Assembly: GCA_903901055.1 (NCBI GenBank)
Contig: CAIUPO010000008.1
Span: forward strand, 4,799-68,798
Length of the DNA: 64,000 nucleotides
From: an uncultured Bacteroidota bacterium
GTDB taxonomy: Bacteria; Bacteroidota; Bacteroidia; JABEUT01
Direction: 5' to 3'
Positions 1-64,000 of the stretch are shown piece by piece (the stretch's first letter is position 1; each line of letters starts with the position of its first letter). Both the position numbers and the translations under genes were made by a program. Under the pieces are notes generated by a model that made no database searches, was not told the origin of the DNA, and saw only the letters and a list, made by a program, of their open reading frames with translations.

Positions 1-56
1 TAACTTTGCATGGTGAAGTTGAATAAATACACTTTGCCAAATATTCAAGACTTGCT

Positions 57-821
57 ATGAATGATAATTTGAAAAAGGCCCTTTTTGATTACCTCCTTTG
101 GATGGGCGACACAACTTTGGTGCTTGGTCACCGTATTTCGGAATGGTGCGGACATGGCCCCATTCTTGAAGAAGATATTGCATTAACTAATATTGCGCTT
201 GATTTACTTGGTGAGGCAAGGTTATACCTTACTTATGCCGGAGAAATAGAAGGCAAAGGCCGTTCAGAAGATGATTTGGCCTATTTGCGTGATGTTATGG
301 ATTACCATAATTCGCTTATTGCAGAACAACCCAATGGAGATTTTGCTTTTACCGTGATGAGGCAGTTTTTATTTACAGTATTCAATTACCATTTACAGGA
401 AGCCTTATTAACCAGTTCTGACGAGAGGATCCGCTCAATAGCTGAAAAGGCAATAAAGGAAGTTACCTACCATTTACGTCATTCTAAAGACTGGGTATTG
501 CGTTTGGGTGACGGTACGGAAGAAAGCCATAATAAGATTCAGGATGCGTTAAATAACATCTGGATGTATGTTGATGACATGTTCCTTACCCTTCCCGGTG
601 ATAAGGTTCTGGTTGATGAGAAGATTGTTCCTGAAATGGCAACTATAAAGAGCAAATGGCTTGAAACGGTAAAGAATATATTGGATGAAGCAACCTTAAA
701 ACTTCCTGCCGATGGATTTATGATGAAAGGTGGCAGGCAAGGTAAGCATGGCGAACATTTAGGTTTTATACTTGCTGAATTGCAGTATTTGCCCAGGGCA
801 TATCCGGGTACGAAGTGGTAA
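57..821 (+). CDS. paaC: 1,2-phenylacetyl-CoA epoxidase subunit C (PaaC)
   Basis: The 254-aa ORF aligns along its full length with E. coli PaaC. Shared motifs include LGDxxLVLxxRxxEWCGHxPxLEEDIALxNIxLDLLG, EQPNGDFA and the C-terminal GKHGEHLGxxLAELQYL. Confidence 0.9.
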   Translation: MNDNLKKALFDYLLWMGDTTLVLGHRISEWCGHGPILEEDIALTNIALDLLGEARLYLTYAGEIEGKGRSEDDLAYLRDVMDYHNSLIAEQPNGDFAFTVMRQFLFTVFNYHLQEALLTSSDERIRSIAEKAIKEVTYHLRHSKDWVLRLGDGTEESHNKIQDALNNIWMYVDDMFLTLPGDKVLVDEKIVPEMATIKSKWLETVKNILDEATLKLPADGFMMKGGRQGKHGEHLGFILAELQYLPRAYPGTKW

Positions 822-876
822 GTAAATAGAAAGTGTAAAGTGAAAGAGGCATCGTTATTGCAATAACGGAAAGTTA

Positions 877-1362
877 ATGAATAGCAAAGAAGAGATATTA
901 GGCTTTTTAGAAGAGGTTCCTGACCCGGAAATTCCGGTTGTGAATGTTCTCGATTTGGGGATTGTAAGGAGTGTTGAAGTTAATGCTGATGGCACGTTAG
1001 TAACCATAACCCCAACTTATACCGGATGCCCTGCTACACATATTATTGAAGACGATATTCGGAGCAAACTAACCGAAAAAGGGGTTGTTAATTTTAATAT
1101 TAAAACGATTTTGTCTCCAGCCTGGACAACTGACTGGATTAGCGAAGAGGGTAGGAGGAAGCTGAAAGAGTACGGCATAGCCCCTCCGGAAGAATCTACT
1201 TCCGATAAAAGCCGGTTAAGTGAAAACCCCAAGGTGGTTCATTGCCCAAGGTGTAAATCTACAAATACGGAAATGGTTAGCTTTTTTGGCTCTACACCTT
1301 GCAAAGCCCTTTACACTTGCAGTGATTGCAAAGAGCCTTTTGATTATTTTAAGTGCCTATAG
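877..1362 (+). CDS. paaD: 1,2-phenylacetyl-CoA epoxidase subunit D (PaaD), DUF59 plus C-terminal zinc ribbon
   Basis: IPDPEIPVxxxxDLGxVR and TPTYxGCPAT match PaaD. The C-terminal CPRCxS...STxCKALYxCxxCxEPFDYFKC matches the PaaD zinc ribbon. The gene lies 55 nt downstream of paaC. Confidence 0.9.
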   Translation: MNSKEEILGFLEEVPDPEIPVVNVLDLGIVRSVEVNADGTLVTITPTYTGCPATHIIEDDIRSKLTEKGVVNFNIKTILSPAWTTDWISEEGRRKLKEYGIAPPEESTSDKSRLSENPKVVHCPRCKSTNTEMVSFFGSTPCKALYTCSDCKEPFDYFKCL

Positions 1363-1471
1363 GGGTTTTAAAAGTACTCTCTTTGGCTTCTAATTCAATT
1401 GTAAATTTCGTTCCGTTATTCACTTCGCTGGTTAAGTTAATTGTTCCTCCAAGCGATTCAACTTGTAGTTT
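1349..1471 (-). other. Displaced C-terminal HATPase_c segment of the upstream histidine kinase (+1 frame), indicating a frameshift
   Basis: ORF 1349..1612 encodes ...KLQVESLGGTINLTSEVNNGTKFTIELEAK. This is colinear with the intact C-terminus KTQVEAMGGKITAKSNINKGTTVTIEFES of the paralog. The frames switch at GTTTAAA (about 1469-1475), which is consistent with one extra T. Confidence 0.7.
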
Positions 1472-3293
1472 AAACCATATACAGCCCAACACCTTTGCCA
1501 TTGATATGCGGATGAAAACGCTTATACAGGCCGAATAATTCTTCGCTTCTTCTGGGGATATCCATACCAAGCCCATTATCCTGAAAGGTAATTTGTATTT
1601 TGCCATCAACAAGTTTACTTTTAATATTAATGTGGGGAGTTAATGTGGCACGGCGGTATTTAATGCTGTTAAGCACCAGATTGTAAAAGATACTTGAAAT
1701 ATAACTTTTTACGGTAAACAATTCATTAATTTCAGAAAAATCGGATTCTATTAAAGCGTTTTCCTTTCTGATAATAGACCCTAAATTTATCTGGGTATCA
1801 AACAAAATACCAGACAATTCTAACATTTGCTTATGTTCATTGTCTTTAGTTCTAACGTCCAATATTTTATTCAAATCCATTACCACATCATCCAGTTTTC
1901 GTGCAGAAATGTGAATTGCCGACATTGCATCCTTCTTCTCTTCACCCTGAAAATTATTCAGGGTAAGGTTATCAACTAACCCGATAATATTAGCAATTGG
2001 CAAACGAAGGTTATGGGATATAATATAAGAAAATTGTTCTAAATCTTTATTACGTTCTAATAAATCGGTGGTTATTTTTTCCTTTTCAATTTCAACTATT
2101 TTTCTTTTCGTTATGTCGCTTAAGTATACAATCATGTGGTTTATTTTACCTGCATTCACTTTAACCGGCAGTAATTGCATTTCATACCACAATACCTTGC
2201 CATCTTTGAGGGTGTAATAGTCTTCCAGTTTAAATTTCTCGCCTTCAAAAACCCGTTTATACATATCAAGGGTTCTCTGTTTTTTATGCTCATCAATAAT
2301 ACCAATCATTTCCTTGCCAATTTCAAGGGTTTGACCTAATTCCTTGCTTAGTCCGTCAAGAGCACCTTTATTAAATGAAACAATCTTTAAATCGCTGTCT
2401 ACAAGAATAAATACGGTGGTGGTGTTATCAAAAACAGTTCGTAAATTAGCTTCCGATTCTCTTAATGCTTCCTCTTCAATTGCACGGTCAGTAATATCCT
2501 GAATAGTACCGATCATTTTTAACGGATTACCCAGCTTATCCTTAATAACCTCTCCACGTTCATGCACTATTCTTTCAATGCCATCAGGCCGTATTATCCT
2601 GTGGTCGAAATTATATAGTCTTTTATACAGAATGGCATCATTAAATTTTTTAATCAATAAATCACGGTCGTCAGGGTGAATAGTTTGTAATAAGTTAGTT
2701 CCATTCGGCTCAACTAATTCAGGGTCTAACCCTAAAATCCTGTATTTTTCCAACGACCAAAATTCATGTTTCCCCAGAAAGGAATCATTACCTGACAACA
2801 GGACTTCCCAACAACCAATGTGAGCGATTTGCTGCGAGGCAAGCAAACGGGCCTCACTTTGTTTCAGCTTCTCTTCTGTAAGTTTTCTGGATGTTACATC
2901 AAAATTAAATCCCATGGCATGAAGTGGCTCTCCATTATCATCTTTGTCAATTACCAATTCAGTTTCAAGATACCGGACCTGCTTTGTTGCATGATTAATA
3001 ATCCTGTGGTTAATCTTTTGGCTCGAAAGATTGTTGGTTCTAACTTCTTCTACAGCTTTCTTTACATATTCTAGATCATCCGGATGAACTTGTTTCAGCA
3101 TACTTTCAAATAAAGGAGGAACCTCACCCGGATTATAACCAATCATCCTGAAAGTTTCATCAGACCATTTCCCTTCTCCTGTTTTTAAATCCATTTGCCA
3201 GCTTCCTATATGGGCAAGCCTTTCCGTTACTTTTAACATAGCCTCATCGGGTGTAAGGTCTTTATTGTGAAAGATTTTCAGAGATTCTTCCAT
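1470..3293 (-). CDS. PAS/PAC-domain sensor histidine kinase with a frameshifted C-terminus. The reading frame continues in ORF 1349..1612.
   Basis: It has several PAS/PAC repeats, a HisKA motif (FSYIISHNLRLP) and a HATPase_c domain (N box and G boxes, GKGVGLYMV). It is about 70% similar to the downstream kinase across the PAS3-HisKA region. The ORF stops inside the ATPase domain. Confidence 0.8.
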   Translation of the reverse strand: MEESLKIFHNKDLTPDEAMLKVTERLAHIGSWQMDLKTGEGKWSDETFRMIGYNPGEVPPLFESMLKQVHPDDLEYVKKAVEEVRTNNLSSQKINHRIINHATKQVRYLETELVIDKDDNGEPLHAMGFNFDVTSRKLTEEKLKQSEARLLASQQIAHIGCWEVLLSGNDSFLGKHEFWSLEKYRILGLDPELVEPNGTNLLQTIHPDDRDLLIKKFNDAILYKRLYNFDHRIIRPDGIERIVHERGEVIKDKLGNPLKMIGTIQDITDRAIEEEALRESEANLRTVFDNTTTVFILVDSDLKIVSFNKGALDGLSKELGQTLEIGKEMIGIIDEHKKQRTLDMYKRVFEGEKFKLEDYYTLKDGKVLWYEMQLLPVKVNAGKINHMIVYLSDITKRKIVEIEKEKITTDLLERNKDLEQFSYIISHNLRLPIANIIGLVDNLTLNNFQGEEKKDAMSAIHISARKLDDVVMDLNKILDVRTKDNEHKQMLELSGILFDTQINLGSIIRKENALIESDFSEINELFTVKSYISSIFYNLVLNSIKYRRATLTPHINIKSKLVDGKIQITFQDNGLGMDIPRRSEELFGLYKRFHPHINGKGVGLYMV

Positions 3294-3460
3294 TATTATT
3301 TTATTAAAGTATTATTATTATTTACCTATATAAGTTTATGTAAAATACCTTATTATTAAATCATATTGTGTTATATAATTCTTAAAAATTACTGCATAAT
3401 TCACACATTTTGATTTCGGAAATTTGCAGCAAATTAATAAGGCTCAGCCAATAAACATAC

Positions 3461-3517
3461 GGGAGAAAGCCCCTTTCTTATATGGGAGTTTTACGGTACA
3501 AGAAAGGGTTTTCTCCC
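3461..3517 (-). terminator. Inverted repeat (GGGAGAAAGCCCCTTTCTT ... AAGAAAGGGTTTTCTCCC) downstream of the hybrid kinase gene. Putative terminator.
   Basis: The arms are 18-19 nt with a loop of about 20 nt, in the intergenic region 3' of the minus-strand gene that ends at 3572. The flanking sequence is U-rich on the minus-strand RNA. Confidence 0.35.
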
Positions 3518-3571
3518 CTTAAATTTAAGTAATGTGGTGGACAAAAGGATATTTAGTATAGTGCAAATATC

Positions 3572-5848
3572 TTATGATTCAAATTCAATGGTAACTGTTG
3601 TACCCTTGTTAATGTTGCTTTTAGCTGTTATCTTGCCACCCATGGCTTCAACCTGGGTTTTTACAATAAACAAACCTGCACCTTTACCATTAGTTTTAGG
3701 ATGGAAACGTTTGTATAACCCGAATAAATCTTTGCCATTTTTGTCCAGATCAATACCAAGTCCGTTATCACTAAATGATAGTTGAGATTTATTTCCAATC
3801 TTTTTACTTTCGATTATGATATGAGGTGTTAAAGAAGGCTGACGGAATTTTATGCTATTTGAAATAAGGTTGTAAAAAATACTCGACATAAAACTTTTAA
3901 CCGCGAACAATTCATCAATTTCAGAAAAATCAGCATCAATTATTGCATTGTCTTTTTTTATTGCAAAACCCAGCTTTACCTTCGAATCGAAAAGAATATC
4001 CCATAATTTAACTTGCTGTTTACTTTCCATTTCCTTCGTTCTTAAGTCGAGGATTTTATTCAGGTCAATAACTACATCATCTAAGGCCCGCACAGAAACG
4101 TACAAAGCAGAAATTACATCACCAAGTTCCTCTTTCGGAAGCTGGGCAATGTTGAAATTCTCGATTAACCCCATAATGTTGGCAACAGGCAAACGCAGGT
4201 TGTGAGAAACAATATAAGAGAACTGTTCCAGGTCTTTATTACGCTGAATAAGGTCGGCTGTTATTTTTTCTCGTTCAATTTCTGCCAACTTCCTTTCTGT
4301 TATATCCCTTAAATAAAATAGCATATTTAATACTTGGTTATTCTCGCCATAAACAGGCAGAAGCTGCATATAATACCAGTAAATTGAACCATTTTTTAAT
4401 AGTATGCTATCCTCCAGCTTAAATTGCTCCCCCTCAAAAACCCTTTTATACATGCCTATTGCCCTGGATTTCCTATCTTCCATAATGTAGTCAAGAATAT
4501 TGCTGCCCATTAGCAAGTTTTTACCTGCAAGTTTTTCAAAACTATCAACTGCAGCCTTATTAAATAAAGCCACTTCTAATTCTTTATTTACAAGTATAAA
4601 ACTGGTAGTTGTATTATCAAAAATAGTGCGCAAATTGGCCTCCGATTTTCGAAAAACTTCCTCTTCCTCCTTTCTTGCTGTAATATCTTGTGTAGTACCA
4701 ATTATTTTTAAAACCTTGTTGGTTTTTTTGTCCGTAATAAGTTCTCCACGGGTGTGTACAATTTTTTTTGTTTTATTGGGAAGTATAACCCTGTAATCCA
4801 AATTGAACAATTTTACTTTTTCAATGGACTCCATAAATCTTTCCATTAGCAGTTGCCGGTCTTGCGGATGAACCAATTCCATAAATTCGGGCCATTGTAG
4901 GGGTTTAGTTATTGAATCTAATCCGAAAATCTTGTAAAGTTCATCCGACCAATAGGTGGGATTTCCAGCCTCATTCATGCCATCGGTAAAATCAATTTCC
5001 CAACTACCAATGCCTGCAAGTTTTTGAGAGGCGAGAAGGTGCCTTTTTTTTAGTATAATTTTCTCTTGTGCTAGTTTTTCAGCTGTAATATCATGATGGA
5101 AACCTGATACTTTAATTGGGTTCCCATTTTCATTATGCTCATACATCACCACAGTTTGCATGTACTTTATCTCGTGTGTTTTATCGTCAATTATCCGGGC
5201 TTCAAATTTTCTTGAATGGGGTTCAAATTGTTTAGCATCCTGAATGTTTTTTTTAACCCTTTCAAGGTCATCCGGGTGAACGCACTTTAAAAAGTTTTGT
5301 AATCCGGGTTCAATTTCGCCCGGTGTATAACCAAGCATACGGAAAGTTTCATTTGACCAGTTGGCTTTGCCTTTTATAAAATCAAATTGCCAGCCACCCA
5401 CATGGGCAAATGTTTCTGTTTGTTGTAAAAGCTGCTCCCTTTTCTTATGCGTTAATTTATTGCGGTCACTCCGTGACCGATAAAGCGCATTTGTCAATAA
5501 TATAGGCAAGTGCTGCAGGTGGTCTTTTAGCAGGTAATCATAACCACCTTCCTTTATCACCTCTAATGCTAAATCTTCCGACTTATTATTGGTTAGGATG
5601 ATAAAGGGTCGTTTTGTAGCATGGGCTTTTACGATAGCTAATGCTTCCTTAGCATCGAGGGAGGGCAGACAGTATTCTGAAATTATAATATCAGGCTTGA
5701 AATTAATAAGGTTCAATTTGAAATCCTCCTTATTAGAAACTACTTTTAAATTGAATTTTATTGTACTTTTTTGTAATTCATTCTCTATTAATTGGATATC
5801 TAATGGATTATCTTCGAGCAATAGAATTTTAGTTGTTTGATTTTGCAT
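3572..5848 (-). CDS. Hybrid response-regulator / PAS sensor histidine kinase (N-terminal REC, PAS/PAC repeats, HisKA, HATPase_c)
   Basis: The N-terminus is a REC domain (ILLLEDNPLD...D-box, K). Then come PAS/PAC repeats, HisKA (FSYIVSHNLRLPVAN) and a complete HATPase_c ending TVTIEFES. It is a paralog of the adjacent kinase. Confidence 0.85.
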   Translation of the reverse strand: MQNQTTKILLLEDNPLDIQLIENELQKSTIKFNLKVVSNKEDFKLNLINFKPDIIISEYCLPSLDAKEALAIVKAHATKRPFIILTNNKSEDLALEVIKEGGYDYLLKDHLQHLPILLTNALYRSRSDRNKLTHKKREQLLQQTETFAHVGGWQFDFIKGKANWSNETFRMLGYTPGEIEPGLQNFLKCVHPDDLERVKKNIQDAKQFEPHSRKFEARIIDDKTHEIKYMQTVVMYEHNENGNPIKVSGFHHDITAEKLAQEKIILKKRHLLASQKLAGIGSWEIDFTDGMNEAGNPTYWSDELYKIFGLDSITKPLQWPEFMELVHPQDRQLLMERFMESIEKVKLFNLDYRVILPNKTKKIVHTRGELITDKKTNKVLKIIGTTQDITARKEEEEVFRKSEANLRTIFDNTTTSFILVNKELEVALFNKAAVDSFEKLAGKNLLMGSNILDYIMEDRKSRAIGMYKRVFEGEQFKLEDSILLKNGSIYWYYMQLLPVYGENNQVLNMLFYLRDITERKLAEIEREKITADLIQRNKDLEQFSYIVSHNLRLPVANIMGLIENFNIAQLPKEELGDVISALYVSVRALDDVVIDLNKILDLRTKEMESKQQVKLWDILFDSKVKLGFAIKKDNAIIDADFSEIDELFAVKSFMSSIFYNLISNSIKFRQPSLTPHIIIESKKIGNKSQLSFSDNGLGIDLDKNGKDLFGLYKRFHPKTNGKGAGLFIVKTQVEAMGGKITAKSNINKGTTVTIEFES

Positions 5849-6170
5849 TTTGCGATTGATAGATGTTCATTTTATACATATAGTATTATGTTTGTTAGAG
5901 TTAATTATCTTATTTAATCTTTAAATTACACAGTGCAAAGGGAATACGATTAAAGCTGCATTTCCATGATTCACATCAACTTAATATGTGAGTATTGTCA
6001 TGTTTTTCAGCACAGGTTCTTGAATCCCTTTATTAGATTCGTTTATAAGGAATTATATTAAATAAATAATACTATTTAGATATTCATTTTTTATTTAAAA
6101 ATCTACTGAAAAAATGATCTGGATCAGCATTTTAATAGTATTTAATTTTAAACCTTTATCTTTGAGAATT

Positions 6171-6944
6171 ATGAGTAACATACTTTTTTCAATAAATAAC
6201 GGTGTAGGCAAAATTGTGCTTAACCGCCCTGATGTACTGAATAGTTTCAATCTGGCTATGGCTAAAGAAATGCAGGCAGCCCTTGATGATTGTGCTGCAA
6301 GCCCTAATGTGCGAAGCGTATTGATAACAGGGGAGGGGAGGGCCTTTTCGGCTGGGCAAGATTTGGCAGCAGCTAATGAACCGGGAGTTGAAATACTTGA
6401 GATTGTTAAAGAGCAATACAATCCAATTATTCTAAAACTAAGACAACTGGAAAAGCCTGTTGTTTGTGCAGTTAACGGCGTTGCTGCCGGCGCTGGCGCC
6501 AATATTGCATTTGCCTGTGATATTGTTTTGGCGGCTTCATCGGCCAGTTTTATACAAGCATTCAGTAAAATAGGATTGATACCGGATAGCGGAGGAACAT
6601 TCTTTTTACCTCGATTGATTGGCCTGCAACGCGCAACTGCATTAATGATGCTGGGTGATAGAGTTACAGCCCAGCAAGCTATGGAGTATGGAATGATTTA
6701 TAAAGTGCATCCGGATGAAAGCCTGATGGCAGAAGCTGAGAAAATGGCTTTGCAACTGGCATCTATGCCTACGAAAGGCTTAGGTTATACTAAAAGATTA
6801 CTGAATGCATCGCTATCGCATAATTTGAATGAACAACTGCTAATGGAAGGTGAAATGCAGGCGGCAGCTGCTAAAACTTATGACCACAAAGAAGGTGTGA
6901 ACGCCTTTCTGGAAAAAAGAAAACCTGTTTTTAAAGGTGAGTAA
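6171..6944 (+). CDS. paaG: Enoyl-CoA hydratase/isomerase of the PaaG type (1,2-epoxyphenylacetyl-CoA isomerase)
   Basis: This is a crotonase fold with close colinearity to E. coli PaaG (NRPxxLNSFN, FSAGQDL, KPVxCAVNGVAAGAGA, KEGVxAFLxKRxPxF). The ORF opens at 6114, but the start was set at the internal ATG at 6171 (MSNILFS). Confidence 0.8.
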   Translation: MSNILFSINNGVGKIVLNRPDVLNSFNLAMAKEMQAALDDCAASPNVRSVLITGEGRAFSAGQDLAAANEPGVEILEIVKEQYNPIILKLRQLEKPVVCAVNGVAAGAGANIAFACDIVLAASSASFIQAFSKIGLIPDSGGTFFLPRLIGLQRATALMMLGDRVTAQQAMEYGMIYKVHPDESLMAEAEKMALQLASMPTKGLGYTKRLLNASLSHNLNEQLLMEGEMQAAAAKTYDHKEGVNAFLEKRKPVFKGE

Positions 6945-6972
6945 ACAAGGTAGAACTAAGATAAAGTAAACT

Positions 6973-7368
6973 ATGAAGTGCAGAATAGTAGTTATTATCT
7001 TAATATTTTTTGCTTCTGATTTTTTTGTCTCCTGCGGAGGCGTAATTATGCCCGACGTAGATGAAAGCCGCCAGTATGTGCAAGCTCATCCCGATTGTAT
7101 TTTGGGTTTGTATAGTAATTATTATACAGATGGAATTGTAAATACTCTTCAATTAAATTCCGACAGTACGTACGTGCATAAGTATAAAAAGGGCGATAAT
7201 TGGGTTTTAAGCAAAGGTGAATGGGGCATCACCGGATATGATCACAGTGGATTTGTTAAGATTGAATTGAGAGATTGGGGAAGTTCTGTTAGTGAGGGAG
7301 GTGAAGAGGGAATAGGTGCTTTTGGAACAATAATATTGGACTGTAATGAGATTGATATAAATGACTAG
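6973..7368 (+). CDS. Hypothetical small lipoprotein
   Basis: It has a signal peptide with a lipobox-like FVSC. I found no recognisable domain. Confidence 0.4.
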   Translation: MKCRIVVIILIFFASDFFVSCGGVIMPDVDESRQYVQAHPDCILGLYSNYYTDGIVNTLQLNSDSTYVHKYKKGDNWVLSKGEWGITGYDHSGFVKIELRDWGSSVSEGGEEGIGAFGTIILDCNEIDIND

Positions 7369-7521
7369 GAACGAAAGAAAAATTTCTTCAAAAGTAAACC
7401 GGGCGAATTTTAATATTGCGGGAGAACCTTGTTTTATGTGATATTAAAAAGAGAAGGTAAACAAGAATTATAACTACAAGTCAAATGTAATATCTTTGCC
7501 GCATTAAAGATAAAAGATAAC

Positions 7522-9399
7522 GTGTGCGGAATTTGTGGAATTATAGGGTTAAAGGATAAAGAGATTGCTGAAAAAAGCATCTCCCTTATGAATGCTGCCA
7601 TTGCACACAGGGGGCCGGATGATGAAGGCTCATTTATTGATAATGGAATTGGTCTTGGGCATCGTCGGCTCTCTATTATTGACCTTTCGGCTAATGGCCA
7701 TGAGCCTATGTTTTCCAATGATGGAAGGTTTGCTTTAGTTTATAACGGCGAACTCTATAATTTTAAAACGCTCCGCCTTGAACTTCAGCGGTCGAAGGTG
7801 GGCGATACTGAACCTGCTTATTCTTTCCGCACACAAAGCGATGCGGAGGTTATCATTGCGGCGTATCAGCGCTGGGGGGCTGAATGCCTGAAGTATTTTA
7901 ACGGCATGTATGCTTTCGCTATTTGGGATAAGCAAGAAGAAGAATTATTTATTGCTAGGGACAGATTAGGTATTAAGCCACTCTATTACTGGCAAGGCGA
8001 CGATAAAATTGTTTTTGCATCGGAAATAAGGGCATTACTTAAAAGTAACCTTGTACCACGAAAGCTTGATAAAAGCGCGCTTTGCGATTATATTACTTTC
8101 CAAACAGTGCATGCGCCTGCAACAATAGTTGAGGATGTTGAAATGCTGTTACCGGGCCATTATCTGCTAATTAAAAGGAGTGAAGCAAATGTTCCGGTCA
8201 AACAACAAAAATATTGGGCTTTGCAGGATATTGCTTTGCAATCGCCTGTTAAGCCATACGAGCAAATTTGTAAAGATGTAAAAGAGTTGTTTTTTGCATC
8301 GGTAGAGCGCAGGCTGGTTTCAGATGTTCCTTTCGGAGCATTTTTGTCCGGTGGAATAGATTCAAGTTTGGTTGTGGCCGCTATGTCGCAACTAATGCGG
8401 GAAAAGGTTAGGACTTTTTCGGTAAGCTTTGAAGAGTCGGAATTCAGTGAAGCTCCTTATGCAGCGCAAGTAGCCAAGCAATACAATGCAGAACATCATG
8501 AAATAAAATTGTCGCTGAAGTTGTTTCTTGAAAAACTACCCGAAGCCATGAGCGCGCTGGACCATCCAAGCGGCGACGGAATGAACAGTTACATAGTTTC
8601 GGAAGCAACTAAAAATGCCGGAATTACTATGGCTTTATCGGGGCTTGGCAGTGATGAATTATTTGCAGGATATCCATTATTCAAGCGATTATATAAGTTA
8701 GAGAAATGGAAATGGGTATCGGGATTTCCCTTTATCTCATTACCATTTTATGCAATGAATTTAGTGAAGCATTCCGCAACTTCGGCCAAGTTATTGGAAA
8801 TGGCAAAACTGCCCAATTGGGAACTGAAGAATACGTATCCGTTAACCCGTAGGAATATGATGGTTAATGAAGCAATGCAGTTGTTAACGCCGGGTGCATC
8901 ATTTGATAAAGTTTTAAATATCAATCCTAAACACGGCATTTTATCTAAAATAACTGTTGCTGAACTTAGTAATTACCTACCTGATATTTTATTGAGAGAT
9001 ACAGACCAAATGAGTATGGCCCATGCTTTGGAGGTGAGGGTGCCATTTTTAGATTACACCCTGGTAGAATATATCATTGGCTTACCCGATAATGTTAAAT
9101 ATCCGCATACAACAAAGAAATTGCTTACTGATTCAATGAAAGGGTTGTTGCCCGAGAACATTATCAACCGCAAAAAAATGGGATTCACATTTCCATGGAG
9201 TGTATGGATGAGGAATGATTTGAAGCCCTTTTGTGAAAGCAATATATATAGTCTTTCGGAACGTGAATATTTCAATAAAAATAATTTGCAATCTTTGTGG
9301 CAACGTTTTTTACAAGGAAATCCCCGAACTCCGTGGTATAAGTTATGGCATTTGGTGGCGCTTGAGAATTGGATAAAAGAGAATAAGATAGATGCCTAA
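7522..9399 (+). CDS. asnB: Asparagine synthetase B-type glutamine amidotransferase
   Basis: The N-terminal MCGICG marks a class II glutamine amidotransferase Cys. SGGIDSS is the PP-loop of the synthetase domain. The gene is 625 aa. Confidence 0.85.
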   Translation: MCGICGIIGLKDKEIAEKSISLMNAAIAHRGPDDEGSFIDNGIGLGHRRLSIIDLSANGHEPMFSNDGRFALVYNGELYNFKTLRLELQRSKVGDTEPAYSFRTQSDAEVIIAAYQRWGAECLKYFNGMYAFAIWDKQEEELFIARDRLGIKPLYYWQGDDKIVFASEIRALLKSNLVPRKLDKSALCDYITFQTVHAPATIVEDVEMLLPGHYLLIKRSEANVPVKQQKYWALQDIALQSPVKPYEQICKDVKELFFASVERRLVSDVPFGAFLSGGIDSSLVVAAMSQLMREKVRTFSVSFEESEFSEAPYAAQVAKQYNAEHHEIKLSLKLFLEKLPEAMSALDHPSGDGMNSYIVSEATKNAGITMALSGLGSDELFAGYPLFKRLYKLEKWKWVSGFPFISLPFYAMNLVKHSATSAKLLEMAKLPNWELKNTYPLTRRNMMVNEAMQLLTPGASFDKVLNINPKHGILSKITVAELSNYLPDILLRDTDQMSMAHALEVRVPFLDYTLVEYIIGLPDNVKYPHTTKKLLTDSMKGLLPENIINRKKMGFTFPWSVWMRNDLKPFCESNIYSLSEREYFNKNNLQSLWQRFLQGNPRTPWYKLWHLVALENWIKENKIDA

Positions 9400-10531
9400 G
9401 AAAAAAATACTTCTATTTAGTGATTGGTTTTACCCCGGGTTTATGGCCGGTGGGCCTATTCAGTCGTCATATAACCTGATTAACCACCTGAAAGATTATT
9501 ATGATTTTTCGGTTATTACAAGAGATACCGATTATACAGACAGTGTTCCATACAGGGATGTGAAAAGCGATAGCTGGAACATTTTACCTAATGGAATGAG
9601 GGTGTATTATTTTTCTGAGAAAAATCTGAGTTATCCCAATATGAGCAAGCTTATCAATAGCGAAGAGTTTGATATTGCATATCTGAACAGTATGTATTCG
9701 CCAAGGTTTACCATAATGCCGTTATTTATGCTTCATAAATTGGGTAAGCAGGTTATTCTTGCCCCTCGCGGGATGCTTGCCCCAACCGCAATAGCAATTA
9801 AAAGCTGGAAAAAAAAGCCCTTTTTATTGTGGATTAAGAATAGCAAGATGATTAAAAATATGAAGTTTCATGCAGCATCGGAGCATGAAGCGGAGCATAT
9901 AAGGGCTGTGTTTGGAAAAAAAGTGGAAATACGTCTTGCGCCTAATCTTCCCGGTAAAATGGAGTTGCCTGTTTCCGTTGAAAAAAGAAAAGAAATTGGT
10001 TCCGTTAACCTGATAAATGTAGCACGTGTTTCACCTGAAAAAAACCTGGATTATGCATTGGAGTCGCTACTTAATGTGAAAGGTAAAGTGAAATTTGATA
10101 TTTATGGCCCCGTTTACGATTATCCATATTGGGAAAAGTGTAAAGAAATATTGGCGAAACTCCCGGCAAACATAGAATGTGAATATTTTGGGCCAATAAG
10201 CAAGGAAAGTATCCCACAGGCAATGAAGGACGTACATTTTCTTTTTATGCCTACACAAGGTGAGAACTTTGGGCATACAATATTGGAAGCAATGATTTGT
10301 GGCTGTCCTCCCATAATAAGCGACATGACTCCCTGGATAGGGCTGGAGGCACTGAAAGCCGGATTTGATGTGCCATTAACAGAACAAAAAAGGTTTGAAG
10401 AAGTTTTGAATAAAGTAATTGGAATGGATGCGGATGAATTTAAAACCTGGTCAGAAGGAACAAGGGCTTTTGCATCAGGCTTTATCAACAATCCGGAATT
10501 GATGAAGCAAAGTATTCATATTTTTGCGTAA
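9392..10531 (+). CDS. Glycosyltransferase family 4 (GT-B fold)
   Basis: The C-terminal GT1/GT4 signature is present (FLFMPTQGENFGHTILEAMICGCPPIISD). The gene overlaps asnB by 8 nt. Confidence 0.75.
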   Translation: MPKKKILLFSDWFYPGFMAGGPIQSSYNLINHLKDYYDFSVITRDTDYTDSVPYRDVKSDSWNILPNGMRVYYFSEKNLSYPNMSKLINSEEFDIAYLNSMYSPRFTIMPLFMLHKLGKQVILAPRGMLAPTAIAIKSWKKKPFLLWIKNSKMIKNMKFHAASEHEAEHIRAVFGKKVEIRLAPNLPGKMELPVSVEKRKEIGSVNLINVARVSPEKNLDYALESLLNVKGKVKFDIYGPVYDYPYWEKCKEILAKLPANIECEYFGPISKESIPQAMKDVHFLFMPTQGENFGHTILEAMICGCPPIISDMTPWIGLEALKAGFDVPLTEQKRFEEVLNKVIGMDADEFKTWSEGTRAFASGFINNPELMKQSIHIFA

Positions 10532-10542
10532 AAAAATCACTT

Positions 10543-11295
10543 TTGTTAAAAGTAAGTATAATAACGGTTTGCCTCAATAACATCAATACGCTGGAAAGCA
10601 CGTTGCAGTCTGTGCAATCGCAAACCTATCCGAATATTGAATATATCATAATTGATGGCGCATCAACCGATGGAACACTGGGTATTATAGAGAAATACAA
10701 AAACACGGTTTCAAAACTTATCTCTGAAAAAGATGAAGGTATTTATTTCGCCATAAATAAAGGTATAAAAATGGCTACAGGTGATATAATTGCACTCCTT
10801 CATGGGGATGACTTTTATATTGATAAGGATGTAATTGCTAAAGTTGCCGAAGCCTTTGAAAAGTCGGGAGCTGATTGTGTGTATGGAGATTTGCAATATG
10901 TAGATAGAATTAATCCGGAACGTTTAATTCGTAACTGGCAGGCCGGGGAATATAAAACTGGCCTCTTTCTTAAAGGGTGGATGCCTCCGCACCCTGCATT
11001 CTTTATTAAAAAGGAAAGCATTGAAAAATATGGATATTATAACACTTCCCTTTTTCTTGCATCCGATTATGAATTTATGCTACGTATGATTCATAAACAT
11101 GCTATTAAAGTACAATACTTGCCGGAAGTGCTTGTAAAAATGAGAACTGGGGGAGTTAGTAATAAATCATTGCTTAACAGAATAAAGACAAATTTGGAAG
11201 ACAGAAAAGCATGGAGAATTAATAAAATTTCTCCTACTCTTTTAACTTTGTATATCAAGCCACTTAGCAAAATAGGGCAGTATTTCAATAAATAA
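10543..11295 (+). CDS. Glycosyltransferase family 2
   Basis: The N-terminus SIITVCLNNINTLESTLQSVQSQTYPNIEYIIIDGASTDGT is a GT2 signature, and a DxD-containing region follows. Confidence 0.8.
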   Translation: MLKVSIITVCLNNINTLESTLQSVQSQTYPNIEYIIIDGASTDGTLGIIEKYKNTVSKLISEKDEGIYFAINKGIKMATGDIIALLHGDDFYIDKDVIAKVAEAFEKSGADCVYGDLQYVDRINPERLIRNWQAGEYKTGLFLKGWMPPHPAFFIKKESIEKYGYYNTSLFLASDYEFMLRMIHKHAIKVQYLPEVLVKMRTGGVSNKSLLNRIKTNLEDRKAWRINKISPTLLTLYIKPLSKIGQYFNK

Positions 11296-11352
11296 ACAAT
11301 TAGCTTATTCCATTACATTTGTCCTGCCCAAAAACAATTTGAAGAGCAGGAA

Positions 11353-12735
11353 ATGTTAAAAATAGTTCAGTGTATTACTTTAAAAAAACTGGTGATTTTA
11401 AGCTTAATACTTAAGGTTACAATGTTTTGCTTTATTGGGTCCTGGAACAATGGGGGCATTGCAGATGACCGTTCAATGTCTTACGAACATTATGCGCAAA
11501 ATATTTTAAAGCACCATTCTTTTATTCCGGTTCAACCTATTTCAATAAATAATCTAAAACCGGATGACAGATGGAAATATATCTCCTTTCAGTATGATAC
11601 CTACAGAATGCCGGGGTATCCCATATTTCTTGCTATAGTTTATCTCTTTGGTGGAATAAACCCGTGGGCTGCTATTGCAGTTCAGATTTTAATAAGCTTA
11701 ATTTCAGTAATACTAGTCTACAAAATTGCAATTCAGTTAACCTTAAATGAGAGCATTGCTAAAATTGCAACATTGTTATTTTGTATTGATATCCACTCCA
11801 TATTTATTGCTAATCTTCTTTATAGTGATACTTTATTTGTTTTACTTTTCCTGACATCCTTATACTACTTTTTTGATGGTTATAAACGAAAAAAGGTGAT
11901 GCAAATTGCAATCAGTTCATTATTCATGGTGTTTGCTTCATTTACTCGGCCTGTATCATTAATGTTTCCTGTAATCCTTATAGCGATTTTGTTTTTTTTC
12001 AATAAGGGTGCAATAAAGTGGGGTATTAAGGCATCTGCAATTTTCGGTGTGTTATATTTAACCTTAATAGGGGGCTGGGTTTTGCGTAATCACAATGTAT
12101 ATGACCGATGGAAAATCAGTTCTACGGGTGGCTTCAACCTGTTAATGTATTACGCCATGTCAACTGAGTCGCAAATTACCGGCAAAGCTCCGGAGGCTAT
12201 AAAAATTGCATTTCAAAAACAGGCGGATTCATTAGGTTTTATGAAAATGAACAATGTTTTCGACCAATCTGATTTATACACTAAAATAGGTTGGGATTAT
12301 ATAAAGGTTCATAAAATGCAATACCTTAAAACGAACGTTGAAGGCTGGATTCACATGATGCTTTCATTGGGTAACCCTGACCTTGTGAGAATGATGGGCT
12401 GGGAAGATTGCAAAGGCAGTGAAATTGTGAGTTTAAAGTTATCGAATATTGCCAATAACTTTTCAACCAAAACCAAGGCGGCCACAGGCATTTTTATCGC
12501 ATTTGTTTTACTATTGCAATATTTGGGGGCAGTGTGCGGGTTATGCTTTTTATTGGTCAGGAAAAACTACCTGGTTTTGTTTTTCGTTTTAGCAACTATT
12601 GCTTATTATCTTGTTATCACCGGTCCTATTGGAACCTACCGTTATAAATTGCCGATTGTTTTTATAATCTGTATTGTATCAGGCTACGGTTATTATAATT
12701 TGCTTAATAAAAGGCTGGAATCTCAGGCTAAATAG
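11353..12735 (+). CDS. Polytopic membrane protein, putative GT-C fold glycosyltransferase (ArnT/PMT-like)
   Basis: It has 10 or more predicted TM helices. The N-terminal loop carries YRMPGYP, as in ArnT/PMT-family glycosyltransferases. It is the last gene of the GT cluster. Confidence 0.45.
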   Translation: MLKIVQCITLKKLVILSLILKVTMFCFIGSWNNGGIADDRSMSYEHYAQNILKHHSFIPVQPISINNLKPDDRWKYISFQYDTYRMPGYPIFLAIVYLFGGINPWAAIAVQILISLISVILVYKIAIQLTLNESIAKIATLLFCIDIHSIFIANLLYSDTLFVLLFLTSLYYFFDGYKRKKVMQIAISSLFMVFASFTRPVSLMFPVILIAILFFFNKGAIKWGIKASAIFGVLYLTLIGGWVLRNHNVYDRWKISSTGGFNLLMYYAMSTESQITGKAPEAIKIAFQKQADSLGFMKMNNVFDQSDLYTKIGWDYIKVHKMQYLKTNVEGWIHMMLSLGNPDLVRMMGWEDCKGSEIVSLKLSNIANNFSTKTKAATGIFIAFVLLLQYLGAVCGLCFLLVRKNYLVLFFVLATIAYYLVITGPIGTYRYKLPIVFIICIVSGYGYYNLLNKRLESQAK

Positions 12736-12935
12736 TGCTCTTGACGTTTTGTTATTTTTCATTCCAGAACATATTTCATCCCGTCCCTAAGCATTTTTAT
12801 CTGGCATTCAAAAGGGAAATAAACAACCTCAAAATCAAGGGGTACAAAAATCTATTCTAAAAAACAATTTTATTGTCGGCTTTTGAGTTAAATAATAATA
12901 TATTTGTCTGTTCAAATTATTGTAAGAAGACTTCT

Positions 12936-15299
12936 ATGAAACAAAAATATCCCCTTTCTGTTTGTGCCTTATCGTTATTGTTACTTACAAATGGAAGCAC
13001 GCTGTTTGCTCAGGATGCGAATCCACTGGTTCACTCAGTCCAATATACCACCCCGGAGCCTGATAAAGCAAAGGATCTATTGAAGGATGCAACGGAAGAT
13101 GTTTCTAAAAGAACAGAATTCAGTTCTACCTGGACAACCAAAACAGGAAAAACTATTTCTCATTACAGTAAAATGCCCTTAAATTTTCCGGATGCAAACG
13201 GGAAATTACAACCTATTGACCTTACTTTGCACAGCGACGCCAAAGGCTGGGCCGCAGATAAACAACCTAATCCATGTTATCTGCATTCTGACCGAAGTAC
13301 TTCGATTGATTTAGGAGGAAATTTACAAATTACTTTTAACAAGAACTGTACGGTTAATGGGATGCCACTTGACCAGCATATTACCTATTTACAGAACAGT
13401 GAAGTGAAAATGGACCTTTCTGAAGGAGTGCATAAAAATCTGACTTTTTTAACGGGGGGTATTAAAACCGACTACATTTTTGACAAAGCATTGGACGGTG
13501 GGGCAACTGTTGGAGAAGAAATTGATTTACCAGCCGGTAGTACTTTACAAAAAGATGAATCGAGTGGTATTAACCAACCAGGCGGATGGAGTGGCGACTA
13601 CCAATTAGTATCTGCCGAAGGCAAAATACTAGCTATCTTTATGGCTCCGGAATGTTACGATTCCAAAAAACATTGGTGTTTTGCAAATTACACTGTTGAA
13701 AATAAAGATGGTAAAAGTATACTTGTTACATCAATCCCGAATGAATGGTTGAAGACTGCAGTTTACCCTGTTACCCTCGACCCGAAAGTTGTAAGCGCTA
13801 CAAGTTACTGGTTGGGCGGAAGCACCGTTTCATGTTTATACCCCAGTTTTCATAAAGACAGCATTTTGATTACCATTCCCTCAAGGATGACTATTTATTG
13901 GTTTACAATCGACTATGCATATGTTACCAATGTAAATGGACAAGGAATTCCAATACATGATGGTTTATTTTACCTGAGTACCCCTTGTGCGAGGACAGAC
14001 ACCCTCCGTTGCAAACCCGGAGACACGGCTGGCATTTGTTATCTTTTACCATTTGAAGACTTTCATAGAGACATGACATGTTGTTATAGCCCTTCTTGCT
14101 CATCACAGTCTTTTTGGCTTGCTTCTCACTTATCAAGATTTCAGGGAGGTTCAGGCTGCGATAGCAATTTTGTATGGTATTCTGCCGGAAAATACACAGG
14201 GTTTCAGTATTACTTTTCAGCATGGTTATATGGATATACTGATTCGGTTATTAACTTATCATACAATCCGGGTAGCCAATGTTCAAACTCATGTACTTTG
14301 AACATGAATGCTGTTATCGGATTTGGCGTACCTCCTTATACTGTTAGCCATCCTTGGGCTGCACGAGATACTATTGTAGGAAAATATGCGTCCTGCGCTT
14401 CACTAGGCACACTGAATATGAAACTCACTATTCCGGGTGTGAATTGCCCTTTTGTTTGTTTAAGCCCCGATACAACAATCATGGTTCCTCCACCTCTTGT
14501 GGTTGATGCTTGTGGAGATACTGTTAAAAATTTGAAATCTCAGGCGGTAACCTTGAAACCTATTCCGGTTTTGACTGTAAGCCCCGATACGAACAAAGTT
14601 TGTAGTGGTTTGCCAGTTACACTTAATGTTACTTCTTGTGTGCCGGGAACTGTTTTTACCTGGAAAGGTAGCGACAGCGCATCGGGTACAGGTAGCTCTA
14701 TTATTGATAATACCACAGACACAAGTTTTAAAAATCCAATGGTAGTTAAGTATATCATCACAGGTTCTGCTAATGGTTGTAATTCAAATCCGGATACTGC
14801 CTACGGTATTATTAACCCATTTCCAATTGTAACAATAAAAGGGGTGGATACCTTAAGTGCAGGCCATTCAGAAACGTTAACAGCAACTGGTGGCGGCACC
14901 TATTTCTGGAGCCCTCCGACAGGATTAAGCTGTACCAATTGCCCTAATCCTACAGCTTCACCAACAATCACCACAACCTATACCCTTGATGTAATAGATT
15001 CGGAAGGATGTGAAGTTGTGAAATCATTTACCATACTTATACTGGATAATGAAATTATTATTCCGAACATTATTACCCCAAACAGCGATAACATAAATGA
15101 TATGTTCGTTATTCACGGATTGCAATTTTACCCTAATTCGCAATTAGAAATATACGATCGCTGGGGTAAAAAAATATATACCTCCTCGAATTACCAGAAC
15201 AACTGGGACGGAGGCGGACAAAGTGATGGCGTATATTATTACGTATTCACCTTGCCTACAGGAAAGAAATATGACGGCTATGTTCAACTCATTAAATAA
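12936..15299 (+). CDS. Large secreted Cys-rich protein with an Ig-like module and a T9SS type B (gliding-motility CHU_C) C-terminal sorting domain
   Basis: The signal peptide starts at the internal Met (MKQKYPLSVCALSLLLL). It carries the Ig-like TGLSCTNCPNPTASPTITTTYTL module. The C-terminus IITPNSDNINDMFVIHG...EIYDRWGKKIYTSSNYQNNWDGG...GVYYYV is a type B sorting domain. Confidence 0.8.
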   Translation: MKQKYPLSVCALSLLLLTNGSTLFAQDANPLVHSVQYTTPEPDKAKDLLKDATEDVSKRTEFSSTWTTKTGKTISHYSKMPLNFPDANGKLQPIDLTLHSDAKGWAADKQPNPCYLHSDRSTSIDLGGNLQITFNKNCTVNGMPLDQHITYLQNSEVKMDLSEGVHKNLTFLTGGIKTDYIFDKALDGGATVGEEIDLPAGSTLQKDESSGINQPGGWSGDYQLVSAEGKILAIFMAPECYDSKKHWCFANYTVENKDGKSILVTSIPNEWLKTAVYPVTLDPKVVSATSYWLGGSTVSCLYPSFHKDSILITIPSRMTIYWFTIDYAYVTNVNGQGIPIHDGLFYLSTPCARTDTLRCKPGDTAGICYLLPFEDFHRDMTCCYSPSCSSQSFWLASHLSRFQGGSGCDSNFVWYSAGKYTGFQYYFSAWLYGYTDSVINLSYNPGSQCSNSCTLNMNAVIGFGVPPYTVSHPWAARDTIVGKYASCASLGTLNMKLTIPGVNCPFVCLSPDTTIMVPPPLVVDACGDTVKNLKSQAVTLKPIPVLTVSPDTNKVCSGLPVTLNVTSCVPGTVFTWKGSDSASGTGSSIIDNTTDTSFKNPMVVKYIITGSANGCNSNPDTAYGIINPFPIVTIKGVDTLSAGHSETLTATGGGTYFWSPPTGLSCTNCPNPTASPTITTTYTLDVIDSEGCEVVKSFTILILDNEIIIPNIITPNSDNINDMFVIHGLQFYPNSQLEIYDRWGKKIYTSSNYQNNWDGGGQSDGVYYYVFTLPTGKKYDGYVQLIK

Positions 15300-15312
15300 A
15301 AAATAACCCACC

Positions 15313-18300
15313 ATGAAGATAAAATACTTACCACTCATTATTACAGCCTTGTTTTTTGCTGTAAAAGCTAATTGCCAGCATCAGCTCTATTTTGAGAATT
15401 TTGAAGGCTCAACTCCAACATTTAATATGAATGACAATACCTATGGTAAAAACATGGGTAATAATAAGTGGATAATTAATAATGTGTATACAGGAGCAAT
15501 TGGTCACCCAAGCACAAAAAGTGAGGATAGCACTTATGGGGGAAGTATTTCGTATGCACCTTTTGGGCATTATATGCATATTTATGACAGTGCATCAGCT
15601 TTTAAAAATGATAATTACAATCCGGGGGATTCTTCTTACCGCTTTGCTTATATGAATGTAGGTATTTGTACAAAAGCCCTTACAAATATTAATTTCAACT
15701 TTTTCTACTTGTGCCAGGGTTCAAATACTGCATTCGGAAGAGTAGTTTATAGTATTGACGGAGGCCCTTGGACACCAACAAGCTGGACGCTGAACGGAGA
15801 TACCGTTAACAACCGATATAAATGGCAATACGCTACCATTACCAATGCCGCTTTTTCGAATGTTGAAGACGTAAGATTCGGATTCCTATGGAAGAATAAC
15901 AAAGCTGCCGGAACTGATACTACTGCTTTTGGAATAGATGATGTTTCAATATATGGAACCTATGATAGCATTAATCACCCGATAAATTGCAAGTTTAGTA
16001 CCGTATTTTCCGATAGTTGTCTGGGGGGGAATGCCTATATTTATGTAAGTGCAGCATTCAGCGACAGCACTTGCGATGCAAGTTGGGACTTTGACGTATC
16101 AAACAAGAGTGGAGGTTTTTCTCCACCAATTGTGGCATATACTTATTATATAGGCCCTTCTTATGGAAATGACTTAAATGCATATTTATTTGCTTCCATT
16201 CCGACTGCTTATGTAATCCCGGGGCAATGTTATAAGGTTAGGGTTAACCGTTTATCATACCCTTATTTATCATTTACCGATTCAGTTTGTTTTCCCCTGG
16301 ATACCTGCCCGGGTACAATTCAAACATTACAACCACCTGCGACTTTAGATACCAATGCAGTTTGCGCTGGTAGTGTTATAGATGTTCCCTTCTTTTCGAA
16401 TGGTATTTACAGTATTTACAACATCTATTATTGCCAGTTAATTGATTCCATTGGAAATACTGCTGTGATTGATACGATAGGCCAATTAGCCAGCAATGTT
16501 GCATATCCTTATCCTCCGGGAGATGTTGTGAGCACGATTCCTTTTAAAGTTCCGGCCGGATGTCATTACTATGTGCGCGTTGTTTGTAACACAGGTAACC
16601 GCCCTTCTACCATGTGGGGGCCATTCTGTATACAACATTGCGATATTGTAACTGACTCTAATACCAGCCAGGATTTACATGCTTGCCTTGCATCTTGTTC
16701 AAAACAGCCAAATGGGTGGACTGATTCTATAATTTATGACATACATAAATATGATTCACTGGCATATTATAATCCGGGAAATAAATTTAAAGTTCAGTTA
16801 ATTCAATTTGTTAATTATCCACCTAGTTTCGCAGTAATAAACACTGGCTTACTTGGTGTTAAAGTTGACACCACCAGTGGTAAGATGTATATTCATGTTC
16901 CATGTCCAACTACTTTGTTCGCAAATGGAATTAACCCCGGTGTATACTATATAAGGGTTGTTGCAGATAGTTCAAACTTTACCGATAGTGCATTTGGTAC
17001 TTTGGTACATCTAACAATAGGTGAACCTGCAGATAACTTAACGCTCACATTAGGTACAGCGGGACCATATTGTACAGGAACAACAATTACAGTTTATACA
17101 AATCCTGATCAGGAATATTCTCCCTATTACTCAACCTATCAATGGTGGGTAACCGACAGGAAGGGTACATATCCGTTTAATAACTACCCTTATGGAACAC
17201 TTAACTTTTACAATACAACAGGAGACACACTGATTGTAACTTGCCAGGAAACTAATAATGGCTGTAAAGGAAATGTTGCTAAACTGGCTGATACTATCGT
17301 AATTTTAGGATTACCGAGTGTATATCCAAAAGGACCTCAATATTTGTGTGTTGGGGATACAGGCTTGTACTACGTTCCGTTCGCCAATAACACAAGTTAT
17401 ATCTGGACATTGCCAGCCAAGGTACATGCTGATACAGCCAACAATGAATTAAAAATCAGGTTTGATTCTGTCGGAACATTTAAGTTTACTGTGTTGGCCA
17501 CCAATGCATGTTATTCCAATACCTATACTTGGACGGTACATGTAATAGCCCAGCCAACACCTGCAATAACAGCGGTGCCAAGTGGTGCTTTCTGTGCCGG
17601 AACATCCGTAGTATTATCCGTTACAGGAGCAACAACCTATAAATGGAGTACCGGGTCCACAAAAACAACAATTAATGTAGCACCAACCAAGGACAGTTCA
17701 TTTTGGGTTGGGGCATCTAATAAGGGTTGTACAATAAAGGATACCATCAAGTTAGTAGTTTATCCGTCACCTTTAGTTGCCGCAACACCTTCTGTTACCA
17801 CAATATGTATTGGTGATACTGCCAAGCTTACAGCAACAGGTGGAAAAACATACAACTGGATGCCTGATGGTGGTTTGAACAGCAATACGGATTCTGTTAT
17901 CCATACGATTGTAACTACAACGGAAACGTATACAGTAATGGGGTATTCCGTTCATGGTTGTAAAGATAGTGCAACTGTTATGGTGTCTCCTTTACCTGTT
18001 TCAGGAACATTAATAAGCACCAATACTTCCATTAATGAAGGAACAAGTGTTACCCTTTCGGCAACAGGTGGCGGAACCTATTTGTGGATTCCTTCTACCG
18101 GGTTGAGTTGCGATAATTGCCCTGATCCGGTTGCATCACCTTCAGTAACCACAACATATACCCTTGTTATTACCGATTCCAACAAGTGTTCTGTAAGAGA
18201 GAGCCTTACAATTGATGTAATAGAAGCATGCGGAATCATATTTGTACCTGAAGCTTTCTCTCCAAATGCGGATGGTCATAACGACAGGTTGTATGTTAGA

Positions 18301-18504
18301 GCGAACTGCGTTTCATCATGTGACTTTATTGTGTACGACCGTTGGGGTAATAAAGTGTGGGAAACTACCGACATTAACCTCGGATGGAATGGCACTTACA
18401 AAGGCCAACCTATGAATACCGGAACCTACGTTTACTATGCCAAAATAGTGAATAATTTAGGCAAAACAATAACTGCAAAAGGAAACGTTGCACTGGTAAG
18501 ATAA
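15313..18504 (+). CDS. Giant secreted adhesin-like protein with an N-terminal beta-sandwich (MAM/galactose-binding-like), Ig-like repeats and a T9SS type B C-terminal domain
   Basis: It has a signal peptide and repeated YxWSTGxT.../TGLSCDNCPDPVASPSVTTTYTL modules. The C-terminus FSPNADGHNDRLYV...IVYDRWGNKVWETTDINLGWNG...GTYVYY is a type B sorting domain. Confidence 0.8.
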   Translation: MKIKYLPLIITALFFAVKANCQHQLYFENFEGSTPTFNMNDNTYGKNMGNNKWIINNVYTGAIGHPSTKSEDSTYGGSISYAPFGHYMHIYDSASAFKNDNYNPGDSSYRFAYMNVGICTKALTNINFNFFYLCQGSNTAFGRVVYSIDGGPWTPTSWTLNGDTVNNRYKWQYATITNAAFSNVEDVRFGFLWKNNKAAGTDTTAFGIDDVSIYGTYDSINHPINCKFSTVFSDSCLGGNAYIYVSAAFSDSTCDASWDFDVSNKSGGFSPPIVAYTYYIGPSYGNDLNAYLFASIPTAYVIPGQCYKVRVNRLSYPYLSFTDSVCFPLDTCPGTIQTLQPPATLDTNAVCAGSVIDVPFFSNGIYSIYNIYYCQLIDSIGNTAVIDTIGQLASNVAYPYPPGDVVSTIPFKVPAGCHYYVRVVCNTGNRPSTMWGPFCIQHCDIVTDSNTSQDLHACLASCSKQPNGWTDSIIYDIHKYDSLAYYNPGNKFKVQLIQFVNYPPSFAVINTGLLGVKVDTTSGKMYIHVPCPTTLFANGINPGVYYIRVVADSSNFTDSAFGTLVHLTIGEPADNLTLTLGTAGPYCTGTTITVYTNPDQEYSPYYSTYQWWVTDRKGTYPFNNYPYGTLNFYNTTGDTLIVTCQETNNGCKGNVAKLADTIVILGLPSVYPKGPQYLCVGDTGLYYVPFANNTSYIWTLPAKVHADTANNELKIRFDSVGTFKFTVLATNACYSNTYTWTVHVIAQPTPAITAVPSGAFCAGTSVVLSVTGATTYKWSTGSTKTTINVAPTKDSSFWVGASNKGCTIKDTIKLVVYPSPLVAATPSVTTICIGDTAKLTATGGKTYNWMPDGGLNSNTDSVIHTIVTTTETYTVMGYSVHGCKDSATVMVSPLPVSGTLISTNTSINEGTSVTLSATGGGTYLWIPSTGLSCDNCPDPVASPSVTTTYTLVITDSNKCSVRESLTIDVIEACGIIFVPEAFSPNADGHNDRLYVRANCVSSCDFIVYDRWGNKVWETTDINLGWNGTYKGQPMNTGTYVYYAKIVNNLGKTITAKGNVALVR

Positions 18505-18507
18505 TGA

Positions 18508-18558
18508 AATCGGCTAACGTCTGAGAGCAATAGCTATTAGCCGTTAGCCGATTTTTTG
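18508..18558 (+). terminator. Rho-independent terminator hairpin (AAATCGGCTAACG ... CGTTAGCCGATTTTTT)
   Basis: A perfect 12-13 bp inverted repeat followed by a T-run sits immediately 3' of the 15313..18504 gene. Confidence 0.6.
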
Positions 18559-18609
18559 CTAATTTTGCAAAGATTAATAATCTAATAACCCTAAACTGAT
18601 AAGAATTTT

Positions 18610-19491
18610 ATGAATTCATCTGTAAATCAAATTTTGATTCCAATTGATTTTTCTGATCAGGCATTAATAGCGCTTGACCAATCGTATAACCTGGCCCGGT
18701 TTTATAATGCTGAACTTACCTTGCTTTATGTAATTGATGAAGGAAGCACCATGAACAGGATGTTTCACAAGCCAATTGATGAAGAGGCAATGAAAAAGGA
18801 AATTGATGCAAAGTTAAATGAACTTGCTACAGATGTGAATAAAAAGCATAATGTTAAAGTTAATACAGTAATTGCTAAAGGCCATATCTACGACAAAATA
18901 CTGGAAGTAGGGGATATGATAAATGCTAAAATGATTATCATGGGAACCCATGGTTCAGTAGGTTTGAAGAAAAGATTCATTGGCTCGAATGCACTTAGGG
19001 TTGTAAAAGAAGCTAAATGCCCTGTTGTTACTATTAAAGGCCAGCATCCGCGTGAGGGTTGTAAGAATATTGTATTGCCAATTGATTTGACAAAGGAGTC
19101 GCGTGAAAAGGTTAATTATGCAATTGAATTAGGAAAGCTATATGGAGCTACAATACGTGTAGTTTCAGTATTGTTCACATTGGATGAGTTTGTGGTAAAC
19201 CGCCTTACAAGGCAAATGGACCAGGTTAAAACATTCATCAAAAAGGCGGATGTTAAGTGCACAGCGGAAATGGTAAAAGCCATTAAGGGGCATGAATCAC
19301 TTTCTCATGCCATTGTTGACTATGCAAGCAAAGTAGATGGAGATTTAATAATGATTATGACCCAGCAGGAAGGAGAAATCACGCCGCTGTTTATTGGCTC
19401 TACAGCCCAGGGTATTATCAATAATTCAGATATTCCTGTTATGAGTATAGTACCTGTTGTTAAACGCGATATTGAGTTTACACCATATTGA
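18610..19491 (+). CDS. Universal stress protein, tandem UspA domains
   Basis: There are two Usp modules. Each has the characteristic ILxPIDxS start and G-x2-G-x9-G(S/T) ATP-binding region (MIIMGTHGSVGLKKRFIGSNA and LIMIMTQQEGEITPLFIGSTA). Confidence 0.75.
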   Translation: MNSSVNQILIPIDFSDQALIALDQSYNLARFYNAELTLLYVIDEGSTMNRMFHKPIDEEAMKKEIDAKLNELATDVNKKHNVKVNTVIAKGHIYDKILEVGDMINAKMIIMGTHGSVGLKKRFIGSNALRVVKEAKCPVVTIKGQHPREGCKNIVLPIDLTKESREKVNYAIELGKLYGATIRVVSVLFTLDEFVVNRLTRQMDQVKTFIKKADVKCTAEMVKAIKGHESLSHAIVDYASKVDGDLIMIMTQQEGEITPLFIGSTAQGIINNSDIPVMSIVPVVKRDIEFTPY

Positions 19492-19586
19492 TATTCATTA
19501 GTCATATAAGTTACCATTCCTTTGGGCATGGTAATTGCAGTTAATAAAGGATATACTTGTTCATCTAACATACCAAACCAAACCAA

Positions 19587-21473
19587 ATGAAACCAAGCCT
19601 TATTCTATCGATTTTAAGTGTGTGTACCCCAATAGTCCTATTGGGACAAAGCTTAAAACCGGAAGCCAATTCTTCAACTTATATTCATTGCACAAAATTC
19701 TACGAAACAAAACCTTTGCGTGAATTGTCGAAGCTTTATCCTGCCAAAACGAACACACAAAATGCTGAATCTTCCGACAGGAACAGAAAAAATGCACGAC
19801 CAAAATTCAGTACATTTCATCCTACTAATGATTACTCCGATCCTGTTCGTCAAACAACTCCGGGATCCGTTCTTGGTTCGATAGCCCCTATTGTTAATTT
19901 TCAAGGAATGACATCTACTTCCGATCCGGGAGACCCAAACGGTGCTGTTGGTGACAGTGATTATGTTGAAGTTATTAATGTGAATTATGCAATTTATTCT
20001 AAAACGGGTGCAACCATTCTGCCTTCCTCCAACTTAGGTGGTTTATGGCCCGGTAATCCTCAGGATGGCGACCCTGTAGCATTGTTTGATAAGTTTGCTG
20101 ACAGATGGTTCATATCGGAATTCCAGATTACCAATACACCTTACCAATTTGATGTGGCAGTTTCTAAAACGAGTGATCCTACAGGGGCGTATTACGTTTG
20201 GGAATTCAGCATGGGAAATACAGACCCCGATTATCCTAAATATTCTATCTGGAGTGATGGCTATTATATAACCTTTCAGGGGTTCGGTGGATTTAATCCT
20301 AACGTGCCCCAACAAATAGCGGTGCTTGAAAGAAACCGAATGCTAAAAGGTGATCCTAATGCCGGAATGGTAATTGGTAATCTACCATCCAATCCTAACT
20401 TTACTGGCGGAAACAACAGTTTATTTGCATCGCCAAAAGCGTTGGATTGTGATGCCAGTGCGCTCCCACCATTCGGAACTCCTGAATACATTGTTTATTT
20501 TGAAAATATTGCTTCTGGAGGATTTGATGACAAAATAGTGATGGATAAAGTTGCATTTGATACAACTGCAAAAACATTAACAATTACCCGTGCTGATTCC
20601 TTTGCTGTGGCAACTTTTAATGCCTACTTCAGCGGTGGAAACATGACTGATATTTCCCAACCGGGCCTCTTGCATAATGTTGATGCACTCGATGGAACAT
20701 TTAATTACCGTACACCTTATTCTGTTTTTACCGGTTATAATTCAGTTGTGCTTAGTAATACCGTAAATTTAGGTAGTTTGGTTGCAGGTATCAGATGGTA
20801 TGAACTGAGACAGGATAATACGACCAAAGTGTGGACTTTGCATCAGACAGGAACATACGGGCCAAATGATGGTGTTAGCCGCTGGAATGGCGCTATCTGC
20901 CAGGATTATAATGGAGATATAGCTCTTGCCTATTGCGTAGCAGACAGTGTTAACCTGTATCCCGGTATCCGCTACACAGGCAGGCTTTCTTCAGATCCTG
21001 TAGGCCAAATGACATTTGCCGAACAAACCGCAATTGCAGGAACATCTACATTATCCGGTACGTTCGGGCGTTGGGGTGATTATTCCCAACTTGACATTGA
21101 CCCTGCTGACGGCTATACATTCTGGTGTACCAACCAATATGGTGGTGGTTCTAGTTCGAGTCAAGACAACAGGATTTTCTCATTTAAGCTTGCCGGAAGT
21201 TTAGGAATTAATGAAGTGCAAAATAAAACTGAACTGAAAGTTTATCAGTCGGGTAATTTCCTGAATGTAAAAGCTTCAGGCTTACCGGGCAATGATGAGT
21301 TGCTTGTTGATTTATTCGATATGTCAGGCAGGCAATTATCTACTCAAGCTGTGAAGCCTTCATCGAATATGCTTGAGACCCAAATCAACGTTAGCGCAAT
21401 TGCGAAGGGAGTTTACTTTGTAAGGATAGGAAAAGCAAACTTCCAAAGGGTTGTAAAAACTACTGTTAATTAG
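19587..21473 (+). CDS. Secreted hypothetical protein with a T9SS type A (Por_Secre_tail) C-terminal sorting domain
   Basis: It has a signal peptide. The C-terminal roughly 80 aa (KVYQSGNFLNVKASGL...GVYFVRIGKANFQRVVKTTVN) fit the type A CTD. The N-terminal roughly 520 aa are unassigned. Confidence 0.65.
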   Translation: MKPSLILSILSVCTPIVLLGQSLKPEANSSTYIHCTKFYETKPLRELSKLYPAKTNTQNAESSDRNRKNARPKFSTFHPTNDYSDPVRQTTPGSVLGSIAPIVNFQGMTSTSDPGDPNGAVGDSDYVEVINVNYAIYSKTGATILPSSNLGGLWPGNPQDGDPVALFDKFADRWFISEFQITNTPYQFDVAVSKTSDPTGAYYVWEFSMGNTDPDYPKYSIWSDGYYITFQGFGGFNPNVPQQIAVLERNRMLKGDPNAGMVIGNLPSNPNFTGGNNSLFASPKALDCDASALPPFGTPEYIVYFENIASGGFDDKIVMDKVAFDTTAKTLTITRADSFAVATFNAYFSGGNMTDISQPGLLHNVDALDGTFNYRTPYSVFTGYNSVVLSNTVNLGSLVAGIRWYELRQDNTTKVWTLHQTGTYGPNDGVSRWNGAICQDYNGDIALAYCVADSVNLYPGIRYTGRLSSDPVGQMTFAEQTAIAGTSTLSGTFGRWGDYSQLDIDPADGYTFWCTNQYGGGSSSSQDNRIFSFKLAGSLGINEVQNKTELKVYQSGNFLNVKASGLPGNDELLVDLFDMSGRQLSTQAVKPSSNMLETQINVSAIAKGVYFVRIGKANFQRVVKTTVN

Positions 21474-21492
21474 CATTAAGTATACCACAAAT

Positions 21493-21526
21493 AAAAAATC
21501 CCGATGATTACTCACCGGGATTTTTT
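21493..21526. terminator. Bidirectional rho-independent terminator (AAAAAATCCCG-loop-CGGGATTTTTT)
   Basis: A perfect 11-bp inverted repeat is flanked by A-run and T-run between the convergent genes at 19587..21473(+) and 21551..21865(-). Confidence 0.7.
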
Positions 21527-21550
21527 GTTTTATATAATTATTGGAAAAAA

Positions 21551-21865
21551 TTATTCAGCCGCCTTCTCTTCAGTTGCAGATTCAGCTTCTCCTTCCGCTT
21601 TTTTCTTAGGTTTTGCAGGTGCTTTTTTCTCTCCTTCAACTTTTGGTTTTTTAGGAGCTGCTGCTTTTTTAGGTTTTGCAGCCTTTACTTCAGCACCTTC
21701 TGCTACAGGCAGTTCAAATAATGTTTCTTCAACAGGTGCTGTTACTACCTTTTTAGGTTTTGCTTTAGGCACAAATGCAGGAATACCACTCTTTTGAGGG
21801 CGCGCCTTTCCAAATGAACCTCTCCATATCTTTCCTTTACGTGACCTTTTGTCTCCTTTTCCCAT
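21551..21865 (-). CDS. 30S ribosomal protein bTHX homolog with a long Lys/Ala/Pro-rich histone H1-like C-terminal extension
   Basis: The N-terminus MGKGDKRSRKGKIWRGSFGKARPQK closely matches Thermus Thx ([24 protein letters not shown]). The remaining roughly 75 aa are AKPKK/AAPKK repeats. Confidence 0.6.
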   Translation of the reverse strand: MGKGDKRSRKGKIWRGSFGKARPQKSGIPAFVPKAKPKKVVTAPVEETLFELPVAEGAEVKAAKPKKAAAPKKPKVEGEKKAPAKPKKKAEGEAESATEEKAAE

Positions 21866-21965
21866 GATTTTTTATTTTTAAGAGTGCCAAAGGTAATAAG
21901 AATTATGAATAGTGGGTTATGAATTGTAATTACAATGTAATATATCCTTAGATATGAATATTCGT

Positions 21966-22631
21966 TTATAGTTTACTTATAAAATCCTTTTCAAGCAACT
22001 CAACTTTCGGGATGGTATTCCTAAGCCATTGCAGGCGCAGGTCTTCCTTGTCTGAATCACTAAGTTGCCAGGATATGTTCTCTTTTCTTAACCTTGATGA
22101 AAGGGCGTACATACTTAAAGCAGCAGCAACTGAAATATTAAAACTTTCAGTAAAACCCAGCATTGGTATTTTAACGAACATATCTGCTTTCGCCTCTAGT
22201 TCTGCTGTTGCGCCTCGCATTTCCGTTCCGAAGAACAAGGCGAGCTTATTGGTTAATGGTACGTTTTCGATATTGTAACTATCCTTATGAAGTGAAGTTA
22301 CCGCAATTGTGTAGCCGCTTGCCTTTAATGCGCTGACACAGTTATTAAGACTTTCTTTCCCATCATTGTATCTATTTAATGTCAGCCATTTTTCTGAACC
22401 TAGCGAGACATCCGGATTATAGGTGTATTTATTGGTGTTTTCAATAATATGCACATCTTGTATTCCGAAACAATCACAGGAACGCAGCACTGCACTTGCA
22501 TTATGAGGCTGGTAAATATTTTCAAGACCAATTGCAATATGCCGGGTGCGGTTAACAAGCACTTCCTCGAAACGCTTCAAACGGGCTTCGGTTACAAAGC
22601 CTGAAAGGTATTTAACAAGTTCAGTATTCAT
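21966..22631 (-). CDS. SpoU/TrmH-family RNA 2'-O-methyltransferase
   Basis: This is a SPOUT-class fold (HIAIGLENIYQPHNASAVLRSCDCFGIQDVHII...LFFGTEMRGA...IPMLGFTESFNISVAAAL). Confidence 0.75.
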   Translation of the reverse strand: MNTELVKYLSGFVTEARLKRFEEVLVNRTRHIAIGLENIYQPHNASAVLRSCDCFGIQDVHIIENTNKYTYNPDVSLGSEKWLTLNRYNDGKESLNNCVSALKASGYTIAVTSLHKDSYNIENVPLTNKLALFFGTEMRGATAELEAKADMFVKIPMLGFTESFNISVAAALSMYALSSRLRKENISWQLSDSDKEDLRLQWLRNTIPKVELLEKDFISKL

Positions 22632-22637
22632 TAAAAA

Positions 22638-23606
22638 TTACGCAAACCTCGGCGCAGACCTCAATAATTCCTCTGGCGATAAGGCTTTGAAATAATCATA
22701 GGTAATCTTCAACCCTTCGGCCCGTGATATTTTTGGTTCCCATCCTAATAGTTTTCTGGCAAGTGTAATATCGGGCTGGCGTTGCTTAGGGTCGTCTTTT
22801 GGCAAGGCGGTGTGAATTATCTTTTGATCGCTTCCTGTCAGCTTTAATATTTCCTCAGCAAATTCATTAATGGTTATTTCGGCAGGATTGCCAATATTGA
22901 CAGGTGAGGAGTAGTCACTCAATAATAGGCGATAAATTCCTTCCACTAAATCGGATACATAACAGAATGACCTAGTCTGGCTACCATCACCAAAAGCGGT
23001 GAGAGGTTCGCCACGTAATGCCTGACCAATAAAGGTTGGCAGTACCCGTCCGTCGTTCAGGCGCATTCTTGGGCCATAAGTATTAAAGATACGGACAATT
23101 CTTGTTTCAACTTTATGAAAAGTATGGTATGCCATGGTAATTGCTTCCTGAAAGCGCTTGGCCTCATCGTACACACCACGAGGGCCTACTGGGTTCACGT
23201 TGCCCCAATATTCTTCGGTTTGAGGGTGTACTAAAGGGTCACCGTAAACTTCGGAAGTTGAGGCAACAAGAATCCTTGCATTTTTAGCCTTTGCAAGTCC
23301 TAATAAGTTGTGGGTTCCAAGCGAGCCAACTTTAAGGGTTTGAATGGGTATTTTCAAGTAATCAATCGGGCTGGCCGGAGAGGCAAAGTGAAGTATGTAA
23401 TCCAATTCACCGGGTACATGCACAAATTTGGAAACATCATGGTGGTAGAACTCAAAATGTTCAAGGGAAAAGAGGTGTTGAATATTGCGCAAATCACCTG
23501 TAATTAGGTTATCCATGCCAATAACATGGTAACCTTCTTTAATAAATCTATCACAAAGATGTGAGCCTAAGAACCCCGCTGCGCCTGTAATTAATACTCT
23601 TTTCAT
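22638..23606 (-). CDS. UDP-glucuronate decarboxylase (UDP-xylose synthase), short-chain dehydrogenase/reductase fold
   Basis: The N-terminus is the Rossmann fold [15 protein letters not shown]. The catalytic YDEAKR is present. The gene is about 320 aa with overall colinearity to UXS enzymes. Confidence 0.75.
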
Positions 23607-23614
23607 TTGTTTTG

Positions 23615-24925
23615 TTATTGGATTAAATCCTTTCTGCCAATGCTAAAGTAGGAAAATCCCTCTTGCTGCATTTGTTCAATAGAATATAAGTTCCTACCGT
23701 CAAAAACAACGGGTTTATTTAAGTGTTTTTTCATAATAGCAAAATCCGGTGTACGGAATTCGCTCCACTCAGTGGCTATTACAAGGGCATCCGCACCCTG
23801 CAATGCCTCATATTCATTGGAAGCAAAATAAACTTTGCTGCCATAAATTCGGTTTACGTTTTCCATTGCAGCAGGGTCGTAAGCGCTTACAGTTGCTCCT
23901 TGTTTTAACAATTCATCAATAATAACTAATGCCGGAGCTTCACGAATATCATCGGTATCGGGCTTAAATGCCAATCCCCATAAGGCTATTTTTAATCCTT
24001 TCAAGTCTTTGAAATGGCCCTTTAATTTTGAGATAAGAGAATGTTTCTGGGTTTCATTAACCTGCATAACTGACTTCAGAATACTAAAATCGTAGTTGTA
24101 TTCGCCTGAAGATTGCACCAATGCTTTTACATCTTTTGGAAAACAGCTACCTCCGTATCCGATACCCGGAAATAAAAATCGTTTGCCAATACGTTGGTCG
24201 GCGCCAATACCAATACGAACCATATCAACATCGGCACCCATCTTTTCGCAAATGTTGGCTATCTCATTCATAAATGAAATTTTTGTGGCAAGGAATGAGT
24301 TAGCTGCGTATTTGGTAAGCTCGGCAGAGCGTTCGTCCATAATATAAACGGGATTGCCTTGTCTTACGAAAGGTTTGTAAAGATCTTCCATTACTTTTTT
24401 AGCACGGGCAGATGAAGTTCCAATAACGACTCTGTCCGGTTTCATGAAATCATCTACCGCAAATCCTTCCCTCAGGAATTCCGGATTTGATACCACATCA
24501 AAATCAACTTTGCAGTTTGCTGCAATTGCTGCCTTCACCTTTTCTGAAGTGCCAATAGGAACTGTACTTTTATCAACAATAACCTTATAAGATGTAAGGA
24601 TTTTTCCAAGTTCAGTTGCCACGCTCAACACGTAAGATAAGTCGGCTGAGCCATCTTCATTCGGTGGAGTGGGGAGGGCAAGAAAAATAATATCTGTCTT
24701 TTCAACTGCATCTGCCAGATTGGTGGTAAAGCTAAGCCTCTTAGCCCTAAGATTGCGCTCAAAAAGCGTATCAAGGTCGGGTTCATAAATTGGCATTATA
24801 CCATTTTGCATAGCCTCTACTTTGGCTTTATCAATATCTACACAAATTACATGGTTGCCGGTTTCTGCAAAGCAGGTTCCTGTTACCAGACCAACGTATC
24901 CCGTTCCTACAATACTTATATTCAT
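23615..24925 (-). CDS. ugd: UDP-glucose 6-dehydrogenase
   Basis: The N-terminus is [16 protein letters not shown]. The catalytic Cys context is GGSCFPKDV. The gene is 436 aa and sits 8 nt upstream of the UXS gene. Confidence 0.9.
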
Positions 24926-25178
24926 ACTTTTACTTATAGCATATAGCTGATGGCTAATGGCTGTTTGGGCGGCAAAGATAGAAAGTTAACTAGAAACTAT
25001 GTAGGATGAGTTCTTCAGATATGCTATTTCTTTTGTTAGTTGCATTCTTGAGGCGAATAAGCAAGGAAAATTGATTGCAATAACTTCAATATTCAACTGT
25101 TAATAAAATGTACTTTAAGAATAGTGGGTTGCTTATTTATTGCATTAATTTTGTACAAAACACCGGAAACCAAAAAAG

Positions 25179-27890
25179 ATGAATAGAATCGTTACTATTT
25201 TAATCGGGATTATACTTTTTTCTGCATCTTCAGTTAAAGTAAAGGCCCAGTCCGGTTGCAGTTGCTGGCAACAAAGAGACACCAGTTTTCATTACGTGCC
25301 CTTTGCATGGGATAGTGATGGCAGTTATATTCCGAATCCTCCTTATTACCGTTGTGACGATGGAGCTACATTAGCCATACATCTGCCGTTTAATTTTTGT
25401 TTTTGGGGCACTGCGATGGATTCAGTTTTCATAAATACAAATGGCAATATCTCTTTTTACCAGCACATTTATGCATTTAGTCCAGATACGTTTCCTGTTT
25501 CGGATTACCGCATGATAGCCCCTTTTTGGGGAGATGTTGATTTACGGAGGTCTCCTTCAGCTGGAACTGATGTGGTTTTATATAAAATTACTTCACATTA
25601 CATGATAGTGCAATGGGATAGCGTTCGCTTTTTTGATGCTACTGTAGAGCCTTTTGGAAAATACAATTCTTTTCAATTAATAATAAGCGACGGCACTGAT
25701 CCAATTTTACCGAAGGGGAACAATGTAGAGTTTTGTTATCATACCATGCAATGGACAACAGGAGATGCTTCAGGCGGAAGTAAGGGGTTTGGTGGAGACC
25801 CTGCTACAGTTGGAGCTAACTATGGAGACGGCACTAAATTTATTCAAATGGGTTTGTTTGATACTGCTGGTAATAAGTACTTGGGCCAGTTTCCACCGGG
25901 ACCTTCGTATGATGGCGTAAGCTGGCTTAATAACAGGTCATTCCTGTTTAATCTCTGCTCCGGTTCAATTGCTCCGTTAACTTCCGGAATTTCGCCCTGC
26001 GATACCTTTAAAATTTGTGTAGGTGATTCAATGTTGATTCCACTTTACTTCTTTTCACCGGTTCAAAATGACTCGGTCTGGTCTAATTTATCGCCTCCTG
26101 TTCCACCCGGGGTAAGTGTCTATTCAAGCAAACCCGGACATACCGATAGTTTGACTATTAAAGTAGTTGGTAATTCATTCAATTTAGGATACCATACCAT
26201 CAATGTTTATGCGTATGATAATGAACACCCTCCTGATACCACATATACCTCATTTGTAATTGAAATTGATTCGTTGCCTAAAGTGAAAGTTAAGGCTGTA
26301 ATGGATACCATTTGTGCAGGGGATACTTCAGTACTTACTGCTTCTGGTTCGCAACTATATTTATGGAGTACAGGGGCCACAACTTCAATAATAAAAGTTA
26401 GCCCTCCATCCACCCAAACTTACACTGTAGGAGCATCGAATGGAGGATGCAATCATGATACTACAATTCAGGTTGTAGTATTGCCTAATCCGGCTCCAAC
26501 TATTATTGCAAAACCAGATACCATTTGCCCTAAGGATAGTGTATTACTAATTGCAGGAGGTGGCGGAACTTACAAATGGAGTACAGGACAGACGAAAGAT
26601 AGTATTTGGGTGAATCCTTTAACAACAAAGGTTTATTACCTGACTGCGACAAATGGAAAATGTTCTGACTCAGCGAAAATTTCAATTTTCGTCACAACTC
26701 CGGGCGCGTCAACTATTGCGTTGAATAAAGACAGTATTTGTCCTTATGACACAGTAATATTAACAGCAAGCGGCGGGGTAAAATATAAATGGAGTAATGG
26801 CGCAACAACAAGTTCAATAACTGTTACTCCGGGAAGTACCACAACTTACACCGTTTATTCGAATGTTACCTGTGCCATTGATACATTAAAGCAAAAGGTG
26901 ATCGTAATACCTCTTCCCGTGGCAACAATTACCGGGCGAACTGCCGTATGTAAAGGTCAGGGGGATACCATAACTGTTTCAGGCGGAATATCTTACCAAT
27001 GGAGTAACGGGAGTACAAAAAGCCAATATATTTTAAAAAATATTGGTGCTGATTCCACCATAAGTGTAAGGTTATTTAATGGCAAGTGTTATGTGGATAC
27101 AACCATAAAAATTACGATTGCCTCTCCGCCGATTATTAGTGTTATTGCGCCCGCAGTTGCTTGTTCAGGAACAATGGTTGTAATTAAGTCAAGTGTTTCG
27201 GGCAGCGGCCCTTTTAAGTATTTATGGAAACCGGGCAATCAAACAACAGATAGTATAGTTGTTGATGATACATCAAAAGTAACATACACGCTTGAAGTTT
27301 CAAATGGTTGTATTTCTACAACTAAAACCACCATAACACCGGATAACCCGCCTCTTAAAGCATGTTGCGACAAGGTAATTATATTAGGAGATGATACAGT
27401 CATAACAGCAAGCGGTAGTACGATTATTAAATATCAATGGATAGACTCCAATTTGGTAATATGCCAAAACCCACCGCTTTGCAGTGAAGTAAAAGTAACA
27501 CCTACTGTTACTACAACGTATACTGTTATTGGAACGGATACCTTAGGTTGTCAAAAAGAAATGGTAATAACTATAATAGTTGAGGTGCCCTGTTTCAATA
27601 TTACCGTGCCCAATGTAATTACACCAAACTTTGGCGCAGGCCATGTTGGGGTTAATGGAGGAACAAACAATGTGTTCTATATCCAAACCCAAAATATGGA
27701 TGGATGGTCAGTTCTAATTTATGACCGTTGGGGCAAGGAAATGTTCAAAACAACCAACCCGAATACTTACTGGAATTGCACTACGGAAGGCGGTGCCGAA
27801 GCACCCGATGGTGTTTATTATTACATCATTACAGGGTCATGCCAGGGGAAAACTTACAACCAACACGGATTTGTTCAAGTAATCAGATAA
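25179..27890 (+). CDS. Secreted protein with an N-terminal NIDO (nidogen-like) domain, Ig-like repeats and a T9SS type B C-terminal domain
   Basis: It has a signal peptide. The NIDO pattern (...LPFNFCFWGTAMDSVFINTNGNISF...IAPFWGDVDLR...VVLYK) is present, followed by repeated YKWSTGxT modules. The C-terminus is LIYDRWGKEMFKTTN...GVYYYI. Confidence 0.75.
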   Translation: MNRIVTILIGIILFSASSVKVKAQSGCSCWQQRDTSFHYVPFAWDSDGSYIPNPPYYRCDDGATLAIHLPFNFCFWGTAMDSVFINTNGNISFYQHIYAFSPDTFPVSDYRMIAPFWGDVDLRRSPSAGTDVVLYKITSHYMIVQWDSVRFFDATVEPFGKYNSFQLIISDGTDPILPKGNNVEFCYHTMQWTTGDASGGSKGFGGDPATVGANYGDGTKFIQMGLFDTAGNKYLGQFPPGPSYDGVSWLNNRSFLFNLCSGSIAPLTSGISPCDTFKICVGDSMLIPLYFFSPVQNDSVWSNLSPPVPPGVSVYSSKPGHTDSLTIKVVGNSFNLGYHTINVYAYDNEHPPDTTYTSFVIEIDSLPKVKVKAVMDTICAGDTSVLTASGSQLYLWSTGATTSIIKVSPPSTQTYTVGASNGGCNHDTTIQVVVLPNPAPTIIAKPDTICPKDSVLLIAGGGGTYKWSTGQTKDSIWVNPLTTKVYYLTATNGKCSDSAKISIFVTTPGASTIALNKDSICPYDTVILTASGGVKYKWSNGATTSSITVTPGSTTTYTVYSNVTCAIDTLKQKVIVIPLPVATITGRTAVCKGQGDTITVSGGISYQWSNGSTKSQYILKNIGADSTISVRLFNGKCYVDTTIKITIASPPIISVIAPAVACSGTMVVIKSSVSGSGPFKYLWKPGNQTTDSIVVDDTSKVTYTLEVSNGCISTTKTTITPDNPPLKACCDKVIILGDDTVITASGSTIIKYQWIDSNLVICQNPPLCSEVKVTPTVTTTYTVIGTDTLGCQKEMVITIIVEVPCFNITVPNVITPNFGAGHVGVNGGTNNVFYIQTQNMDGWSVLIYDRWGKEMFKTTNPNTYWNCTTEGGAEAPDGVYYYIITGSCQGKTYNQHGFVQVIR

Positions 27891-27994
27891 TATTTCTACC
27901 ATTCCGTCGTTAGTAATTATGTGCATTAATTAATTGATAGGTGCTATAATTAATTAAATTTGTACGTTATTCATAACATACCTTTTCTTTACCG

Positions 27995-30900
27995 ATGAAA
28001 AAAATTACAAGGCTTTCATTATTTCTTCTCAGTTTATTGCCTTTTCGGGGCTTTTCACAGTTGCCCAATATGGGTACAAACCCTAAGGGTGGCGGAAGCT
28101 GGATAGCTACTAAACCATTTCAACGGGATGTTTTTATTGAAAACAATGGCCAATTTTCTGCGGCAGAGAAAAAATTTGTCGGCAGTAAAATAAACTATTT
28201 TACCCATAAGGGAAGTGTGTATTTATACTTTACTCCAAACGGATTAGCGCTTCGTAAAGATACTGTCTATAAAGTGAAAGGGGAAGATAAGATAGGCATT
28301 GAACAGGAAGACGGGATGCGTGATTTGAGGATAAAACACATGCTCACTAAAATGCAGTTTGTAGGCGCAAACCCGAATGCAAAAATTGTAGTCGAAAATG
28401 AAACCCCTGATTACTTTACTTATCCTAATCATCAGGATAAGAGTGGAAAGTCAAGTGTATTAGCCCATGCATGGACTAAGCTTATCTACAAAAATATTTA
28501 TAAAGGAATCGATATTGAATTCTATTATCCTGAAGATAAAGGAGGGATTGAATACAATATCATTGTTCATCCGGGTGGAGATCCATCCGTTGTTAAGTTT
28601 TCATATTCCGGTTCAAACTGTTCCTTAAATGGAAATAACCTTGAAGTTGCTACAGGATGGGATAAAATTATTGACCATGCTCCAACGGCAAAGGATGCAA
28701 ATGGGCATACCGTTAGTGCTGCATTTGGCGTGAATGGAAACACTGTTTCTTTCCATGTTGGAAATTATGACAAATCCCAAACATTGGTAATTGATCCCTG
28801 GATGACCCTGACTACGTTGGGTGGCTCAAACCTTGGGTACGACATTGGTTATGATTACCTCGGAAACGTTTATGTTTATGGTGGCGGGGTTAGCGGCTAT
28901 TATGAATTACAGAAATATAACAGTGGCGGCGGATTGGTTTGGACATACACCAATAATGCCTTCACCTACTTGTATGTTACCGGTTATTTCTACGGTGGAA
29001 TGGTAACAGACCATAAAACAGGAACATCCTATATGTGTGAAGGATTTGATCCGTCACCTGGTTGTATGGTTGTAAAGGTTAATTACAACGGTACTCAGGC
29101 TGCATTATTTAACGGTAACAGTGGTACCGATGAAATGTGGCACATGGAATATGATTATTGTAACGATCAGTTATTGATTGTTACCGGTGGTTCACCTACT
29201 GGCCAACAATGTTGCCACATGGATACAAACTGCACCACCGAATCGCAGGTGAATATGTTATCGCTGGTTGGAGTATATTCTGACCAAACCCTTATTGGTA
29301 CAGATAATGCCGGACAATGTTATGTGGCTACATCGCAGATGGTGTTCCCTTCAGGCTATAGTAACTTGCTTTGCAAAATGCCTTTACCATCTATGACACC
29401 TACGGCGTATAATGTTTACGATAAACACAACTTTATTGAAATAACGAATATTAGCTACTATCCCGTTTTAAGTGGGTATGTAGTCGGTAATGGGTTTAAC
29501 GGACTTGTAGCAACCCCAACATTTGTGGTTACGTATGATGGTGGAAAAATGAGGCAGTGGAAGGCATCCAATGGTGCGCTTTTTGATTCAGCCACTGTTA
29601 GTGGTACATCGTATGCCTGGGGCGGACTGGATATAGATTGTCAGGGACATATTTATTGCGGGAACAACAATGCTATTAGTATTTACGATTCGAATATGAA
29701 CCCTGTTGGGAATATCCCGTTAAGCAACACGGTGTATGACCTTTTGGTGGCACCTAACGGCAATATTTATGCATGTGGAAATGGCTATGTTCAATGCGTT
29801 TCAGGTGCACCCAAACTAGTTACTGCAACTTACACTCCTGCAGGTTGTGCCTGCACTGGTTCAGCTACAGCGCATCCATGCGGTCCCGGCCCTTTCAGCT
29901 ATTTATGGAGTAATGGTGCAACCACCTCATCAATTACGAATATGTGTAGCGGAACCTATACTGTTACAGTATGGGAAGGCACATGCCCAAAACCTTTTGA
30001 TACTGCTATTGTAAATTTAGGCGCTGGAGGCGGTTTTGCTGCAACAGTGACAACCGTCAATGCAAGTTGCTCTTTGAATGGTTCTGCAACCGCAGTTCCA
30101 ACTGGAGGACACCCACCATACACCTACAAATGGAGCGATAATACTACCAATGTAAAAGATACCGGGTTAATTGCTGGCAATTATTATGTTTTAATATGGG
30201 ATAGTACTGGTTGTAAAGATTCAATTGCATTTACTATAACAAGTTCCGGAGCTCCAACAATTAAGGTTACACCTACAAATGACTCAATTTGTAATGGTGG
30301 AAGTGATTCACTGGTGGCTAGCGGTGGTCAAACCTATTCCTGGTTGCCAACTACAGGGCTTTCCTGCACCACATGCGCTAATCCAATTGCCTCACCCACA
30401 ATAACCACGATTTATACCGTTACCGGTGATTCAAATGGTTGTAAGGCGACGGCAACTGCCACTGTAACTGTATTGCCTCCTCCAACAATAAAAGTGTCTG
30501 CTTCTCCGGATACTGTTTGTAGTGGAAATCCAACAACAGTAACAGCTTCAGGAGGTGTTACCTACAAATGGAGTGATGGTTCTACAACAAGTTCAATAAC
30601 GGTTAAACCAATCGTAATGACAACCTATACTGTTATCGGGTTTGATGCCCATGGATGTTCAAACGCGGCTACTGTTACAATTTATGTTGCTTCGGCACCT
30701 AATCTGACCGTATCGGTAAATAAGAGTATATGCCCTGGCCAAAGTGTAACATTATCGGCATCGGGTGTAGGTTCAGGATATAACTGGCAACCCGGAAACA
30801 ATACAAGCCAAACCATTACGGTGTCTCCAACATCAACAACAACCTACACAGTTACGTTAAGCGATGGATGCGGAATTGCAACGGGAAATGTTACAGTAAA

Positions 30901-31708
30901 CGTAAACCCTATGCCGAATACCAAAATCACCGCAGATGTTATGGCAGGTTGTGCTCCTTTATGTATTCAATTCAGAAATACAACAACTATATCTTCAGGA
31001 ACTATTACCCAGTATAACTGGGCTTTTGGAAACGGGGATACTTTGAATGAAAAGAATCCCGTTTATTGTTATCCGAATCCGGGAAGTTATAATATCACTA
31101 TGACTGCTGTTTCCGATAGCGGTTGCAGTGCTACCTTGAAGGTGCTTAACATGATAAATGTTTACAGTCATCCGAATGCGAACTTTACAGTAAACCCGCA
31201 GCCAACAACTATTATGCAGCCAACTATTGAATTTGGAGATAAGTCAACTGATGCCTACGGAATAACCTACTGGAACTGGACGTTTGGCGATGCATTGGAT
31301 TCCGTTCAATATACCCAGAATGCAAGCCACACTTATGGGGATACAGGTACATATTGTGCTACATTGACAATTGTAAACCAACACGGCTGCGCTGATACAA
31401 TGACCAATTGCCTGATAATTTCACCTATTTATTGCTTATATATACCAGATGCATTTTCTCCCAATGGGGATGGTAAAAATGAATTTTTTACCGCGAAAGG
31501 AAATGATGTTATTTCATTTGAAATGTACATTTTCGACCGATGGGGAATGCAGTTATTCCATAGTACGGACATAAATGATGGCTGGAATGGTAGGGTAAGA
31601 GGCGGCAGTGTAATTTGCCAGGAAGATACTTATGTGTATTTAATTAATGTTTACGACAGTAAGAAAGCTAAGCATTCGTACACAGGAACTGTTAATCTTT
31701 TAAAATAA
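27995..31708 (+). CDS. Giant secreted adhesin with SprB repeats, PKD domains, Ig-like modules and a T9SS type B C-terminal domain
   Basis: It has a signal peptide. SprB-repeat signatures (e.g. GGHPPYTYKWSDNTT...GNYYVLIWDSTGCKDS) and PKD motifs (YNWAFGNGDT...PGSYNITMTAVSDSGC) are present. The C-terminus is FSPNGDGKNEFF...YIFDRWGMQLFHSTDINDGWNG. Confidence 0.85.
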   Translation: MKKITRLSLFLLSLLPFRGFSQLPNMGTNPKGGGSWIATKPFQRDVFIENNGQFSAAEKKFVGSKINYFTHKGSVYLYFTPNGLALRKDTVYKVKGEDKIGIEQEDGMRDLRIKHMLTKMQFVGANPNAKIVVENETPDYFTYPNHQDKSGKSSVLAHAWTKLIYKNIYKGIDIEFYYPEDKGGIEYNIIVHPGGDPSVVKFSYSGSNCSLNGNNLEVATGWDKIIDHAPTAKDANGHTVSAAFGVNGNTVSFHVGNYDKSQTLVIDPWMTLTTLGGSNLGYDIGYDYLGNVYVYGGGVSGYYELQKYNSGGGLVWTYTNNAFTYLYVTGYFYGGMVTDHKTGTSYMCEGFDPSPGCMVVKVNYNGTQAALFNGNSGTDEMWHMEYDYCNDQLLIVTGGSPTGQQCCHMDTNCTTESQVNMLSLVGVYSDQTLIGTDNAGQCYVATSQMVFPSGYSNLLCKMPLPSMTPTAYNVYDKHNFIEITNISYYPVLSGYVVGNGFNGLVATPTFVVTYDGGKMRQWKASNGALFDSATVSGTSYAWGGLDIDCQGHIYCGNNNAISIYDSNMNPVGNIPLSNTVYDLLVAPNGNIYACGNGYVQCVSGAPKLVTATYTPAGCACTGSATAHPCGPGPFSYLWSNGATTSSITNMCSGTYTVTVWEGTCPKPFDTAIVNLGAGGGFAATVTTVNASCSLNGSATAVPTGGHPPYTYKWSDNTTNVKDTGLIAGNYYVLIWDSTGCKDSIAFTITSSGAPTIKVTPTNDSICNGGSDSLVASGGQTYSWLPTTGLSCTTCANPIASPTITTIYTVTGDSNGCKATATATVTVLPPPTIKVSASPDTVCSGNPTTVTASGGVTYKWSDGSTTSSITVKPIVMTTYTVIGFDAHGCSNAATVTIYVASAPNLTVSVNKSICPGQSVTLSASGVGSGYNWQPGNNTSQTITVSPTSTTTYTVTLSDGCGIATGNVTVNVNPMPNTKITADVMAGCAPLCIQFRNTTTISSGTITQYNWAFGNGDTLNEKNPVYCYPNPGSYNITMTAVSDSGCSATLKVLNMINVYSHPNANFTVNPQPTTIMQPTIEFGDKSTDAYGITYWNWTFGDALDSVQYTQNASHTYGDTGTYCATLTIVNQHGCADTMTNCLIISPIYCLYIPDAFSPNGDGKNEFFTAKGNDVISFEMYIFDRWGMQLFHSTDINDGWNGRVRGGSVICQEDTYVYLINVYDSKKAKHSYTGTVNLLK

Positions 31709-31830
31709 ATTTCTATCGGAAGGCATCTGATGATAGGGTGGTAAGGGTGGAGGAAGTAACCAAAATGGAGCAAAATGCGTTTAAAGTATTACAAAATAGT
31801 GTAACTTTGTTCCGGAAATACAATAGGCTA

Positions 31831-33900
31831 ATGAATAAAAAGATTATAATATCTTTTTTATCGCTTTTAAATTTACTAGCATTTACTTTTAATGTCCGGG
31901 CTGAAAAGCATAGCAAAACTTGTTCCAATAATCCTTTATATTCTGCTACAATAGTCCCTGTTGCAAACTTCACTGCAAACAGAACTATAGTTTGTGTAGG
32001 AGATACTATTGCATTCACGGATTTATCTGCTAATGGCCCTACCGCCTGGAAGTGGACATTTAACGGTGGAACACCACCAACCTCAATCACGCAAAACGAA
32101 AAGGTTGTTTACAACATTGCTGGTACATATACTGTAAAACTGGTTGTTAGCAATATTGCAGGCTCTGATAGTATGACGAAGGTTAATTACATTGTTGTAA
32201 ATCCGTTACCTAATGTTAAAGTGAATCCTTCGGCTCCATTTATTTGCAAAGGAGATAGTGTTATGCTAACGGCATCCGGCGCGGCAACTTATACCTGGCA
32301 TCCAACGACAGGATTAAGTTGTACAACTTGCCCAAATCCTTATTCAAAAGTAAATGCAAACATAACTTATACCGTTGTTGGGAAAAATGCCTCGGGGTGT
32401 ATCGATTCTACCAGTGTAACCGTAACTGTAGGGAGTATTGTTGTTTCCATAAGTGCATCAGATACTAATATTTGCCAGGGTAATTCAGATACACTGACCG
32501 CAATGGGTGCCAATTCATATTTGTGGAGTAATGGTGCCACAACAAGTCAAATAATAGTTTCACCATCCTCTTCAACTACATATACTGTAATTGGTACAAG
32601 CCTTACTTGTATTGATACTGCTACTTTTAAAGTGAATGTATTTCCTGCACCTAATATTGTAATTTTAGGTACGGATAGTGTTTGTATTGGTGGCTCAACA
32701 ATACTTACTGCTACAGGTGCTGTGAATTATTTCTGGGCACCTTCTTCAGGACTTAGCTGTACATCGTGCCCAAGCCCCATGGTTAGCCCTACAATCACAA
32801 CTACTTATACAGTTATAGGAACCGATAATAACGGATGCAGCAATGCTACTACAGTTACTGTTTATGTCGAACAATTGCCTACGGTTGTTGCCCACACCGG
32901 CTTACCTGCAATATGCTCCGGTTCAGGAATGGCAACAAGTTTATCTGCCAATGGCAACCCGTCAGGTGGAACTTATGTATGGCAGCCTTGTAATAAGACT
33001 GGGCAAGCAGTAATCGATACACCAACTGTCACTACTGTCTACACGGTTTACTATACCAACTCCTGCGGAACAGCAACAGATACGGTAAGGGTGAATGTGT
33101 ACCCTCAGCCCAAGGTTGTGTTTTTTGCAAGTTCGAAATCCGGGTGTGCCCAATTTTGTGTTCAATTTACAGGGATAAACCTTACACCCGGAGTTAAAAT
33201 ACTTACATGGACCTGGGACTTTGGAGATGGCGGCACTTCTAATTTACAAAGCCCTCCTTATTGTTATAAAACTCCCGGAACATATACCGTTACTTTATCA
33301 GCTTATACAGCTAACTGTAGTACGCAGACGCAAATTGCAGATTATATCACTGTTCATGCATTGCCAAAGGCTGATTTCTCATATTCTCCCGACCCTGCAA
33401 CTATACTCGATCCTGTAGTAGCATTTGAGGATAAAACTACCGGGACTGCTCCAATTACAAGTTGGGCCTGGAATTTTGGTGATACAAACTATTTTTCAAA
33501 CTATAACCGTTATCCTACCCATACTTATCTTGATACCGGGTACTATTGTGTTCAACTTGCTGTTAGCGATAAGAATGGATGTGTTGATACCAATAAACAA
33601 TGTTTTGATATTAATTCCCAATATAGCTTTTATGTTCCCAGTTCATTCTCTCCAAACGGTGATAACATAAATGATATTTTTATACCAAAGGGAACGTATA
33701 TAAGCAATTTCGAAATGTACATTTATGACCGTTGGGGTATGCAATTATACCACACTACGGATATAACGGATGGATGGAATGGCAAAGTAAAAAACACCGG
33801 TAAAATTTGCCAGGAAGATGTGTATGTTTACGTGATAAGCGTAAATGATAAGAAAGGGTTGCCACACCATTATACAGGCTCGATTTATCTGCTGAAGTAG
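31831..33900 (+). CDS. Secreted adhesin-like protein with PKD and Ig-like domains and a T9SS type B C-terminal domain
   Basis: The start was set at MNKKIIISFLSLLNLLAFTFNVRA (signal peptide). The ORF opens earlier, at 31738, and overlaps the upstream gene. TGLSCTTCPNP/TGLSCTSCPSP modules and PKD motifs are present. The C-terminus is FSPNGDNINDIFIPKG...YIYDRWGMQLYHTTDITDGWNG. Confidence 0.8.
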   Translation: MNKKIIISFLSLLNLLAFTFNVRAEKHSKTCSNNPLYSATIVPVANFTANRTIVCVGDTIAFTDLSANGPTAWKWTFNGGTPPTSITQNEKVVYNIAGTYTVKLVVSNIAGSDSMTKVNYIVVNPLPNVKVNPSAPFICKGDSVMLTASGAATYTWHPTTGLSCTTCPNPYSKVNANITYTVVGKNASGCIDSTSVTVTVGSIVVSISASDTNICQGNSDTLTAMGANSYLWSNGATTSQIIVSPSSSTTYTVIGTSLTCIDTATFKVNVFPAPNIVILGTDSVCIGGSTILTATGAVNYFWAPSSGLSCTSCPSPMVSPTITTTYTVIGTDNNGCSNATTVTVYVEQLPTVVAHTGLPAICSGSGMATSLSANGNPSGGTYVWQPCNKTGQAVIDTPTVTTVYTVYYTNSCGTATDTVRVNVYPQPKVVFFASSKSGCAQFCVQFTGINLTPGVKILTWTWDFGDGGTSNLQSPPYCYKTPGTYTVTLSAYTANCSTQTQIADYITVHALPKADFSYSPDPATILDPVVAFEDKTTGTAPITSWAWNFGDTNYFSNYNRYPTHTYLDTGYYCVQLAVSDKNGCVDTNKQCFDINSQYSFYVPSSFSPNGDNINDIFIPKGTYISNFEMYIYDRWGMQLYHTTDITDGWNGKVKNTGKICQEDVYVYVISVNDKKGLPHHYTGSIYLLK

Positions 33901-33902
33901 AT

Positions 33903-34490
33903 TTACTTCACGCCCATTTTTCCATAGTAAAATACAAGTATCCAGGCAATGAGGATGTATATAATGTAACTAACTGTTGGCAGGAATGGCGCCATTATGA
34001 TAGCTGCAAGATAAGAACCATTTACAAAAATATAAATGGGGAATTGCTTACGGAAGTCCTTTAATAGAAAAGGTTCTGTTAGAAGTTCGGGATGATAGCA
34101 TGTGTACCATGTCATTAGGAACGCAACAAGGTTTGCTGCCATCAGGTTTATGCCATAAATCATTAGCGGAACCGGCTCTGTAGGATATTTACCTAATAAC
34201 GAAGCAGGGAAAGGCATAAAGCTTACAAACAAAAGCAATAACATATTCAGCCATAAAAGCACCCCGTTCACTTTGTGAATATGATGAAAGGAAGTATGAT
34301 GCGCAATCCAATAGAGGCCGATTAATATAAAGCTGGTTACATAGGCAAGTATATCCGGAAATAATGCCTTCAAGGCCTCTCCCAAGTGTTGGGTGCTTGT
34401 ATTTTCGGGAAGGTGGATGTTTAGAATAAGAATGGTGATTACAATGGCAAAAACACCATCAGAGAACATTTCAAGCCTGTGTTTTGTCAT
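33903..34490 (-). CDS. DUF1211 / TMEM175-like membrane protein (putative K+ channel family)
   Basis: The N-terminus RLEMFSDGVFAIVITILIL is the DUF1211 hallmark. Six predicted TM helices follow. Confidence 0.7.
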   Translation of the reverse strand: MTKHRLEMFSDGVFAIVITILILNIHLPENTSTQHLGEALKALFPDILAYVTSFILIGLYWIAHHTSFHHIHKVNGVLLWLNMLLLLFVSFMPFPASLLGKYPTEPVPLMIYGINLMAANLVAFLMTWYTCYHPELLTEPFLLKDFRKQFPIYIFVNGSYLAAIIMAPFLPTVSYIIYILIAWILVFYYGKMGVK

Positions 34491-36106
34491 GCAACTTGTT
34501 TTTTATGAAAATAACGAATTATCTTAAATATAATCAGAAACCCTATTAACAGGATACTTAAGTAAGAAGCAAATAAACCCGGGTAATCTCCATAGCGGGC
34601 GTAAAATGTTACTACATCCGATGGTTGCATTCTGGCTTTAATTACTGCGGGTTCCCACCATTTCGTTTGTTGGGAAATAGAGCCAAATTCATTAATTATT
34701 CCTGAGAAGCCTGTGTTCGCGCATTGCACAACTTGCTTCCGAGTTTCTGCTGCCAGCATTGCTCCGTAGCATAGGTGCTGCCTGTAACCGGGGGTATCTT
34801 TCCACCAGCCGTCGTTTGTTATTACGAATATAAGCTGAGCACCTTTTTTTATGTATTCACCAATATATTCCCCATAAATGGATTCGTAACAAATAGCCGG
34901 TGCAATGGTGGTTTTGGAGTATGAGGAATAGAATACGGTAGGCTCAATTTGAGTTCCTAATGTTCCGCTTGTTCCACCAAGGTCAAAAGCCAGTTTACCC
35001 AATGGTGCTAACAGTTTGTTGAAAGGCATAAATTCCACACCAGGGACAAGCTTACTTTTGTGGTAAACCTGAATGCTTTTTGATGTGTCTAATTGGAAAG
35101 CAGTGTTAAAGGAACTATCAATTTCATCAACTTTTTCGCCACTGAAATAGGCCTTAGATGACTCAGCCCCTGTAACCAATCTAAGGTTAGGGTGTTTGTG
35201 GAGGTACCTCCAAACCATTCGGATACTTGAATCTTTCTTAAAGTTATTTTCCCATAAATTGGGGTCGGCGATGGCGGTTTCTGGGAATACCAGATAGGCT
35301 GTGTTGCTATCTACCTTTTTGTCGGCAAGGTCGAACATCTTATTTAACTGATCTTGGAAGTTGCCGTTGAACTTCTCATTGTAGGGGTCTATGTTGGGTT
35401 GGACAACTACAACACTTACCGTTATTGGTTTGCAGGGAGAAGGGTAAGTGATGAAGGTTATTAATGATATAAGAATAGGCACGATGATTATGGCAAGTGC
35501 AGGGCCGAGTATCTTAAAGGAAAGCTTGTGTGTGTTGTCAATCCAGCGCTTTTTAATGATGTTGTAGACTGCCAGATTGCACAGCAGTATCCAAAGGGTG
35601 CCACCCAATGGGCCTGTGTATTCATACCATTGAAGAAGGGATACATAATTGGAAAACCCAAAGCCCAAGGTAAGCCAAGGCCAACTTAGTTGCCAGTTAA
35701 GGTGTATGTATTCGAAGGATAGCCACAGGACAATAAGAGCGCCATATCCAAAAACATTGCCATGCTTGCGCTTTATGCTATGAAATAAGGTTAGCACTAA
35801 TGCCATGAACAGCGAGTTGCAGAGAATGGCGATAGCACCACCAACATAAGTAGAGTTACATACCCACCATGTGGTTAGCCCGTTCCAGAGGAGCATTGCA
35901 AGGTAGGCATGACCAAAAAAGGTACGCGATTTACGTTTCTTGCCTGATGGGGGAGTGGTGCCGGATAGTTGATGCTCAACAATAAGCAAAGGACAGAAAG
36001 CTACCAATAGCAACAATGGAAAGCCGTATGCGGGCCAGCCTGCCCAAAGCAATACGCCAGTTAGGCATGATAGTAAAAGTAATTGTTTGCGGGTAAGGGC
36101 TTTCAC
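34487..36106 (-). CDS. lnt: Apolipoprotein N-acyltransferase
   Basis: A polytopic N-terminal membrane domain is followed by a C-terminal CN-hydrolase domain (LVFPETA...CYESIYG...ITNDGWW). The gene overlaps the downstream DUF1211 gene by 4 nt. Confidence 0.85.
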   Translation of the reverse strand: MKALTRKQLLLLSCLTGVLLWAGWPAYGFPLLLLVAFCPLLIVEHQLSGTTPPSGKKRKSRTFFGHAYLAMLLWNGLTTWWVCNSTYVGGAIAILCNSLFMALVLTLFHSIKRKHGNVFGYGALIVLWLSFEYIHLNWQLSWPWLTLGFGFSNYVSLLQWYEYTGPLGGTLWILLCNLAVYNIIKKRWIDNTHKLSFKILGPALAIIIVPILISLITFITYPSPCKPITVSVVVVQPNIDPYNEKFNGNFQDQLNKMFDLADKKVDSNTAYLVFPETAIADPNLWENNFKKDSSIRMVWRYLHKHPNLRLVTGAESSKAYFSGEKVDEIDSSFNTAFQLDTSKSIQVYHKSKLVPGVEFMPFNKLLAPLGKLAFDLGGTSGTLGTQIEPTVFYSSYSKTTIAPAICYESIYGEYIGEYIKKGAQLIFVITNDGWWKDTPGYRQHLCYGAMLAAETRKQVVQCANTGFSGIINEFGSISQQTKWWEPAVIKARMQPSDVVTFYARYGDYPGLFASYLSILLIGFLIIFKIIRYFHKKQVA

Positions 36107-36125
36107 GATTGCAAAGTAATTAAAT

Positions 36126-36166
36126 ATGAGATATAAGATATGAGATATAAGAGATAAGATATGAGC
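36126..36166. repeat. Imperfect tandem repeat with a 14-bp unit (ATGAGATATAAGAT)
   Basis: About three units lie directly upstream of the lnt start codon. Confidence 0.5.
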
Positions 36167-36619
36167 GTTGCGAGTTAATTTCTACAAAAAGTGTAGTAAA
36201 AAGGGGGATTAAAAAGTACAATTATTGACTTGAAATGGATAGGGCTTTTATGCAACGTTATGCAACACTTTTGAAAATTCACGTTTAGCTAAAGTAATAA
36301 AAAATCTTTAAGAATAAGCATATAAACAAGCACTTAACTGAAAAAGACATATTTGAAATAAATTATAAGAAGATTGTACTAATATATATTATAAAATTAA
36401 CAATATAATATATTTTTGTAGCCTAATCTTAAAAATACGGGAGAAATCCCGTATTGCGCCCCGGGAAAACTCCCGTATACGATTTTCATAAAATCCCATT
36501 GACAAACCCTTTTTCAGGTTGTAAGTTTACCACGGCTTAAAATTCCTTTTTCCCATGCTCCGCTCATTTTTTATATCGTTAATTTTTTTAATATTGTGGT
36601 AGAATTAAAACTACCAGCT

Positions 36620-37984
36620 ATGAACAACCTGAAACAATTAATTACTGCACTGTTACTACTTATTTTGCCAATTATTTCAAAATCTCAAAATATATACACC
36701 ATTGCCGGAAACGGCAATCAAGGCTATAGTGGAGATGGGTTATCTGCAACATCTATGTACTGTGAGTTAAATACTCCATCGTGTTTATTTATTGATTCTA
36801 TTGGAAATATTTATTTTACAGATACTGACAATGACGTAGTTCGTAAAATAAATTCTTCAGGAATTATCTCCACATTTGCCGGGAGTCATATACTTGGCGC
36901 AGGATTTAGTGGTGATAACGGACAAGCTACTAATGCGCAGTTAAATATACCGTACGGTCTTACTATAGACAAAGTAGGTAATATTTATATTGCAGATTAT
37001 GGTAATAATGCCATTCGTAAAATTAATACCACAGGTGTAATTACGACTGTGGCCGGAATTGGAGTAGGTGGTTTTAGCGGGGATAATAACCTTGCAACTT
37101 TGGCCGAACTAAATCATCCAACATCTGTGTTTGTTGATATTCCTGGCAATATCTATATTGGAGATTGCGGTAATCATAGGATACGTAAAATAAATATTTC
37201 TGGTATAATTACTTCCATTGCAGGAAATGGGAAAGGTGGGTATTATGCTGATGGTGGCCTCGCTGATACTTCTGAAATTAATTCTCCCTTTGACATTTCT
37301 ATGGATAAATCAGGGAGCCTCTATTTTTGTGACCCTGCTTATGATGTTGAAAGAATACGCAAAATAAACTCTTCTGGTTTTATTTCTACAATAGCCGGAA
37401 ATGGTATACAGGGATATAGCGGGAATGGAGGACCAGCCACATCAGCAGAACTATATGCTCCTACATCTTTTTCTATTGATAATTCTGGTAATATTTATTT
37501 TACCGACCAGGGAAATCAACGAATTCGCAAAATTGACACTTTGGGCAATATTACCGCTATTGCTGGAATTGGTATTAGTGGTTTTAGCGGAGAAGGAGGA
37601 CCTGCAAGTGCCGCAGAATTTAATTTTCCAGTTGGTATAGCATTGGACAACTCTGATAATATTTATTTAGTTGACCAACTTAACCAGAGGATACGAAAGA
37701 TATCCAATTTGACAGGAATAAAAGATACTCAAGCAAATACAAACATAGCAATTTACCCAAACCCAACAAATCAATTATTAACTATAAACTTTTATGGGCA
37801 ATTTGTGGGGCCTGCCACCCTTTCAATTATTGATATAAGAGGAAGGGAAGTTTTTAATTCTCAATTGAAAATTGAAAATTCTCAATTGCTAGTAAATGTT
37901 GCATGTCTTTCTGCTGGCATGTATTTTATGGAAATAGTAAGTTATGATAAAAAAAGTGTCATTAAAAAGTTCATTAAACAATAG
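36620..37984 (+). CDS. NHL-repeat beta-propeller protein with a T9SS type A C-terminal sorting domain
   Basis: The signal peptide starts at the internal Met (MNNLKQLITALLLLILP). Six NHL-like repeats are present (YIADYGNNAIRKIN, YIGDCGNHRIRKIN, YFTDQGNQRIRKID...). The C-terminal Por_Secre_tail is IAIYPNPTNQLLTINF...GMYFMEIV. Confidence 0.8.
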   Translation: MNNLKQLITALLLLILPIISKSQNIYTIAGNGNQGYSGDGLSATSMYCELNTPSCLFIDSIGNIYFTDTDNDVVRKINSSGIISTFAGSHILGAGFSGDNGQATNAQLNIPYGLTIDKVGNIYIADYGNNAIRKINTTGVITTVAGIGVGGFSGDNNLATLAELNHPTSVFVDIPGNIYIGDCGNHRIRKINISGIITSIAGNGKGGYYADGGLADTSEINSPFDISMDKSGSLYFCDPAYDVERIRKINSSGFISTIAGNGIQGYSGNGGPATSAELYAPTSFSIDNSGNIYFTDQGNQRIRKIDTLGNITAIAGIGISGFSGEGGPASAAEFNFPVGIALDNSDNIYLVDQLNQRIRKISNLTGIKDTQANTNIAIYPNPTNQLLTINFYGQFVGPATLSIIDIRGREVFNSQLKIENSQLLVNVACLSAGMYFMEIVSYDKKSVIKKFIKQ

Positions 37985-38009
37985 ATTTAACAATTAAACC
38001 AATAACATT

Positions 38010-38162
38010 ATGAAAACTATAATTTTTAATAAGCCGCTCACACTAACTTTTCTTATAATATTAGTTAATGCTTTTTTTACTTTAGGTCAAATATCAACCC
38101 CCACAAATACAATAACATCATCTGGAAATTATGTTGGAACAGACGCGTCCTCTATTACATAG
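38010..38162 (+). other. Signal-peptide segment (MKTIIFNKPLTLTFLIILVNAFFTLGQ...) in frame with the following ORF but separated from it by a TAG codon at 38160-38162
   Basis: ATG at 38010 opens 50 codons, then a TAG at 38160. The 832-aa ORF continues in the same frame from 38169 (TTG). Confidence 0.6.
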
Positions 38163-38168
38163 CCCGAC

Positions 38169-40667
38169 TTGTCATTCCAAACTTTAGGGAAGCAATATAT
38201 GGATTTAACAACAGCGGGGTATTTGGGTATATGGGATAACACCACTTACGGTGCTTACACGCCCACTCATTTAATAGATGTTTGGAATGGGGATATAAAT
38301 GTTACTTCAACTTCTGGAACAAATGGATTTATGATTAGTGGAAATCCAGTACTAAATAATGGAGGAGATGTTACATGTATATTTGTTGGGCAACAAGCCA
38401 GTGCGACCTCTTATTCATTCAATCATCTTACTTGCGTCGGTAGTGGCGCAGGAACCGACTTAACCGCAGGCATTTATGATTCATACCTGGGATTTTCAGC
38501 AGGAGGATTAGATGCAGATGGCTCATTTAATACTTTTATAGGTGCCTTTGCAGGGGCATCTACAAATGGGGGTGGATGGCCCGCTGGAAGTTATAATACT
38601 TTTACAGGATACGAGTGTGGCTTAGAAAATATTAGTGGGAAATCAAATTGCTTTTATGGAAAAGCGGCAGGATATTATAATGATGGCGCTTATAATTGCA
38701 TGTATGGCGGGCATTCTGGAAACGGAACAGTTTTATATGGTGCTGATAGTAATTGTTTTTATGGAGAATATAGTGCCAATAAAATACACTATGGCAATGA
38801 TAATATAGTAATGGGATTTGGGTCAGGGGAAAATACTGGCGAGTTAGCCCCAAGTGATTGGAATGTATTCATAGGAGGGAATGGCAGAGTTTTAGGGCAG
38901 TCAAATCCTTCAGGAATTTATAATGTTACCCTAGGTTTTGGTGCTGATGCCTATACAAGTTCATCTGCAACACCAGGAACAATTAATAACTCCGTTGCAA
39001 TCGGTGCGGATGCAATTGTAAGCCATGATAATCAATTTATACTTGGCAATAATTCGCAATTTTTAGGTATCGGCATGGTTGGAGACTCTTATGGGCTTGG
39101 GCCAATGGCTAATCTTGAAATTATGACAGACCAAAATACGGTTCCACCTTATGGTAGTTTTGGGTTTATTGGAAATGGATATTATAATTCTCTAAATTTT
39201 TATGCAGGTACAAGCGCAAGTCCCGGAACTGGCTTTAGTGGGTTAAAGTTTCGTGATTTAACATCTAATTCTAACCCTGTCGACCCCACCAGCGCAAATT
39301 TTAATCCATCCGAAGGAAACCCTTATCCGGCAGGTGTTTTAAGCATCGATGGATTCGGAAATGTGATCTATATTCCTGCTCCGGCTGCTTCATTAGGTAC
39401 GTGTGGAAGTCCGACATTGTTACCAGCCGGAGGAACTGGGGCAATAGATTTGAATGGGGGCAATTTTTATTTCTCAGGAAATGGTACAGGTGCTGCCGGG
39501 GTTGATAATGTTGCAATAGGACTGAATTGTTCCGTAACTCCAAACGCAAAATTAGAAGTGATTCAAGCTTCGGGCGATAATAATACGATTGGAACATACA
39601 TAACCAATTCAGATGGCAACACCGGTGCATTTGGCACCCCAACCCCAACTATAGGAATGGTAGCCTTTATGCCACAACCTTCAAATACTACCAATACTTT
39701 TTACAATGTTGCAGGCTGGTTTCAAGCCGATGGCGGCCCCAACATTGATATTTCAAGTTCTCTTATGCAGTATGCTATTTTTGTTCCAAGTACAATAAAT
39801 CCTGTTGACGGAACTACCCTTCCGGGCGGAACTGTTGATATTGGCTATCAATTCGCCCTGGATGTTCCCGACTACCTGTTAGACGTGAACGATTATGCTA
39901 GAATTGACGGCACTGTAGTTCCCTCCGATTCAAACTTAAAAAAGAGTATCACTCCGTTCAAATATGGCTTGAAAGCTATACGCAACCTGAGTCCTATTAA
40001 CTACAAATATAATGGCATAGGCGGTTTCGATTCCACCAAAAGCTTCATTGGTCTTATAGCTCAAAACCTTCAACGAAACGTGCCAAGCGGTGTGAAGAAA
40101 TCTCATATAATAAAAGACACTATTAACCGTGATACAGCAACTATTCTCAATATATACGAAGAGGCTGTAATGTATACGGCAGTTAATGCCATCAAAGAAT
40201 TGGATTCTACTGTTACAAGTAAAAATAAAACAATAGATAGTTTACGTACCACACTTGACAGTTTGCGCAGTGCATTCAAAGGCTTTCAGGATTGCCTGAA
40301 CAGGCTTTGTAATACGCATGGGCATATAGGAGGTGGCAATTCAGGAAATGATAATAACAATGAGAATACTTCTAATATTCAAGATGTAGCTTTATCTAAT
40401 GCAAATGCTCCTTTGCTTTATCAAAACATTCCGAACCCATTTAGCAGTAATACCAAAATAAATTATTACTTGCCTGTGGGTACTATTGGGGCTACTATCG
40501 TGTTTTATGATAGCTATGGCAATCAAATGAAGGAAGTTCAATTGAGCCAAACAGGCAATGGCACATTAAACATCAACCCTGAAAATTTAAGTAATGGTAT
40601 TTACTCATACAGCCTTGTTGTAAACGGCAAGGTTGTTGATACCAAAAGAATGATTTTGCAGAAATAG
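38169..40667 (+). CDS. Tail-fibre-like Gly-rich protein with a Peptidase_S74 intramolecular-chaperone domain and a T9SS type A C-terminal sorting domain. The N-terminal signal peptide is detached by an in-frame stop.
   Basis: NxFxGxxAG-type Gly-rich repeats fill the N-terminal body. SDSNLKKSITPFKYGLKAIRNLSPINYKYN matches the S74 chaperone motif (SDxRLKxNI...PVxYxYK). A coiled-coil-like stretch follows. The C-terminal Por_Secre_tail is LYQNIPNPFSSNTKINYYL...GIYSYSLVVNGKVVDTKRMILQK. Confidence 0.7.
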   Translation: MSFQTLGKQYMDLTTAGYLGIWDNTTYGAYTPTHLIDVWNGDINVTSTSGTNGFMISGNPVLNNGGDVTCIFVGQQASATSYSFNHLTCVGSGAGTDLTAGIYDSYLGFSAGGLDADGSFNTFIGAFAGASTNGGGWPAGSYNTFTGYECGLENISGKSNCFYGKAAGYYNDGAYNCMYGGHSGNGTVLYGADSNCFYGEYSANKIHYGNDNIVMGFGSGENTGELAPSDWNVFIGGNGRVLGQSNPSGIYNVTLGFGADAYTSSSATPGTINNSVAIGADAIVSHDNQFILGNNSQFLGIGMVGDSYGLGPMANLEIMTDQNTVPPYGSFGFIGNGYYNSLNFYAGTSASPGTGFSGLKFRDLTSNSNPVDPTSANFNPSEGNPYPAGVLSIDGFGNVIYIPAPAASLGTCGSPTLLPAGGTGAIDLNGGNFYFSGNGTGAAGVDNVAIGLNCSVTPNAKLEVIQASGDNNTIGTYITNSDGNTGAFGTPTPTIGMVAFMPQPSNTTNTFYNVAGWFQADGGPNIDISSSLMQYAIFVPSTINPVDGTTLPGGTVDIGYQFALDVPDYLLDVNDYARIDGTVVPSDSNLKKSITPFKYGLKAIRNLSPINYKYNGIGGFDSTKSFIGLIAQNLQRNVPSGVKKSHIIKDTINRDTATILNIYEEAVMYTAVNAIKELDSTVTSKNKTIDSLRTTLDSLRSAFKGFQDCLNRLCNTHGHIGGGNSGNDNNNENTSNIQDVALSNANAPLLYQNIPNPFSSNTKINYYLPVGTIGATIVFYDSYGNQMKEVQLSQTGNGTLNINPENLSNGIYSYSLVVNGKVVDTKRMILQK

Positions 40668-41029
40668 CCGAAAACCTGCTACTGATTCCACATGGAAGCA
40701 TGAGGGATTGAAGTGGAAAGCCCACAGCCCCTAAAGCAAGCAAAGTGTGCTTTAGGGGCGAGGACTTGCAACGTAAAGCCCGACCCCTTGCAAAGCTTGG
40801 GGACATGCCCAACCCACGAAGTGAAACATCGATAGTACAAAAGACGAACCCCTAACGCTAAAGGTAGGACAAGCCAAATTGTTAATAACTCGTTAATAAA
40901 TCTATGTGTCTAAAAGCCTAAACGGGTCATTAATGGGGTTTAAATGCATTAATAACCAATAGGATGTATAAAAATCTTGCTTATTTGAAAAAAAAGCTAA
41001 CTTTGCACACTTACTAACCCACAAAACCT

Positions 41030-41443
41030 ATGGCAAAGACAATTCAGGAAGATGCCCACGTTGTAAACCAGATTAAGTCGGGCACGCATATTGAAGGTAT
41101 AATTAAGGCATCGGGAGATATCCGTATCGACGGTACGTTGAAGGGTACTTTACAAACTGAGGGAAAGCTGGTAATTGGCACATCGGGACAGATTGACGGT
41201 GAGATTACTTGCCAGAACGCCGAAGTGCATGGTACGGTGAACGGTAAAATTACTGTAAACGAACTGTTGTCGCTGAAATCGAGCTGTAAATTATTGGGAG
41301 ATATAGTAGTAGGAAGGTTATCAATTGAACCGGGTGCCCAATTCAGCGGTTCCTGTGTAATGGGAAATGCTGTAAAAGGCTTATATAATGGACAGGAATC
41401 AACCAAAGAAAGAAGCGAAAGAAAGCCGCAGACAGTCTCTTAA
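41030..41443 (+). CDS. Bactofilin (polymer-forming cytoskeletal protein, DUF583)
   Basis: The bactofilin beta-helix pattern is present (GxIxGxLxTEGKLVIGTSGQIDGEITCQNAEVHGTVNG...GDIVVGRLSIEPGAQFSGSC). Confidence 0.8.
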   Translation: MAKTIQEDAHVVNQIKSGTHIEGIIKASGDIRIDGTLKGTLQTEGKLVIGTSGQIDGEITCQNAEVHGTVNGKITVNELLSLKSSCKLLGDIVVGRLSIEPGAQFSGSCVMGNAVKGLYNGQESTKERSERKPQTVS

Positions 41444-41630
41444 CGCCCTTGCCCGTTATTCGGGAATGGGGTTTCAGATAGCAGCCTCTATTATTATTTG
41501 TTTGTTACTGGGTAAGTGGCTGGATGCTAAGTTCCCCATGAAGTTTCCGGTATTTACAACAGCACTTACAATTCTGGGAGTTTTTCTGGGGGTATTTTTT
41601 GTAATCAGAGATTTATTAAAAAAGAAATGA
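41388..41630 (+). CDS. AtpZ/AtpI-family small membrane protein
   Basis: ARYSGMGFQIAASIIICLLLGKWLD is followed by a second TM helix, the typical AtpZ (PF09527) architecture. It overlaps the bactofilin ORF by 56 nt. Confidence 0.6.
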   Translation: MDRNQPKKEAKESRRQSLNALARYSGMGFQIAASIIICLLLGKWLDAKFPMKFPVFTTALTILGVFLGVFFVIRDLLKKK

Positions 41631-42001
41631 AAGCATTGCACCGCAAGTTTATTTTGCAATTATTAGTTATTTCGGTGGTTTTATACGGAATCCTGTACTT
41701 TGTTTTTACGAAGTATAAGCCGGCCTCCTTGCCTTTAATAGTAATGATAGCACTGCTATTTGCTGTTAACTCGCTTGCGTTTATTATGATTTCAAATACG
41801 AAGGAAAAGAAGCCAAGAAGTTTTGTCTATTCTTTCATGACCATAAGTTTCGGAAGGTTAATTGTTTGCAGCATATTTGTGTTTTCGTATGCACTAACTC
41901 ATCGTCCCGATGCACGCACATTTGCGCTCACCTTTTTCGTGCTGTACTTTATTTATGCAGCAGTAGAAGTGAAGGCGATGTATTCGTTTTTCAAAAACTA
42001 A
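41627..42001 (+). CDS. Hypothetical 4-TM membrane protein
   Basis: Four hydrophobic helices are predicted. The gene overlaps the AtpZ-like gene by 4 nt (co-operonic). Confidence 0.5.
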   Translation: MKALHRKFILQLLVISVVLYGILYFVFTKYKPASLPLIVMIALLFAVNSLAFIMISNTKEKKPRSFVYSFMTISFGRLIVCSIFVFSYALTHRPDARTFALTFFVLYFIYAAVEVKAMYSFFKN

Positions 42002-42007
42002 GCAGAT

Positions 42008-42412
42008 TTATACCACTTTAAGAAAGTGGAGCAGGAGGTAAGCCAGGTATCCAAGCAGGATAAGAAGTGTAAACAGAATTAGCATTAATGAAACCCTGTT
42101 GACTTTAAAGAAATGAAACCCCCACCTTTTTATCCTTTTATATTTCCTATAACCTACTTTTGCAGCGCGGCTTCCGTCTACATCCATTTCAATAAACTCT
42201 TCAGTGGTAACAGGAATATGTATTAACCGTTCCTTTTTCATTTTTTCAATTATATGTTTCATTCTGTGCTGAACTTCAATACTGTGGCTTGGATTGACAA
42301 CATAGGAGTAAGGTAAACGGCCACCTTCCTTTATAATTTCATTTAAAACCTGGTTGATGATTTCGTTTTCATCAACCCAGTTGGGGTAAATACCTTTTGA
42401 TTTAGAATCCAT
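42008..42412 (-). CDS. Hypothetical tail-anchored membrane protein
   Basis: The start was set at the internal Met (MDSKSKG). The ORF opens earlier, at 42511. A soluble domain is followed by a single C-terminal TM helix. Confidence 0.45.
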   Translation of the reverse strand: MDSKSKGIYPNWVDENEIINQVLNEIIKEGGRLPYSYVVNPSHSIEVQHRMKHIIEKMKKERLIHIPVTTEEFIEMDVDGSRAAKVGYRKYKRIKRWGFHFFKVNRVSLMLILFTLLILLGYLAYLLLHFLKVV

Positions 42413-42521
42413 AGGCGAAATGGTTAAACAAAAATATACAGATACTGTATTCAGATTGTTAACTACGTATGAATAAAAAAGGTTTAAACAGGAATGCCAA
42501 ATTGATGGCAATTTTTATTGA

Positions 42522-42995
42522 CTATATCATAAACCAGACGGCTGCAATGAGAATAAGCAGAATGGCTAAAATGGATCTCAAAGGAACCGTTTGTTCAACT
42601 ACCTCACCTTGTTCTTTTTTTCTGCCGGAAATCTTATAACCACCTTCACACAGAACATTTTTGCCGCGTTGCCTAAGGTAAACACGCGCATTTCCCTGGT
42701 TTAATTGGGGCAGGGCAGTGTTTTGCAAATTATTTAATACATTAATTCCGTCATCCTCATAGCGGTCGCGCAAAAGAATAAGATTTTCTTTTTGCATCAG
42801 ATCAAGAATCGCTTTCATTTTTTTTTGTTGGCGTTCGGGCTGGAATTCATTTACAAAATTGGTGTAGAAAGAAGTTTCATTGTAAAATTCTTTACCGAAT
42901 AGCAGGGAAAGGATACTATTAACAATCTCTTGCTTAGTTCCCTTAAAGTTATAAAATCGGTAATTATTATCCACCTTTAAATTGTATTGTACCAA
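42522..42995 (-). CDS. Hypothetical tail-anchored membrane protein
   Basis: A soluble N-terminal domain is followed by one C-terminal TM helix (ILAILLILIAAVWFMI). It lies adjacent to the previous gene and has the same architecture. Confidence 0.45.
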   Translation of the reverse strand: MVQYNLKVDNNYRFYNFKGTKQEIVNSILSLLFGKEFYNETSFYTNFVNEFQPERQQKKMKAILDLMQKENLILLRDRYEDDGINVLNNLQNTALPQLNQGNARVYLRQRGKNVLCEGGYKISGRKKEQGEVVEQTVPLRSILAILLILIAAVWFMI

Positions 42996-43197
42996 ATATA
43001 AAATAATAGTGATGCGAAGAACTTGATTTGAATCATCAAAATGGCTTGGGTTACATTTTAGGTTGATTATCAGGCTATAAATTGCGATTAAATATGGACC
43101 GACATATTAAAGAGTTCAAAAGGGTTATTTTTTGATAAGCGAACTAATAAGCTGCAAGTAATAGGATTGCTATTATCTTTGTCCCGAATGAAGTAAC

Positions 43198-44844
43198 ATG
43201 GATAAACTGCCTGAAAATACAACAACCAGTTCGAAAAAGAAGTGGTTTTACGCGGTTTTTATTGTTATAAACCTACTGCTTTCCTGCTATTATGTAGATG
43301 TATGGATAACCCCAAACACTGCATGCAGAGCCATTCCTGTATTAACCTTGTTCGAGGATAAAACAATAGTGGTAGACAAATACAAAGACTTTGCGGGCGA
43401 TGTGAGCAGAATTGTAAAAAACAAAGACACCAATTACTATTCCAACAAGGCGCCGCTTTCTACTTTCCTGGTTTATCCTTTCTATTCAGCATATAAGTCT
43501 ATGGGTTTACCCGAGCTAAAAGATACTACCCTTAAAAAGTATCCGATTTATGATTATGATGCCTTTAAAACCCCTGACGGTACTGCTCCAACCCCTGATG
43601 CAAGGGCATTTTTACTACCAAAATCTGCTACCGTTTTTATGTTTGGCGATATTTTGTGCGGGGCTATTCCTTTTGTAATTACACTTCTGTTGTCATTATT
43701 AGCAATAAAAAGAACCGCCACCAAAATATCACCGGTTGTAATTGTAATGCTTTCTTTCTATGCGTCCTACATTTTTGGATACGCCGGGGTATATATGGGA
43801 CATATATTAAGCGGTTTTTTCGCACTGCTCGGATATATTTTCCTGAAAAAGAAAAGTTATATTTTGTCAGGGCTACTGCTGGGATTGGGTATGGCAACAG
43901 AGTTTACTGTGGGGATACTTGTGCCTGTTTGGGCTGTACTTATATATATGAATGAAAACCCAAAAGATTCTTTATGGAATAAATTCGTAAAGCTCTTATT
44001 TTTTGGCGGGGGATTAATTCCGGGAATGGTTATTGTTTTAGCCTATAACTATCATCTTACGGGCTCCGTTTTTAAAACCCCTTACAATTATGAGATTCAT
44101 CAAAGCAAAGAGAATGCTAATGAGTTGGGTTTTAATTTTCCAACATTGTCAGCCTTTTGGGGTTTGGTCTTCTCAACCTACAGGGGGGTATTATATTATA
44201 CTCCTGTTCTCATTTTTATGCTTTGGTATGTAGCTAAAAATGGATATCAGAACATATTAATAAATGTAAAAAGTAAACTGGGGTTGGTTGTTGCCGGAAT
44301 GAAAAATTATTTACTCCTAACTGTTGTTGCATTCCTGCTTTTAATATCCGCATATTACCAATGGCCCGGAGGTTGGGCATTAGGGCCGCGTTATTTAATA
44401 CCGATAGTAATGATTGTGCTTTATGAAGGAGTTATTTACCTTTCCTCAAAACCTGTTTCTGCCTATGTTTTTTATTCACTTACAGGTATTGGTATGGTAT
44501 TCATCTGGATGGATAAATCCACCAAAATATTCATGTTTCCCGATTATCCCCAAAATTATGAAACCTTTCATTTAAATGCTGCACAAATGGAGATAATTCA
44601 CTCCTACCAGAATCCTATATGGAATATTGTTGTTCCTGATTTTATGAAACACCACTTTAATACTAATTTATTACCTGTTTTCCTGTTTGATATGAGCCCA
44701 ATGGCAGCTATATATTTGTGGCCTGTATTGTTTATTGCTGCATTGATATTCCTTACACAATGGTATTCAAAATTATTTCCTGTTGCAGTGCAAATTCCCG
44801 TTGTGAAAGTTAAACCGGTAGCAAAAAAAATGAAACGCAAATGA
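43198..44844 (+). CDS. Polytopic membrane protein, putative GT-C-fold glycosyltransferase
   Basis: It has 12 or more predicted TM helices and a large early periplasmic loop. It overlaps the downstream TMTC-like gene by 4 nt (ATGA). Confidence 0.4.
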   Translation: MDKLPENTTTSSKKKWFYAVFIVINLLLSCYYVDVWITPNTACRAIPVLTLFEDKTIVVDKYKDFAGDVSRIVKNKDTNYYSNKAPLSTFLVYPFYSAYKSMGLPELKDTTLKKYPIYDYDAFKTPDGTAPTPDARAFLLPKSATVFMFGDILCGAIPFVITLLLSLLAIKRTATKISPVVIVMLSFYASYIFGYAGVYMGHILSGFFALLGYIFLKKKSYILSGLLLGLGMATEFTVGILVPVWAVLIYMNENPKDSLWNKFVKLLFFGGGLIPGMVIVLAYNYHLTGSVFKTPYNYEIHQSKENANELGFNFPTLSAFWGLVFSTYRGVLYYTPVLIFMLWYVAKNGYQNILINVKSKLGLVVAGMKNYLLLTVVAFLLLISAYYQWPGGWALGPRYLIPIVMIVLYEGVIYLSSKPVSAYVFYSLTGIGMVFIWMDKSTKIFMFPDYPQNYETFHLNAAQMEIIHSYQNPIWNIVVPDFMKHHFNTNLLPVFLFDMSPMAAIYLWPVLFIAALIFLTQWYSKLFPVAVQIPVVKVKPVAKKMKRK

Positions 44845-46748
44845 AACCTGTTCCACCGAAAAAGCCCCCGGTAAAGCCTGTTCAGAAGAAGCAGGCAGGT
44901 AATACTCCGCAAATGAAAATGCCGGCAAAACTTGAATTGCCGCTTGCACGTAAATGGATGATAATAATGGGGCTTATCCTGTTTACGTTTGTTATTTATG
45001 GAAATAGTATTTGGAATAGTTATTCGGGAGACGATGCCATTATTACCACGCAAAACCATTTTGTTCAGGAAGGAGCTAAAGGGATAGGACAAATATTTGC
45101 GAAAGGGTTTTTGTATGGCTTTAACCAGCGTAACGACCAGTCATATCGCCCCATCACCCTTACATTTATGGCTGTTGAAAAGCAAATGTTCGGCGAATCT
45201 CCGCTTGTGCATCATTTTTTTAATGTGTTCTGGTATGCTATTACTGCTGTTTTTCTTTTTTTAACATTGCTGAAAGTTTTTCGAAAGTATAATTATATTG
45301 TACCCTTATTAATAACGGTTCTTTTTATAGCCCATCCTATTCATACCGAAGTGGTTGCAAACATTAAAAGCAGAGATGAAATACTAAGCTTTTTGTTTTG
45401 CATCATTGCTGTGTACTGCTCAATGAAATATTATATTTATGACGAAGCTCCAACGTATGTTGTTTTGAGCTGGGTGTTTTTCTTCCTTTCAATTTTAAGT
45501 AAGGAAACAGTACTTACTTATGCATTTGTAATTCCAATGGTATATTATTATTTCACCGATTTCAAACCTTGGAAATTAATTGTAATTGGTATGCCATTTG
45601 TGGGAGTGGTGTTGCTTTATATGATAATTCGATTGAAAGTACTTACCTTTTTTACGTTTGACGAACAGATGATTGTAATAAACAATTCGCTGATGGCTGC
45701 CCACAACTGGCCTGACAGACTTGCAACAACTATTTTTATTTTAGGTAAATATATTTATCTGTTGTTTGTTCCTTATTCATTAACATGGGATTATTCGTAC
45801 AATCAAATTCCCGTTGTTTCGCTTTTAAGCCCTCAAGCATTGATATCCATTGCAGTTTATGCAGGTTTAATTGTATACGCAATTATGGGCTTGAAGAAAA
45901 AAGACCCTATATCATTCGGGATATTTTATTTCATAATAACCATGTCGGTTGTATCAAATCTTTTTATAAAAATAGGTTCAACAATGGGTGAGCGGTTTTT
46001 ATATACTTCTTCGCTTGGTTTTTGCATTGCAATTGCATTTATAATTGTGCGCCTGCTAAAGATTCAAACGGATGCGCCAAGGCCAAAAGTTACAAGTTTG
46101 TATATAGTTGCAGGTGTCATTCTTGTTCCATATAGTATTCGTACAATTACCAGGAATCCGGATTGGAAAAACAACTTCGCACTATTTTCGTCGGCTGCCA
46201 ATATTTCAACCAACAGTGCCCGGGCCCACCAGGCAATTGCGTTTACCTATACAGACTCTGCACTTAAGGTAACCAACGCCAATGACAGGACTGCCTTGTT
46301 TAATAAAGCCATCCCTGAATACTATGCTGCTTTAAAAATTCTGCCCGACTACTCCGAAGCACTATATAATCTGGGTTGGAACTATTATTCGATGGGCGAT
46401 TTAACAAAGAATAATGCTTCACCTTATTTTGATTCGGCAAAAGTGAGTTTTGAGAAATGTATAAAAGCCGATCCTGTATATATTAATGCATACAATAATT
46501 TGGGGGTAATTTATTTCAATCGTAAAGATTATGGGAATGCCATTTTCACTTTTGAAAAGGGCCTTCAGGCAAACCCTAACAATGCCGGAATGTATGAAAA
46601 CCTAGGAGCTGCGTTTTATAATCTGAACCGTTTTGATTCCTGTATTTATTATTACCAGAAAGCCCTGCTTATTGACCCTGGATTAAACGCTGCACGTGAA
46701 AACATGTCAAAAGCCCAGAATGCTTTACTTGCCGGACAGAAACATTAA
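44841..46748 (+). CDS. TMTC-like protein: polytopic DUF1736-type membrane domain plus C-terminal TPR repeats (putative protein O-mannosyltransferase family)
   Basis: The N-terminus is Pro/Lys-rich. A TM domain follows with YRPITLTFMAVE...LVHHFFNV, as in TMTC/DUF1736 proteins. There are at least four C-terminal TPR units (YNLGWNYYSMGD..., YNNLGVIYFNRKDY..., YENLGAAFYNLNRF...). Confidence 0.6.
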   Translation: MKPVPPKKPPVKPVQKKQAGNTPQMKMPAKLELPLARKWMIIMGLILFTFVIYGNSIWNSYSGDDAIITTQNHFVQEGAKGIGQIFAKGFLYGFNQRNDQSYRPITLTFMAVEKQMFGESPLVHHFFNVFWYAITAVFLFLTLLKVFRKYNYIVPLLITVLFIAHPIHTEVVANIKSRDEILSFLFCIIAVYCSMKYYIYDEAPTYVVLSWVFFFLSILSKETVLTYAFVIPMVYYYFTDFKPWKLIVIGMPFVGVVLLYMIIRLKVLTFFTFDEQMIVINNSLMAAHNWPDRLATTIFILGKYIYLLFVPYSLTWDYSYNQIPVVSLLSPQALISIAVYAGLIVYAIMGLKKKDPISFGIFYFIITMSVVSNLFIKIGSTMGERFLYTSSLGFCIAIAFIIVRLLKIQTDAPRPKVTSLYIVAGVILVPYSIRTITRNPDWKNNFALFSSAANISTNSARAHQAIAFTYTDSALKVTNANDRTALFNKAIPEYYAALKILPDYSEALYNLGWNYYSMGDLTKNNASPYFDSAKVSFEKCIKADPVYINAYNNLGVIYFNRKDYGNAIFTFEKGLQANPNNAGMYENLGAAFYNLNRFDSCIYYYQKALLIDPGLNAARENMSKAQNALLAGQKH

Positions 46749-46819
46749 GATTGTTTTAGGTTTTGCAAGTAGACACGTTTAGCTTAAAATTCGTAACTTT
46801 GTTTATTAATTGAATAATT

Positions 46820-47287
46820 ATGAAATTTTTTTCAACCCTGCTTTTGTTTTGTTCAATAGCAATTACAACTGTTTCTGCGCAAAATAATTCAACTAAAAAA
46901 GCACCTCCATTTACTGTAGATAAGGTAAGCCCTCCCAATCATCAAACGGGAAGGACCAATTATGTGCTTTCTAATTCTGAAAAGGATTTAAAGAACAGGG
47001 ATTTTATTTTCTGCACCGATTCAAATTCTACAGTGGCCTATTTAACAATTAATGGGTTTACGATACGATTAGCAGGCGGCCCTAATCCCGAGAATATCCT
47101 GGCATATAACGGATCGGGCTATGCTGTTACATTCAGCATAACCAAAACAAGTTCAAATACAACAATAAACGATAAGGATGATTATACGGGAGTAAAAGTG
47201 GACGGAATACTTTCCATATATAATAGTAAGGGGCAAGTGATAGGTAAAAAAGTTACCGGTGTAGAAATTAATGCGGTAAAAAATTAG
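46820..47287 (+). CDS. Hypothetical secreted protein
   Basis: It has a signal peptide. I found no recognisable domain. Confidence 0.4.
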   Translation: MKFFSTLLLFCSIAITTVSAQNNSTKKAPPFTVDKVSPPNHQTGRTNYVLSNSEKDLKNRDFIFCTDSNSTVAYLTINGFTIRLAGGPNPENILAYNGSGYAVTFSITKTSSNTTINDKDDYTGVKVDGILSIYNSKGQVIGKKVTGVEINAVKN

Positions 47288-47349
47288 TTAACGGTAGCAG
47301 GTAGTTTTTAATAGAGTTGTATGTTTCGGAATTATTTTAAATATATTGG

Positions 47350-47943
47350 ATGAAGCATAATTATACACTGTTAATTTTATTTTGTTTTTTTATCAGTCAA
47401 TGTGCTGTTAAAGCCCAGTCGAAGCAAAAGCATTCAGCTCATAAATCTTCAATGCCTCAACAATTCTTTACGGCTTTTGGCAGCAAAGTGAAATTCGCTG
47501 TATACAATACAGATACTGCTCATGTAGATAGTGTAGGCACTTATGTTACCCATACAGCCGAATATATATGGGACACAATTAATTCAGGATATATTTTCGC
47601 TATTAAAGAACAACGGTTGTTCTGCGATAGCATTAAACCCGAAATTTTAAAAAGAGATTTGCAGAATATAATAAGTGTAATACCACAAAATGGTTTTAGG
47701 TTGCTTGATAAAAGCGGTGGAGAGTTTTCAATTAATATAGAAGAAGCACTATATGATGGGGGAGAGGATTCGGTTTTTGTTTCTGTTGATATAAGTGGCT
47801 TTATTGGCGGCAGTGCTGAATTTGAAGAAACAGGAGTGGTGGGACTAAAGTATTCTGAACTAAAACAATATAACGACAGTATATATAAGCGGCCCGATCA
47901 TTACCCTATGAACAGGTTTGGCAAACAGCTTCAGCTTAGATAG
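47350..47943 (+). CDS. Hypothetical secreted protein
   Basis: It has a signal peptide. I found no recognisable domain. Confidence 0.4.
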   Translation: MKHNYTLLILFCFFISQCAVKAQSKQKHSAHKSSMPQQFFTAFGSKVKFAVYNTDTAHVDSVGTYVTHTAEYIWDTINSGYIFAIKEQRLFCDSIKPEILKRDLQNIISVIPQNGFRLLDKSGGEFSINIEEALYDGGEDSVFVSVDISGFIGGSAEFEETGVVGLKYSELKQYNDSIYKRPDHYPMNRFGKQLQLR

Positions 47944-47948
47944 GGTGA

Positions 47949-48578
47949 TTAGGCAGAGGGATTATCCTTGGGGAGTTTCCGGAAGAATTTAATCATCCCT
48001 GTACTATCAATGGTAAATTCTAAAAGTTTATAGTGTAATTGAATATTTTTCTTAATATCAGATTTCTTCTTGTCGCGTTCAAAAGTTTGATTGGAGTCGA
48101 TTAGAATAATATGGAGGTCTTTTGTGATTTTTGCAATAGATAAACCCGTACAAGCTTCATTTTCGCCACAACAATTACCTATCAGTAATTTCTGGGTTGA
48201 AATTGGTTCTCCATTCTTATTAAAGGTGCGCAATACGGGAAGCTGAACATCCCCAGTAAGGGAATAAAGGATGGCAATATATTTATCTGTCTCATTCACT
48301 TTACCAATTACACGTCCATATTTTTTAAACTTAGAAAGGGTATCCGGGATACTTACTGCTTGTGTTGCCACCGTATCATAACATGTATCGATAAAAGGAA
48401 GGGACACAGAACGCATAGAAGATGTATAGGTCTTCATTGGGCTTTCAATAGAACTTGCTATGGTGTTGCTTTTTTCAGGATTGGTATGACATCCGACTAT
48501 CGAAATGAAGATTCCGGAGAGAAGTAAAACGTTAAATTTGTAAAGCGTACCCAACCTATAATTCAAAAAATTCATCAT
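47949..48578 (-). CDS. Hypothetical lipoprotein
   Basis: It has a signal peptide with the lipobox IVGC. Confidence 0.4.
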   Translation of the reverse strand: MMNFLNYRLGTLYKFNVLLLSGIFISIVGCHTNPEKSNTIASSIESPMKTYTSSMRSVSLPFIDTCYDTVATQAVSIPDTLSKFKKYGRVIGKVNETDKYIAILYSLTGDVQLPVLRTFNKNGEPISTQKLLIGNCCGENEACTGLSIAKITKDLHIILIDSNQTFERDKKKSDIKKNIQLHYKLLEFTIDSTGMIKFFRKLPKDNPSA

Positions 48579-48785
48579 ACCATGTAATATTACTGCAAAG
48601 GTAGCGTTAATGATGTAAGTAATGGTTCAATTTTAAAGAAGTGTAACAAAGGATAAAAAACATTCGTTAAGAACCATAGTTGTTAATAAAAAGTGAATAA
48701 GTTGATTCAATCATGTTGTAGTTATAATTTTTTTTACTATATTTGCCTTGTAATGCCCCAAAAAGAGATTTAAATAAATAGAAAT

Positions 48786-50108
48786 ATGAATAAATTTTTA
48801 CCCTTAGTAGGCTTGTTGGTAGCGCCTTTAGTTGGTTTTTCACAAGCCAGAATTGTAATAAACGGAACCTCGCTTGTTACTATTGTTGAGAATGGTGGCA
48901 TTAAAGCAAAACCTATTTATATAGATGTTAATAATTCTGCGACCAACGCAATTACTACTGTTGGAACAAAAGGATGGATTGTTTCTGAAAGTGAATTTAA
49001 TATGGTAAAGTGGGACATTAGTACCACTACCGGTGCTTATACAGTGCCATTCGGATATAGCAGCCTTTATTCAATTCCATTAACGCTAACACTTGGTGCA
49101 GGTGCAAGTGCAGGTGGTAGTATTTTATTTTCTACCTACCATACACCAAACCTGAATTCAGCGTCTCAACCTTCGGATGTTAATAATATGGGACCAATTA
49201 TTCCTGCTAACAGCCAACCTACACCTATAGATGACTCTTACCAGGTAGTTGACCGTTTTTGGATTATGGATGCATCGAGCTATGGAACAAAACCAGCCAT
49301 TACACAAACTGTATTTACATTTTTAAGCACTGCCAGTACTGCCAGTGAAGTTGGCGGATTGAATGTTGCAGGTATTGAACCTTTATTATTAGCACAACGT
49401 TATAATACAACCATTCCTACTAAAGGTAGCTGGGGAGATTGGTTAGGTTTAGCCGGACAGGCTGGCCCAACCGGTGTAACTAACACTGACAAGAGCGGAC
49501 CTCTTACTGCTGCTAACTTTTATAGATCATGGACATTATCCAGTTCAAATTCTCCATTGCCAATTGAAATAAGTTCTTTCACCGATATTTGTAATAATGG
49601 TGCAGCACTTGTTCAATGGACATCACAATCTGAACTTAACAATGACTATTACACATTGAAAAAGACAACCGATAATGTTCATTTTGAAACTGTAGGAACT
49701 TTGAAGGGAGCAGGTACTACAAGTATGCCAACCAATTATTCAATTACTGATAATAATCCATTCCCTGGTGTGTCTTACTACTTATTGTATCAAACTGATA
49801 TTGACCAAACCACTACCCTTGTAAAAACTATTCCATTCCAAGGATGCGGTGGTCCTGCAGCTACAACTATTACTGCATTCAATACTTCAAATTATATAGA
49901 AGTTCAAATCAATTCAATTGCTGCTGATGAGTATGACATGACTTTGACCAATATGCTTGGCCAAACATTATTAAATGAACATCACTCAGTTGTAGTTGGA
50001 AGTAACGAAATTCAGTTGAGCAATACTCTTAGCCCAGGTATATATATCCTTAACCTGAAAGGCAATATGGGTTCCCTTACCAAAAAGCTTGCAATAGGAG
50101 TAAAGTAA
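48786..50108 (+). CDS. Secreted hypothetical protein with a T9SS type A C-terminal sorting domain
   Basis: It has a signal peptide. The C-terminus is a Por_Secre_tail (LTNMLGQTLLNEHHSVVVGSNEIQLSNTLSPGIYILNLKGNMGSLTKKLAIGVK). Confidence 0.65.
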   Translation: MNKFLPLVGLLVAPLVGFSQARIVINGTSLVTIVENGGIKAKPIYIDVNNSATNAITTVGTKGWIVSESEFNMVKWDISTTTGAYTVPFGYSSLYSIPLTLTLGAGASAGGSILFSTYHTPNLNSASQPSDVNNMGPIIPANSQPTPIDDSYQVVDRFWIMDASSYGTKPAITQTVFTFLSTASTASEVGGLNVAGIEPLLLAQRYNTTIPTKGSWGDWLGLAGQAGPTGVTNTDKSGPLTAANFYRSWTLSSSNSPLPIEISSFTDICNNGAALVQWTSQSELNNDYYTLKKTTDNVHFETVGTLKGAGTTSMPTNYSITDNNPFPGVSYYLLYQTDIDQTTTLVKTIPFQGCGGPAATTITAFNTSNYIEVQINSIAADEYDMTLTNMLGQTLLNEHHSVVVGSNEIQLSNTLSPGIYILNLKGNMGSLTKKLAIGVK

Positions 50109-50236
50109 AACCTTTACCCTTTATACGCTGCTCATAAATATCATTGATTGATAATAGTCACATTCAATATGTTTATGTGCGATGTTTTGCATTTTAATGC
50201 TTGCATTAGCGTATATTTGTACCCTTTGTAAAATTA

Positions 50237-51352
50237 ATGCCGATGAGAAACAAAAATTACATGCGAATAATAGGATTACTTAGTGTATGTCTTCTGACTT
50301 CCTTTCAAATTACTACAGCTCAAAATTCCGTACTTGTTTTAAAAGGAAATGTATTAACCCCAGTTCCTGCTTCAAAAGCCACCTCACAAACGCCGGTTAA
50401 AAAAAATCCACATGCAGATTCGATAGCTGCGGCAAAAAAGGCTGCATCAAAACAAGCGCCGGTTGTAAAGGCACCTGCACCTAAGCCAGCTCCTGTTGTT
50501 AAAGCTCCGGCACCAAAGCCAGCTCCTGTAGTTGTTAAGGCACCAGCCCCGAAACCCGCTCCAGTAGTAAAAGCACCTGCTCCAAAACCAGCTCCGGTTG
50601 TTGTGAAAGCACCAGCCCCGAAACCTGCTCCAGTTGTAAAAGCTCCGGCTCCAAAGCCAGCTCCGGTTGTTGTAAAAACACCGACAAAAGTTGTGCCTGT
50701 AAAAACTCCTGTTTTAGCTCAGGTAGATTATATTAAAAGAGTTCAATTCGTTCATAACCTAGTGTCAAGAAAGATACCACAAACTGTTATTGATTCAATT
50801 GGAGAAATAAACCACGACCTCCTGGATTCAATACGCAGGGAAATTACCAAGCATAAAGACAAGGACAGTATTAACTTCCTGAAAGCTGCCTTGGCAAATG
50901 GAGTGAATGACAGTATTACCCTTTTTAATATTGATAACCTTGTGAACTCTACGGCTGTGAATACTCCGGCAGACGGTACAGGATCATTAAATACATCATG
51001 TATTGATATTTCAACCCAGGCTCCGATTGATTCTGTAAAGGTGGAAATATTCAGCCATGATTCTTTAATTTTAACTACGTTTACTGATAACCAAGGGTCT
51101 TCGAAAATACCGAACATGAAACCAGGTGAGTATAATCTGAATTTTTCAAAGAATAATTATACCCCGTTTTCTGAAAGGTGGATAAAAGTAACAGCAGGTA
51201 ATCCTACCTACGTTCAAATGCCACTAACAGAAATACCAAGGTTTTATCTGCCTAAATTCTCTGCACAGATTTGGGCAATGATTGCAGTTGGCTTAATTTC
51301 AGTATTCGTGCTGATTTATTCCATCATCCGCAGATTGGGCAGGGTTGCCTGA
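50237..51352 (+). CDS. Cell-surface protein with proline-rich APAPKPAPVV(V)K tandem repeats, a CarboxypepD_reg-like beta-sandwich and a C-terminal TM anchor
   Basis: It has a signal peptide. There are 3.3 copies of a 23-aa repeat. The beta-sandwich region is VKVEIFSHDSLILTTFTDNQGSSKIPNMKPGEYNLNF. The C-terminal helix is IWAMIAVGLISVFVLIYSII. Confidence 0.6.
   Translation: MPMRNKNYMRIIGLLSVCLLTSFQITTAQNSVLVLKGNVLTPVPASKATSQTPVKKNPHADSIAAAKKAASKQAPVVKAPAPKPAPVVKAPAPKPAPVVVKAPAPKPAPVVKAPAPKPAPVVVKAPAPKPAPVVKAPAPKPAPVVVKTPTKVVPVKTPVLAQVDYIKRVQFVHNLVSRKIPQTVIDSIGEINHDLLDSIRREITKHKDKDSINFLKAALANGVNDSITLFNIDNLVNSTAVNTPADGTGSLNTSCIDISTQAPIDSVKVEIFSHDSLILTTFTDNQGSSKIPNMKPGEYNLNFSKNNYTPFSERWIKVTAGNPTYVQMPLTEIPRFYLPKFSAQIWAMIAVGLISVFVLIYSIIRRLGRVA
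50456..50678 (+). repeat. In-frame 69-bp tandem repeat (about 3.3 copies) encoding (APAPKPAPVVK)(APAPKPAPVVVK)
   Basis: The direct DNA repeats are visible at 50461-50690. Confidence 0.8.
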
Positions 51353-51473
51353 TTTGAATCATTCCGATTATTCCCAAAAAGCAAGTCTGCGTTAAAAATT
51401 AATGTAGAAATCCTGAAAACTATTTTTCGTTGGAAAAATTCGGTTAAATTTGTGCCACACTGAATATTACTTT

Positions 51474-52790
51474 ATGAAAAAAATAGCTGTTTCACTTATC
51501 GGAGTTACATTATGCCTGCAAGGCTTTGCCCAAAGCGGTAAAATTTCAAGCGCTGCAACTCATCTTGATTATTACCGGAGTCACCGCGATGACACCACAG
51601 AACTGGCTTCCGGCAGAGCTGCAATTGATGAAGCCGCCATAAATGAAAAGACAAAAGATGAACCTAAAATGCATCTTTACAGAGGGGAGATATATCTGGA
51701 ATGGTTTAACATGCATTTGAATAAATTAGAATCGAAATTATTACCGGCAGGGGCTACAGATAACAAGTCAAAAAATAAAGCTTATGCGGATGCATTCACC
51801 CAAATGGATACAAGTTCAATTTGTATTGCAACCAACTCATTCATTAAGGTAATACAATTAGTACCTAAAGATTATTATGCCAAGGAAGCCTTAAGCAATG
51901 AAAACCTTCCAAAGTGCTTGTTAATTCTTGAAAACAAAGCTTTGGTTGAGTTTAACAACAAACATTATCCTTCTGCACTGGCATTATATAAAAAGGCCAT
52001 TTCAGTTTGCCCTGTTTTAAATATTACTGACACCGCAAAGACATACAAAGAAAATATTGAAATGGCTGCCTTTTCAGCTGACAGAGCCGGAAATAATGCT
52101 GAGGCAATTATCTATTACCAAAAAACAATGGATTTGAAATATGACAAATCAACTCCATACCGTTTATTATCTGCTTTGTACCTTAAGCAGAATGACAGCA
52201 CAAAAGCCTGGGGTGTTATAGAAAAAGGCCGTACTGATTATCCGGATGATGAACAGATTATAATTCTGGAAACAAACTATTTTATAAACAGGCACGACTT
52301 TGCAAAAGCAGAAAGCAACCTTAAACTAACTATAAGCAAAGTAGAAGCAAGCCCAAATAAAGATTCAAAAGTTTTAACAAGTTTGTACACCAACCTGGGT
52401 AATATATACGACAGAAGGGCAAATCCTAAGGGCGTTACAGGGGATGATACAACTAAGCCTGCAGACTATGAAACCTTATTTGGAAATGCTGAGACCTACT
52501 ACAAAAAGGCGCTTGAACTTGACCCGGCTAATTTTGATGTATTGTTTGTAACAGGTGCTTTATATTACAACAGAGCTGTAAGTATTGCTAAAGATGCAGA
52601 TAAACTCCCTTTGAATGCTACCGAAAAGTACAATAAATTAATTGCAGATTCTAAAGGATATTTTGCAAAAGCACAACCTTATTTTGAAAGCGCCCATAAA
52701 GTGAAACCGGATGATGTTTCAAACACCAATGCGTTGAAGCAGGTTTATTCCAGCACAGGGCAAAATGATAAGGCGGAAGGTTTAAAGTAA
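51474..52790 (+). CDS. TPR-repeat protein, secreted
   Basis: The signal peptide starts at the internal Met (MKKIAVSLIGVTLCLQGFAQ). TPR-like helical repeats run throughout. Confidence 0.55.
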   Translation: MKKIAVSLIGVTLCLQGFAQSGKISSAATHLDYYRSHRDDTTELASGRAAIDEAAINEKTKDEPKMHLYRGEIYLEWFNMHLNKLESKLLPAGATDNKSKNKAYADAFTQMDTSSICIATNSFIKVIQLVPKDYYAKEALSNENLPKCLLILENKALVEFNNKHYPSALALYKKAISVCPVLNITDTAKTYKENIEMAAFSADRAGNNAEAIIYYQKTMDLKYDKSTPYRLLSALYLKQNDSTKAWGVIEKGRTDYPDDEQIIILETNYFINRHDFAKAESNLKLTISKVEASPNKDSKVLTSLYTNLGNIYDRRANPKGVTGDDTTKPADYETLFGNAETYYKKALELDPANFDVLFVTGALYYNRAVSIAKDADKLPLNATEKYNKLIADSKGYFAKAQPYFESAHKVKPDDVSNTNALKQVYSSTGQNDKAEGLK

Positions 52791-52794
52791 AAAA

Positions 52795-53337
52795 TTAGCG
52801 CTGTCCCATCTCGGCTTTAGCCAATCTTAATGTTTTAAGTAAAGCAGGGATATCGGCTTGTGCAAAATCGGTTTCAGTAGAAGGGTTTTGGCTGTCGGTG
52901 CGGAAAAAGAGTGTCCAGCCATTGTTGGGTTGCCAGAAACATCCAATTTCAATATTATACTTGCTGGTAAAGGATATTTCTGTATTCGGGTCAACGGGAG
53001 GATGCGTAATTACATTGGAGGAAATATATTTCATGAAACTGATAAGTTCATTCACCTCATTTGAATCGAGCAGGGCAGAGGGGCCGCTTGCATTATTAGG
53101 CATTTGAATATCGAAGCGGATGCATTGAAGCTTGTCGTTTACTGTAAGATCGGTAATATATTCTACCTGAATATTCATGTTACCAACTTTACCCACTTCA
53201 TCAAAGCGTTTTTCAATTATAGTTGACTTACGGGCGGCAAATTTTTCGGCAGGGCTTGTTTCTGCTGAAGCAGTTCCCTGTGCAAAACCTGCAATTGATG
53301 ATGCAAGTAAAGTCAATGTGAAAACGGTTTTTTTCAT
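52795..53337 (-). CDS. Hypothetical secreted protein
   Basis: The signal peptide starts at the internal Met (MKKTVFTLTLLASSIAGFAQG). Confidence 0.45.
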   Translation of the reverse strand: MKKTVFTLTLLASSIAGFAQGTASAETSPAEKFAARKSTIIEKRFDEVGKVGNMNIQVEYITDLTVNDKLQCIRFDIQMPNNASGPSALLDSNEVNELISFMKYISSNVITHPPVDPNTEISFTSKYNIEIGCFWQPNNGWTLFFRTDSQNPSTETDFAQADIPALLKTLRLAKAEMGQR

Positions 53338-53456
53338 ATTGTTTGTATTGTTGGTATATAGCTGAAAGCAAAGATATAAAATAAAACATGATTGTTTTTC
53401 CGGAAGCACACTGTTTTGTAAATCATTTATTTATATACTTGTACTTTGCCAATTGT

Positions 53457-54401
53457 ATGAAAAACTTTTTTTTCTGCAAAAAACATTTTCTAAAAGCAGG
53501 TTCTTTTTATCTGGCGAGTTTAATGCTGTTCTCTTCCTGCAACTCCGGCAACAAAGTTGTTTCCTCGTTTGGTAAAAGGAAATATACAAAGGGTTTTTTC
53601 TTTAATGTTCCATCTATAGCTAAAAAACAAACCAGCGCGAAGCCCGAAGAACTTGTAAATATTGCAAAAACGGGTAATGCAAAGACCCTGATAAAAGCAA
53701 AAAACGATGGGAGGGAAGCTACCTCTTTAATAGTTGGACTAACCGCAAAAGCGCAGAACACTAATGGAAGCAGGGAATTGACTAAATCAAATGGGCAAAA
53801 AGCAATAAAGGTTGAAAAGTTCATAATTGAAAGGGGGGTAGAGAGCTTTAGTCAAAAATATGCCCCTGCAATTGATACCGCTAAAGTATCGACCCAACAG
53901 GCGTTGAATCCTCAAAAGCATCATTGGGTTGCTAAAATTATTTTGTCTGTAATTGGGCTGTCGGCCTTAATTTTTGGGATAATTACCGGGCAGGGGTATG
54001 TGATAAATGGGTATACAATTGACGAACCGACACCCATATTTATTTCTTTGCTTGGCTTATTGGTTATAGTTATTGCATTCACCTTAATAGGGAAGGGTGG
54101 TTCACCCAATAATCAAAATCAGTATTCACAGGCTCGATATACGGATGTTCCTTTTCATCCGAATGCCGATATGGGCAGGAGCTATGATGCTCCAGCACAT
54201 AATTACGAATCGGGTGGAAACCCAACCCAAAATCATACGAACGGATTGAAAACAGCCGGAGGTGTTATTTTGGTTATACTGGGAATCTTAGGGTTAATAT
54301 TCTTCGGTTCGGCTGCCATAGCATTTCCTAGTTTATGGCCCTTTGCGGTACTTGCACTTGGCGTCCTAATAGGTGGAATATTAATGTCATCTTACCATTA
54401 G
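53457..54401 (+). CDS. Member of the paralog family (lipoprotein signal, conserved SSFGKRKYTKGFFF motif, low-complexity linker, C-terminal TM helices). This is the long variant with four TM helices.
   Basis: The N-terminus is MKNFFFCKKHFLKAGSFYLASLMLFSSCNSGNKVVSSFGKRKYTKGFFFNVP. The conserved box CTTGTACTTTGCC lies upstream. Confidence 0.6.
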   Translation: MKNFFFCKKHFLKAGSFYLASLMLFSSCNSGNKVVSSFGKRKYTKGFFFNVPSIAKKQTSAKPEELVNIAKTGNAKTLIKAKNDGREATSLIVGLTAKAQNTNGSRELTKSNGQKAIKVEKFIIERGVESFSQKYAPAIDTAKVSTQQALNPQKHHWVAKIILSVIGLSALIFGIITGQGYVINGYTIDEPTPIFISLLGLLVIVIAFTLIGKGGSPNNQNQYSQARYTDVPFHPNADMGRSYDAPAHNYESGGNPTQNHTNGLKTAGGVILVILGILGLIFFGSAAIAFPSLWPFAVLALGVLIGGILMSSYH

Positions 54402-54402
54402 G

Positions 54403-56040
54403 TTATTTCCCCGACTTTTTAAGCGCTAATTGAACTGCTTTATACGCATTAATAGTGCCACCGCTTATACATAAATCAGTGTAAGAAACCAAAACAGGTG
54501 TTTTGGTGCCACGAGGTGCAGGTTTGGGAACCAAAGCGGTAATCTTAGTAACCGATTCCATTAATATTTCTCTCACTTGTTTTGCCGAAAGTTTCGGGAA
54601 ATACTCACGGATAAGGGCAGCTACACCGGCCACGCATGGAGAGGCCATACTTGTTCCGTTGAAATAGGCATATCCGCTATCAGGAATTGAGCTATAAATT
54701 TTAACACCCGGCGCAAAAAGGTCAACAGAGTTTTTACCATAATTACTGAAAGAACCCGGTTTACCGTTTACATCTGATGCACCAACTTCAATCCAGTTTT
54801 TGGCTTGTTTATGCGAATTTTCATATCGACGGGTCGGGAAATTGTCCACAGAATCATTGTTTTGGTTGTCGTTTCCGGCAGCATGAACTAAAAGTACGTC
54901 ATGTTTCTCGGCATACTTTACAGCTTCATCAACGGCTTTCTTGTTATAAGACCATCCTTTACCGAAACTCATATTGATAACCTTAGCGCCATTATCAACA
55001 GCATAACGGATTCCATTGGCAACATCCTTATCGCGCTCATCACCATCAGGTACAACCCTTACACCCATAATTTTAACATTATCGGCAATACCTTCCTGGG
55101 TACTGGCAACGCCTGTGCGGTTTCCGCTTATAATTCCACTAACGTGGGTTCCATGCCCGGCGGTTTTGCCATTCAAATCATTATTACCATAATACTTTTG
55201 AGTTATATCAGCATAATTGTCGCCAACGGTTGGGCGAGGGTCAAAATTTACATTGTATTGATAAAGCAAAAAGGTATTTAAATAATCCAATCCACCCTTA
55301 ATCTGTTTCTTTATGCTATCGGCCGTAACTCCCTTCATAAAAGATGATAACATTCCGAAATTACGTCCTAAACGTTCCTTGGTTTTAATCATTACACTGT
55401 CGGTTGGTTTGTATGCATCCATGTCTTCCTGGTTGAAGTCGTTTTTACCTATAACCACTTTAATCTTATCAATATTGTCCATGAAATCTTTCAGTCCGTC
55501 ATATTGCTTTTGATAGGCACCTTGTTTGGATTCGAACGCCTTTTTAACCTTTTGGTATTTGGCGTATTCCAACTTGTCTTTTTTAGAAAGCTTGTCAGCA
55601 TTGCTAGTCGTAGCATATTTTTTACCCAATTCCCTGTAAAGACGGGTTAATTCAATGTTATCCTTATCAACAGAACTGTCTTTTCCGCCAATAAAATCCC
55701 AGCCATTAACATCGTCAATGTAACCATTGTGGTCATCGTCAGCCTTGTTACCGGCAATTTCTTTCGGGTTTACCCAAATATGATTCTTTAACGCAGGATG
55801 GTTTACACATACACCATTATCAATTACCGCCACAATTACCGTAGTAGATTGTACACCTTTAGATTTTAAGAGTTCTATGGCCTTGTCCGAGCCGGTTCCA
55901 TAAACGCTGTCTTGTTCAATGCTTTTGTTTTGCCAGTTTTTAGCCGGGTTTTGTGCATTGGCATTGATTGAGAGGATTCCTAATGCTAAAAGGGCGCTTA
56001 ATTGACGTAGATGTTTGATCATACAATATATTTTTTGCAA
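54403..56040 (-). CDS. S8-family subtilisin-like serine peptidase, secreted
   Basis: It has a signal peptide and the Asp/His/Ser catalytic triad motifs (VAVIDNGV, HGTHVSGIISG, GTSMASPCVAGVAALI). Confidence 0.85.
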   Translation of the reverse strand: MQKIYCMIKHLRQLSALLALGILSINANAQNPAKNWQNKSIEQDSVYGTGSDKAIELLKSKGVQSTTVIVAVIDNGVCVNHPALKNHIWVNPKEIAGNKADDDHNGYIDDVNGWDFIGGKDSSVDKDNIELTRLYRELGKKYATTSNADKLSKKDKLEYAKYQKVKKAFESKQGAYQKQYDGLKDFMDNIDKIKVVIGKNDFNQEDMDAYKPTDSVMIKTKERLGRNFGMLSSFMKGVTADSIKKQIKGGLDYLNTFLLYQYNVNFDPRPTVGDNYADITQKYYGNNDLNGKTAGHGTHVSGIISGNRTGVASTQEGIADNVKIMGVRVVPDGDERDKDVANGIRYAVDNGAKVINMSFGKGWSYNKKAVDEAVKYAEKHDVLLVHAAGNDNQNNDSVDNFPTRRYENSHKQAKNWIEVGASDVNGKPGSFSNYGKNSVDLFAPGVKIYSSIPDSGYAYFNGTSMASPCVAGVAALIREYFPKLSAKQVREILMESVTKITALVPKPAPRGTKTPVLVSYTDLCISGGTINAYKAVQLALKKSGK

Positions 56041-56114
56041 ACTTAGGAATAACTTTTAGTGGGAGATGTTAATGAAATGCTAAATGCCTATACTTGTAAA
56101 TAAAATTAAATAGT

Positions 56115-56330
56115 ATGCCATGTAAATTCAAACCCGGAGATACAGTTTGTAAAACTACTGCAAGGGATATCAAGATGATTGTTGAGAAATGTACAATAGT
56201 AGATGGGGAATTGAATACTACCTGGCGTATTACCTGCAAGAGATACGATGCCGTTAGCGAGGGATGGCTGCAGGCAGGAGTTTACAGGCAAGATGAACTG
56301 GAATTAATACCAAACCCGAATCTGGGTTAG
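56115..56330 (+). CDS. Small hypothetical protein (DUF2158/YodC-like?)
   Basis: It is 71 aa. KFKPGDTVCKTT...MIVEKC resembles small DUF2158 proteins. The match is weak. Confidence 0.3.
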   Translation: MPCKFKPGDTVCKTTARDIKMIVEKCTIVDGELNTTWRITCKRYDAVSEGWLQAGVYRQDELELIPNPNLG

Positions 56331-56443
56331 CTTCATTTTACACTTTCAAATGTTTATTCTGCTTGAATCTGCGCTATGCGCTATAAATAACCCTGTTTCA
56401 AATTTATATTTGACACTTTTTTACACTTTTACAGGATGTAAGT

Positions 56444-56466
56444 GTAGGGTATACAGTATACCCTAC
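56444..56466. terminator. Perfect 10-bp palindrome GTAGGGTATA-cag-TATACCCTAC between convergent small ORFs
   Basis: A T-run (GGCTTTTCT) lies 3' on the plus strand. Confidence 0.3.
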
Positions 56467-56702
56467 AGCGGCTTTTCTATAAGTTCCCTAAGCTTGTTGT
56501 TTATGGCAATGCTGGTTTCGTCTTCCTTGAGATTAGCAACCGTTTTGGTGGTCAAACGGATATTGATTGCCAAAGCTTCGTGAGGCATTTTATAGGTTTC
56601 CTCGGTAAAAGCATATAGTTTCTTTAAGCGTTCTTTCATTTCGGGTAACGCCATTATGGCATCTTTTAATTTCTTGTCCATGGTTTGATTATTGGATTGC
56701 AA
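56463..56702 (-). CDS. Small hypothetical protein
   Basis: It is a 79-aa ORF with no recognisable domain. Confidence 0.3.
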   Translation of the reverse strand: MQSNNQTMDKKLKDAIMALPEMKERLKKLYAFTEETYKMPHEALAINIRLTTKTVANLKEDETSIAINNKLRELIEKPL

Positions 56703-57053
56703 ACTTAAGCCTTTTATGAACAGTTTAGTTTCTTTCGTTTCATCGGCTTAGTTACGAACTTAATATATCGCCTGGCAATACGGAGGGTTTTCTTATAATC
56801 TTTGCAACTAACTCTATGAGCCAATTTAAGGCAATCAAGCCGGATTTGGATTTCTTTAAGCATGGCGATTGATTTACAAGGTGCCTGTAAAGATACAAAT
56901 TTATTCAATCCAATAGTCTTATAATAAACATTATGTTAAATAGATTAATAAAATGGTATTCAATTACTTAGTATGTGTATTATAAGTAGATTGATTTATA
57001 ACTCAATTATTTTTGGTATACTTAATATTGCAACAATATTTTAAGGTAACCCC

Positions 57054-57437
57054 CTACCTGCCGGCATGTTTATCCCAATAAAGAAAATAACCGGAATCTT
57101 TTTCGAGTAACTTAATATCCCATTCAAAGTTTCCGCTTTCAACCATCTCCACTCCGGTTCCACAATACGTGTGTCTGGCGGAATCCCTAAATTTCTTTTT
57201 GTTCTTAATTATTCCGCCGGGTTGGATTATAAACGGAAACTCATCCTGCATTTCAATTCCCTGAATGCTTAAAACTAACTTTGAACTGTCTTTTGGAATC
57301 TTTCCAATGTAATTCTTACTAATAGTAACAGAGTCGAGATCAAAGCCCGTTTTATTATACACCCTTATTTTAAGGCTTTGAGCATTTCCTTTAAGTGAAA
57401 CCAATGCAATTAAACATATTATTAAAAGCCCCTTCAT
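57054..57437 (-). CDS. Small secreted hypothetical protein, paralog of 57434..57835
   Basis: The signal peptide is MKGLLIICLIALVSLKGNAQ. It shares the LKIRVYNKTGFDLDS and CGTG...G.FEWDIKLLE motifs with the upstream paralog. Confidence 0.5.
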   Translation of the reverse strand: MKGLLIICLIALVSLKGNAQSLKIRVYNKTGFDLDSVTISKNYIGKIPKDSSKLVLSIQGIEMQDEFPFIIQPGGIIKNKKKFRDSARHTYCGTGVEMVESGNFEWDIKLLEKDSGYFLYWDKHAGR

Positions 57438-57835
57438 TTCCCATGCATCTCCCAAGCCAGTTTTAACCCCTCCGGCCGTTCGATTATTTTAATGTCAAAT
57501 TCATAAGCTCCTGAGGTAATCTCGGTAGTTCCTGTATTGCAAACAGGGCTGTACACTCCCCCTTTCAGCCAATGGTAACCTTTCTTAGCCCAATTGTTCA
57601 TCCGGATACTACCCCAGGGCGCTAACATAGATGGAAATCCATTTAATAACTGGACTGACTTCAAATTGGAGATTGTATAAGTGCTATCATTCTGCAGTTT
57701 CCCCACATATATATCTCCTAAATACAAGGAATCTAAAAGATAGCCCGTTTTATTATACACCTTAATCCGAAGGAATTGAGCAGAACAATTCATGAAGAGG
57801 ATAACAAATAAAGAGAGTATCAGTTTTTTTTTCAT
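57434..57835 (-). CDS. Small secreted hypothetical protein, paralog of 57054..57437
   Basis: The signal peptide is MKKKLILSLFVILFMNCSAQ. It carries the LRIKVYNKTGYLLDS motif. A 4-nt overlap with the next gene suggests an operon. Confidence 0.5.
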   Translation of the reverse strand: MKKKLILSLFVILFMNCSAQFLRIKVYNKTGYLLDSLYLGDIYVGKLQNDSTYTISNLKSVQLLNGFPSMLAPWGSIRMNNWAKKGYHWLKGGVYSPVCNTGTTEITSGAYEFDIKIIERPEGLKLAWEMHGK

Positions 57836-57848
57836 GTAAGTCCCCTAT

Positions 57849-58514
57849 TCAAGAAGCTAATGCGTTTAACCAAAGCACCAGATAAACGATAAACATAATT
57901 AAGAAAACGAAACTTAATACAGCAAAAATGCAACCAAATTCCCCTTGGGTGGTGGTGGCTGTGGCCCAGTCAGTCGTTCCAAATAATGCGCCGCAAATGA
58001 AAAATAAGCCAAGCAAAACAATCCACAGCGTTAAGTATTTCCCTTTTTTAGAATCGTCGTGCTTGTAAATATGGTCATTATGACCTGCATAAGGGTCGTT
58101 TAAGGAGTTCTCTTTTTGAGAAATAGTTGTAGTTGTAAATGTATTTGTGCTTTTTGCAATGGCTGTTGCCTGTTGTACTCCTTTTTTATCAGTGGTTTCA
58201 TTCGCCCCCGCAGTTGATGTCATTTCTTTAAAAAGGGCTTTACCCAACCTTGCTGTTCGCTTAATAAATGAAAGGGTTTCTCCCGTCTCCTTTGCCATGT
58301 TGGATTCAGTATTTACAGTAATATCAGGGCCTCCGCTAGTATAGGCTGTATTCACTTTGGGAACAGGTTCAAAAAAATGGCCCTTGGTATATTTCCTTTT
58401 TCCAAATGAAGTGACAGTATTATAGGTTGTGCAATATGAAAACAACACAACTGTTAATAATAAGCAAAGGAGTTTAAAATAAGTCCCCGGCTTAATAAAG
58501 TGGTTGGAATCCAT
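57849..58514 (-). CDS. Paralog family member (signal/lipobox, TSFGKRKYTKGHFF, low-complexity linker, C-terminal TM hairpin)
   Basis: LLCLLLTVVLFSYCTTYNTVTSFGKRKYTKGHFFEPVPKVNTAY. NDPYAGHNDHIYKHDDSKKG precedes two C-terminal TM helices ending ...ILWL. The upstream box is TTGTACTAAAA. Confidence 0.6.
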   Translation of the reverse strand: MDSNHFIKPGTYFKLLCLLLTVVLFSYCTTYNTVTSFGKRKYTKGHFFEPVPKVNTAYTSGGPDITVNTESNMAKETGETLSFIKRTARLGKALFKEMTSTAGANETTDKKGVQQATAIAKSTNTFTTTTISQKENSLNDPYAGHNDHIYKHDDSKKGKYLTLWIVLLGLFFICGALFGTTDWATATTTQGEFGCIFAVLSFVFLIMFIVYLVLWLNALAS

Positions 58515-58565
58515 TGTTTAATGAAATTTTAGTACAACGAACTAATAATGGTTTCTTACCCTTTC

Positions 58566-59240
58566 CTAGGAGGATAATGACACCACCCAAAGTATAAAGA
58601 ATACTATTGTACCAATAAGCGAAAGCAGCAGTAAAAGCCCGAAAATACAACCTGTACCGGCGGTAGAGTTGTTATTTACATTGGCTGTATCGGCCCAGTT
58701 TACAAACAAAAGAACCAACAGAAGCGAAAGGGCAAGGCAAATAAGCCATCCGGCTAAAAAAGTTCCCTGCTTTGAATCGTCGTGCTTATAAACATGGTTA
58801 TTCTGCCCTACATAAGGGTCGTTGGAGGAGCTCTCTTTCTTCGAAACGTTTTCTGTTGCAACAGGGCTAGTACTTTTTGCAATGGTTGCGGCCTCCTCTA
58901 TTGCTTTTTTATGGGTACTTTCCTTTACAGTAGCAGTAGTTGCCGGAGCGGTAAAAATGGCTTTCACCGCATTTGTGGTGTTCGTAATCAGGCTTTTATT
59001 AAAGCTAACTTCATTCTGAGGGTTGGCTTCCGATTTTACGGTTGTATTCTGGCTGCCTGCATTGTATGCAGTATTAATTTTAGGTACCGATTCGAAAAAA
59101 TGGCCTTTGGTGTATTTCCTCTTTCCAAAGGAAGAAGCCACATTATTATAGGTTGTACAATATGAAAACAGTACAACTGTAAGGGATAAACAAAGGAATT
59201 TTGCAAAATTCCCGGCCTTGAAAAAATGGTTTGAACTCAT
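58566..59240 (-). CDS. Paralog family member
   Basis: FLCLSLTVVLFSYCTTYNNVASSFGKRKYTKGHFFESVPKINTAY. NDPYVGQNNHVYKHDDSKQG is followed by a TM hairpin. The upstream box is TTGTACTTTAGCC. Confidence 0.6.
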   Translation of the reverse strand: MSSNHFFKAGNFAKFLCLSLTVVLFSYCTTYNNVASSFGKRKYTKGHFFESVPKINTAYNAGSQNTTVKSEANPQNEVSFNKSLITNTTNAVKAIFTAPATTATVKESTHKKAIEEAATIAKSTSPVATENVSKKESSSNDPYVGQNNHVYKHDDSKQGTFLAGWLICLALSLLLVLLFVNWADTANVNNNSTAGTGCIFGLLLLLSLIGTIVFFILWVVSLSS

Positions 59241-59399
59241 TAATTAGTAGTGTTTAAGTGGCTAAAGTACAAAACTTATTTAATCTGCAATAAATTTTTA
59301 TTTGAATAGCAAGCCAATCTTAATTCCCTTAGCCTCAAATAAAAAAGGGCTTTGAGTTTTTATACCCAAAGCCCCTTTTAATAGTGCTATTATGAATCC

Positions 59400-60107
59400 T
59401 TACTTGGAAATATCAACCAACCAAAGGATGAAGAACACAATAGATACAATAAAGCATATCCATCCGATTAGGCCAAAAAGTACCGCTAATCCGAAACTGC
59501 CCGCACTACCGGTAGTAGCAGTTCCAACTGCAAAAACAATTTCCAGCAAAATACATATCAGCCAAATAGCAAGGAAAAGCAAACACATTTTTAAATAGTG
59601 GTTCATGCCAGAATCACTACTGCTGCTGCCATGCTCATTATATCCTGCTTGCGAATTAGTGGAGTTTTCTTTCAAGGAAACATTGTTACTGCTTAGTGAA
59701 AGTGTAGTTGAACCGGATGAGATTGAAAGCCCGCTTGATTTAGACAAGTTAATATTCAACAAACCATGCTTTGCTTTGGTAACTGAATTGGTTGCAGCCA
59801 CTGGAGCGGTTGCTTTGTTATCAGAAGTTGCAACGGTTGTGGTATTAGAATTAAATTTTTGAACAGCAGGGGTGTTTTTAGTATCCACACCTTTAGGTTG
59901 TGCAATTGCTAAAGCAGGGCCGGCAGGTTTATAATTGGTTTTAACTTTCGCAACCGGGTCAGAGAAATGCCCATGGGTATATTTCCTCTTTCCAAAGGAA
60001 GAGGCTACTTTATTGGAGGATGTGCAGGATGCTAAAAACCCTACAGTTACAAAGACAAGCGCTGCAGGGACAAGGTTTCTCAACTTCGAAGAGATGGATG
60101 TTTTCAT
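59400..60107 (-). CDS. Paralog family member
   Basis: LASCTSSNKVASSFGKRKYTHGHFSDPVAKVKTNY. The linker is Ser/Thr/Ala-rich. The C-terminal TM hairpin ends ...FFILWLVDISK. The upstream box is TTGTACTTTAGCC. Confidence 0.6.
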   Translation of the reverse strand: MKTSISSKLRNLVPAALVFVTVGFLASCTSSNKVASSFGKRKYTHGHFSDPVAKVKTNYKPAGPALAIAQPKGVDTKNTPAVQKFNSNTTTVATSDNKATAPVAATNSVTKAKHGLLNINLSKSSGLSISSGSTTLSLSSNNVSLKENSTNSQAGYNEHGSSSSDSGMNHYLKMCLLFLAIWLICILLEIVFAVGTATTGSAGSFGLAVLFGLIGWICFIVSIVFFILWLVDISK

Positions 60108-60189
60108 TCTGGGTGTTTTAATATTTTATTGGGAGGCTAAAGTACAATTTTTTTGAAATGGAATACAAATGGCAACGGTTACTGTTTTA

Positions 60190-60858
60190 TTAAATTGAAA
60201 CAAGCCACAAAATAAGGTATATCACTCCTACTACGCCAAATAGGATTGCTCCCCATAACATAAGGCAGCCCAAGCAACCGCTGCCACCTAAATTTGCCAA
60301 GAGCAGCAGCAGGTAAAACGTCATGGCTAAAAGTAAGCAAGAAAGCGCATAAATAAAGCGAGTACCGGATCTTGCTGATTTCCCTTCATCATAGCTTGAA
60401 CCGCTAATTTCATTTGAATTATCTTGTTTGGCATTAATTGTTTCAGTAAAGGAACTCCTTGCTTTATCCAGAAATGGAGGTTTGCTTAAAAATAAAGCTC
60501 CTGAAGATATGGCTGCAATAATTGGTGTGATCTTATGTGTAAAGGCAACTTTGTTTTCTGTTGGCATTTTTAACAGGGTATAGTTTGAATCAAAAGTGGA
60601 ACCAACTCTTCTATCAGTTGCAATCTTGATGGCCTCCCCCCCTTTTGTTTCATTGGAAATAGAAATGGGTGTACTTCCAGGATTAAATTTCGTCCTGACT
60701 TTTCCGATAGGGTCGGAAAAATGGCCCTTGGTATACTTTCTCTTTCCAAAAGAAGCTGTTTTTATTGAAGAGGTACAAAAGGATAACAGGTTAACCACAC
60801 AAAACAACAAGAGTAGGTAAAATACTTTTTTACTGTTGTCCAAATAGTGAGATTTCAT
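60190..60858 (-). CDS. Paralog family member
   Basis: LLSFCTSSIKTASFGKRKYTKGHFSDPIGKVRTKF. The C-terminal TM hairpin ends ...IYLILWLVSI. The upstream box is TTGTACATTG. Confidence 0.6.
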   Translation of the reverse strand: MKSHYLDNSKKVFYLLLLFCVVNLLSFCTSSIKTASFGKRKYTKGHFSDPIGKVRTKFNPGSTPISISNETKGGEAIKIATDRRVGSTFDSNYTLLKMPTENKVAFTHKITPIIAAISSGALFLSKPPFLDKARSSFTETINAKQDNSNEISGSSYDEGKSARSGTRFIYALSCLLLAMTFYLLLLLANLGGSGCLGCLMLWGAILFGVVGVIYLILWLVSI

Positions 60859-61136
60859 AAAGGGTATTATTTATCAAAATTAAGATGACAATGTACAATT
60901 ATTATTAAATGACCAATTGAACCGATAAAAAGAATGTTTCAACAGCACATTCCCTCTGTTCATCTATTTTTCTTTTGAATGCGTTGATTCAGTTGGTAAT
61001 TTAAGGTTAGTAAAAACCTATTCTATACCAATATGTGAATAATGGAAAATTACCATGAGATTATATAAGAGCCATGGTTTTAAGGGAAGCTAACTTGCAA
61101 ACTAAAATCAAATAAATCACTTTAACACCTACCATT

Positions 61137-61766
61137 ATGAAACCTTCACACCGTACTTTCGCACTTTACACGGCATTTATGCTTTGTATTACCCCTGCGG
61201 TCTTTAGTCAGAGTGGTTCCGATGAGACCATATTTGGTAAAGGCTCAAATGTAATAAGCCTTGGCGTTGGAATTGGTGGAGCCTATACCTATTATGGCGA
61301 TGGCTATACTTCTACCCCTAATTTTGTAATCTCTTATGATAATGGCACATTTGGCAATGTTGGGCCTGGCACAATTAGCCTAGGTGCACTATTCGCATAC
61401 AAGGGAATAGCCTATAGCTATACCGATTTTTATTCCCGTTATAATTACGACCAAAAATGGAACTACTATATCCTCGGTGTTCGTAGCGCTTATCATTTAA
61501 GTATTCCAAGTGTACCAAGGTTCGATCCATACATTGGCATTATGCTGGCTTATTATGATATAAGCTATAAAGAGACTAGCACCGACCCGTTTTTTAATGT
61601 ACCCGGAAGTCCCTATTATTATTACTATTCCAATAGCTACGCAAGTTACATGGCTTTCAGTCTTTATATAGGTGCCAGGTATTTTGTAAGCGACCATATA
61701 GGCTTCTGGCTCGAGCTTGGATATGGCTATTCAAATGCAGCACTCGGCATAAGTTTCAAGCTATAA
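61137..61766 (+). CDS. Outer-membrane beta-barrel domain protein (Tyr/Gly-rich)
   Basis: It has a signal peptide. Amphipathic Y/G-rich strands alternate, and the C-terminus ends with an aromatic or hydrophobic residue (LGISFKL). Confidence 0.55.
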   Translation: MKPSHRTFALYTAFMLCITPAVFSQSGSDETIFGKGSNVISLGVGIGGAYTYYGDGYTSTPNFVISYDNGTFGNVGPGTISLGALFAYKGIAYSYTDFYSRYNYDQKWNYYILGVRSAYHLSIPSVPRFDPYIGIMLAYYDISYKETSTDPFFNVPGSPYYYYYSNSYASYMAFSLYIGARYFVSDHIGFWLELGYGYSNAALGISFKL

Positions 61767-61778
61767 TCAGAAGGTTTT

Positions 61779-62429
61779 ATGAAATCATTCAGGTTTTTTC
61801 TGGTTTTAGTAACAGCGCTTTTAAGCGGAAACAAAGGGATAGCACAAACAGAGATTAATGATGATTATTATAAACCGGCAAAGAGTCGACCTGTTTATTC
61901 AGAAAGCTCAAACCTGATTTATGCCGGAATTGGAGAGGGCGGATATTACCCCTATTCCGGATTAAGATATACCCAGAAACCCAATATCACTTTAATTTAC
62001 GAACGTGTTATATTCAAACACTTAGGCCCTGGAACATTAAATGCAGGGCCCTTACTTTCATTTAAAAATATTGCAAGCCAGTATTTAGATTATAATACAG
62101 GATTTAAATATGAACAGCGTTGGAATTATTATCACATAGGGGCCCGACTGGCCTACAATTTACATATTTTTCCGGGTAATTCAATTGTGCCTTATGCAGG
62201 TGCTATGATAGGCTACTATATCACCGATTTTAAATTTAGCAGTAATGACCCTAATTATTCCGATCCAACTGACCCCGCTTACTATCTGACAACGAATAGA
62301 TACCCCGATTTTTTTGCCATGAGTATTTTAGCCGGCATTCGCTCTACAATGGGTTACCATACAAGTGTTTGGCTGGAACTTGCTTATGGTTATTCTTCAG
62401 TTTCATTTGGTGTTTGTTATAGCCTGTAA
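61779..62429 (+). CDS. Outer-membrane beta-barrel domain protein, paralog of the upstream gene
   Basis: It has a signal peptide and the same strand pattern (WLELAYGYSSVSFGVCYSL). It lies 12 nt downstream of its paralog. Confidence 0.55.
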   Translation: MKSFRFFLVLVTALLSGNKGIAQTEINDDYYKPAKSRPVYSESSNLIYAGIGEGGYYPYSGLRYTQKPNITLIYERVIFKHLGPGTLNAGPLLSFKNIASQYLDYNTGFKYEQRWNYYHIGARLAYNLHIFPGNSIVPYAGAMIGYYITDFKFSSNDPNYSDPTDPAYYLTTNRYPDFFAMSILAGIRSTMGYHTSVWLELAYGYSSVSFGVCYSL

Positions 62430-62540
62430 ACGGCCTTTCTAAAAATATTTTCTGTTGTTAATAAAATCTAACAACTTTGAACCTTGAAATGTGGTGCAAA
62501 ATTTATAAATTTGCGCACAAATCCAAAACCCACCCAAGCC

Positions 62541-64000
62541 ATGAGTTCAATTCGCTTTAAAGCCTTGCAGGAAGCCATTTCCAGGCAACCAATCAATGTT
62601 GACCTTCCATCGAATAAAGTATCCGATTTTTTCGGTGAGAATGTATTCAGTCACCAGGTAATGCAAAAATACCTCTCCGAAGGGGTTTTAAAGACTTTAA
62701 AAGTAGCGATAGATACCAATACCTCCATTGACCGTGCAACCGCTGACGAAGTGGCCATTGCCATGAAGACATGGGCGTTGGAAAATGGTGTTACACACTA
62801 TACCCACTGGTTTCAGCCACTTACAGGTGCTACAGCCGAAAAACATGATGTGTTTCTGGATGTATCCCCGGAGGGTAAAGCCATGGAAAAATTCGGAGGC
62901 GGACAATTGGTTCAACAGGAACCTGATGCTTCCAGTTTTCCAAGCGGTGGAATAAGGAGTACTTTTGAAGCAAGAGGATACACAGGTTGGGATCCATCTT
63001 CCCCAGCTTTTATTTTTGGAAAAACACTTTGTATACCCACAATTTACATTTCATATACCGGTGAGGCTCTGGATTATAAGACCCCGTTACTTAAAGCAGT
63101 GAATGCACTCAATAATGCAGCCATTCCGGTATGTAATTACTTCGATAAAAATGTAAAAAAAGTAGTGGCCACCCTGGGTTGGGAACAGGAATATTTCCTG
63201 GTAGATGAAGCCCTTTTTAATGCCCGCCCCGACCTTGTTCATGCAGGCAGAGCATTATTTGGAGCTAACCCGGCAAAAGGCCAGCAATTGGAAGACCATT
63301 ATTTTGGTTCGATTCCGGAAAGGGTAAATGAATATATGCGCGATTTTGAAACCGAATCCTATAAATTAGGTATCCCGTTAAAAACAAGGCATAACGAGGT
63401 TGCCCCAAACCAATACGAGGTTGCCCCTATTTTCGAAGAAGTAAATATTGCTGTTGACCACAATCAGCTCCTCATGGACCTGATGGAAAAGGTAGCCCGC
63501 AGGCATAAACTAAGGTGCTTGTTTTATGAAAAACCTTTTGCCGGAGTAAACGGTTCTGGTAAGCATAATAACTGGAGTATGGCCACTGACACAGGTGTTA
63601 ACCTGCTCAGCCCCGGCAAAACCCCGGATTCAAACCTGCAGTTCCTTACCTTCTTTGTTAACACTATAAAGGCAGTTCATGATTATTCTGATATTTTAAG
63701 AGCAAGCATAGCCTCGGCAGGAAATGAACACAGACTTGGCGCAAATGAAGCCCCACCTGCTATTATTTCTGTATTTATCGGACAACAGCTTACCAAAGTG
63801 CTCGACAATTTTGAAAAGAAAGTTAAAGTAGAAAAATCATCCGGAAAGAAGTCACTTAAGCTTGATATTGGCCACATTCCGGAATTAATGCTTGATAATA
63901 CCGACCGTAACCGTACTTCTCCATTTGCTTTCACAGGTAATAAATTTGAATTCCGTGCAGTAGGTTCTTCAGCTAACTGTGCCCAATCAATGTTAGTGCT
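62541..64000 (+). CDS. glnN: Glutamine synthetase type III (GlnN), 5' partial. The gene continues beyond the window.
   Basis: The open frame runs from ATG at 62541 to the window end. It is not in the ORF track because no stop codon falls within the window. The N-terminal region (RFKALQE...NVFSHQVMQKYL...DRATADEVAIAMKTWALENGVTHYTHWFQPLTG) is typical of GSIII. Antisense ORFs 62697..62915 and 63683..63934 lie inside it. Confidence 0.75.
   Translation, partial: MSSIRFKALQEAISRQPINVDLPSNKVSDFFGENVFSHQVMQKYLSEGVLKTLKVAIDTNTSIDRATADEVAIAMKTWALENGVTHYTHWFQPLTGATAEKHDVFLDVSPEGKAMEKFGGGQLVQQEPDASSFPSGGIRSTFEARGYTGWDPSSPAFIFGKTLCIPTIYISYTGEALDYKTPLLKAVNALNNAAIPVCNYFDKNVKKVVATLGWEQEYFLVDEALFNARPDLVHAGRALFGANPAKGQQLEDHYFGSIPERVNEYMRDFETESYKLGIPLKTRHNEVAPNQYEVAPIFEEVNIAVDHNQLLMDLMEKVARRHKLRCLFYEKPFAGVNGSGKHNNWSMATDTGVNLLSPGKTPDSNLQFLTFFVNTIKAVHDYSDILRASIASAGNEHRLGANEAPPAIISVFIGQQLTKVLDNFEKKVKVEKSSGKKSLKLDIGHIPELMLDNTDRNRTSPFAFTGNKFEFRAVGSSANCAQSMLV

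Follow-up and report, generated by a model that had tools for sequence, protein, structure and literature searches.

Several described systems share part of their plan with the proteins examined here. Glycine-zipper lipoproteins such as OsmB and SlyB have the same order of parts, namely a lipobox, a short linker and a helical hairpin. The Mycoplasma Vlp/Vsp variable lipoprotein families, and RiPP leader-core precursors with their subtilisin-type proteases PatA/G and LanP, recall our locus in their conserved N-termini, variable following region, tandem genes and nearby S8 protease. The Pmp3/YqaE (PF01679), TM2 (PF05154) and DUF4190 (PF13828) domains are small membrane hairpins of two helices, and the classical families do not carry the N-terminal cassette described below. 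In Bacteroidota, the surface export signal (LES) that follows the lipid-anchor Cys is acidic, with two or more D/E within six residues of it (PMC12578637).

The window analysed here, 64,000 nucleotides of an uncultured Bacteroidota bacterium, contains four tandem genes on the minus strand (W1-W4) and one copy on the plus strand (W5) that form one family of small envelope membrane proteins. The features of the locus are as follows.

53439..53450, plus strand: promoter-like box TTGTACTTTGCC, its end 6 nt 5' of the W5 start codon
53457..54401, plus strand: W5, 314 aa; ...LFSSC28, box SSFGKRKYTKGFF, spacer, about four C-terminal helices (ORF call, alignment)
53562..53600, plus strand: box-coding DNA of W5, residues 36-48 (alignment)
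54403..56040, minus strand: secreted S8 subtilase (PF00082, 1.4e-53)
57054..57835, minus strand: two 133-aa secreted tandem paralogs (p133a, p133b), directly 3' of W1
57849..58514, minus strand: W1, 221 aa; ...FSYC28, box TSFGKRKYTKGHF, spacer, His/Tyr/Asp box, two-helix hairpin ending VLWLN
58374..58412, minus strand: box-coding DNA of W1, residues 35-47 (alignment, repeat family D1)
58529..58537, minus strand: degenerate promoter-like box TTGTACTAA, upstream of W1
58566..59240, minus strand: W2, 224 aa; closest paralog of W1, about 50% identity
59097..59135, minus strand: box-coding DNA of W2, residues 36-48 (alignment, repeat search)
59261..59272, minus strand: promoter-like box TTGTACTTTAGC, upstream of W2
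59341..59375, minus strand: intrinsic-terminator hairpin after W3 (15-bp stem, -21 kcal/mol), then a U-run
59400..60107, minus strand: W3, 235 aa; canonical lipobox LASC, box SSFGKRKYTHGHF
59964..60002, minus strand: box-coding DNA of W3, residues 36-48 (alignment, repeat search)
60136..60147, minus strand: promoter-like box TTGTACTTTAGC, upstream of W3
60190..60858, minus strand: W4, 222 aa; ...LSFC28, box ASFGKRKYTKGHF
60718..60756, minus strand: box-coding DNA of W4, residues 35-47 (alignment, repeat search)
60890..60898, minus strand: degenerate promoter-like box TTGTACATT, upstream of W4

The ORF call bore out the five genes that an earlier note on this DNA had listed, and the S8 peptidase and the two small secreted paralogs that it had placed between them are likewise present. 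The W5 frame extends back to 53388; translation from the ATG at 53457 yields a normal signal peptide. The terminator after W3 divides the array into W4-W3 and W2-W1(-p133b-p133a); because only 13 nt and no terminator separate W1 from the 133-aa paralogs, which among the loci examined occur in this organism alone, these genes are probably co-transcribed. Short homopolymers are found in W4 (G7) and W5 (T8).

Each window copy consists of four parts: a lipoprotein-type signal peptide with Cys28 as its last residue; a strictly conserved basic/aromatic box, (S)SFGKRKYTKG(H/F)F; a non-conserved spacer of about 85-130 residues that is predicted to be disordered; and a helical hairpin at the C-terminus. 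In the alignment of the five copies, Cys28, S36, F37, G38, K39, R40, K41, Y42, T43, G45 and F47 are invariant, in agreement with the near-invariant basic motif that had been reported; the box common to all five reads (S)SFGKRKYT(K/H)G(H/F)F and begins 8-9 residues after the Cys. Other elements of the original description hold for some copies only. The lipobox does end in Cys28 in all five copies, but it is canonical only in W3 (LASC) and W5 (FSSC), the residue before Cys being Tyr in W1 and W2 and Phe in W4. The two-helix ending '...ILWLV' applies to the four tandem copies, whereas W5, a member of another subfamily, has about four helices and ends differently; the NDPYxGxNxHxYKHDDSK box can be recognised clearly in copies 1 and 2 alone. 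Nor do the linkers differ 'completely', as copies 1 and 2 are 40% identical there and the other pairs 11-23%. W4 has diverged furthest, at 27-32% identity to any other sequence, and W3 has a relative encoded elsewhere, P0012, at 61% identity. AlphaFold2 predicted an N-terminal helix (9-30) and a hairpin (156-223) with a pLDDT of about 65-82, the box and spacer remaining below 50.

The locus is no local oddity; it is an old, local expansion of a family found widely across Bacteroidota. When 1.84 billion representative proteins were searched with a profile, 1358 clusters were retrieved at E<=1e-3 and 234 clusters at E<=1e-10, for the most part full-length proteins (200-240 aa), and the match between the window copies and these relatives is far above chance, with profile E-values reaching 1e-57 to 1e-77. 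The family cassette comprises the lipobox Cys, 12-15 residues, and [F/I][G/S/Q]KRKY[T/N]KG[Y/F/H], and is followed by a spacer of about 110 residues. For 142 of the 154 collected proteins on which box statistics were taken, R (142/142), K (134/142), Y (140/142) and G (142/142) are nearly or strictly invariant, and the distance from Cys to Arg is 13 in 93 and 15 in 33. As an unbiased test, a DNA pattern for KRKYTKG[YF] was scanned against metagenomes; about 68 of the 121 matches were family members, and a downstream hydrophobic hairpin was present in 61 of 63 complete genes. Their spacers show no sequence conservation, yet the lengths cluster tightly (median 111, interquartile range 103-119), with a second mode at 158-184. 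The box thus hardly ever occurs without a lipobox and a hairpin downstream of it; it was not seen on lipoproteins without hairpins and is therefore not a general retention signal.

Behind an identical cassette and spacer, the relatives end in different C-terminal domains: among 137 representatives, Pfam assigned 22 to Pmp3, 10 to DUF4190 and 7 to TM2, the remainder being unclassified. The hairpin of the window copies has the same size and position as these domains but falls below the gathering scores of all three models, and its pattern, ...HYL..C...G.G(C)...VFFILW(L/I)V, marks an unclassified subfamily of its own, for which a pattern filter took 35 of the 154 collected proteins, a few of them poorly aligned. 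Like bacterial lipoproteins, the family has an n-region, a hydrophobic core and an invariant Cys in L/F-[AS]-[SGA]-C; the integral C-terminal helices, and the Tyr or Phe at -1 in three window copies, set it apart from them. In contrast to OsmB and SlyB, the proteins here combine strongly hydrophobic hairpins with a long, disordered spacer and a conserved box, and no Gly-zipper Pfam match was found. The cassette shares with the LES the logic of a sorting signal, a short conserved element directly after the lipid-anchor Cys and before unrelated passenger domains; however, the window box is basic/aromatic, lies at +9 to +22 and accompanies inner-membrane-type hairpins. It belongs to no described lipoprotein signal. 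Pfam and NCBIfam contain no model for the box: the window copies and the N-terminal part of 10 diverse relatives had no match in either, and a full-text literature search for the motif found nothing. We read the KRKY box as an undescribed motif, and on its absence from curated families the earlier note was right.

The proposal that the paralogs are phase-variable or polymorphic surface lipoproteins, with a hypervariable middle generated or selected for antigenic or receptor diversity, drew on the conserved ends, the poorly conserved middle and the tandem layout, and the short homopolymers of W4 and W5 also speak for it. Yet the locus lacks repeats, invertible elements and gene conversion: no tandem or simple-sequence repeats, inverted repeats of invertible promoters, near-identical cassettes or template/variable repeat pair were found, and DNA repeats within 53.3-61.1 kb reach only 61-78% identity (61-76% around the box; 73-78% between inverted-repeat arms I1/I2, which are the W5 box and the minus-strand copies). 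Even in the closest pair, W1-W2, synonymous sites are saturated (dS = 1.1-1.6), and dN/dS stays below 1 in every region (signal and box 0.13, spacer 0.37, hairpin 0.30), and the four tandem copies are ancient duplicates under purifying selection, long proteins with transmembrane helices in contrast to the Vlp/Vsp and RiPP systems. The same gene neighbourhood recurs on about ten contigs from other samples. The surface export signal is lacking, which argues against surface exposure, and the C-terminal helices imply residence in the inner membrane. We therefore consider phase variation extremely improbable; copy number does vary between related genomes, as had been suggested, the tandem site holding four copies here and one in L001. 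A second proposal, that the paralogs are diversified substrates which the S8 peptidase cleaves at the dibasic KRK of the box, is also very unlikely. W5 and the S8 gene adjoin each other here and in L011, in L002 the distance from the S8 gene to two family genes is about 4 kb, and the box does contain K-R-K. However, family members, with 1358 clusters in many contexts, occupy at least four unrelated genomic contexts and the S8 gene only one, where it is convergent with W5, one base separating their stop codons, and hence shares no operon with it. L001 keeps the S8 gene without an adjacent family gene, and family genes occur without S8 in L005-L010 and L013-L015, including arrays of 4-5 copies in L007 and L008. 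The position of W5 after a TPR gene, with a 181-aa gene between them here, is kept in L011 and L012, and in L007/L008 family genes lie directly 3' of the TPR gene. The locus is thus not built around the S8 peptidase, which, unlike the RiPP proteases, is no conserved partner but a syntenic neighbour only, and probably not a functional partner. The best reading is that the locus is neither an S8-linked nor a phase-variable system.

Two further explanations concern topology. It is possible, if rather doubtful, that the N-terminal hydrophobic segment is an uncleaved signal-anchor, a permanent transmembrane helix for which KRKYxKG provides the positive-inside topogenic signal; the product would be a three-helix inner-membrane protein, N-out, with box and spacer cytoplasmic and the hairpin in-out-in. 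A strongly basic box (+4 or +5) directly follows the first hydrophobic segment, Tyr or Phe precedes Cys in W1, W2 and W4, and small hairpin domains of the Pmp3, TM2 and DUF4190 types in other phyla often lie behind cytoplasmic N-terminal extensions. In addition, the window copies carry K/R before the hairpin and a neutral or acidic inter-helix loop without K/R, which would favour a cytoplasmic spacer. Against this, the Cys is nearly invariant, S, G or A precedes it in 61/61 distinct lipobox-bearing genes from the DNA-pattern scan and in 122/139 profile-selected members, the n-region is of the normal MKK type and the +2 to +5 stretch is rich in S/T/N/G, a combination that is hard to explain without processing by signal peptidase II. 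The inter-helix loops of the Pmp3, TM2 and DUF4190 classes carry K/R, which fits an exported N-terminus and implies an N-out hairpin, although crude charge counts around the hairpin are ambiguous across the family. Alternatively, the protein might be a trans-envelope tether: Lol would deliver the lipidated N-terminus to the outer membrane, the hairpin would remain in the inner membrane, and the spacer, constrained in length to about 110 residues, would cross the periplasm. The basic/aromatic box would then dock on a small outer-membrane protein or beneath the outer membrane itself. The tightly clustered length and free sequence of the spacer, the lack of an Asp-type or acidic signal after Cys, and the small OMP-like paralogs that adjoin family members in the window, L001, L003 and L013 are consistent with such a tether. 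Nevertheless, it is purely inferential and seems unlikely: the adjacency is divergent or convergent, not operonic, and confined to related genomes, and we are aware of no case in which Lol extracts a protein that has an integral hairpin.

The explanation that we favour, at a probability of roughly 0.55, is that the N-terminal cassette targets or anchors small inner-membrane hairpin proteins, a putative function and topology. The 4-5 positive charges 12-17 residues past the cleavage site, unusual for an exported segment, and the lack of a canonical signal peptidase II site in W1, W2 and W4 count against it, as do the charges around the hairpin of the window copies and the failure to see the box on lipoproteins that have no hairpin. 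In this targeting model, the signal peptide would export the N-terminal part and the Cys would be lipidated, with the basic/aromatic box next to the lipid anchor on the periplasmic side of the inner membrane. The spacer would loop through the periplasm and the hairpin would lie in the inner membrane. By fixing the N-terminus, the box may serve as a cassette for targeting or retention, and its placement would set the orientation of the hairpin. On this view the box would be neither an enzyme site nor a variable element of the surface but a sorting or anchoring signal common to many different 'passenger' hairpins.

The five paralogs claimed by the earlier note, four head-to-tail genes (W1-W4) and one copy on the opposite strand (W5), were all recovered in the ORF list. 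The S8 peptidase claimed at the locus was also present. Between W5 and the array there are, in addition, several small ORFs and the tandem pair of secreted 133-aa paralogs.

Genes of the locus
53388 onwards, plus strand: W5, reading frame open from 53388, with a normal signal peptide when translated from the ATG at 53457
54403-56040, minus strand: secreted subtilase (S8), match to PF00082 (1.4e-53)
57054-57455 and 57434-57835, minus strand: 133-aa tandem paralogs with signal peptides
57849-58514, minus strand: W1
58566-59240, minus strand: W2
59400-60107, minus strand: W3
60190-60858, minus strand: W4

In the protein alignment, Cys is residue 28 in all five copies and is preceded by K/R within residues 2-14 and then by a hydrophobic stretch of 11-15 residues. 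The near-invariant box after this Cys was borne out, as S36, F37, G38, K39, R40, K41, Y42, T43, G45 and F47 are invariant among the five copies. The lipobox attributed to all of them is canonical in W3 (LASC) and W5 (FSSC), which fit [LVIF]-[ASTVI]-[GAS]-C, but W1 and W2 (FSYC) and W4 (LSFC) carry an aromatic residue before Cys (Tyr, Tyr and Phe). Similarly, the C-terminal hairpin ending in ILWLV does not extend to W5, which has approximately four C-terminal helices and a different ending, and the His/Tyr/Asp box ahead of the hairpin is clear in W1 and W2 only. The linker was overstated as completely different between copies: the W1 and W2 spacers are 40% identical, and the remaining pairs are 11-23% identical.

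The cassette formed by the lipobox-type signal and the basic KRKY box is widespread. When 1.84 billion representatives were searched exhaustively by HMMER with a profile of 10 sequences, 1358 clusters matched at E<=1e-3; 234 did so at E<=1e-10 and 24 at E<=1e-30. Almost all of the matches span the full length of proteins of 200-240 aa. This search corrected the impression of a very rare family wrongly given by word-index searches, which had returned 5-18 relatives or short fragments. The box is present in 142 of the 154 collected proteins with the consensus [S/L][F/I][G/S/Q]-K-R-K-Y-[T/N/M]-K-G-[Y/H/F/W]-[F/Y/H]-x-[N/D], in which Arg and Gly occur in 142/142 proteins and Tyr in 140/142. The spacing from Cys to Arg in the profile-selected set is 13 in 93 proteins and 15 in 33, and the residue before Cys is S, G or A in 122 of 139 profile-selected and 61 of 61 pattern-selected members. 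A Pfam census of 137 representatives assigned 22 to Pmp3/YqaE, 10 to DUF4190 and 7 to TM2, with the remainder, including the window type, unclassified; different small hairpin domains, exchanged one for another, therefore stand behind one shared cassette, and this architecture is conserved. The window-type ending was represented by 35 proteins picked by a pattern filter, most of which have ...(H)HYL..C.. in helix 1, a Gly-rich turn and a terminal ...VFFILW(L/I)V.

An unbiased scan of a metagenome collection for DNA able to encode KRKYTKG[Y/F], regardless of its surroundings, gave 121 matches, of which ~68 were family members and ~49 were chance matches (out-of-frame stubs or unrelated proteins, for example D-Ala-D-Ala ligase). 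In all 61 distinct lipobox-bearing genes, a Cys preceded by S, G or A lies 8-14 residues upstream of the KRKY lysine, at 12 or 14 residues in 47 of them, and of the 63 genes whose 3' end is complete, 61 encode a hydrophobic hairpin further downstream. In this pattern-selected set the box and the first helix are separated by a median of 111 residues (interquartile range 103-119), with a second mode at 158-184; spacer length is thus clustered despite the lack of a conserved spacer sequence. Because its position relative to the lipobox is fixed, its conservation is strict, the spacer is constrained in length and the passenger domains are swappable, the box behaves like a signal.

The earlier note could not match the motif to a named family, and this still holds: the five proteins gave nothing above threshold in Pfam or NCBIfam, and among ten diverse relatives only the C-terminal domains, not the N-terminal cassette, were recognised. 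An NCBIfam match of two relatives to BamJ, an FKBP-type isomerase lipoprotein (PMC12578637), was spurious, being weak and spanning the signal peptide and low-complexity sequence. A PDB sequence search and Rfam returned no match for the family, a full-text search found no paper containing the motif, and a literature search on DUF4190 plus lipoprotein found nothing for the family. A link to anti-phage defence systems found no support: neither the five copies nor their small neighbours matched PADLOC defence models and S8 gave generic subtilase matches only. Compared with known families, the window copies fall below the gathering thresholds of the Pmp3, TM2 and DUF4190 models, whereas relatives sharing the cassette reach them; unlike Gly-zipper lipoproteins of the OsmB/SlyB type, they have no Gly-zipper or Rick_17kDa_Anti match at E<=1. 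They also differ from lipoproteins with the acidic Bacteroidota export signal (LES; at least two D/E within six residues of Cys, a rule taken from PMC12578637), as the residues after Cys (TTYNTV, TTYNNV, TSSNKV, TSSIKT and NSGNKV) contain no D/E. The window proteins behave like small membrane proteins of two helices that carry a leader of the lipoprotein type, and they are related to the proteins that join this leader to Pmp3, TM2 or DUF4190 domains. The leader cassette, which lies outside the Pfam and NCBIfam copies searched and in no paper found, is an undescribed conserved motif; the window proteins are otherwise ordinary small membrane (lipo)proteins and do not constitute a new system.

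A GTDB scan for FGKRKYTK found 13 loci, all in uncultured Bacteroidetes/Bacteroidia MAGs, and clustering of neighbouring genes placed family members in at least four contexts, listed here with the loci fetched from other genomes (L numbers).

Genomic contexts of family genes
Context A (W5, L011, L012): Pro-rich protein, TPR protein, (181-aa protein), family gene(s), S8
Context A, more distant (L007, L008): gyrA, TPR, then an array of 4-5 family genes, no S8
Context B (W1-W4; L001, one copy; L003; L013): small OMP-like paralogs of 209-217 aa and glutamine synthetase III
Context B (L004): beside glutamine synthetase III only
Context C (L002, two copies; L006, one): ETF genes, 495-aa protein, family gene(s), DUF3098
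Context D (L005, L015): adjoining a three-gene cluster orthologous to window 21966-24925; the window slot has no family gene

Several neighbours recur. The small OMP-like paralogs (window 61137-61766 and 61779-62429, plus strand; L001 9409-12350; L003 664-2161; L013 906-1580) adjoin family members in four different genomes; they have a signal peptide, are Gly/Tyr-rich, end in ...SFKL or ...CYSL and have no Pfam match. A secreted protein that combines APAPKPAPVV(V)K repeats with a CarboxypepD_reg domain and a helix at its C-terminus (50237-51352, plus strand) is followed by a secreted TPR protein (51450-52790, plus strand). In L001, L011 and L012 both genes are syntenic with family genes; in L007 and L008 this is true of the TPR gene only. 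A 79-aa ORF (MDKKLKDAIMALPEMKERL...; 56463-56702, minus strand) without a family match is 55-63% identical in L001, L003 and L011, near S8 or family genes. In L005 and L015 the context D cluster is 72-92% identical to that of the window and its slot holds a family member; the corresponding window slot holds a small Lys/Ala/Pro-rich, histone-H1-like ORF (21474-21965, minus strand). A 440-aa protein (48786-50108, plus strand) weakly matches the C-terminal sorting domain of type IX secretion (PF18962; 25.2 bits, cut-off 27), in keeping with a Bacteroidota origin of the window. The 133-aa paralogs, which have no Pfam, NCBIfam or PADLOC match, occur only in this organism among all fetched loci. In the MAG KR3_bin-0479, family members occupy four separate loci, and at two of these (L011 9956-10570 and L004 9983-11161) the gene is split within the spacer into two reading frames, with the N-terminal cassette in one ORF (94 aa) and the hairpin in another; either the two genes are pseudogenes with a frameshift, or the low-complexity DNA was wrongly assembled.

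The locus had been described as wrapped around S8, and context A does bring the two together. However, S8 is present in only 4 of the 17 distinct places examined (16 loci and the window), and W5 and S8 are convergent, with stop codons one base apart. In L001, an S8 that is 69% identical is immediately adjacent to the 179-aa gene, and no family gene intervenes. As S8 is convergent with W5 and is kept in L001 without an adjacent family gene, the link is one of local synteny and not a system. A protease-substrate or RiPP-like cassette with a dedicated S8 accordingly finds no support in conserved co-occurrence or an operon, and it is very improbable that the paralogs are substrates of S8 cut at the box peptide VASSFGKRKYTKGHFFEP.

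The family genes in the window share a promoter-like box (the TTGTACTTTAGCC box).

Expression signals
53439-53450, plus strand: promoter-like box, exact, W5
58529-58537, minus strand: promoter-like box, degenerate, ahead of W1
59261-59272, minus strand: promoter-like box, exact, W2
59341-59375: strong terminator hairpin (-21 kcal/mol) with U-run, after W3
60136-60147, minus strand: promoter-like box, exact, W3
60890-60898, minus strand: promoter-like box, degenerate, ahead of W4

The exact 12-mer TTGTACTTT(A/G)(G/C)C lies ~6 nt upstream of the start codon at W5 and ~20-30 nt upstream of it at W2 and W3; its three copies compare with ~0.03 expected by our own estimate. The box is specific to the family genes within the window, has been retained although synonymous sites are saturated, and has similar counterparts ahead of relatives in L001 and L004. 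Of the 39 other window genes, 14 show TAnnTTTG, the -7 box typical of Bacteroidota, and a sigma-70 promoter scan was uninformative (32 found against 24.9 +/- 5.2 expected). No hairpin was found after W4 or W2. The likely transcription units are W4-W3 and W2-W1 with the two 133-aa genes; the latter are probably co-transcribed with W1, as the first begins only 13 nt downstream with no terminator between.

The conserved ends and variable middle had also been likened to the pattern of phase-variable or polymorphic surface families. The middle does vary, and homopolymers are present in the genes.

Longest homopolymers in the family genes and the first 133-aa gene
53466-53473: T8, codons 4-6 of W5
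57824-57832: A9, start of the first 133-aa gene
60636-60642: G7 (minus strand), W4 coding sequence

These runs are too short for phase variation to be called, and the whole window contains 12 A/T runs of at least 8. No tandem or simple-sequence repeats were found in the genes by TRF, and no inverted repeats around the promoters. The sole repeats in 53.3-61.1 kb are the box-coding DNA (61-78% identity), with no near-identical repeat that could form a template/variable pair; together with the absence of a reverse transcriptase Pfam match among the neighbouring ORFs scanned (10 + 7 window ORFs), this left no sign of a diversity-generating retroelement target. At the DNA level the copies are only 61-76% identical to one another, a range that holds across the box as well. 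Nei-Gojobori estimates for W1-W2 gave dS of 1.06 (signal and box), 1.34 (spacer) and 1.61 (hairpin), with dN/dS of 0.13, 0.37 and 0.30, respectively, and dS is saturated for the more distant pairs. W3 is 61% identical to P0012, a relative found elsewhere, and so is closer to it than to any window paralog. The identical W2 protein occurs on eleven contigs; nine of them share most of their neighbouring proteins with the one shown and were therefore collapsed with it. With no switching element, saturated dS and an identical W2 protein on these contigs, phase variation is scarcely credible. As the divergence is old, dS is saturated and repeats are lacking, the variable middle reflects relaxed constraint on the disordered spacer of old duplicates, not programmed or positively selected variation; the window copies are ordinary old paralogs.

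Regarding mechanism, the near-universal canonical lipobox argues for an exported, lipidated N-terminus, and the lack of an LES together with strongly hydrophobic helices argues for residence in the inner membrane. The loop between the helices is basic in the Pmp3, TM2 and DUF4190 classes (...GIHRFYLG... and ...KNPEKYKGKG... are examples), as would suit a hairpin in the N-out orientation and, with it, a spacer in the periplasm. We therefore favour, with a probability of about 0.55, an inner-membrane protein anchored at both ends: the N-terminus would be exported and lipidated, the hairpin would sit in the inner membrane, and the basic/aromatic box would lie on the membrane surface beside the lipid anchor as a targeting or retention cassette that may also set the orientation of the hairpin. 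Several observations go against this model: charge counts around the hairpins are ambiguous family-wide, those of the window copies favour a cytoplasmic spacer, W1, W2 and W4 have no small residue before Cys, and AlphaFold2 with a 10-sequence alignment (mean pLDDT 55) gave no structure for box or spacer, the box scoring below 50. Depletion of the Bacteroidota O-glycosylation sequon D[ST][AILVMT] in profile-selected spacers (15 observed against 36 +/- 5.5, z = -3.9) was not replicated in the pattern-selected set (z = -0.6) and was dropped as evidence of localisation.

The main rival, to which we assign a minor chance, is an uncleaved signal anchor in which the box would act as a positive-inside signal; the window copies' charges and aromatic residues before Cys have to be weighed here with the small residue before Cys in most of the family. 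A bolder variant, in which the outer membrane receives the lipid end and the spacer bridges the periplasm, seems improbable. It is also quite unlikely that the lipobox-KRKYxKG box is an undescribed Bacteroidota envelope sorting signal marking a class of proteins anchored at both ends by a lipidated N-terminus and a C-terminal hairpin, with a length-controlled, disordered tether of ~110 residues; the same doubt covers, jointly, its boldest form, in which proteins with an outer-membrane lipid end would bridge the periplasm and tie inner-membrane Pmp3/TM2/DUF4190-type hairpins to the outer membrane.

In summary, the double-anchored inner-membrane protein remains our preferred reading, and its cassette has no curated model, is strictly conserved at a fixed distance from the lipoprotein Cys and occurs in more than 1000 protein clusters, where it heads interchangeable small membrane hairpins (Pmp3/YqaE, TM2, DUF4190) of obscure function. 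Such a pattern resembles a sorting or anchoring signal. To our knowledge, the rules for retention and sorting of inner-membrane lipoproteins have not been defined in Bacteroidota, and a paper on the Bacteroidota Lol system makes no mention of them. Should the box prove to be such a signal, envelope sorting in Bacteroidota could be studied through it, and many proteins now labelled 'hypothetical' would gain a unifying annotation.
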